Assembly: GCA_012295275.1 (NCBI GenBank)
Contig: CM022672.1
Location: 33,976,001-34,040,000 of the forward strand
Origin: Chrysomallon squamiferum
Taxonomy: Eukaryota > Animalia > Mollusca
DNA length: 64,000 nucleotides
Direction of reading: 5' to 3'
A program made the position numbers and the translations under genes. The notes below the pieces were generated by a model, which had not been told where the DNA came from, did not search any database, and worked only from the letters and a program-made list of their open reading frames with translations. Within the stretch, counting starts at the first letter, position 1; each line of letters begins with the position of its first letter. Positions 1-64,000 of this stretch are shown in pieces.

Positions 1-14410: not shown

Positions 14411-15150
14411 GCCTATCGATAAATCACGTGACATGTGCACAACTATTGTTTGGTTTTAGCCGAGTCTAAAATTAACTTGATTCAGTAAGTTGAAAATTTT
14501 AAAGAAAAACACCATTCATCATTTGTTATCTGCAGCGCCAGTCTACTGTAGTTATTCGCAGTGGTAAACATATTTGAATTATAACCTAATTTTATTTGTT
14601 TTTTAAAATATATATAGGAGTGTGTGTGTGTGTGTTTTTGGCTAGATAGATAGATATATATTTTTCTTTCTTTTTACAAAACAAAGTTTCAGTAATATAT
14701 AATGTACTGTGGCTAGTTAACAAATTTTACAGTAACATCGTTTGGTGATTTTTTCCCTTTGTTATTATTATTGTTGTTGTTGCTGGGTTTTTTTCTCACT
14801 TTTAATATTAATTAATAAATTAATTTGTATTTATTTTTTCTTTTGATCCTGATTCAAAACAAAACCAACTTCTTTGTTCACAATAATTTTGTTTATTATT
14901 TTGTAAATATCAAAGAAAACAAAAGGTACACTGAAATATCATTGAGCTACAGAATTATGTAAATAAGACATTTAGACACAAACACAGTTTGAGATAAAGG
15001 CTGATAGTGATGAATGAATGAATGAATTAATATAAATATTAAGAATATTAATGATTCAGTAATATATGAAACGAAACTGCACTGATGAATAAGAATTATG
15101 AATCAAGATTTTATGCCAATCACATAAAAAATACAAATACAAATAATACA

Positions 15151-15201
<51 letters not shown>

Positions 15202-17230
15202 GTAACAATGCAACACATTAATTAAAAATGAATAACATACCTGATTAAAAAAAAAAAAAAAAAAAAAAAAATACCCTGTCTGTGAAGTCCATTTTCGCCA
15301 AGTTATTTGTAAATGAATTGTCTAACAATGAGCAAAGGAAAATGTACGTTTGTAATAGAAAAGAGAAAGTTTATTTGAAAAAAAAAAAAAAAAAAAAAAA
15401 TAAAAATTGCAATCTGATAATTATTCTTTCATGGCCAGTTGTAAATCTGTATCCAGTGTTTTATTAATCTTTGGTATTTTTAGAACTTTATTTCTTTAAT
15501 TTTAAATTTTTATTTTTATTTTACTATGCTGGGACATAAGTTGTGTGAGTATTATTATTATTTTTTACCTGTTATTATCTGAGGTAGAAATTAAAAATTA
15601 TTAACAAAAATATGCTGCCTCAAAAGAAACAACAAAAATATTTGTAACAGGTAAAATAAATTTTCTGATAATCTAAACAAACTACAGTTGATTGCTAACA
15701 GCCAGGTTTTGTTCATAAATAAATAAAACAATACAAATCAATAATACTAATAAATTACTAAATAAAAATAAAATAAATTTATAATTAATAATAATAAAAA
15801 AGAAAAAAAAAACATTATTTTTATATTTAATATCCTTATTTTCTTATTCCAAAAACATTTGATTTACAAACTGAATCATGCAAGAAGGATTTTCTCAAAT
15901 GAACTTTGATTTAAGAGGACAACCCCCACCCAAAAAAAAACAAAAAAACAAAGATTAAAAAACTAAATTAAAAACAATAATTTTGTAAAATTTTATTTAA
16001 ATGATTTTTGTTATAATGTCACATCAGTTTTTTTTTAAATCTTCTGCTGAAAAGATTATCTTACAAAGCAGAGAAGGGAGACAACTTCAAATTAATCAGT
16101 TTATTATGTTAACATTTTTTTTTTTTAAAGGATGATTAAAAAAAAACCCTGATATTTTAAAATTTATTTTTGTTTCCTCAGAAAAATAAAGAGCATGTTT
16201 AAAATAAGTTTAAATATAAAATAAATAACAAACATATAGGAAATAAACATTATAAAACATTAGTCATTTTTAAAAATGCCCTTAACTGATTGCCAAATTC
16301 TAGGCTACATACATTTTCAAAATGGTGAACACTTACACATTTATCAATGATACATTATGCTATTTTTTGCACAGCGCCACCTAGCATATAAAATATCAGG
16401 GCTGATAACTCTAGCTAGTGCAATATCTTGAAATACCTCACCAAAGATGGCCTTCAAGGATTTCAAAATATCTTGTGTCAAAAGTTTTAAAATTGTTAAA
16501 ATTGTTATATTTCTTGGATATAATTTTTTTTTTTATTTTTTTTTTTTTAATTTGATTTTCCATCTTAGATCTAAATACTGCTAACCCATTTGATGCTTGT
16601 AATAATAATAAAAAAAGCTTTCTTCATAACGTACAAAATATCTTCCATAAGAAATGAGTTCAGATAGGATTATTTTTTTGTAATTTTAATTTTCATTATA
16701 TTGATGATGGTACACATAATGGGTGATTAAGGACCTAATTAAAGATTGTGGTATACAGACTAGATATTCAATTAATTAAGATATTAAGGAGAATTATGAA
16801 CAATATTTACAAAACTATTACTGACTACACAAATAGTAAGAATGACAATGAAAGAAATGTCAAAAATAGTAATTATACCATAATTACATACAAATACCTT
16901 CACAGAGAAAATATTATGTCAGGAATTTTGTCCTATTTAAAACACTCTTTGTATTTTGAACCAAATAAATTTAGCCACTCTCAAATTAACAACAAAAGCA
17001 TTAATAATGATTTTTTTTAAATCTGTGAAGATTTTTGCTTCTATGGTAAAAGGCAAAGAGTTTATATGTGATCATGAAAATTCATTTTTCTAAAAAAAAA
17101 GTTTTTTTATTTTTGTGGTCTGGTAAAAAGTTCCTGCATCAGATCTTGGATTATTTTCTAGAATATTCCAGGAATTCAAACATCCGCAGGACAACTCTGG
17201 TGAAGTTGAAGTGGTTTTGGTCCATAATTC

Positions 17231-17260
17231 TTAGACTTTCCTCTGGGTCATTTTCATTGT
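17231..17260 (-). CDS. FLOT1: Flotillin-1 terminal exon (TMKMTQRKV*)
   Basis: TTTTATTCAG acceptor, phase 0, TAA at 17231-17233; gives the expected protein length. Confidence 0.75.
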   Translation of the reverse strand, partial: TMKMTQRKV

Positions 17261-19169
17261 CTGAATAAAATAAAATAAAAAATGTTTTATAAAAACTGTG
17301 ATTAAAAACATAAATTGTCTGCAAATTCTTCAGAAGGTTGTTATTTTTGAACAATAAAAGTTCAGACAGTATTTTTAAGATCTTGTCTACTCACTCTCGT
17401 AACATTAATTTCAGTATTTGTTTAAACTTGTCTACTCTCTCTCGTAACATTAATTTCAGTATTTTAAAAAAAACTTGTCTACTCACTCTTGTAACATTAA
17501 TTTCAGTACTTTTAAAAAACTTGTCTACTCACTCTTGTAACATTAATTTCAGTATTTGTTTAAACTTGTCTACTCACTCTTGTAACATTAATTTCAGTAC
17601 TTTTAAAAAACTTGTCTACTCACTCTTGTAACATTAATTTCAGTATTTGTTTAAACTTGTCTACTCACTCTTGTAACATTAATTTCAGTATTTTTAAAAA
17701 ACTTGTCTACTCACTCTTGTAACATTAATTTCAGTATTTTTAAAAAACTTGTCTAATCACTCTTGTAACATTAATTTCAGTATTTGTTTAAACTTGTCTA
17801 CTCACTCTTGTAACATTAATTTCAGTATTTTTAAAAAACTTGTCTACTCACTCTTGTAACATTAATTTCAGTACTTTTAAAAAACTTGTCTACTCACTCT
17901 TGTAACATTAATTTCAGTATTTTTAAAAAACTTGTCTACTCACTCTTGTAACATTAATTTCAGTATTTTTAAAAAACTTGTCTACTCATTCTCGTAACAT
18001 TAATTTCAGTACTTTTAAAAAACTTGTCTACTCACTCTGGTAACATTAATTTCAGTATTTTAAAAAAACTTGTCTACTCACTCTTGTAACATTAATTTCA
18101 GTACTTTTAAAAAACTTGTCTACTCTCTCGTAACATTAATTTTAGTACTTTTAAAAAACCTGTCTACTCACTCTCATAACATTAATTTCAGTATTTTTTA
18201 AAAACTTGTCTACTCACTCTCGTAACATTAATTTCAGTATTTTTCAAAAAAATTGTCTACTCACTCTGGTAATGTTAATTTCGGTAGTTAAAACCATAAC
18301 AAAATACTAACTACTCACTCTGGTAATGTTAATATCAGTATTTAAAAACAACAAAACCCTATCACTAGTAGTAGTAATGTGAATTTTGTTATTTAAAAAA
18401 CTTGTCTACTCACTCTGGTAATGTTAATTTTGTTATTTAAAACAAACTGGTCTACTCACTCTGGTAACGTTAATTTTGTTATTTAAAAACAACTGGTCTA
18501 CTCACTTTGGTAATGTTAATTTTGTTATTTAAAAACAAATGGTCTACTCACTCTGGTAATGTTAATTTTGTTATTTAAAACAAACTGGTCTACTCAATCT
18601 GGTGATGTTAATTTTGTTATTTAAAACAAACTGGTCTACTCTCTCTGGTAATGTTAATTTTGTTATTTAAAACAAACTTCTACTCACTCTGGTGATGTTA
18701 ATTTTGTTATTTAAAACAAACTTCTACTCACTCTGATGATGTTAATTTTGTTATTTAAAAACAAACTTCTTCTCACTCTGATGATGTTAATTTTGTTATT
18801 TAAAAACAAACATCTACTCACTCTGATGATGTTAATTTTGTTATTTAAAAACAAACTTCTACTCACTCTGATGATGTTAATTTTGTTATTTAAAAACAAA
18901 CATCTACTCACTCTGATGATGTTAATTTTGTTATTTAAAAACAAACTTCTACTCACTCTGATGATGTTAATTCCGGTCAGGTTTTCTACAACACTCGGCA
19001 GTTTCTCCATTATTCCCATCACTTCATTTGTCAGCTTCATCGCTCCAACTTCACCCTTTCCACTCGACACCATCGTCACCTTCTTGCACTTTGTCAATGG
19101 AGCAGAGATTTCTGCAGCCACCTGATGATGATAATAATAATAATAATAATAATGATGATAATAATAATA

Positions 19170-19233
<64 letters not shown>

Positions 19234-22200
19234 TGATAATGATAATAATAATAATAATAATAATAAAATAATAACAATGGTAATAATAATAAATGATAAT
19301 AATAATAATAATGATGATAATGATAATAATAATGATAATATTTATCTTTTGTTGATAACAGTAAGTAGATTACAATAAGAAATTATAACAAAATATTTGA
19401 CACAGTAGATCAATCAGTAATCCAAAGGAGAAACAACAATAATCCAAAAGCAATTAATAACATAGATTTTTTTTATTATAATAAAAACGATAAGTTTATA
19501 TTATATTTGAAAAAAGCAGAACAAAGCAATACAACATAATAAAAAACCAACATCTTTTAAAATTCTTGCACTGTAATAGTTCAAAACAGACCATTTTAAG
19601 TACCAAAATACAACACCACCACCAACAATATAACAAACAAATCCTTTTAAAGAAGATGGTAAAATCTGTATTATTATTTAAATTTAAATTTATAATAAAC
19701 AATATATCAGTTAATTAATTAACGTTATTGCAATTCCTGAAACATATCTGTACTAACAAAACATCTGTATGAATATTAATTAACTGATGCAGATGTCACT
19801 GATAATTGCCATGGTTACCTTTGGTAGAGTTTCCAGCACCATATCAACCATGGCAGCATCCTGGTAATCCTTCCAGGCATCAGCCTTCTTTGCCATCTGT
19901 TCTGCTTCTGCTCTTGCCTTGGCTTCAATAGCAAAAGCTTCAGCATCACCTTTCATCTGACAGAAAACAACCATTTTAATATTAAAAAAACCCAAATCCT
20001 TTTGGAGTATTTTCAACACAAAAACAAGACTTCTATTTATCATTTATTTTCCTTGCTAAACATTTGACTTCTACTTATTTTCTTTGTTAAAAGTTTGAAA
20101 AAAAAAAAAAAATCAATAAATAATAATATGTTACCATAATCCTTTCAGTTTCTGTTAGGTTTACAAATGTTTTATTTTCTTTTTCTTTTATTTTACAGCA
20201 GATATTTTGAAAACATAAACCACTTCTCTACAAAAGAATGTTTGAGGCAACTAACATGTTTTCTTTAAAATCTGTTACTTTTAACTATAGAACAGAAGAA
20301 TAATTTATTTTCTTTCAGTGTTTGTTGATCTGAAAACCCATTACAATCTTTAATTATCACAAAGTATAAGGATCTGTGAGTGTCTGGATGTGTGTGTATG
20401 AGTGCACATGTGAGACAAGATATAACAATGAGTACTGGTTAGAATGTGAAAAACAAAAGAAACATACTCTGACAGATTCAGATTCTGCTTCTGCTTCCAT
20501 AATAATACGCATTCTGAAAAAATAAACAGTTCAAACAGTTTTATAATTTTGTATAAACTCTTTAAAAAGTATTTCACAATTAAATTTATTGTACAATGAT
20601 TTACTTAATTATGTTGTTTTTTTGATGCACAAAATAACACCTATGAAAATAAAAACAATTTAATGGGATAAGAAAAAAGCAGATTTATTTCACTAACATA
20701 CTATCAAACTAGATTTGTTTCGTTAAAATACTAATAGAATATCTTTATATTTCACTAACACCAATATATGTCTCACTAACTCACTAACAAAGTAGATTTG
20801 TCTCCCTAACAAACTAACAAACTAGATTTATGTCTCACTAACATACTAACAGATTAGCTTTATGTCTCACTAACAAACTAACCTGTTGGCTTCGGCTATT
20901 TTTTCCAGCCGGTATTTCTCTGCCTCGGCAGGTTTGCGGACCTGAGCCTCGAGTTCGCGCTCCCTGCGGATGATTTCCTGTTCCTGAACCATGATCTGCT
21001 GAGCACGCTCCACAACTGTCACCTGCATCTGCTCCTCCCGAATTGCCTGCTTCGTCTTAGCAGCCTGGTTACACGTTCAAACAGTAACATTACGTTATAA
21101 TTTACAAAACTCATACATTTTTATATCATACACGAAAATGATAATTTTACGTTATACACGAAAATGATAATTTTACATTATACATGAAAATAATGATTTT
21201 ACATTATACTTCAAAAATAATAGTAGCATATTATACACTATAGTAATATTACATAATAATTTACAAAATTTTATAATATACATTTAAATAATAATTTAAC
21301 ATTATGCATTAAAATGACAATTTTACAATGTACTTTAAAATTATAATTTTGCATTACATACTTAAATATTTTCACATTATACACTAAAATAATAACTGTG
21401 CTTAGTTGAGCATAGATAACCTTTAATATGACATATGACATGATGTTTGATAACATATACATATATATATATTTATTTATTTATTTAAAATCATATTGTA
21501 ACACAACACAAGCCAAGCCAGTATTAACTTTAAGTCATAACAAACTGTTAATATATCAGTTTTCAGAAAAAACAATTACAGTATGAAATTACCTGTACTA
21601 AAAAGATGAAATTAAAAATTACTGGATTAATTATTATGCCACAGGTTTTCAGAAAATAAATAACTATTACAGTACGAGATCATATGGACCAATAAAACAA
21701 CAGTTCCACTGTGGGATCACCTTAAGCTGGCTTTAGATATAAAACAAGTATTTATTGTAAGTGTTTTAATAAAAAAAAAAAAAAAATAAATAAAAAGTGT
21801 GAGATTACTTGAAGAGCATAGGCCAGATCTGCCTGGGCTTTCTTGGTTTGAACTTCCTGGTCATAGAGAGCTTTCTTCAGGTGAAAATCTCTCTGAGATT
21901 TGGCAATCTCAATGTCATTAGCATACCTCGACTCCATTCTCTTTTCCTCTGCATAAGCTTCCTGCAAAATATTATAACATCAATTAATATTAATATACAC
22001 ACAGACTGTATTCATTTTGTTTTATTATTTTATATAAAACTGTTTAAAAAAAAAAATATATATATATATATTATTATGATTGACCATGATTTATTTTTGT
22101 ATAATAAATAAGTGTATATAATAATAATATTATTATTACTACACACAGCACTTTTTTTTTCTTCTTTTCTTTTTCTAATTTTAATATTACATTACATTTT

Positions 22201-24371
22201 ACACTTTCTTATAAGCCAATATGATTGGATGGCAGGTACTAGTTACAATGTATATTCTATTCTAACTGTAGTCTAATAAGGTTTTTTTCCTTATTATTTC
22301 CAGGACAGCCACTGTTGATAATCTGACTGATGTGGTTAGGTGAGTTTTTCACAGATATTACCAGTTAACGAATGTACAAGGACGTCTGCTTATGTTCTGT
22401 ACCTACAGCTTGGAAAATGTATGTCCTGCCACTGAACCTATTAAATGTAGGGACCTCAACATCAAAAATTATTTGAAATGAAAATCTGGAATTAAAACTG
22501 TTGGTTAGAATCTTTCAGAAAATACCAAAAGAAGCTTTAGCTGAACAGGAGTTTTGAAACATTTTTTTCAATTTTAAAATAAAAATAAATTCTAAAAGAT
22601 GATTGATTCAAGATGTGTTATCCTACGAGTGTCCAGTAAAGATAAATATCAGTGGTATTAGACAGTAATGGACATCTGTCCTTCACCTTGATTCCTGCAT
22701 CTCTTTGCGCTTCAGCTTCACCAATGCGTGCATCTCTCTTTACTTCTGCTGTCCTCTTCATTCCTAAAGCTTTCAAATATCCCTGTAAACACAGAAAATA
22801 TTCTTTTAAAATATTAATCCTCAATAAAATATTAAATTTAAATATCCCTGTAAACACTGTAAGTTATGATATACGTAAATATACCTGTAAATATTATTTT
22901 AAAAATGTTAATCCTCAATATCCCTGTAAACATACAAAATATTCTTTTAAAAATGTTAACCCTCAATATCCCTGTTACAGTAAAATGTAAATATCCCTGT
23001 AAACACAGAAAATATTCTTTTAAAAATGTTAACCCTCAATATTCCAGTAAAAGCAGTAAATTACAGAATATGTAAATATCCTTGTAACAGTAAAATTTAA
23101 ATATCCCCTGTAAACACAGAAAATATTCTTTTAAAAATATTAACCCTCAATATTCCAGTAAAAGCAGTAAGTTACAGTACATGTAAATATCCCTGTAACA
23201 GTAAAATTTAAATATCCCTGTAATTATAGAAAATATTGTTTTAAAATTATTAACCCTCAATATCCCTGTAATAGTAAAATTTAAATATCCCTGTAAACGC
23301 AAAAAATATTCTTTTAAAAATGTTAACCCTCAATATCCCTGTAAACGCAGTAAGTTATATATGTAAATATCCCTTTAACAGTAAAAATTGGAAATGTCCT
23401 TGTAAATATATAAATATCCATATACATGTATACAATAATGTAAGAAGATCTTCAATATTGTAAACACAGCAACATTAAAATACCCCTGTAAATATTAACA
23501 TCCTTGTAAACATAGTAACACTAAAATGTCTCTGTAAATCTAGTACCACTAAAACATCAGTAAAACAAAAATAATCTCTGTAAAGGTAGTAACAGTAAAA
23601 TCTCTTTGTAAACATATTAACATTAAATAAATAATTTCCGTAAATATATCTGATTTAAATTTCATGTGACAACAATGACAAGTATGTGTGTGTGAGCGAG
23701 TGTGTGTGTGTGTATATATATATATATTTAATGTGACAGAATATAACATCAGTGTTATACATACCTCTTCGTCTCTGACATCTTTCAGTGTGTAGCTAAC
23801 AACACAGATGCCCATGTTGACTAAGTCGGAGGATGCAACTTCAAACACAGCCTTGGAAAACTTCTTTCTGTCCTTGTAGATCTCCTACAACACACACAAC
23901 AACAACAAAAAAACATATTTAACAACCATATTTGTTCTGTGTCACCTGTCATAACTATTGTTTTCAAATCTCAGATGTTTCTCATTATCAAATCATCATA
24001 TATAGAGAGATGTGTAGTTTATATTTACACACACATTTGCCAATATTTGTACATGTGTGTGTGTGTGTGTGTGTGTGCACATAAATACAGAGAAATAGAT
24101 ATGCATATTTATCAAACACAATTGATATTTGTATTGTGTGTCATATATATATATCTGCCTATCTATCTATATTATTATCTATATCTGCATCTACCTATCT
24201 CTCTCTCTGTGTATTTATCACAAACACACAAACAAAAGTTGAAATAATGATTATACAGGTTAGAAGTGGAACATGGTATCTGTTCTTTGTGTAACTTGGA
24301 AACAGTTTTAATGGAAATGAACAAGAAAGCAAGAAGATGGAAAGATGAAATGTAGAAGTACTATCCAGAAA

Positions 24372-24404
<33 letters not shown>

Positions 24405-24905
24405 TATACAGATAGGTTTAACCTACATCATTAACTTTAACCTGCACATTAATCATTTTAACACACATATTATTAATTTTTACATACATGACATTTATTT
24501 GAAAGGCATAGATTTGTTTTTAAATTATTTACACAGTCAGAGGAGATTGTTTTTAATGTACCTCAACCGTCATGTTCCCCATAATTGCTCTCTGGTGACC
24601 TTCTAAAGTCTCCTGGGCCACAGAGCGAATTTCTCTTTCACTTTTGCCTAAGAAAAGTTCACATGCTGACCTAAGCATTTCCTGGTTTGACCCTTGAACT
24701 TTGACCTTATTAGCAAAAATCAAATCGTATTATTAATACATACATACATACATACATATTAATATTAAAAATACACTGATGTTATAATATACATTATTAT
24801 TTATATTAATAAAATATATATATCTAATATTCTGATAAATTACTTCATTATGGAGATAAAATTAATTATGAAAAAGTAAATTAATATGACAAGAAATAAT
24901 TAAAA

Positions 24906-24985
<80 letters not shown>

Positions 24986-27900
24986 ATTATATGTTGTTGC
25001 TTATAAGAAAGCCACATATAACCAAATAATCAATAACATGACTAATCACTGATACACAGTTGCGGATATTACAACACTGAACTGTAACAAGCTTTATACA
25101 TCAAATATAAATAGATTACACAAATATGCAGTGTTAAAACTAACCCTCTGTTTACCAGCCACCTGTCTATTAGCCATTTACTGTTACCCATCTTTTTGTT
25201 TTTAATTTTCATTTCTGACTTTCTGCACTAACTGATTCAGTAAGAGAGATACCATTGTGCCTTTCCAGTGTGTTTCATGTTTAGGTCTAAATGGGAATAC
25301 ACATTCCAATCTATCCATCCAAACACAAATATGTTTAAACTTACTTAGTCTTAGATATATCCGATTCATGTGGACATTGTAAATTTGTTATTTAAAAACA
25401 CGCATTTATTGTCTATATTTAACTGTAGTTTTACAAATGCTAAATCTTAACTGAAATTAATTATGCTATTGTTTTGACATATATATATATAGATATATAC
25501 AGGGTGAAAAATTCATGTTAATCTCCAAATTCGATTTGCTTGAACATAAAACATCCAAATCCATGTGGATTTGCATTAAATATTTCCAAAAATTTGATTA
25601 AATTGAATAATCAACGAGTAAAATGTAACTGAATTAAAAACAGAAACAGTCTCGTTATCAAAACATCAGTTTAAACTGGTTTCAAAAGCGTAGCATACAT
25701 TTGAATCTGTGTATGTTTGAAACATCATGGTTTATTGAGACTAGTCTTGCGAGAAGCCAAGTGCTGGTTGAACCAAATAGTCATTTAATGTGCCAAATTT
25801 GGTATTGTATCAGACATTTCTATGTCAGTTCATTGATATCATGTTTTCTAAATTAAATTTCCTGCTTATTTTGATCCATAAATTTGTTTTATTGGTTGCA
25901 GAAATTATAGTCCAATTACAAATAATTATTTTATTTACAGTGTTGAGCACATTCAATAAAAAGAAATGCCTAAAATAAAAACACATCTAATTACAGATAG
26001 TTCATTTTATTTCTTGTGCTGATCATATTAAATTAAAGAAAATTATATTTATATATATATCGTGGTACCTAGACTTGTGAGTTTAATTCGTTCTGTGACT
26101 GAGCTCATAACATAATTTGCATTAATCCGTTCCACCCCACCCACCCCCAGAAAATCACCCCATTTTTTTATATATTTTTTTAATAAATGACAAATATTGT
26201 ATAAAACAAAATAAAAGAGAATGTAAAGAAATAAATTGGTTTTTGTAAAGTGTATATATCATGGAGATCCAGACAAATGATTTTTACACCTTTGGCTGGA
26301 GTTAAAGCTTTAGTATGGTAGATATTATAGTACTGCGCTCATACTGCCTAGCCCAGTTGACTATATGCACACCTCACTCATGTTTTTCCATGATTTCATG
26401 GAAGTCATCTGTGTCTTCTTCTCTGCACTGTTCTTTGCATTCACTTTCTCAGAATCCAAGGTAAGAAAAAAGAAATTTGGCAGAACACAACAGAGATGCT
26501 TTCACAGCGAGGAAACAACGTGAAGTAAACATGTGAGACGAGGGATGCTGGCCGGATGTTATGTTGTTCATTGTGCCGATCAGTGTTGGTGTATCTCAAG
26601 CTTATTCATAACTCAGAAAACTCATAAGTCAAGGTACCATTGTATACATATATATATATATTAATTTGAATTACTTTAATCAGTTATTACTAATTTAGTC
26701 CCAGATTTGCATACTCAGATTTTTTTTAATGATATTCGTGAAATTATTAAAATTAAAATCAATTTGTGGTTATTTACTCTTTTTTTTTTTTTGACAAGTT
26801 GCGTAGATGTTTATCAGATGTTTGTTTTGTTTATTTACAAATAACCAGTGAGTTACTCACCTGAGCAATACCTGTAATGGCAATACCGACACCTAACTTT
26901 GTGTACACCTGGGGACTTTCAATGGTGAGAGTCATCGTATTGAGTGATAGCCTGAAAGAAAGCAGCATCACTCAAAACTGACGTCAGGTAAACTCAGGTA
27001 ACACAGGTGTAAAACAGGCAGATAATTAGAGTTTATGTTCATCTCTTGTTCTTTGAACCGTTGTAATATTAAATTTCTTTTCTCTCTCATGGGTTCTCAA
27101 CATTCTTTCATCGAGAAATGGAAAACATAATTTATAATAATACAAGATTCCTCGATTTTCTGAACTTCTTTCTACGCTTTGGAAATATTTAGGATTTTCA
27201 AATTATTTAGATTTTGAATTTTGAATTTTGAAATTTTCAGAGAATGAGTATAATAAGATAAATTTAGATTTCCGAATTCCTCAATCAGTATTAACAACCT
27301 TTATAGACAGGTGGCTGGTTTACAGTTACAGGTACTAATTTATTTATCTAAACATAAATTATTAATTAGATAAATAAAACTTTACAAAAACAGCTACTAA
27401 GACAGAACTCTAATTATATACATGTACAATTTTACACAAGTGTTATTCCCCATGCAACATTTTCAAAATGCCAAGCATCACTGACAAATATGGATCCCCA
27501 CTCAACAAAAGCAAAAAAAAAAAAAAACCACAAAAAATTTGAAAATGACAGATCAGAACTGGAAAATAAAAATAAATAAATAAATACGGATAAAATATCT
27601 ACATTAAGTAAATGTGTGAATCAAAGTAAATGTTTGTGTAATTTTATAAAACGTATTTTTTCTGTGTGTGTTTTAGTGATGCAAATGCATTTGCTTTTTT
27701 AATGATTAAGTATTTTAAGAGATTATATTCTTTTATATATATCTATATATATCTTTTTTTAACCTATAATCTGTAATGTTTAGTGATTTTTAAATTTATT
27801 TATTTTAAATTATTTTATTTGTTATTGTTTTTCACTCTGTTCTGATGTGATCTTTGCCAAACTTTTGGGGTGACAATTAAAACAAATGCGTATGTGTCAC

Positions 27901-28957
27901 ATCAAAGAAAACATTGTGCATGGCCTGCATGAGTGACTGAACCATGCAATGCCATGGGTGGGTGACTTACTTGTGCGATGCCAGTGACAGAAAGAGCCAC
28001 ACCCATCTGTGTGTATACATGAGGGATTTGTAATCTGAGGGTCATTAAGTTCAAGTTCAGTCTTTACAAAAAAACAAAAAGATTAATATGCACAGATTAG
28101 AGTTAAATTACTGTAAAAGTTAATCACAATATTTTTTTTTAGAGAGCCACGGACTTATGCATTTTACATGAAAAAAACATTTATATGTGTGTGCCTGTGT
28201 GTGTGTAAGGGGGACAAATAGTGGTATGTACAATGGATAAAATATTCTGAATGATCCAACCAGAAGCATATGAGCTATTAATTGTCACAATTTGTTTGGA
28301 AGTTGTAAAGAAAAGAAGCCATTAACTATGCAGAATGTGTCCTTATTTTCATTCTATGGGTTAGTCTTGGTAATAAAGGAACTTTCAATGGCCAAGCAGC
28401 ACATCTAACAGACATAATTTAACAGATTATATATATATATAAAGTTACAATAAAAGAAGTTGATAATTACCATAAAGATATAATGATTTCAGCAAGATTC
28501 TCATGACACAGATGACATTATTAGTTGTATTATCAATACGGTTATGGTTTCTCCTAAACTTATTTCAAACATTTGTACAATAATTTGTGTGTGTTTTAAG
28601 TAATTATTTTAAATACCTTGATGATCAATCTTTATTAACAATAAAATAATCCTAAGCTAATATTGTTTTATTTGTTTTCTATGTCATAATTAATCATTTT
28701 TCTATATTTTGTTATTTTTCCAGTTCTGGATGTGTCTCAAGGTTAAAGCTTGCTAACAGCTAAAAAGCAAAACATAAAATAAAGCTAGCATACATTGAAT
28801 ATGGAGTTGAGTAGGTTCACCATTACATAGACCCTGTGTACACCAACATTTTTTGTTTACAAACATATGAAACATGGTATGGACCATGTGAATAACAGTG
28901 TTATATATAGAGTAAATATGTTTGAGACCATTTGGTCATTTTCAGTATATATATATG

Positions 28958-29001
<44 letters not shown>

Positions 29002-31937
29002 AATATACAGATGAACAAAATGGCAGTATCTCAAAAATCTATCTACCTTTGAATTACCCTTAAAATTTCGTTCAAAACTCTCACTCTACACATACATACA
29101 TACGTAGACACACACACACACAAATTAGCCCCCCCTCAAAACCGTCATAAATTAAAAATCAAAACAGAACTTGAGTTTGGTCTTGTTTGTAAACAAAAGT
29201 TTGGTATATTCAGGGCATGAGTCTGTGATGCCCTGGCACAACTTACTTGTGCTATGCCTGTGACTGATACAGACACCCCATGTTTTGTGTAAACCTGGGG
29301 ACTCTCAATAGTTAGAGTCATAGTGTTCAACGTCATTCTTCACAAAAACAAAATAAATTAATTTAAAATAATAATAATTTAATTGAGAAATAAGAGAGAA
29401 AAAAAATTGATTTAATAAAATAATATATTGTTTGGCTTGTTAATTTAAGAGTAAATAATAAATATAATTAAAAAAAAACATTGTTTGGTTTATTAACTAA
29501 GATTAAATAAGAAATAACTTGGCTTATAAACAACTGTATTTTCAAATAAAAAAAATTAAATTAAAAAACATTTGTCTTGCTTTATATTTTTTGAAAAGCT
29601 ATTTGGCTTATTGAAGAATAATAACAAAACCACTAGGCTTATAAGTTACAAACAAATCTATTTTCAATAAAACAAATTAAAAAAATTTGAAGGAAAAAGA
29701 AAATTAATAGTTAAATAACTGGTCTTATAAAAACATCTATTTCCATTAAACTATTATAATAAAAATAAATTAATTTAAAAAATAAATAAAATATAGGGTT
29801 ATTAAATAAGAAATAACTTATAAACAATTCTATTTAAATAATCAAATATGTTGTATTTTGGTATATGTGTTTATATCCACTATAATTTACAGAGCTGTCA
29901 ATGTTTAAAATATTTCCAAATAAACCACACACACACTGTGTGTGTGTTATGTATGTATGTATCATTGTACGTATGTATATATGTTAATCTTATGTCATGG
30001 AACATTTTATTTTCTACAGCACTTATAATCATTTGGTACTAGTTAAGTCTGTATGTTTGTTTCTAATTAATATACTGTTTATTATATACATATATATTTT
30101 TATTTCTATGTTTTTTTAATTATGTCTCTTGATAACAGCTAATCATTACAACGATAATGAACTAATTATTAACTAAAATGTGTTCACCTCGTTAGTGTTA
30201 ACCTGTGTGCTTACATCTCACTTGTATAACGAATGTATTATTAATGTTAATTAATGTTCTTACCTTTGAAGCCGTTGAATACCTGGCCAAACGAAAACAC
30301 GCCCCCCAGGTATAAAAACCGACTGACCATGACAACACCCTGAAAAACAATAGATGGTAATGAACAGCTGGAGTCTAGTGATTAAAACAGTGGCTAACAC
30401 TGTGTCAGCTATTTTATATTTATTTCATACACACACAGAGAAGATTTAAAATAATAATAATAATTAAAAAAATAATATAAAATAAACAAACAATGATGGC
30501 TGTTTATTTCCTATTCCAAATTTTTTTTAAAAAGAAAGGCTTTGGTAATATCATTTATACAGTTAATTGCTGCTTGTTAATCAGCATCTTTGTTTTATAT
30601 AAAAAATACCAGAACATTTCTATCAATTTTCTAAAAAGAATTTTGGAAAACAACATGATTATAAACACTTGAATTAAACCCACCGGAGGTAAAAATTACA
30701 TACAACTCGTTTGTTTTGTGCCATGGTTTGATAATTTATTTATTTATAACACAAGGTATGATAACTGTTTTGTGGGCATTTCATTTCATGTCATTGTTTT
30801 CCATGTAAAATACACAGAGCCCCTTACATGGGTTCTATTTTCACTAGGAATGAATGCTACTTAGAATTAACTTAAGTTACTTTGTTTCATTATGAAATAT
30901 TACCGAGTATTTTCTGTTTCTGACATTCTGTATAGAGTATGGAAATGAACCATGATTTTTATTTATCTTTCCCCACATTTATTATTAAAATTATTTTTGT
31001 TGCTGTGTGGCTGTTCTTTTTGTCATGATTATAAATATAGAAAAACATTAAGAGTTTACTTCAAAGGAAACGTTTTCATATATATTCGTTTAATTATTCA
31101 TCTGATTTATTTTATTATGAGTTTTGCAATATTTTATATAACATCACATGCTGCCATTGATAAAGTTATAGTGTAATGATCATAATGCAATGGTGCTTTA
31201 ATAAAATGAGTGGAAAAAAAGAAAGCAAACCGCACAATCCCAACAATATTTATATAAACAGTTTTATATTTGTAAATTGTAATTTGTATTAAAATTTAAA
31301 TTCTATTTAATACCTTTGTTAGATCAATACCATTAGCATCTAATTTGTAACTATGTTATACATTGTAGAACAACATCAATACATCAAAGTAATAAATATT
31401 TATTATTGCGCAATATTAAATTATAACTGGAGTTGGTACATTTCGCAATATGTCAAATGTATTACGCAAAAATTATAAACATACCGATTGAAAAAAAAAA
31501 ATATGATAATAACTTGTATTATTAACTAAATACCACCCTGAAAAACATGTAAATATATGATCGAAATTTTTAATAAAGGTTTTTTTTTTTTTTTTAACAT
31601 GAACTGATGAAATGTAAATAAACATTTCTTAAATATCTTTCGACGTATTTTTTTTTTTCATTGTGAATGCTGTCTTAAAATATGCAGGGAATAACGATTA
31701 TTTAGTAAATAAAGCGATGAAAATAAAAATGTAATTATTGCATTCACAACAAAACCACTGTGTTTGACATTACCAGGCGTATCTAATTGATCGCGAGGCT
31801 GATACAATTCAAGGCCATTCATCGTTACGAACCGAGAAACGAAATCGGCCATTAATATCCACAACCGTACGTGCATAAAATGTATACAGACCTGACACGA
31901 CCATTACTTCATTCGGTCCACACGTTTCAAAGCCCAT
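17231..31937 (-). CDS. FLOT1: Flotillin-1 (SPFH/band-7 family), 12 coding exons, 428 aa
   Basis: Exons 31892-31937, 30264-30339, one of [29247-29337 / 27971-28061 / 26861-26951], 24562-24705, 23765-23884, 22687-22782, 21809-21961, 20883-21064, 20468-20513, 19819-19956, 18957-19121, 17231-17260. All are GT-AG and phase-consistent, totalling 1287 nt. Motifs [43 protein letters not shown] and [10 protein letters not shown] match FLOT1. Confidence 0.96.
17383..18970 (-). repeat. ~45-bp minisatellite (about 35 copies) built from the exon-11 donor (ATTAACATCATCAGA|GTGAGTAG), filling most of the last flotillin intron
   Basis: The + strand core CTACTCACTCT recurs every 44-46 bp; the unit nearest the exon overlaps the last five codons (INIIR). 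Confidence 0.95.
18957..19121 (-). CDS. FLOT1: Flotillin-1 exon 11 (VAAEISAPL...LTGINIIR)
   Basis: CAG acceptor, AGA|GTGAGT donor; matches the FLOT1 C-terminus. Confidence 0.92.
19819..19956 (-). CDS. FLOT1: Flotillin-1 exon 10 ([25 protein letters not shown]...LETLPK)
   Basis: GT-AG bounded, 138 nt. Confidence 0.95.
20468..20513 (-). CDS. FLOT1: Flotillin-1 exon 9 ([15 protein letters not shown])
   Basis: GT-AG bounded, 46 nt, phase 2 to 0. Confidence 0.92.
20685..20882. repeat. Degenerate repeat (GATTTATGTCTCACTAACAAACTAAC) abutting the exon-8 donor
   Basis: Repeated ACTAAC (GTTAGT on the gene strand, the same hexamer as the real donor). Confidence 0.7.
20883..21064 (-). CDS. FLOT1: Flotillin-1 exon 8 ([15 protein letters not shown]...[17 protein letters not shown])
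   Basis: GT-AG bounded, 182 nt; absent from the supplied ORF track. Confidence 0.95.
21809..21961 (-). CDS. FLOT1: Flotillin-1 exon 7 ([11 protein letters not shown]...[10 protein letters not shown])
   Basis: GT-AG bounded, 153 nt. Confidence 0.95.
22687..22782 (-). CDS. FLOT1: Flotillin-1 exon 6 ([32 protein letters not shown])
   Basis: GT-AG bounded, 96 nt. Confidence 0.95.
22775..23540 (-). repeat. Compound minisatellite containing about 12 copies of the exon-6 acceptor (TTACAG|GGATATT)
   Basis: The + strand motif AATATCCCTGTAA recurs near 22776, 22841, 22917, 22967, 22990, 23100, 23187, 23211, 23259, 23284 and 23332, decaying distally. Confidence 0.9.
23765..23884 (-). CDS. FLOT1: Flotillin-1 exon 5 ([40 protein letters not shown])
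   Basis: GT-AG bounded, 120 nt. Confidence 0.95.
24562..24705 (-). CDS. FLOT1: Flotillin-1 exon 4 ([11 protein letters not shown]...[17 protein letters not shown])
   Basis: GT-AG bounded, 144 nt. Confidence 0.95.
26061..26642. mobile_element. Non-autonomous Tc1/mariner-superfamily (pogo/Tigger-like) MITE, about 580 bp
   Basis: Imperfect TIRs GTGGTACCTAGACTTGTGAGTTT and AAACTCATAAGTCAAGGTACCAT, flanked by TA runs; resembles CAGTGGTACCT-type TIRs; no transposase ORF. Confidence 0.65.
26861..26951 (-). CDS. FLOT1: Flotillin-1 mutually exclusive exon 3c ([30 protein letters not shown])
   Basis: 91 nt, CTTTCAG acceptor, CAG|GTGAGT donor, phase 2 to 0, no stops. Confidence 0.92.
27971..28061 (-). 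CDS. FLOT1: Flotillin-1 mutually exclusive exon 3b ([30 protein letters not shown])
   Basis: 91 nt, poly-T plus GTAAAG acceptor, CAA|GTAAGT donor, phase 2 to 0, no stops. Confidence 0.88.
29247..29337 (-). CDS. FLOT1: Flotillin-1 mutually exclusive exon 3a ([30 protein letters not shown])
   Basis: 91 nt, T-rich plus GTGAAG acceptor, CAA|GTAAGT donor, phase 2 to 0, no stops. Confidence 0.9.
30264..30339 (-). CDS. FLOT1: Flotillin-1 exon 2 ([26 protein letters not shown])
   Basis: GT-AG bounded, 76 nt; GGRVFV motif. Confidence 0.95.
31892..31937 (-). CDS. FLOT1: Flotillin-1 exon 1 coding part ([15 protein letters not shown])
   Basis: ATG at 31937 in an AAAATGG context; G|GTCTGT donor. Confidence 0.93.
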
Positions 31938-31989
31938 TTTGGCTTCTTTTTTTAAACGAAATAAGAAATACTCTCGTTATCAAACCATG

Positions 31990-32060
31990 TAAATATTAGG
32001 CCGGTCCTTGTCCGCAGCATTCCGCGCTCTCTGATTGGATAAGGAAGTCAGAATCGGGAA
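31990..32060 (-). promoter_or_regulatory. Flotillin-1 proximal promoter with CCAAT box
   Basis: CCAATCAG (+ strand CTGATTGG, 32031-32038) in a CpG-richer patch about 100 bp upstream of the ATG. Confidence 0.5.
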
Positions 32061-32306
32061 AAGATTATGTACGTTGAGTTGTGTCCCTTGATTTGTCCCA
32101 GATTATTGTTTGGCTGCAATGCAAAGAATGTTTTCAAGGCAACAGTTACCTTGGCCTTGTCTCTCATCAAATGGGGAAGGATTATTTCATTTTATTATGA
32201 CATAGGTATTAAAAAAAGATCGATACTAATAATAACAAATAAATAAATAAATAAATAAATAAATAAAATAAAATAAAATAATAATAATAATAAAAAAAGA
32301 ATAAAA

Positions 32307-32343
<37 letters not shown>

Positions 32344-32845
32344 TATATATATATATATATATTAATTTATTATATATACAAAATTATATATATATTACAA
32401 AATTGTTATTATAATTTAATGCACAACTGTAGAACAATAAATAATAACACAATATTATTATGAAATAAAATTAAGATAAATTTAATTTACTGAAATACAT
32501 AAGAAATTTTAAAATGTTACTATTTCTACATTTAATGCAAAAATAATGCATCAAAATGAAAATGTTATAAACAACATGAAATTTATTTCATTTGATGAAC
32601 TGTTATAAGCAACAATAAATCTATTTCATTATTAATTTTCTCTTTATAATTTCAGCACTTTTCTCAGTAACATACTGCAAGAAAATACTTCAGATATAAC
32701 AGTAATAAAATAATTAAAACCTTTCAGTTGAAACAGACTGCCTCCAATTATTTAGTCCACATAATGACAATAGGAATTATTATTCTCAGTTCTCGTATAG
32801 TCATAGACAAATCCTCTGTCTGAAAATTCCTGAAATTTGTAGGGT

Positions 32846-32984
32846 ATAACTGGTTACTGTCTAAAGATATCACTTTTATCCTGCGAAGGTTAAAATGGCT
32901 CAATGCAGTGAGCCTCTCCTAGCTGTATCGAGCTATTTGACCTGAGCAGGATAAAACTGATATCTTCAGACAGTAACCAGTTAT
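32846..32984. mobile_element. 139-bp almost fully palindromic (fold-back) MITE-like element
   Basis: ATAACTGGTTACTGTCTAAAGATATCACTTTTATCCTGC pairs with GCAGGATAAAACTGATATCTTCAGACAGTAACCAGTTAT, and the inner arms also pair. Related half-fragments (CCTGCGAAGGT..AAATGGC) occur at about 42040 and 46510. Confidence 0.75.
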
Positions 32985-33949
32985 TTCTTTATTATTATTT
33001 TCATAACATTTTTATTTTTTTATTTTTTTATTGTTTATATTTTTTTGTGTGAAAATAATACAAGATATGGAAAAACATCCAACAAGACCAAAGACGAAAC
33101 AAGTGACATCTTGAATAGCTTGGTGACATACTGAATATTGGTTTAAAAGTGGTTTTAATTTTTAGTTTACATGAAATTAATAACAATTATCCTTAATAAT
33201 CTAAATAAAAAAAAATTAAAAATAAAATAAAGATGAAAATACTTCAACAAATGAAGATATTCTAACAAAAAAGAGGGCTCAAACGAATATAACTGATATC
33301 TTGGTGACCTATTCGAACTGCAGTTAAAAACTGATTGTAATTTTTAGTTGACTGATATAATAATAATAATAACAGTATCATATTAAGCATATTAATATTG
33401 CACTGGTCTAACAACTATTTTATAGAAGATAAAAGAACGCCCCCCCCAACAACATAGAGCTTACACATTGAAACCTTCACTTGATTCATCTGTCGAGTTT
33501 TGGAATAGAAAATAAAAAAATTAAAATTTTTAAAATAAAAAGATTAAAATAAAGGTCAAAGACGGCGTGAAAGGTCATCTTTGATAGTTTGGTGACATAC
33601 TGGAATACAGGCCAAAAACTGATATTTATGTGCCAGCCGCACATGAGGAAAATGCAAATTCATTGATAGAAATAAAAGCTTAAAAAGTTGGCTTTCATTT
33701 AAAAGATCCAACGTGTAGCGGAAATGAAAGTCTGTGCCCAACTAAAGAAACAGGAAAATCTTAAATGGGGAAATGCCCCCCCCCCTCCAAAAAAAAACAA
33801 CAAAAAAAAAAAATTAAAAAAAAAAAAATAAAATAGAAGTGACATATAACAATCCCATATAACAGTAATTGGTGTTGGTACAATTGGCAGATCAGGATTA
33901 ACTGTGTGGATGCAATGACAGAAATGTCCCATTTCTTTCTGGTACAGTG

Positions 33950-34560
33950 CTCATTTTTTCCGAGAGCCATGGGAATGAAAACAACCAGTGGAAAAGAAAA
34001 TGCCATTTTTCCAAAGAAGATTTCAAAGAAGAAACAAGCAGCACTGTCAGCTGCTGAAGACGTTTGATCAGTTCCGTCGAAGAAGCTCGTCTGTTAATTG
34101 AAGCAAAGACGAGAGCCGGAAAAGAATGAAGCAAGTTCAGAGGTGGCTCTCCTTCGAGAACATTAGTTCCGATGAAGAGACGAAAAAGATGATGGCCCTG
34201 CCCTTGAAAAAAAAAAAAAAAAGACGTCGTAAAAATAGTGCCACCGAGAAATTTAAAAATGAAGAGAGATGAACTGAACAGATCTTGTTGTTTCTGTTGG
34301 AAGAAAATAGAAACGAACAAGCTAAACCATTTTGACGCAGTATTACGAGGTCGGGACCTCAGTGTTCCAAGCATTGTGCGAACGACAGTGCGGAGAAACT
34401 GTTCACATCCGCACATCGAATGTTCCAGGCAGAACAAGACAAGAAAACGGCTTTCGAATTAGTTCAGGAACTTCTGGATCACTTGAACCATTACCTGAGT
34501 CCTCACCACTCTCTTGGAACAGGACAGAAAACCCAAGTTCCTGTACAGCCTGATGACAAA
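33950..34560 (+). pseudogene. Decayed coding-like segment, probably a transposon remnant
   Basis: Higher-complexity, GC-richer stretch giving overlapping broken ORF pieces in different frames and ending at an A-run; no family recognised. Confidence 0.3.
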
Positions 34561-36336
34561 AAAAAAAAAAAAAAAAAAAAAAATTGGTGGGAGAAGAAAT
34601 CAAGACTGACATTATAAAATTAGACAAATCAAAGACCTCCTGACCGGAAGTTGTGAACAGAAGTGTACCACTCCCAGTTTACTGCAAAGCCAACTTCTGC
34701 TTCTTGAATAGCAAGACTATAATTTCAGCAGAAAAAATAATTTTGGTTTGACATGTTTTGATTTTTTTTTTTTTTGTTTTTTACTGAACAGGATAGGAAT
34801 GTAAAACAAACTGTTCATGCAATAAACTGAAATTATATAAACTTAAATAAAAACAAAACAATCACTGCAGTTCTCAGTTTCATCAGTAACATGCTTTTAA
34901 TTAGATAATATTTCTTTCATTACTGTTTATATGAAATAGCTGAAATATATATTTTGTTGATATTCTTATCATTATTATCAGTCTATCATAAATGCAGATG
35001 CAGAACTGTAACATTTGAATCCGTATCACAAGGAATAATAAATATAAATAACTGAAATAGGACTGATAGGAATGTCATTTTTAAGCTGTTGTTAAAAGGT
35101 TTTTACAGCAATTATCAAGGTGATGCAAATAGCTGTGTATGTGGAAATGCAAGATCACTTCACATGTATTATCTTTTCTCATGTAAATTATGCACACAAT
35201 AATGGGATAAAAATAATTTTGGTAATCAAGATGTTTGTGTTTAGGGTGGCTTTATGACACCTTCCCTGGCACGGAGTTCACTCCCTTTAATCCTGTTACT
35301 CTCAAACCACATCATTTTTAATCTGTAATGCAGGTACAGTCAAATATATAATCAACAATATTCTGCGACTTTCTTGCTTTTGGTGAAATGGTGAATAGCT
35401 CGTACCTGCAGTTTCTTCACCTGTTCTTAGTACTGCAGTATATACCCTTTTTATTTATTTATTTATTTTTTTTCAAAATGAATTTATTATTGTAATATGC
35501 ATCTTTAAAATGAGTTATTCTGTTTAATCTATGTTTCAAAGGCCTACATACGAGTCTAAAATCTTAAACAAATCTTTGAAGGATTTAAATCGAAACAGAT
35601 GAAAATATATGAAATTCTGTCTGTATCGGTGAGCTCAGAGTCAGGTTAATGTGACTAATTTGATACCACAAAAGTATTGGACTGATCTAAAATATCTGCT
35701 TATTTACTTTATATGTTCCTTTTCACACCCAATTCACCGTAATGAAATCTACAGTAAAAGTTTATACTTTTGTTAAGGGATAACCAAAACCTAATATAAA
35801 AAAAAAAAAAAAAAAATTCTAACAAAAATATGACTCAGTATTTTGTAGTAGTTAGAATATACAACAAATCCAGTATGATTATACTTGATATTGCTGGAAT
35901 AGATATCACATGCTAGGGATATTCTGATTTGATGCTGCAATACAGACTATATAACTGGACATAGCACTTGAGTAGATACCAGTATGCTTAATACTTAAAG
36001 TATACACACACCCGCAAAGTCTGAATATACTTAATACTGCTGCAATGGACATATCCTTGAAGTAGATACTTCATTCATTGAGTAGATGCTATTCAACTGG
36101 AGTAGACACCAAATGCTTGGAGTAGAGATCATATAATAGCGTTATTCTTATTTGATATTGCAATGCAGATCATATGATTGGACACTACTATATTATTTGA
36201 TTACAAGTGGCGAGAACATCAGTGCAATTGGAAGCAGAACTCATTTTGTTACTAAAACAGAGGGCAGAAAATCATGGATGTCGAACTCCATAAATAAATT
36301 ACATTAACATTTCAAAGACGGTTCACCTACACAATG

Positions 36337-36367
<31 letters not shown>

Positions 36368-36423
36368 TACACACATATATATAAATAACAAAATAAAAGA
36401 AAATAATAATAATAAAGTAAAAG

Positions 36424-36481
<58 letters not shown>

Positions 36482-36877
36482 AGAGAGAAGTTCGAGATGC
36501 GGCCATAGTATCAAGTTGTTTATTACAACATTTGTGAGAATATTGGGGAACCCTACCTATGAAACCAGGCATAGGTTCAGGATAGCTGGAGAATACATCA
36601 GTCATCTTCGTTTCGTCGTTTCGATCTTACTCCAGTGTGCAAATGCACTCACGAGATACACGATATACTGCAGGAGGTAGAATAAAAACAAACAAAAAAA
36701 AATTTGAAAATTAGCATGTCAAAGTTAGAGATGATTCTAACAAACAACATACCAGGTTTTAAACAGAAGCAAGCGAATTTGAATATTTGAAATAATTTAT
36801 AACTAATTTACTTTCATCTAGATTAATAAAGAACAAACTAAAAAAACAAGAAATAAAACAATTTTTATTTATTTATT

Positions 36878-36914
<37 letters not shown>

Positions 36915-37463
36915 TCACATATAGCCAAAAATTAATTCATCAATAAAAAAAAACATCGATTTATTAAAAAAACAAAACTGCTGAAAATACAATTTCCACT
37001 AACTTGCCTGGCTCAGAATACCTCACCTTCTTTCACTTTTTTTCGATTTTGATTTTCTTTACATCTTCCTCGATTCTTTTTTTCCAGAAAAAAGAAATAC
37101 TGCCTCATCCAAACTTTCAAAAGCATTCATTTCTATGAATGTATCCTCCGACTTCATCTTAAAATGCACTCGCACTTGGACGCTAATATATTTGATGACG
37201 TGTATCAGTGAGTCATTCTGATTGGCTGAATGAATAAAATCTTCGTCAAGCGAGAAAACAAAGGTCACTGAACGGCGAGGAAGTGATGGCGCGACGAATA
37301 GCAGACGATGTCATAACCGCGCCAAAACAAAAGTACGACCTGAAAAAATGTAGTACAGAGAACTCTGATAGCAAATGCTCACTCTTTTTTGCAGTTGTGA
37401 AAATGTATTTAAAAAACAACCAAATAAACCCAGACTGATAATGATGATGATAATAATAATAAT

Positions 37464-37496
<33 letters not shown>

Positions 37497-37524
37497 AAAT
37501 AAATAATAATATATGTAACAAATA

Positions 37525-37591
<67 letters not shown>

Positions 37592-38127
37592 TCTCAATGA
37601 ATTTGTATAATTATCTTTATAAATATATATGATCTTTTTGTTTATCTGTTATTATTTTTAATCTGTTGCATTAAAATGTATTTTGTCCATCTCTGTTGTC
37701 TTTAGCGTTTCTATTTTATTCAGCCATCATTTTTTTTTTCTCATTTTTTTCTTTTCTTTTATTTATTTACTTATAATTTAATCACTATAGAATGTTTCAA
37801 GGACTGCACGAAGTGGTCAAGTATTTTGGTTAAATGATATAAAATGGATTTTGTATTCGGCTGTTTTACAAATGTTGAACTACTTGACTTACGAGGACAA
37901 AAATCATTAGGTATTTCCACAGGTTTTGTTATTTAGGAATGAAGTTCGTTTAATTAAATAATTGGAAAACATATTTGTTATTTTAGAGATTTTATTCTGA
38001 TGTCAGAAACTTGATATTACTCATAAACTGATATGAATTCTTATTTTTCTTTTTGTTATTATCTTCATGTCACATTCAGTTAATCAATTTAAAGATAACT
38101 GAGAAGTAAAGGAAAGATAATTATATA

Positions 38128-38226
<99 letters not shown>

Positions 38227-39336
38227 AATAGATAAATAAAAAATAAATATCTATAAATTAAAACTAAGTAAATAAATAATCTGAACAAAATTGTAAATTC
38301 TGTTCACTTTACTATTCTGTAAATTTAAATAAATGTAACGAATGGATGTTTACACAAATTTAAGAACTTTTTTCTGAAGTAGAAGATACTTCTAAAACAT
38401 TATTTCATTCTTTCTTTCTTTTATTTTCTTTGACCAGACATATCAGAAAAACGTATTAATTTTATTTCGTGTGTTTTTTTTCCCTAACGATTATAATAAA
38501 AACACTACGGGCACTGCATAAGTCATTTTGATAACCTTAAACTACTGAAGTGATTTTGACACGTGACGTCACAAGCTATTTTTGTATGCTGACATTTAAC
38601 TTGAAGACAGTTTTATTACCAATGTACTTTACAAGTTAAAACATAATATTTAGTTAAATAAATAGTAAAATTGTAAAAAATAGAATGTATGTGTACATCC
38701 TTTGATTAATAAGTTATCTTTCGTTTTAAATTTATTATTGATGCTATTTTATTATTGATAATTAATTTTTAAAGACTAGATCGTCTGACCCAAATCATGA
38801 AAAACTAGACTTGAACCGCGTTACTTGCCAGTTCAGTTAATTACTAGTAGATATCAATTTAATTAATAACGCTCTGTTTAGTGAATTTAATAAAATAAAG
38901 ATCGAAAGAATATAACCCATGAAGGAAAAATAAAGAAAACGTGTTTGTCTTGTTATTATTTATTTATTTTACTTTTTTTAAATTTGATGTTCGTAGTGGT
39001 TTCTAGGAATTTCGATTTGAAATCCATGACTCTCCAAATTAATTTTTACTTACCATTTAAATTATTAAATACCTAGATCAGTTTTTCACTGAATGGAAGG
39101 TTTTTTTTTTTTTTTTTTTTTTTACCGTTTGAAGTACTTCAAGTCGTACCACTAACCTGTCTCCCATTTTCGCTTGACTGCGTCTCGCTCAAAGCGAGGT
39201 CGGCGCCATATTTGTATTTTGTCGCAGTTGATATCTTTCCCAGTCGTGAAATGTAATTAATGATAAGAAGTCGTCAAAAACCAACACAGCTCGCTCAAGT
39301 TAAGAAAGCTGTATATTAATCAAATATGGTTAACGG

Positions 39337-39385
<49 letters not shown>

Positions 39386-39504
39386 CACAAAGAACTGGTC
39401 CGTATTTTTTTTATGCCTTTTTATCTGTTTTCCTCCTATCTAAAATAGCACGTTATACACACTTGTAAATTAAACTGTATACAGAATCGTGTACGGACAT
39501 GTCT

Positions 39505-39543
39505 GGGTTTTTCCAGTCGGGGTTTTTCGAGTCTGGGCTTTCC
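39505..39543 (+). promoter_or_regulatory. Three tandem kB-like (Rel/NF-kB) sites upstream of caspase copy 1
   Basis: GGGTTTTTCC, GGGGTTTTTC and GGGCTTTCC at about 15-bp spacing, about 300 bp before the ATG. Confidence 0.6.
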
Positions 39544-39840
39544 AGTCTGTTTTACCTTCGTCAAGTAAACATTACAATTCAGTCAAACCCAACCTGGCAG
39601 AGTGACAAGTACACACAGCAAACATTTAGAACAGTAAGAATATTACTTTACTGTATATATGTGTTTTGCCTCTCGGTTAACCGTCAAATAATTATTGATG
39701 AGCGCTTCAAGAAGGTGAAATATTAAATTGTTTTCGAGAAGGAGATTAATTGTTTCCTGTATTCTATTCTGTATCGACTATTAAAAATAAATAAATAATA
39801 AATAAAATAAAATAAAAACTAGCAAGAAAGAAGAGGAAAT

Positions 39841-41472
39841 ATGTCTAAAAGATGCAACACGATCGTTGATGGATTGAAAAATTTTCATTGTTTGATAGAA
39901 TTTGTTTTGTGGCTATTTTCGTGCATGTATTTTCTGATTGGTATTGCAGAACATTACTACAATGTCAGTACACCATATTATGACATTGGTACGGCTATTA
40001 TATTGAGAGGTTTCGCTTGTGCAGCGGGATTTACACGGGACGGATTATATAACAAATATGTCTTTGTGTCGTATGTCACCCTTTATGTTGCCTCTGTGTT
40101 GTTTGAAATGTTCCGAGCAATAGTAAGACAAACTCTTCTTTTGCAAGACGAATCTCTCTGTTTGAGTCTTCCAACATACTGGGTTCTCGTTGTTTTCTAT
40201 CATCTTCTCACAAACAACAAGATCACGACGTTTCTACTCAGCGATGAGACAATTGAATATATGTTGTTAAATTTTATCCTATCCAACTGTGAAGAACAGC
40301 AGAAACAGCGAGCTACACCCGTTTATTAGTATCCTGTGGCTCTGTTGTATGAAACTGGTTTTGGGCGGTTCTCCATGGACACTAAAATATACGTAATATA
40401 CATAATTATCATCACTCAATTCTTATATGAATTTAGTCTTAATTACTGCTTGTGGATATATTTTAAATGTGAATTCAGTTTGTACTTTGGACGAAGGTCT
40501 AAATTATGCCCTTTTGAACAAAGTGAGAAACTGTCAAATGAATCTAAGTCTGATACACAAACGAGAATTTAAAAAGTCAAACGGAAACATATCAAAACTT
40601 GCACACTGATTTCCACCAGAAGGATTCATCTTTTGTTTTTGCAGTCGAAACAATGGAAAGTCAGATCATTTCTTTCAAAAAATGTGATAAATCGTAGTTT
40701 ATCTGTTGGAGACGCAAACAGTGAGCGTTTTCAAGAGGTTGGACTCAGTAACCTGACTGAGAATGAGACAGACATGTACAAAATGGACGCCAGACCCAAA
40801 GGAATTTGTGTGATCATCAACAACCGAGATTTTACTGATGAACGACTAAGTCGACGCGATGGCACAGACGAAGATAAAAACAAAGTGGAAGACTTTTTCA
40901 GACGACGTCATTTTGAAGTGAGAATCTTTGAAAACCAGACCGATTCGGATATGCTGGAAGAACTAAAACAAATATCTTCTCTGGATCATCGTAGCTACGA
41001 CTGTTTCGTCTGCTTCATACTTTCACATGGAGAGCACGGGTCAGTGTATGGAAGTAATGGCAAGCTTGTGTCAGTAGACGAAATAGAAACTTTTTTCTGC
41101 CCCAGACAGTGTCGCTCTTTAGCCAAGAAAGCAAAACTATTTTTCGTTCAAGCTTGCCAGGGAAGTCGACCGGCGCAAGGCGTTGCTGTGGAAATAGATC
41201 ACGGATACTGCTGTGACGTCAGAGCAGAATATCCTGTTCACGAGTCGGCGGACATTCTGACGATTTTCGCTACGACTCCTGGAAACCTCGCCTACAGACA
41301 GACGACAGGATCTCGTTTTATTTCTACACTGATTGAAGTACTCGACAACAATCCTCGAGTCAGTCTTCTCGATATAATCACCATGGTGACAAAGAAAATG
41401 GATGAAGTTACTGATCCGAAACAAATTCCTATACTGAAGTCGACTCTCCGGAAACAAATTATTTTAAACTAG
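39841..41472 (+). pseudogene. Transmembrane-caspase copy 1: two in-frame nonsense codons in the N-terminal region, catalytic domain intact
   Basis: Collinear with 44323-45963. TAG at 40327 (TCG in copy 2), TAA at 40570 (AAA in copy 2), a 9-nt in-frame deletion and no frameshift. SHG and QACQG are retained. Possible internal start ATG at 40774. Confidence 0.8.
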
Positions 41473-41575
41473 ATATTTCTTTTTACATCTGATTTCCTGA
41501 AAAAGACGTTTGAAAATAAGTTACTTTTATACAACCATGTTTTAAAAAAGAAAAAAAAAAAGAAAAAAGAAAACA

Positions 41576-41610
<35 letters not shown>

Positions 41611-43985
41611 AAAAGAAAAGGAAGCACAAAATGTTTGTCTTCTTCGATTATAAAATGAATACTGTAACAATGTGGATCAAGAGAACATAGAACTGTATTT
41701 TAGTTATGAAGTGAAGCTTCGCATGATATTGAAAACAAAACAATACAACACTTACTATAATTAGTAACATATTTCATGAACTGGAAGGAGTGACGAACAG
41801 ACAAACGTTTTTATTTTTATTTATTTAATATTTAGCGTGTTATTATTACAGATAAGTATTTAAAAATCTAAATTAGAGAGCTAGTAAAAATATGATAGTG
41901 ATGGCTAAATATAATAACACATACACACACACACACACAGATATATATATATATATATATATATGTGATTAAAATAATTGATTGCGATGTTAAGATATCA
42001 AGTTTGATGCGAGATGTTTATTTTAACATCTTTTCTCACCTGCGAAGGTCTAAATGGCCGATTGCAACGAGATTCGGTGTAAATTATAACTTGATAGAAA
42101 AAGAAAGATCTGGAAAAGAGATAGTTGAATATTCATAATTTTAATAATCCCTGAAAATCGTTATGACTGGGTTTAGTAGATAACATTTTTGTGTAACGAA
42201 CACAGATTTTTGTCTGTCTGAATATCTTATTTTCTCATTTTCCGATAAGAGATAATACCCGAAACCACAAAATAATAAGTAAAAAATGTATATATGTATA
42301 TATCATTACTATTGTTACTTTTATTAATTAATTAATTAATTTGTTTGTTTATTAACTTGTGGCTTTGTGACAATTTAAAAATAGTGAAGAAAATAAATTT
42401 AAGTTTACTAATTATTAATTTTCATGTTAACGATTTATTTACATTCTTTTAGTATTTTTATGTTTATAAATTTACTAACACACGCAGATACATACACACA
42501 TACATGTTATATGCATGTATATAGGTTTGTTTTTCTGTATATGAACGAAAAACAAATATATATATATATATATGTAGCAGACTTTGACAGTAAGGCACGT
42601 CTGAACGACATTGTCTAGTAAACGGCTAGTTCGGTCTAATCATATCTGTTTCTAAGTAGCCCGACTGGTCGTGTTAATAATGTATGAAATGTGAATTAGT
42701 TTGCTATCAGTGATCCTACAGACATTACTTCATTCTATTTTTATTGATCAGCGGATAGACTGTCACTGAACAGTTTGGTCTAGTTGATACTAAACTTTCT
42801 ATTATCTGATCATTGTTCTGATATCAGCTTTATTTATCAGCTGGGTCAGGCGTAGCTTGGTTACCAGGCTCGGGGCGAGGCAACTGTACTGCGCTCCCCT
42901 CCCCCGTGGAAATTAGCCACCCTCGACCCACTTGCACATATTATTTCATTCTTTCTTTCTTTATTTTCTTCCGAACGATTATAATAAAAACACTATGGGC
43001 ACTGCACAAGTCATTTTGATAACCTTAAACTACTGAAGTGATTTTGACACGTGACGTCACAAGCTAGTTTTGGATGCTGACATTTAACTTGAAGACAGTT
43101 TTATTACCAATGTACTTTACAAGTTAAAACATAATATTTAGTTAAATAAATAGCAAATATTGTAAAAAATAGAATGTATGTGTACATCCTTTGATTAATA
43201 AGTTATCTTTCGTTTTAAATTATTATTGATGCAATTTTATTATTAAAAATTAATTTTTAAAGAATATATTGTCTGACCCAAATCATGAAAAACTAGACTT
43301 GAACCGCGTTACTTGCCAGTTCAGTTAATTACTAGTAGATATCAATTTAATTAACAACGCTCTGTTTAGTGAATTTAATTAAATAAAAATCGAAAGAATA
43401 TAACCCATGAAGGAAAAATAAAGAAAACGTGTTTGTGTTGTTATTATTATTATTATTATTATTATTTTTTTTACACTTCATGTTCGTAGAGGTTTCTAGG
43501 AATTTCGATTTGAAATCCATGACTCTCCAAACTAATTTTTACTTACCATTTAAATTATTAAATACCTAGATCAGTTTTTCACTGAATGGAAGGGTTTTTA
43601 TTTTGTTTTTTTTTTTTTTTTACCGTTTGAAGTACTTCAAGTCGTACCACTAACCAGTCTCCCATTTTCCCTTGACTGCGTCTCGCTCAAAGCGAGGTCG
43701 GCGCCATATTTGTATTTTGTCGCAGTTGATATCTTTCCCAGTCGTGAAATGTAATTAATGATAAGAAGTCGTCAAAAACCAACACAGCTCGCTCAAGTTA
43801 AGAAAGCTGTATATTAATCAAATATGGTTAACGGTTAACACACACACACATCGCAAAGAACTGGTCCATAGTTTTTTAATGACTTTTTATCTGTTTTCCT
43901 CCTGTTTGTTTTTTTTGAATCGAAAATAGCACGTGATACACACTTGTAAATTAAACTGTATACAGAATCGTGTACGGACATGTCT

Positions 43986-44025
43986 GGGTTTTTCCAGTCC
44001 GGGTTTTTCGAGTCTGGGTTTTTCT
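43986..44025 (+). promoter_or_regulatory. Three tandem kB-like sites upstream of caspase copy 2
   Basis: GGGTTTTTCC, GGGTTTTTCG and GGGTTTTTCT at 15-bp spacing. Confidence 0.55.
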
Positions 44026-44322
44026 GTCTGTTTTACCTTCGTCAAGTAAACATTACAGTTCAGTCATACCCAACCTGGCAGAGTGAAAAGTACACACAAC
44101 AAAGATTTACTACAGTAAGAATATTCCTTAACTGTATGTATGTGTTTTGCCTCTCGGTTAACCGTCAAATAATTATTGATCAGCACTTCAAGAAGGTGAA
44201 CAATTAAATCTAACTTCGAAAAGGAGATTAATTGTTTCCTGTATTCTATTCTGTATCGACTATTAAAAATAAATAAATAATAAATAAAATAAAATAAAAA
44301 CTAGAAAGAAAGAAGAGGAAAT

Positions 44323-45963
44323 ATGTATAAAAGATGCAACACGATCGTTGATGAATTTGAACATTCTCAATGTTTTAACAAATTTGTTTTGTGGCTATTT
44401 TCTTGCATGTATTTTCTGATTGGTATTGCAGAACATTACTACAATGTCAGTACACCATATTGTGACATTGGTACGGCTATTATATTGATAGGTTTCGCTT
44501 GTGTAGCGGGATTTACACGGAATGGATTATATAACAAACATGTCTTTGCGTCGTATGTCACCCTTTCAATTGAAGCTCTGTTGTTTGAAATGTACCGAAC
44601 AATAGCAAGACAAACTCTTCTTTTGGAAGACGAATCTTTCTGTTTGAGTACTACAACATACTGGGTGCTCGTTGTTTTCTATCATCTTCTCAGAAAGTAC
44701 AAAATAGCGACGTTTCTACTCAGCTATGGGACAATTAAATATACGTTGTTAAATTTTATCCAATTCAGCTGTGAAGAACAGCAGAAACAGCCAACTACAC
44801 CTGTTTATTCGTATCCTGAGGCACTGTCGCATGAAACTGTTTTTGAGCGGTTCCTTCTGGACACTAAAATATACGTAATATACACCATTATCATCATTCA
44901 GTTGTTATGTGCATTTAGACTTAATTACTTCTTGTGGATACATTTTAAATGTGAACTCAGGTGGTACTTTGGACGAAGATCTAAATCATGCCCTTTTGAA
45001 CAAAGTGAGAAACAAACAAATGAATCTAAGTCTGATACACAAACGATAATTAAAAAAGTCAAACGTAAACATATCAAAACTAACACAGCGATTTCCACCA
45101 GAAAGATTCTTTGTTTGTTTTTGCAGTCGAAGCAATGGAAAGTCAGATCATTTCATTCAAAACATGTGATAAATCGTCTAGTTCGTTGTTTGTCTGTTGG
45201 AGACGCAAACAGTGAACGTTTTCAAGAGGCTAGACTGAGTAACCTGACTGAGAATGAGACAGACGTGTACAAAATGGACGCCAGACCCAAAGGAATTTGT
45301 GTGATCATCAACAACCGAGATTTTACTGATGAACGACTAAGTCGACGCGATGGCACAGACGAAGATAAAAACAAAGTGGAAGACTTTTTCAGACGACGTC
45401 ATTTTGAAGTGAGAATCTTTGAAAACCAGACGGATTCGGATATGCTGGAAGAACTAAAACGAATATCTTCTCTGGATCATCGAAACTATGACTGTTTTGT
45501 CTGCTTCATACTTTCACATGGACAGCACGGGTCAGTTTATGGAAGTAATGGCAAGCTTGTGTCAACAGAAGAAATACAGAGTTTTTTCTGCCCCAGACAG
45601 TGTCGCTCTTTAGCCAACAAACCAAAACTATTTTTCGTTCAAGCTTGCCAGGGAAATCGACCGGCGCAAAGCGTTGCTGTGGAAATAGATCACGGATACT
45701 GTTGTGACGTCAGAGCAGAATATCCTGTTCACGAGTCGGCGGACTTTCTGACGGTTTTCGCTACGACTCCTGGAAACCTCGCCTACAGACAGACGACAGG
45801 ATCTCATTTTATTTCTACACTGATTGAAGTACTCGACAACAATCCTCGAGTCAGTCTTCTCGATATAATCACCAAAGTGACAAAGAAAATGGATGAAGTT
45901 ACTGATCCGAAACAAATTCCTATATTGAAGTCGACTCTCCGGAAACAAATTATTTTAAACTAG
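44323..45963 (+). CDS. Intronless caspase (peptidase C14, caspase-8/3-like catalytic domain) with a multi-pass hydrophobic N-terminus, 546 aa
   Basis: YKMDARPKGICVIINN, RDGTDED, CFILSHG (catalytic His), KPKLFFVQACQG (catalytic Cys), ADFL..FATTPG and GSHFI motifs. Residues about 20-207 contain 5-6 hydrophobic segments. No DED/CARD recognisable. Confidence 0.92.
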   Translation: MYKRCNTIVDEFEHSQCFNKFVLWLFSCMYFLIGIAEHYYNVSTPYCDIGTAIILIGFACVAGFTRNGLYNKHVFASYVTLSIEALLFEMYRTIARQTLLLEDESFCLSTTTYWVLVVFYHLLRKYKIATFLLSYGTIKYTLLNFIQFSCEEQQKQPTTPVYSYPEALSHETVFERFLLDTKIYVIYTIIIIQLLCAFRLNYFLWIHFKCELRWYFGRRSKSCPFEQSEKQTNESKSDTQTIIKKVKRKHIKTNTAISTRKILCLFLQSKQWKVRSFHSKHVINRLVRCLSVGDANSERFQEARLSNLTENETDVYKMDARPKGICVIINNRDFTDERLSRRDGTDEDKNKVEDFFRRRHFEVRIFENQTDSDMLEELKRISSLDHRNYDCFVCFILSHGQHGSVYGSNGKLVSTEEIQSFFCPRQCRSLANKPKLFFVQACQGNRPAQSVAVEIDHGYCCDVRAEYPVHESADFLTVFATTPGNLAYRQTTGSHFISTLIEVLDNNPRVSLLDIITKVTKKMDEVTDPKQIPILKSTLRKQIILN

Positions 45964-47634
45964 ATTTTTTTTATTTCAGGTGATTTCCTGAAAAAGTTCG
46001 TTTGAAAATAAAGTTACTTTTGCATAAACATGTTTTCAAAAAAAAAAAAAAAAAAAAAATGAAAAAGAAAAATGTTTGTCTTCTTCGACTAAAATGAATA
46101 CTGTATCATTTTGTATCATTTTGGATCTACATAGAACTGTGTTTTAGTTACGAACTGAAACTTCGCATGATGTTGAAATAAAAAAAAACAAAAAAAACAA
46201 ACACTTACGATAATTACTAACATATTTCATGAACTGGAAGGAGTGATGAACAGACAAACGTTTTTATTTTTATTTATTTAATTCAATTTAATTAATTAAT
46301 TTATTTATTTAGCGTCTTATTATTACAAGTAAGTATTCAAAAAATCTAAATTAGATAGTTGGTAAAAATATGATAGTGATGACTAAATATAATGACATAT
46401 AATGATATATATATATATATATATATATAGTTGTAATTAAAACAATTGATTGTGATGTTAATCCGATCTTAAGTTTAATCCGTTATTTTTATTTTAACAT
46501 CTTTTCTCACCTGCGAAGGTGGAAATGGCCGATTGCAAAGAGTTCGGTGTAAATTATAACTTGATAGAAAAAGAAAGATCTGGAAAAGAGATAGTTGAAT
46601 ATTCATAATTTTAATAATCCCTGAAAATCGTTATGACTGGGTTTAGTAGAAAACATTTTTGTGTAAAGAACACAGATTTTTGTCTGTCTGAATATCTTAT
46701 TTTCTCGTTTTCCGATAAGACATCATGCCCAAAACAACAAAGTAATAAATAAGAAATGTATATATAACATTATTATTGTTATTTTTGTTAATTAATTAAT
46801 TAATATTTTTGTTTATTTACTTGTGGCTTTGTGACAATTTAAAAAATAGAGAAGAAAATAAATTTAAGTTTACAATTTATTAATTTTTCATGTTAACGAT
46901 TTATTTACATTCTTTTAGTATTTTTATGTTCATAACAATTTACTAACGTTATATTCCTTTAGTATTTTTATGTTCATAAATTTACTAACACACGCAGGTA
47001 CATACACACATACATATATATATTACATGCATATATATAGGTTTGTTTTTCTCTATCTGAACGAAAAACAAATATATATATGCACACATTAAATATCGAC
47101 ATTACCTATCAGTACAGAACAGTTTTATTAAATATATATATATATATATATCTATATGCACATCAAATATCGATATTACCTATCAGTACAGAACAGTTTT
47201 AGTAATTATCCTTCCATGTACAGACACACACACATACATACACACTCACACACTAAACACACACCTGGATTTTAAAATTAGGTTTATCAATATATAAATA
47301 TATACTTTAAACTTTCTGTTGTCTGTTTACTGTGCTGACGTCAGCTTTATTTATCAGCTGGGTCAGACGTAGCGTTGGTTACCAGGCTCGGGGCGAGGCT
47401 ACTGTACTGCGCCCCCCTTCCCCGTGGAAATTACCCACCCTCGACCTACTTCCACTAATTCATTGTCGCATCATTAACATTATCTTTTATTATAATAACT
47501 TGTAAAAGTATTTAAGAAAAATTAACAGTTCATTTTACAACGACAATATTAACATTATACTTAGTAATAATAGATGTGAATGTTTTAAAATTAAAGTACT
47601 GGTTATAAAAAAATATTATTATTAGTTAATTTAA

Positions 47635-47670
<36 letters not shown>

Positions 47671-47679
47671 AATAATAAT

Positions 47680-48053
47680 TAAAAACTTTTCCGAGGTTTC
47701 AGATGTCAACCTATCGCTTTCAGGTGTTTATTAGTTTATGTATTTTATGGAGACTCGGCCTTTTCTGAGGTTTTGTTAACGTAAAATAGCGTTATTTCTC
47801 TCAGATCGTGTTTTTATGCAGTATCTGATGGAGGCAAAGCTATTTTTAACGTGCAGAATAAGAATAAGATCACCGATTAAATATAACCAACAACACAAAG
47901 AATAACAACAACAGCAACAACAAGAACTGCAATAATAATAATAATAATAAACCACAAATGCAAACTTCTCACAAGAATAAGACAGCAACAACAATCAGAA
48001 AATGCAGAAAAAAACAAAACAGTAACGACGTCGAACATGACGACAAAAAAACA

Positions 48054-48095
<42 letters not shown>

Positions 48096-48573
48096 TTTTT
48101 AAAAGCTGATTATTTGTTTGCAGTACTAGTTCAAAATTTATTTGGAAATAATATCATATTTATTTTTGTTAGTATAACGGTAAAATAATAAATCTGCATT
48201 AAGTTTGTGTTGAATTGTTCTAGATGTTGCTGTTTTAAAATGAAAGCAGTGGTTATAAAAATTATTAATTTGAAAAATAAGTTATACAAAAGATTCATCA
48301 ATGTGAAACTGTTTTCATGGTTTCAGATATCGCTGTACAGTAAGCATATCGCTTTGAGTTGTTTATTTGTTTATGTATATTCTGGAGACTGCCTTTGGTG
48401 TAACTTTGTGCACGTGAAAGAGAGTTATTTCCCTTATATCGTCTTTTTATGCAGTATTTGATCAAGGCAAAGGTACTTTTAACATTCGTGAAAGAAACGT
48501 GAACGAATTTAGTGTTGCTGAAATTATAATAAATTATATTATGTCTAACCAACACTTGTTTCAGACGAGTTTC

Positions 48574-48618
<45 letters not shown>

Positions 48619-48652
48619 TTTTTTATTTATTCATTAGGCAGCATACACTCAC

Positions 48653-48687
<35 letters not shown>

Positions 48688-49118
48688 TAATAATAATAAC
48701 AATACCTTTATATAATCATATTTACTTAAAAAGATAACAAAAATGGAATTATTTTGTTATCTCAATTTGTCTGCATTTTACAGAACGCGTAGTTTGAAAT
48801 GACATCTATCAAAAAAATTCAAGAATTTTTTCATCAATGTGAAAATGTTTTCAAGGTTTCAAATATCACTGTATCGCTTTGACTTATTTATTAGTTTATT
48901 TCTTTATAGAGACTCAGCCTTTGCTGTAATTTTTTTAAAATAAAAGAGAGTTATTTCCCTTACATCATGTTTTTATGCAGTATTTGATCGACGCAGAGCT
49001 ATTTATTATTTAAAAAATGTATTATTATTATTTTTAAATACAAACATTAAATTACTGTATTACTTGTTGTTTATTTGTATTTATTATTTGATTCATTCAT
49101 TCGGCAGCACACACTCAC

Positions 49119-49130
<12 letters not shown>
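47680..49130. repeat. Three diverged tandem copies of a ~550-bp unit
   Basis: The core GGTTTCAGAT...TATCGCTTT...GAGACT...GTTATTTC...TTTTTATGCAGTAT occurs at about 47690, 48310 and 48850; GGCAGCA.ACACTCACAATAAT occurs at about 48637 and 49103. Confidence 0.8.
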
Positions 49131-49191
<61 letters not shown>

Positions 49192-51085
49192 TTATAGTAA
49201 CAAGATATAGTATTTTTGTTGCACAAAAATAAACAGAGAGAGAGAGAGAGAGAGAGAGGTGATTGTAAAATATATAACTGTGAATACAGTTTTATTCAGT
49301 TTGTTATAGAGTCTCTATTTACAGAAAGTACTCAGATAAGATGTGATCTGTGTTGTATTTATTTAGTTTAATTAGATATTTCACTGTTGTATAAAATAAT
49401 AATTATTGTGCATTGATATCAGAGCCAGAATATAATAAAGCCGTTTAGCAAGCAAAATACAAAGGCTCAGACTACTGTTTAGAACTCGGATCACAATCAA
49501 ACTCAACTATGTTGTGAATGTTAATTTGCTTGACCCCGGGGCAGTTGTCCAGTTTGTGTCTTTATAGACGTGGCTCGGGTACCACCCTGCTTTGTGTGAA
49601 ACACGTGTAAACAAACTTACATTAACACAAACCAACATCAGCCCGATGTTGAGTACGACCACCACGTAAACCACGTCTCACTGTGTGTCGTGTGTAACAA
49701 ACACAAAATACAAACACAAATACAAACACAAAATACAAACACAAACCTTCCGTCATTGATGTGAATGTTCTGTGGTTTAAAACACCGTGTTAAAAGAATA
49801 CTACACGGTTACATGTTTTTTATAATTAATCTATATTATCTGATATATTTTACGTTGTTATCCCATATTCACAATATGTTATAAATGCTAGATTAATTCA
49901 AAAGTATTTTTCCAGTACTGAAAGAGAAAAATGATATTTGTCATTTTTAAAATTTTCATGACGATAAATTATTTTTAACCGTACAACTTTATCTACTGAG
50001 AGAAATTAATATATATATATATATATGCCAAAACATATATAGTACTCGCACACAAATATATATATATATATATATATACACACTTTGACTAAAAACGAAA
50101 TATCAGCATTTATTTTCTAGAACAGTGTGATTGAGAAAATAAATGTTCCAGAATAATTAATATGTTTTGTGCTACTTCAGAAAATGTTAATTATGTTTTG
50201 TAGCATTTGTATCTTAACCAGAGTCGTTATCGCTCAGTTATTGATAATTAATTATAATTAGTATTATTCTAGTTAACTGAATAACATATATTATTATTAT
50301 ATTCATTATTATTACTGTCGTTGTTGTCGTCGTCTTTTCTACATAACATAGCCAAACCGGTTATATACGTGTCTTGTCCTAGTTAATATCACTGCTCCAT
50401 CTTGAACTACACTGGGGTGTATACACCGCTGAACTGAACACGGAAGAAGTAAAACAATATGCTTACATATTAGAAGGTAAATTCACTTGGGTTATAATGT
50501 TTGCTATATCTGCATCACGTCCAGGTCATTGTGTTAACAAACACATGCAGTTAAGACGTTAAAACAGTTGATGAATGTACACAGTAGCACAATAAAGAAA
50601 AACATTATCGAAAACCAAAACCAGAGAAAACAAAAACAAACACAAAAATAGAAAAAGTAATATATAGCGTTTAATATCATATTTTAAAGTACTACATATT
50701 AAGTGAATACAAAAATTAGAATAATCATGTCTTCTAAACCATAATTAGAAAGTAATGTATGAAAACAGAAGCAAAAGTTTACTAAAGATACAAAAATTTA
50801 GTAATGCAGAAACAACCTCGTTGAAGGAAATGTAAACTTAATATCTTCTGACACAAAGTACGTCTGATTTAACTTGAATGTCAACGATTGTGGAAAAGAA
50901 ATTAAAAATAAATATATAAGAAAAATATATTAAAAAATTAAAAAATCCTAAAATATTCACAATAATTAAAAAATATATTGAATAGTGCCCCATATTAATT
51001 TTTATTTCATTTTTTGCTTAAAGGTCCGACGCAAACATATATTTAAAATAATCATAATGACAATAATAATAACAACAACAACAAC

Positions 51086-51134
<49 letters not shown>

Positions 51135-51769
51135 TCAACTAAAAATAGATGCGGTAGTAGTATATCTATCCTTAAATAAGTTATATGATTCAATAATCTG
51201 ATGAATCACATGCAGTATTAATATATTACACACAATAACATATACCAATGTATACAAATATGGATAAACAATTCTTCTAATCTGGATGCGTTGCAAGATG
51301 TACATATTTGTAAATATAAATTTCGCTTCAATTAAGAAACAAATATATTTATAGCAACTAAGGAAATAATTAAGCGAAAAAAAGCCACTATTTTGACATT
51401 AAAAAACATAATCAACAGTTTAATTATGAAACTACAAAATAAACGTAGATCAGTAAATGAAAATTAATATATAGTGATCCTGACTAATGCAAACTTGATA
51501 TCTGGATGAAAAATTATACAATGGATAGAATGACAACTGGAGTGAAACATAATCCATCATCTGCTGAAATCAGTGATTATCTTTTGAAATTCAGATGCAT
51601 TCAGATGGGTGTTCAGAACAAGACATAAGGACATAATCTTCTGTTTAATGTAATTTTACAGAGCTTACTAATTTCCGAACAGCAGCCATCAATAATTTCT
51701 CTTAGACAAACCAAAGTTTCTGAGGCAAAACAGAAATAATCTAACAGTAAACTGACTAATTATTATGGC

Positions 51770-51835
<66 letters not shown>

Positions 51836-51959
51836 TTGACAAGAACAATACAAAAATACCACAAATCTAAAGATTACGTATAATTGGCAGGTGTTGGCGC
51901 ATGTTTCATGTTAAACAATAAGTAACACATGGTTTTCTCTTGGTGTTTCTTTTTTTTAC

Positions 51960-51994
<35 letters not shown>

Positions 51995-52282
51995 ACATTT
52001 AAATTGACAAATAAAAAATAAAACAATCTTGCTGCTTAGAATATGATTACGTACTCCTTAAATAACAAAATAAGTATTTACTTTACTGAATATTTAACGT
52101 ATAATGTTATATTACATATTCAGTTATACTGTACAATTATAAACAGACACTAAGAGATCATATACTGTACAGAATAGATGAAATAGCACTAATTTAATCA
52201 GTCTATGTCATAAAATCTAAAAACGTTTCACAACATTCTCAATGTTCTAAAATCATTCTTCTCTTTACTGATAATACAAATA

Positions 52283-63995
<11,713 letters not shown>

Positions 63996-64000
63996 CTGAA

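Follow-up and report, generated by a model that had tools for sequence, protein, structure and literature searches.

The flotillin-1 gene of Chrysomallon squamiferum carries three tandem copies of its third coding exon (3a, 3b and 3c), and only one of them at a time fits the reading frame. The cluster is real, belongs to a known class and is not special to this genome. With 3c the copy spliced in the sampled RNA, we consider it probable that 3a and 3b serve as minor, tissue-restricted alternatives that alter the packing of an SPFH2 hairpin on the hinge of the flotillin cage. Use of all three copies in this snail is likely. In what follows, the window is the whole stretch of DNA that was analyzed (64 kb), and positions are those of the window.

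The gene lies on the minus strand (Table 1) and is flotillin-1, the identity given in the original prediction and borne out by homology searches with exon 3a, by tblastn and by the match of a relative's protein to human FLOT1. Exon 3a alone matches human flotillin-1 with an E value of 2e-7 and flotillin-2 with 0.57. The closest named protein among our searches is flotillin-1 of Gigantopelta aegis (92% over exon 4, 28/30 over 3c). This protein (P0022) scores E 2e-173 with human FLOT1 and 7e-110 with FLOT2, and the window exons, 3a and 3b excepted, are 82–100% identical to it. Its architecture of SPFH1, SPFH2 and coiled coil, assessed in full-length tests on the Gigantopelta protein, is likewise nearer to FLOT1 than to FLOT2.

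Table 1. Flotillin-1 exons and the arms of a candidate RNA pairing in the window
Feature	Position	Strand	Remarks
Flotillin-1 coding exons 1-11	18957..31937	-	from 31937 down to at least 18957; tblastn with relatives and frame joining; last exon not located
Coding exon 1	31892..31937	-	46 nt; ATG at 31937
Exon 2	30264..30339	-	76 nt; ends in phase 2; 3′ end spliced to 3c in RNA contigs
Exon 3a	29247..29337	-	91 nt; Met/Lys-type class (first copy in gastropods and bivalves)
Exon 3b	27971..28061	-	91 nt; fastest-evolving copy, without clear orthologue
Exon 3c	26861..26951	-	91 nt; copy spliced in sampled RNA
Exon 4	24562..24705	-	144 nt; phase 0; common downstream exon
Exon 6	22687..22782	-	96 nt; begins with the Gly-Tyr of the hinge; one copy in the window, duplicates in many relatives
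Upstream arm of perfect 17-bp inverted repeat (candidate selector)	27303..27319	-	intron 3b-3c; beyond a 2x2 mismatch the pairing continues to 27325
Downstream arm of the same repeat (candidate docking site)	25154..25170	-	intron 3c-exon 4

Each copy is stop-free, has an AG acceptor and runs from phase 2 to phase 0; the homology, common length, intact splice sites and encoded peptides given in the original prediction all stand. Pairwise DNA identity among the three is 60, 60 and 54 of 91 bases, and tblastn with the proteins of five relatives against the window returned no fourth copy. The donors of 3a, 3b and 3c (GTAAGT, GTAAGT and GTGAGT) fit the U2-type consensus. The introns between the copies measure 1185 and 1019 nt and have branch-like motifs near their acceptors. 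As had been claimed, the flanks of 3a and 3c are unrelated; the acceptor regions of 3a and 3b are weakly alike over ~25 nt. The statement that 3a and 3c differ at most third positions holds for the whole exon (20/30) but not for the 16-residue common stretch to which it referred, where half of them differ (8/16).

Several other features were seen in the window. The stretch 17367–18972 holds ~40 tandem units of 45–46 nt; the array begins where exon 11 ends, and its units copy the donor site of that exon. Tandem repeats of 73–183 nt also occur in the intron upstream of exon 6 (22965–23414), and their units contain an acceptor-like motif that exon 6 has too. In intron 3c-4, the arms of an imperfect inverted repeat of 77 nt enclose a high-depth repeat (26019–26683); the whole is probably a small non-autonomous transposon. 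From ~52400 to 64000 the minus strand holds exons of what we take, from motifs in the ORF list, to be a receptor-type tyrosine phosphatase with cysteine-rich EGF-like repeats.

The frame rule was examined by joining exons 1–11 by coordinates in a script with every combination of exon-3 copies. With one copy, whichever it is, the frame stays open for 419 codons up to the end of exon 11. All five other combinations stop by codon 113: at codon 60 with no copy, at 82–113 with two and at 108 with three. The proposal that inclusion of none, two or three copies breaks the frame, so that one must be used, is thus upheld. In every such join the stop precedes codon 114 of a message with 11 exons, so double inclusion or skipping would be expected to be removed by nonsense-mediated decay, which the accessible text of PMC5740500 lists as acting on wrong joins in 60% of human clusters.

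The copies also bear the marks of coding constraint. Across the three pairs, pN/pS is 0.24/0.66, 0.16/0.86 and 0.26/0.81 (Fisher p 1.5e-3, 4e-9 and 7e-6), and exon GC is 43–44%, compared with 20–30% in the introns; together these argue that the cluster is not due to chance. Sixteen residues are common to all three copies amid many synonymous changes, and the synonymous sites of 3a versus 3c are saturated. Private amino-acid changes number 1 in 3a, 2 in 3c and 7 in 3b, one of the latter being an Ile at a Ser that varies in just 2/26 species. When neutral decay of 3b was simulated over 0.4–0.78 substitutions per site, an intact and similarly alike exon was left in ≤0.8% of 20,000 runs; with 0.2 substitutions per site of recent neutral change, 17–20% of runs still left one (p 0.17–0.20). 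The view that these are old copies under purifying selection is therefore sustained, with pN well below pS in all pairs and versions present in relatives. Selection appears clear for 3a and 3c; for 3b the substitution pattern suggests long-term constraint with a possible recent relaxation.

RNA data consisted of assembled contigs, which drop rare variants, from four runs of one study compared over 24500–27770, a span that takes in 3c and exon 4 and lies outside 3a and 3b. The joint between 3c and exon 4 is present in all four runs, and loose ends beyond 3c (behind 26953) read the end of exon 2, again in 4/4. By the criterion given in the accessible part of PMC5740500, each copy of a mutually exclusive exon has junction reads to both flanking exons; for 3c, junctions on both sides were found in every run. 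Neither 3a nor 3b sequence occurs at the exon-4 acceptor among the 24 listed of 64 loose ends. Since contig depth over 3c roughly equals that over exon 4, 3c appears to be the main form and any alternatives minor in those samples. Intronic contigs of all four runs end at 25147–25162 (near 25150), at the downstream arm of the 17-bp repeat, which is possibly an artefact of one study with filtered records and is given no weight here.

Relatives were collected by two protein searches and two cluster look-ups, and the exon-3 segment was cut from each protein. Exon-3 versions with otherwise matching flanks occur in 24/49 named mollusc species (gastropods, bivalves and octopods), with 2–5 versions each, as counted from automatic NCBI models irrespective of read support; this number is a floor because 14 of the 49 were represented by one protein. 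The species count leaves out pooled cestode and Schistosoma rows, Nucella (two genes), a second Babylonia gene and unnamed proteins. Eight molluscs have three or more versions: Haliotis rufescens 5, Mya and Mercenaria 4 each, and H. asinina, H. cracherodii, Mytilus californianus, Ruditapes and Sinanodonta 3 each. Most gastropod models have two. Outside molluscs, the nemertean Lineus has 6 versions and the brachiopod Lingula 3, and two hemichordates vary exons 2 and 3 together. A single version is found in all 24 proteins from six oyster species, which indicates that loss of the cluster is tolerated, as well as in flatworms and chelicerates; both Gigantopelta models use only the c-type exon. 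The novelty suggested in the original prediction thus largely falls away, given the 2–6 versions already modelled in molluscs, a nemertean and a brachiopod. We found no published account of an invertebrate FLOT1 exon cluster in the literature within reach, which excludes most subscription papers; nothing that bears on it was seen in PMC6429586.

Tandem copies are also visible in genomic DNA. The 18 metagenome loci examined included no genomic DNA of molluscs, and five of them (L014–L018) were set aside as chance matches. Contigs L002 and L010 each hold two tandem 91-nt exon-3 copies with AG/GT borders, and L010 additionally carries two copies each of exons 4 and 6. Exon 6 has two versions, differing around R168, in 20/49 molluscs (Babylonia and Nucella dropped as two-gene cases); it is single in the window, and Gigantopelta and many other molluscs have two. 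Duplications in flotillin-1 thus involve exons 3, 4 and 6 in L010 (4725–9215), exons 4 and 6 in Dimorphilus, and exon 2 in Lingula, Opisthorchis and two hemichordates (source entries L010 4725–9215, L002 2147–2726 and proteins P0001, P0185–P0212 and P0187/P0277). The Octopus models P0147 and P0151 join exon 2 in another frame straight to exon 4, which suggests skipped forms in octopus RNA.

In a tree built on the 30 exon columns, 3a falls in a 29-row group of Met/Lys-type copies from gastropods, bivalves and octopods, with weak support (86/78), and the partner of 3c is Gigantopelta (99/94). Among the copies, 3b has the longest branch (end branch 1.02); it has no clear partner, and its best match is 22/30. 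Most forks are open and the bootstrap is unsettled, so no order of duplications is drawn. Versions modelled for abalone, whelks and heterobranch snails (Lymnaea, Aplysia) agree with exon 3a at 26–27 of 30 residues, and read-through models of Plakobranchus, Elysia crispata and Mytilus edulis put the Met-type copy first, as in the window. A protein search with 3b and its flank gave two candidates and no match, a weak search that carries no weight either way.

Exon 3 corresponds to human FLOT1 residues 41–70 (mollusc 42–71). In the available text of PMC11775717 and bioRxiv 10.1101/2024.05.09.593390, the membrane-inserted SPFH1 spans residues 1–43 and SPFH2 residues 43–160, by which SPFH1 holds only 3/30 exon-3 residues and the rest belong mostly to an SPFH2 beta-hairpin. 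Structure prediction for the Gigantopelta protein places a strand at 47–57, a turn at 58–62 and a strand at 63–74 (63–71 within the exon), the model (pLDDT 72, pTM 0.34) being used for local secondary structure only. Among the 26 species with multiple versions, within-species variation falls at positions 59 and 60 in 25 of them, at 55 in 23, at 42 in 21, at 54 in 19 and at 50 in 17; no such variation occurs at V56, G61, G68, A70 and Q71. Variation is greatest at the tip of the SPFH2 hairpin (mollusc 59–60, human 58–59), adjoining V61 and I63. These two residues are described in the accessible part of PMC13000311 as lying in a hydrophobic core around Tyr160, at the hinge between SPFH2 and CC1, and phosphomimic changes at the Tyr160 hinge are reported there to abolish the cage. 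The subunit labels in that V61/I63 list appear reversed; the residue numbers fit FLOT1 in our alignment. Exon 6 begins at the hinge Gly-Tyr and carries L161, L164 and R168.

The suggestion that three isoforms would present different membrane-proximal surfaces is, on these domain limits, mostly wrong. The variants would instead keep the fold and change exposed residues, chiefly at the hairpin tip beside the packing of V61 and I63 around Tyr160, and from this position they may tune cage assembly, opening or partner contacts. We infer that exon-3 swaps act on the hinge and the exposed face of SPFH2 and not on membrane insertion, the link to the hinge coming from the available text of one paper (PMC13000311).

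How one copy might be chosen was approached through the introns. Ordinary GT donors and introns longer than 1 kb make exclusion by the minor spliceosome or by steric hindrance unlikely, and neither minor-class donors nor a very short intron between copies was found in the window cluster. The introns do contain one strong candidate for RNA pairing, the perfect 17-bp inverted repeat of Table 1, whose predicted helix would loop out 3c (2132 nt) as a competing exon. Its GC-rich arms are unique in the window: a search allowing up to 3 mismatches returned just these two matches in 64 kb (0.04 expected). The energy of the helix is equalled by 0/200 block shuffles, and among 21 stretches of the window the helix ranks first (-32.2, against -14.7 to -21.0). 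By analogy to insect docking sites, 3b might be switched on when intron 3b-3c pairs with intron 3c-4 and 3c is looped out.

No other element of such a system emerged. A second selector for the docking arm is absent from intron 3a-3b (16/60 shuffles as good), no significant partner competing for one docking site is present in intron 3a-3b or intron 2, and no selector for the choice of 3a was found within the window. The 40 nt that follow the donors of 3a and 3b have no significant docking site in common (shuffles did as well in 9/60 and 13/60 cases), a result that also covers an 8-nt motif behind both donors with a complement near 26375–26382. Hairpins after the three donors are weak (z -0.9 to -2.0), and a 12-bp helix between 28505–28516 and 26404–26415, which would loop out 3b and 3c, is within the shuffle range. 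Neither L002 nor L010 has a significant comparable helix (6–50 of 60 shuffles as good). In the absence of a second selector for 3a, and with the arms seen in one sequence, we put the chances that the 17-bp repeat acts in choosing the exon at about even.

An evenly balanced alternative is that the cluster is real and the repeat is a small transposable-element remnant or a chance pairing, with the choice made by splice-site strength, proteins and decay alone. The lack of a second selector and the MITE-like inverted repeat in the same intron speak for it. Against it are the uniqueness, GC content and perfect 17 bp of the arms and their placement across the last exon, like that of known downstream docking sites in the accessible text of PMC6071210; no target-site duplication is evident by eye at the arms. 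The same pairing bears on whether 3b still works. A two-way switch between 3a and 3c, with 3b a once-used copy that is now relaxed or silent, would match the two versions of most gastropod models, the long branch, private changes and missing orthologue of 3b, and the simulated recent neutral phase. We nevertheless regard it as unlikely, as 3b keeps its exact length, both splice sites, the 16 common residues and an exon-like GC content, and the sole strong RNA pairing found would serve 3b specifically.

It is very improbable that only 3c is used and that 3a and 3b are silent relics of old exon duplications. The RNA contigs, with 3c junctions alone seen in 4/4 runs, the c-type-only Gigantopelta models and the single version of the oysters are in its favor, but a relic is hard to reconcile with a copy such as 3a, which has one private change, synonymous sites saturated relative to 3c and near-identity to versions modelled in relatives. 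That the copies are an assembly artefact of collapsed or expanded haplotypes can be practically dismissed, since they differ at 31–37 of 91 bases, their introns are unrelated and the intronic DNA around 3c is matched, with few differences, by contigs from the RNA libraries.

The counterpart in humans is FLOT2. In the accessible tables of PMC8373072, a tandem duplicated exon of FLOT2 is listed as event 77, with two 91-nt exons of 30 residues, dated to Chordata and with proteomic support; PMC9741552, as far as available, marks the pair as nervous-tissue specific. The pair falls in exactly this exon, which confirms the statement in the original prediction that vertebrate FLOT2 has a two-exon alternative in this region. 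The transcripts of event 77 (ENST00000394908 and ENST00000585169; PMC8373072, PMC9741552) are the same two reported to switch in sepsis in the available text of PMC9205547. FLOT1 has no row in the human tandem-exon tables seen in PMC8373072 and PMC9741552, so the FLOT1 and FLOT2 duplications look independent. A single vertebrate-type FLOT2 representative was present among the 32 inspected members of the cluster look-up. Between the solved chains, 9L3G_a and 9BQ2_A, the homologous FLOT2 segment is the only difference, and the main text, as available, of either cage paper (PMC13000311; bioRxiv 10.1101/2024.05.09.593390) or of the review PMC11775717 makes no mention of isoforms or splicing. As the two published cages contain different FLOT2 versions, a choice that passes without remark, the mollusc variants can help to ask about the role of the neural FLOT2 isoform, which is unstudied.

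The cluster in itself is unsurprising, given that exon swaps of this tandem kind form a well-known, functionally rich class and that database models already include this one. Its value is comparative: the two subunits of a single cage have each had the same 91-nt exon duplicated, and in different phyla. The lophotrochozoan swaps of exons 3 and 6 fall on two halves of the Tyr160 hinge that, according to the accessible text on the cage, controls its assembly. A tentative and rather doubtful extension would be that the hinge is a splice-tuned module reached twice: chordates would swap the SPFH2 hairpin exon in FLOT2, and lophotrochozoans the same exon in FLOT1 (up to 5–6 versions) together with exon 6, on which Tyr160 and the contact with the tyrosine of the partner lie. 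A single gene could then supply cages with different thresholds for assembly or phospho-release; in the snail, the divergent 3b would be selected by an RNA bridge of 2 kb.

Comparison with known systems places the window gene among several of them. In the flotillin-1/2 44-mer cage (PDB 9BQ2, 9L3G; PMC13000311), the protein of its relative Gigantopelta matches human FLOT1 best, and by predicted fold the same chains rank first. The insect clusters with a downstream docking site (14-3-3zeta, Mhc and MRP1, along with a bidirectional model for srp; PMC6071210, as available) likewise have tandem exons, and in them too a long-range helix would join an internal intron to the one behind the cluster and loop out the last copy. 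The window differs from them in that a single selector was found for three exons, with arms predicted from pairing. The NCBI models named flotillin-1-like isoform X1 to X8 (Haliotis, Mytilus, Mya, Mercenaria, Ruditapes, Octopus, Lineus, Lingula) represent the same gene with the same exon swapped in 2–6 versions, and 3a matches their Met/Lys class; unlike the window, they have no counterpart of 3b and many also swap exon 6. Human FLOT2 shares with the window the same exon by position, its 91 nt and 30 residues and the homologous segment of the protein, but has two copies, whereas the snail carries three in the paralogue FLOT1.

Follow-up and report, generated by a model that had tools for sequence, protein, structure and literature searches.

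Initiator caspases of animals are normally recruited to membranes via death-fold adaptors. A single open reading frame in the AT-rich, microsatellite-rich animal DNA of the window (the whole stretch of 64,000 nucleotides that was analysed) raises the question of whether an animal caspase can instead be built directly onto a multi-pass membrane protein, as proposed in a first-pass annotation of this DNA. Such a natural multi-pass membrane caspase would represent a second, independent wiring of a membrane cue to proteolytic death, after the TNFR-caspase of amphioxus. As suggested by our analysis, a membrane-type domain and a caspase are, with high confidence, combined here in a single chain, and this multi-pass animal caspase architecture is real, conserved and apparently undescribed.

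The open frame and its caspase domain

The frame announced by the first-pass annotation as uninterrupted over 546 codons was recovered, running from stop to stop over 44305-45963 with its first ATG at 44323 and a product of 546 aa, hereafter P0001, which belongs to copy B of a tandem duplication (Table 1). That annotation had also judged the openness of the part preceding the caspase to be very unlikely by chance, which was borne out: when the bases of the 313 codons before the caspase were shuffled 20,000 times, no shuffle remained open (the longest open run among shuffles was 226 codons), and the remaining five frames of this stretch hold 10-33 stops. Outside the two caspase copies, no further open frame of the window exceeds 223 codons, and the frame of that length is mostly low-complexity. 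The coding part of copy B contains no intron, unlike the neighbour genes; among caspases of Mytilus coruscus, one of 47 is given as intronless in the accessible text of the corresponding survey (PMC10967218).

Table 1. Features of the locus, with positions in the window.
Feature	Position	Strand	Basis
Tandem duplication of ~4.5 kb (38475-42479 vs 42964-46947, 85-92% identical), holds both copies	38475..46947	.	
Tandem copy A, caspase frame intact, 9-nt in-frame deletion	39841..41472	+	
Copy B, intact and in a single frame (P0001, 546 aa), with membrane domain, basic linker and caspase	44323..45963	+	
N-terminal unnamed hydrophobic domain, residues 1-228	44323..45006	+	31% identity to P0002 domain over 233 aa
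Predicted membrane segment 1, ~residues 20-38 (17-35 at KD>=1.6), strong in both window copies, P0002 and P0003	44380..44436	+	hydropathy
Predicted membrane segment 2, ~48-66 (47-65 at KD>=1.6), Arg inside in copy A	44464..44520	+	hydropathy
Marginal segment 3, ~74-92, invariant Tyr78 and Glu89	44542..44598	+	hydropathy
Marginal hydrophobic segment, 107-124, invariant Tyr113 and Trp114; span or surface helix	44641..44694	+	hydropathy
Last predicted membrane segment, ~183-203, polar Gln193, then conserved FGRR..CP motif	44869..44931	+	hydropathy
Basic linker, open in all three proteins, sequence unconserved in P0002/P0003	45007..45261	+	
Caspase C14 domain; His399 codon 45517-45519, Cys442 codon 45646-45648	45289..45948	+	Pfam, alignment

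A Pfam search of the whole chain revealed Peptidase_C14 (PF00656) at residues 323-542 (E 4.6e-52; 177 bits against a cut-off of 21.4), covering profile positions 1-231 of 233 and hence complete p20 and p10 parts, and no further family at E<=1. The motifs SHG (398-400) and QACQG (440-444) provide the catalytic His399 and Cys442, and RDGT, SHG, QACQG and AYR all align with the same motifs of mollusc and vertebrate homologues. This alignment also places the Arg/Gln/Arg substrate pocket for Asp in P0001. The complete C14 domain with SHG and QACQG described by the first-pass annotation was thus confirmed. As judged by domain, dyad and pocket, P0001 is a caspase (MEROPS C14A) with an apparently intact protease, for which proteolytic activity is predicted.

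The comparison of whole P0001 yielded 77 matches, the best two of which were P0002 (758 aa, from a 49-kb contig) and P0003 (923 aa, from a 186-kb contig), both unnamed gene calls in ENA that are known as proteins only. Their caspase domains are 67% identical to that of P0001. The nearest named caspases are molluscan, at 42-44% (Potamilus, Gigantopelta and Haliotis caspase-8-like), which makes a mollusc the likely source of the window; the nearest named matches are mostly caspase-8 or -10, and the QACQG pentapeptide that marks the caspase-8/10 subfamily is present. Out of 141 matches to solved sequences at E<=1e-20, caspase-3 scored slightly higher than caspase-8 (137 vs 130 bits). P0001 shares with the caspase-8/10 type (MEROPS C14A) the QACQG and SHG motifs, the Arg/Gln/Arg pocket and an acidic inter-subunit site, and differs from it in its long branch and in the absence of the tandem DED prodomain (Pfam on residues 1-228, 0 families at E<=10). 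The candidate inter-subunit cut site is VEID at 45679-45690 (+), with Asp456; VEIDHG of P0001 aligns with IETDSG of caspase-3, and Asp-His-Gly is retained in P0002 and P0003. In two quick trees, P0001, copy A, P0002 and P0003 grouped by their caspase domains in one long-branched clade (SH-aLRT 100); the second tree used 29 of the 72 rows. The sister of this clade differed between the two (P0005 in the first, P0026/P0033 in the second), and a clade with ten mollusc-type matches was unrejected in a quick tree (p-AU 0.44).

The membrane domain and its relatives

The N-terminal domains of P0001 and P0002 are identical at 72 of 233 positions (31%; E 3e-31), with a local score of 258 against a shuffled mean of 35 and maximum of 64 in 1000 shuffles. 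A word-free phmmer search with the first 250 residues against 1.84 billion cluster representatives returned P0002 as its single match (E 1.4e-20), profile searches with the N-terminal domain retained P0002 and P0003 alone among 5316 longer candidates, and none of 1650 shorter candidates (89-412 aa) proved to be a stand-alone relative. Within the searched sets, the membrane domain thus appears to occur only fused to a caspase of this type. P0002 and P0003 thus share the N-terminal domain fused in frame to the caspase, and this comparative evidence indicates that the N-terminal ~225 residues are coding and fused to the caspase. The range of the fusion is narrow, with three intact proteins. Invariant positions of the domain include the polar and aromatic residues Y78, E89, R92, R96, D103, E104, Y113 and W114; C5 and C223, which would lie near the inner ends in a four-span model, are conserved as well. 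The linker carries the basic stretches RRSK and KKVKRK noticed earlier. In P0002 and P0003 it consists of a 20-residue repeat array of differing lengths, which is unalignable with the linker of P0001; that it is nevertheless open in all three proteins is expected if one chain is needed.

The Pfam search of residues 1-228 provided no name for the N-terminal domain, nor did PDB sequences (0 at E<=10) or the ESM Atlas, where the best scores of 0.75 and 0.77 were unnamed and under the lead threshold. With no match in Pfam, PDB or the 1.84 billion cluster representatives outside its own family, it defines a new membrane domain. The N-terminus matched no death-fold or transposon family in Pfam, which the first-pass annotation had raised as a possible source, and no mobile-element or viral match emerged from Pfam or from 63 viral-contig pattern matches, 0 of which were confirmed. 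Metagenome contigs searched for relatives yielded 2 ordinary caspases only, one of them with a long non-membrane prodomain. The structural comparison proposed earlier was run and proved uninformative: AlphaFold2 models built on 4- and 5-row alignments were all-helical at low confidence (pLDDT 40.1 and 40.8), and at pLDDT ~40 neither the Foldseek search (no match at E<=0.001) nor the VIA fold search (best Z 8.2 at rmsd 7.7) carries weight.

Membrane spans were called by hydropathy alone. At a Kyte-Doolittle value of >=1.6, P0001 has 3 segments only (17-35, 47-65 and 183-201; KD 1.68-1.89), and weaker segments at 73-91, 105-123 and 128-146 reach 1.07-1.34. At least two segments with KD>=1.6 occur in 3 of the 78 proteins (the query and its 77 matches), namely P0001, P0002 and P0003. 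In P0002 and P0003 the segments matching the three strong ones are hydrophobic, whichever lineage is taken, the segments at 74-92 and 107-124 come out as marginal. For 128-145, P0002 shows no hydrophobic character (mean KD 0.12), and a sixth helix was rejected on this ground. Predicted membrane helices are therefore present, and the five to six hydrophobic segments of the first-pass annotation are revised to four or five, three strong and one or two marginal.

A topology with both termini inside is plausible from the flanking charges. The N-tail of P0002 before segment 1 holds 6 K/R vs 2 D/E, the 25 residues after the last segment of P0001 hold 6 K/R vs 3 D/E, and a GRR motif following the last segment is common to P0001, P0002 and P0003. 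The own N-tail of P0001 is not positive (2 K/R vs 3 D/E). With both ends inside, the number of spans would be even, most simply four; the hydropathy is compatible with roughly four spans, or five, and five would place the protease outside the cytosol. In the four-span model an 88-residue loop appears in both P0001 and P0002 and the other outer loops are short; a large recognisable ectodomain was not found, as the N-terminal part has no Pfam match and segment 1 starts at residue 20. Near Gln193 of the last segment of P0001, P0002 and P0003 carry a Glu. The NVS sequon is present at residue 41 in both window copies, as described earlier, inside a 9-residue loop, and is missing from the corresponding loop of P0002 and P0003. 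The glycosylation argument for topology was rejected for these two reasons, and the N-in, even-helix topology of the first-pass annotation keeps its plausibility from the flanking charges.

It may be considered whether the membrane domain is itself a killing pore or channel that is held shut until the attached caspase cuts the linker to free it, in the manner of gasdermin- or NINJ1-like effectors. This would agree with the conserved polar residues in or near the spans, the amphipathic helices, the all-helical character of both low-confidence models and an Asp just before the caspase in P0001 (ETD, 312-314). However, this Asp is not at the same place in P0002 and P0003, no gasdermin, ninjurin or other pore-former was matched in Pfam or PDB sequences, and a multi-pass protein would already be inserted in the membrane, unlike gasdermins, which are not inserted beforehand. 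We therefore regard a pore as a rather improbable function of the domain.

Comparison with known systems

The motifs of tetraspanin segments 1-3 and the general layout of these proteins resemble P0001 when judged by eye: in the four-span model a short N-tail is followed by three close segments, the 88-residue loop and a last segment, with polar residues in segments 3 and 4 and cysteines on the inner side. No tetraspanin match to the N-terminal domain was obtained in Pfam, PDB or the ESM Atlas. When viral contigs were scanned for tetraspanin motifs, the 5 matches were due to chance; short open stretches accounted for 4, and 0 proved to be a tetraspanin. According to the accessible text of PMC7589920, tetraspanins are marked by CCG and by a set of 4-8 conserved cysteines within their large outer loop. 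Membership in this family was rejected, as CCG is absent, cysteines of the large loop are unshared and the first 240 residues of P0001 and P0002 have no adjacent cysteines. The likeness by eye is suggestive of a decayed tetraspanin origin; for P0001 the hydropathy agrees with the four spans of a tetraspanin, and with five as well.

From amphioxus, LRR-caspase "shortcut" proteins have been reported, together with a TNFR-caspase (JGI model Brafl1_82667) that is predicted to be transmembrane and is backed by cDNA; in the portion of that report available to us these fusions, found at several loci, are proposed to be a shortcut from signal to death that bypasses adaptors (PMC2575513). As far as described there, the TNFR-caspase is, like P0001, a predicted membrane protein that carries an intracellular caspase with an intact QACXG in one chain. 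In contrast to its outer TNFR ectodomain and single pass, P0001 possesses an unnamed multi-pass domain encoded in one coding frame, and no TNFR or LRR ectodomain was detected N-terminally by Pfam. The first-pass annotation knew of no characterised polytopic-membrane caspase. A single-pass precedent is in print, and a caspase with an unnamed multi-pass domain appears to be new.

In the accessible text of bivalve surveys, caspase prodomains are listed as CARD, DED, DSRM, FN3, PB1 or none, with no membrane spans (PMC7836458, PMC10967218), and that of an Acropora survey mentions transmembrane regions for Bcl-2 proteins only (PMC4715348). Our literature search retrieved no multi-pass animal caspase and 0 papers with the phrase "transmembrane caspase"; subscription papers and supplements, such as the amphioxus domain and bivalve caspase tables, lay outside its coverage. 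Among prokaryotic metacaspases, helices were predicted in 104 of 671, and outer sensor domains accompany some of them (PMC3501461); HetF is a caspase-fold protease tied to membrane helices (PMC8406250), and auto-peptidase sensor systems have been proposed in bacteria (PMC8195603). As portrayed in the available parts of these papers, the bacterial membrane metacaspases and HetF resemble P0001 in tying a caspase fold to membrane helices. They differ from P0001, a true animal p20/p10 caspase with an unrelated membrane domain and a lineage-restricted fusion, and the likeness is one of convergence, not descent.

Transcripts, tandem copies and a proposed mode of activation

Contigs of four runs (X1-X4, the library kind of X2 being unrecorded) were compared with 43630-46030. 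A 593-nt contig of the RNA library X1 (record 3) is colinear on 44970-45571, from codon 216 to past His399, and spans the AG at 45126 unspliced, with 156 nt before it and 445 nt after it. This contig represents another paralogue, a third copy, which differs from copy B by 27 other letters and the 9-nt deletion, is copy A-like in its first part and copy B-like later, may carry the second stop of copy A, and starts just after the last membrane segment. It speaks against obligatory splicing at 45126, DNA in the RNA library being a possible source. The splicing into about 45126 that would exclude the hydrophobic region, considered in the first-pass annotation, was accordingly not seen in this paralogue. 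Other RNA-library contigs lie on membrane-coding DNA at 44418-44666 (X4), 44797-44880 and 44851-44942 (both X1), and none in the RNA-library runs joined a membrane segment to the caspase. RNA-library contigs gave no cover of 43630-44417, and X3 gave no contig anywhere in the region, gaps that carry no weight as evidence. Run X2 placed 101 contigs on the region, with a single-contig depth of 25-41 and one identical 167-nt caspase piece at 315; the sequence of its loose ends suggests further paralogues, in frame and with greater divergence. These contigs hint at a family of roughly ten copies, depth being no copy number. One X2 contig joins 44229 to 45265 and may derive from a paralogue without the membrane part.

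This joint, together with the good, in-frame polypyrimidine-AG at 45126, could be taken to mean that the gene chiefly yields a short soluble caspase from a downstream start or splice (AG 45126 or the ATG of YKMDARPKG), with the hydrophobic frame separate or vestigial. The caspase frame of copy A, kept despite two upstream stops, would agree with such a product, although the same stop pattern also fits neutral decay (~1 stop expected in the caspase from 26 changes). Opposed to it are the RNA-library contig unspliced across 45126, the uninterrupted frame that, in all three proteins, leads from the membrane domain across a linker of unconserved sequence, and the lack of a stand-alone membrane-domain relative among the 1650 candidates of 89-412 aa, and we hold it to be very unlikely. 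The single-chain multi-pass membrane caspase put forward by the first-pass annotation is supported in its architecture, by conservation in two distant homologues and by the contig crossing 45126, and its topology stays at the level of prediction.

As a fusion, the second copy is broken. Copy A contains two stops before the caspase that the first-pass annotation did not mention, at codon 163 (40327-40329) and codon 244 (40570-40572), and is either a pseudogene of the fusion or the source of a short soluble caspase. Between copies A and B, 75 of 648 nt differ in the membrane part. The caspase, with 26 of 702 (p 4e-8), and the upstream non-coding DNA, with 23 of 343 (p 0.014), differ less. Between P0002 and P0003, 17 of 228 residues differ in the membrane part vs 4 of 237 in the caspase (p 0.003), so that the membrane domain diverges at about three to four times the caspase rate in both lineages. 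The dN/dS ratio between copies A and B was 1.39 for the membrane part, 0.64 for the linker and 0.57 for the caspase; the membrane-part ratio does not exceed 1 significantly (p 0.39) and gave no evidence of positive selection. A diversifying sensor fits the fast change of the membrane part, and relaxed constraint or gene conversion of the caspase fits it equally well, because of this p-value and the broken copy A.

Decay of the whole locus as a retro-copy family, with copy B open merely through youth, would account for the broken copy A, the caspase dN/dS between the copies and the many diverged copies in X2. However, prolonged purifying selection is required to explain the intact catalytic residues and a conservation of 31% and 67% towards P0002 and P0003. 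Had both copies been neutral, their 100 pre-caspase substitutions should have included ~5.6 stops, against 0 in copy B. We consider general decay most improbable.

Initiator caspases are monomeric zymogens activated by dimerisation. With some reserve, we favour the reading of P0001 as a membrane-tethered zymogen whose cytosolic caspase-8-type domain would be activated by clustering of the membrane domains, and it is a reasonable inference that FADD/Apaf-type adaptors would be dispensable for this activation. The membrane domain would insert with about four spans, leaving both ends cytosolic, and lateral clustering within the membrane would dimerise the monomeric zymogen, which would cut itself at VEID456 between the subunits and go on to cleave executioner caspases or other substrates. 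The membrane part, which changes fast, might supply specificity for a pathogen, damage or cell-contact cue, and would replace the chain of death receptor, FADD and DED. Given the absence of a coding intron, capture of a retro-copied caspase-8-like domain behind a membrane-protein frame, followed by tandem amplification, is the likely origin of the fusion.

Alternatively, the membrane domain may be a mere anchor at the ER, a vesicle or the cell surface, with the caspase activated by an upstream protease or a separate receptor. The domain has no known sensor part and its predicted outer loops are short save for the 88-residue stretch, its fast divergence may reflect relaxed constraint (dN/dS not above 1), and VEID, aligned with IETD of caspase-3, is of a type that an upstream caspase could cut. 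One helix would do for an anchor, yet the domain is conserved at 31% identity over ~225 residues, among them invariant polar and aromatic ones, and QACQG and most top matches are those of the initiator caspase-8 type; a simple anchor thus seems unlikely to us.

Activation by clustering, as favoured here, could be extended to a family of immune or self/non-self receptors that is multi-copy and restricted to one lineage, its sensor being a rapidly diversifying, tetraspanin-like four-pass domain and its built-in signal a caspase. Such a one-protein death receptor would have arisen by joining a retro-copied caspase-8 to a membrane protein; the paralogues would differ in specificity, and the protease would be homogenised among them. 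We offer this extension as a tentative possibility. Should the trigger be set by the fast-changing membrane part, this would point to an unrecognised arm of invertebrate immunity, and the single frame and clear catalytic Cys make the protein easily tested. The locus is flanked by an intron-rich gene that, by eye, we take to be flotillin-like (no Pfam match on two single exons), and the other neighbour is, by eye, an EGF-repeat tyrosine-phosphatase gene with weak Y_phosphatase and DSL matches in Pfam.

Membrane tether and a candidate membrane-less paralogue

The membrane domain and the caspase are separated by about 85 residues in P0001, the predicted product of copy B, and by 290-450 residues in its homologues P0002 and P0003; the length of the tether between the two domains is free. 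The linker of both homologues is built of a 20-residue Ala/Thr/Pro/Val-rich repeat, whose unit number differs between them. One contig of run X2, a run of unrecorded kind, joins upstream DNA straight to the caspase start (44229 to 45265) and skips the membrane part. This contig is a possible candidate for a membrane-less paralogue, which, if true, would reveal the origin or the loss of the fusion.

Copy A and probable homogenisation of the caspase

Two stops have removed the membrane part of copy A (39841-41472), the tandem neighbour of copy B, leaving the caspase frame intact and with a Met of its own in DMYKMD. The upstream portion of the RNA contig from run X1 was similar to copy A. Copy A could encode a shortened caspase that is soluble, or a protein that regulates copy B in a dominant manner.

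A caspase stretch of 166 nt is identical in copy B (45266-45431) and copy A (40775-40940), and a 167-nt piece at 45304-45469 was collapsed to a depth of 315 in run X2. On the basis of this identity and this collapse, the protease has likely been homogenised across paralogues by gene conversion.

Unusual fusions of the caspase domain among the protein matches were revealed by precomputed Pfam accessions in P0004 (PF01661), P0010 (PF04548) and P0014 (PF01477), and P0075 was as well assigned as a caspase fused with a kinase. Shuffling of the caspase domain is common among these invertebrates.

Neighbouring features of the window

Features surrounding the caspase pair
Feature	Position	Strand	Remark
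Repeat arrays (unit 45-46 bp; 29.7 and 13.2 copies)	17367-18972		
Flotillin-like gene, intron-rich	about 18900-31980	minus	exons seen; label by eye
GC-richer stretch, broken open frames, long A runs	33900-34700		
Receptor tyrosine phosphatase-like gene, Cys-rich EGF/DSL-like repeats	about 52000-64000	minus	

The GC-richer stretch, four pieces of which gave no Pfam match, is possibly a mobile-element remnant. Genes of the receptor tyrosine phosphatase-like type with EGF/DSL-like repeats are frequently associated with immunity in molluscs. The flotillin-like gene, two single exons of which gave no Pfam match, is oriented head to head with the caspase pair, and its start is on the upstream side of the pair at a distance of about 7 kb. 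The arrays open with a repeat of a flotillin-like exon end, including a GT donor-like site; they represent a minisatellite derived from an exon-intron boundary, which would put many repeated donors on offer.
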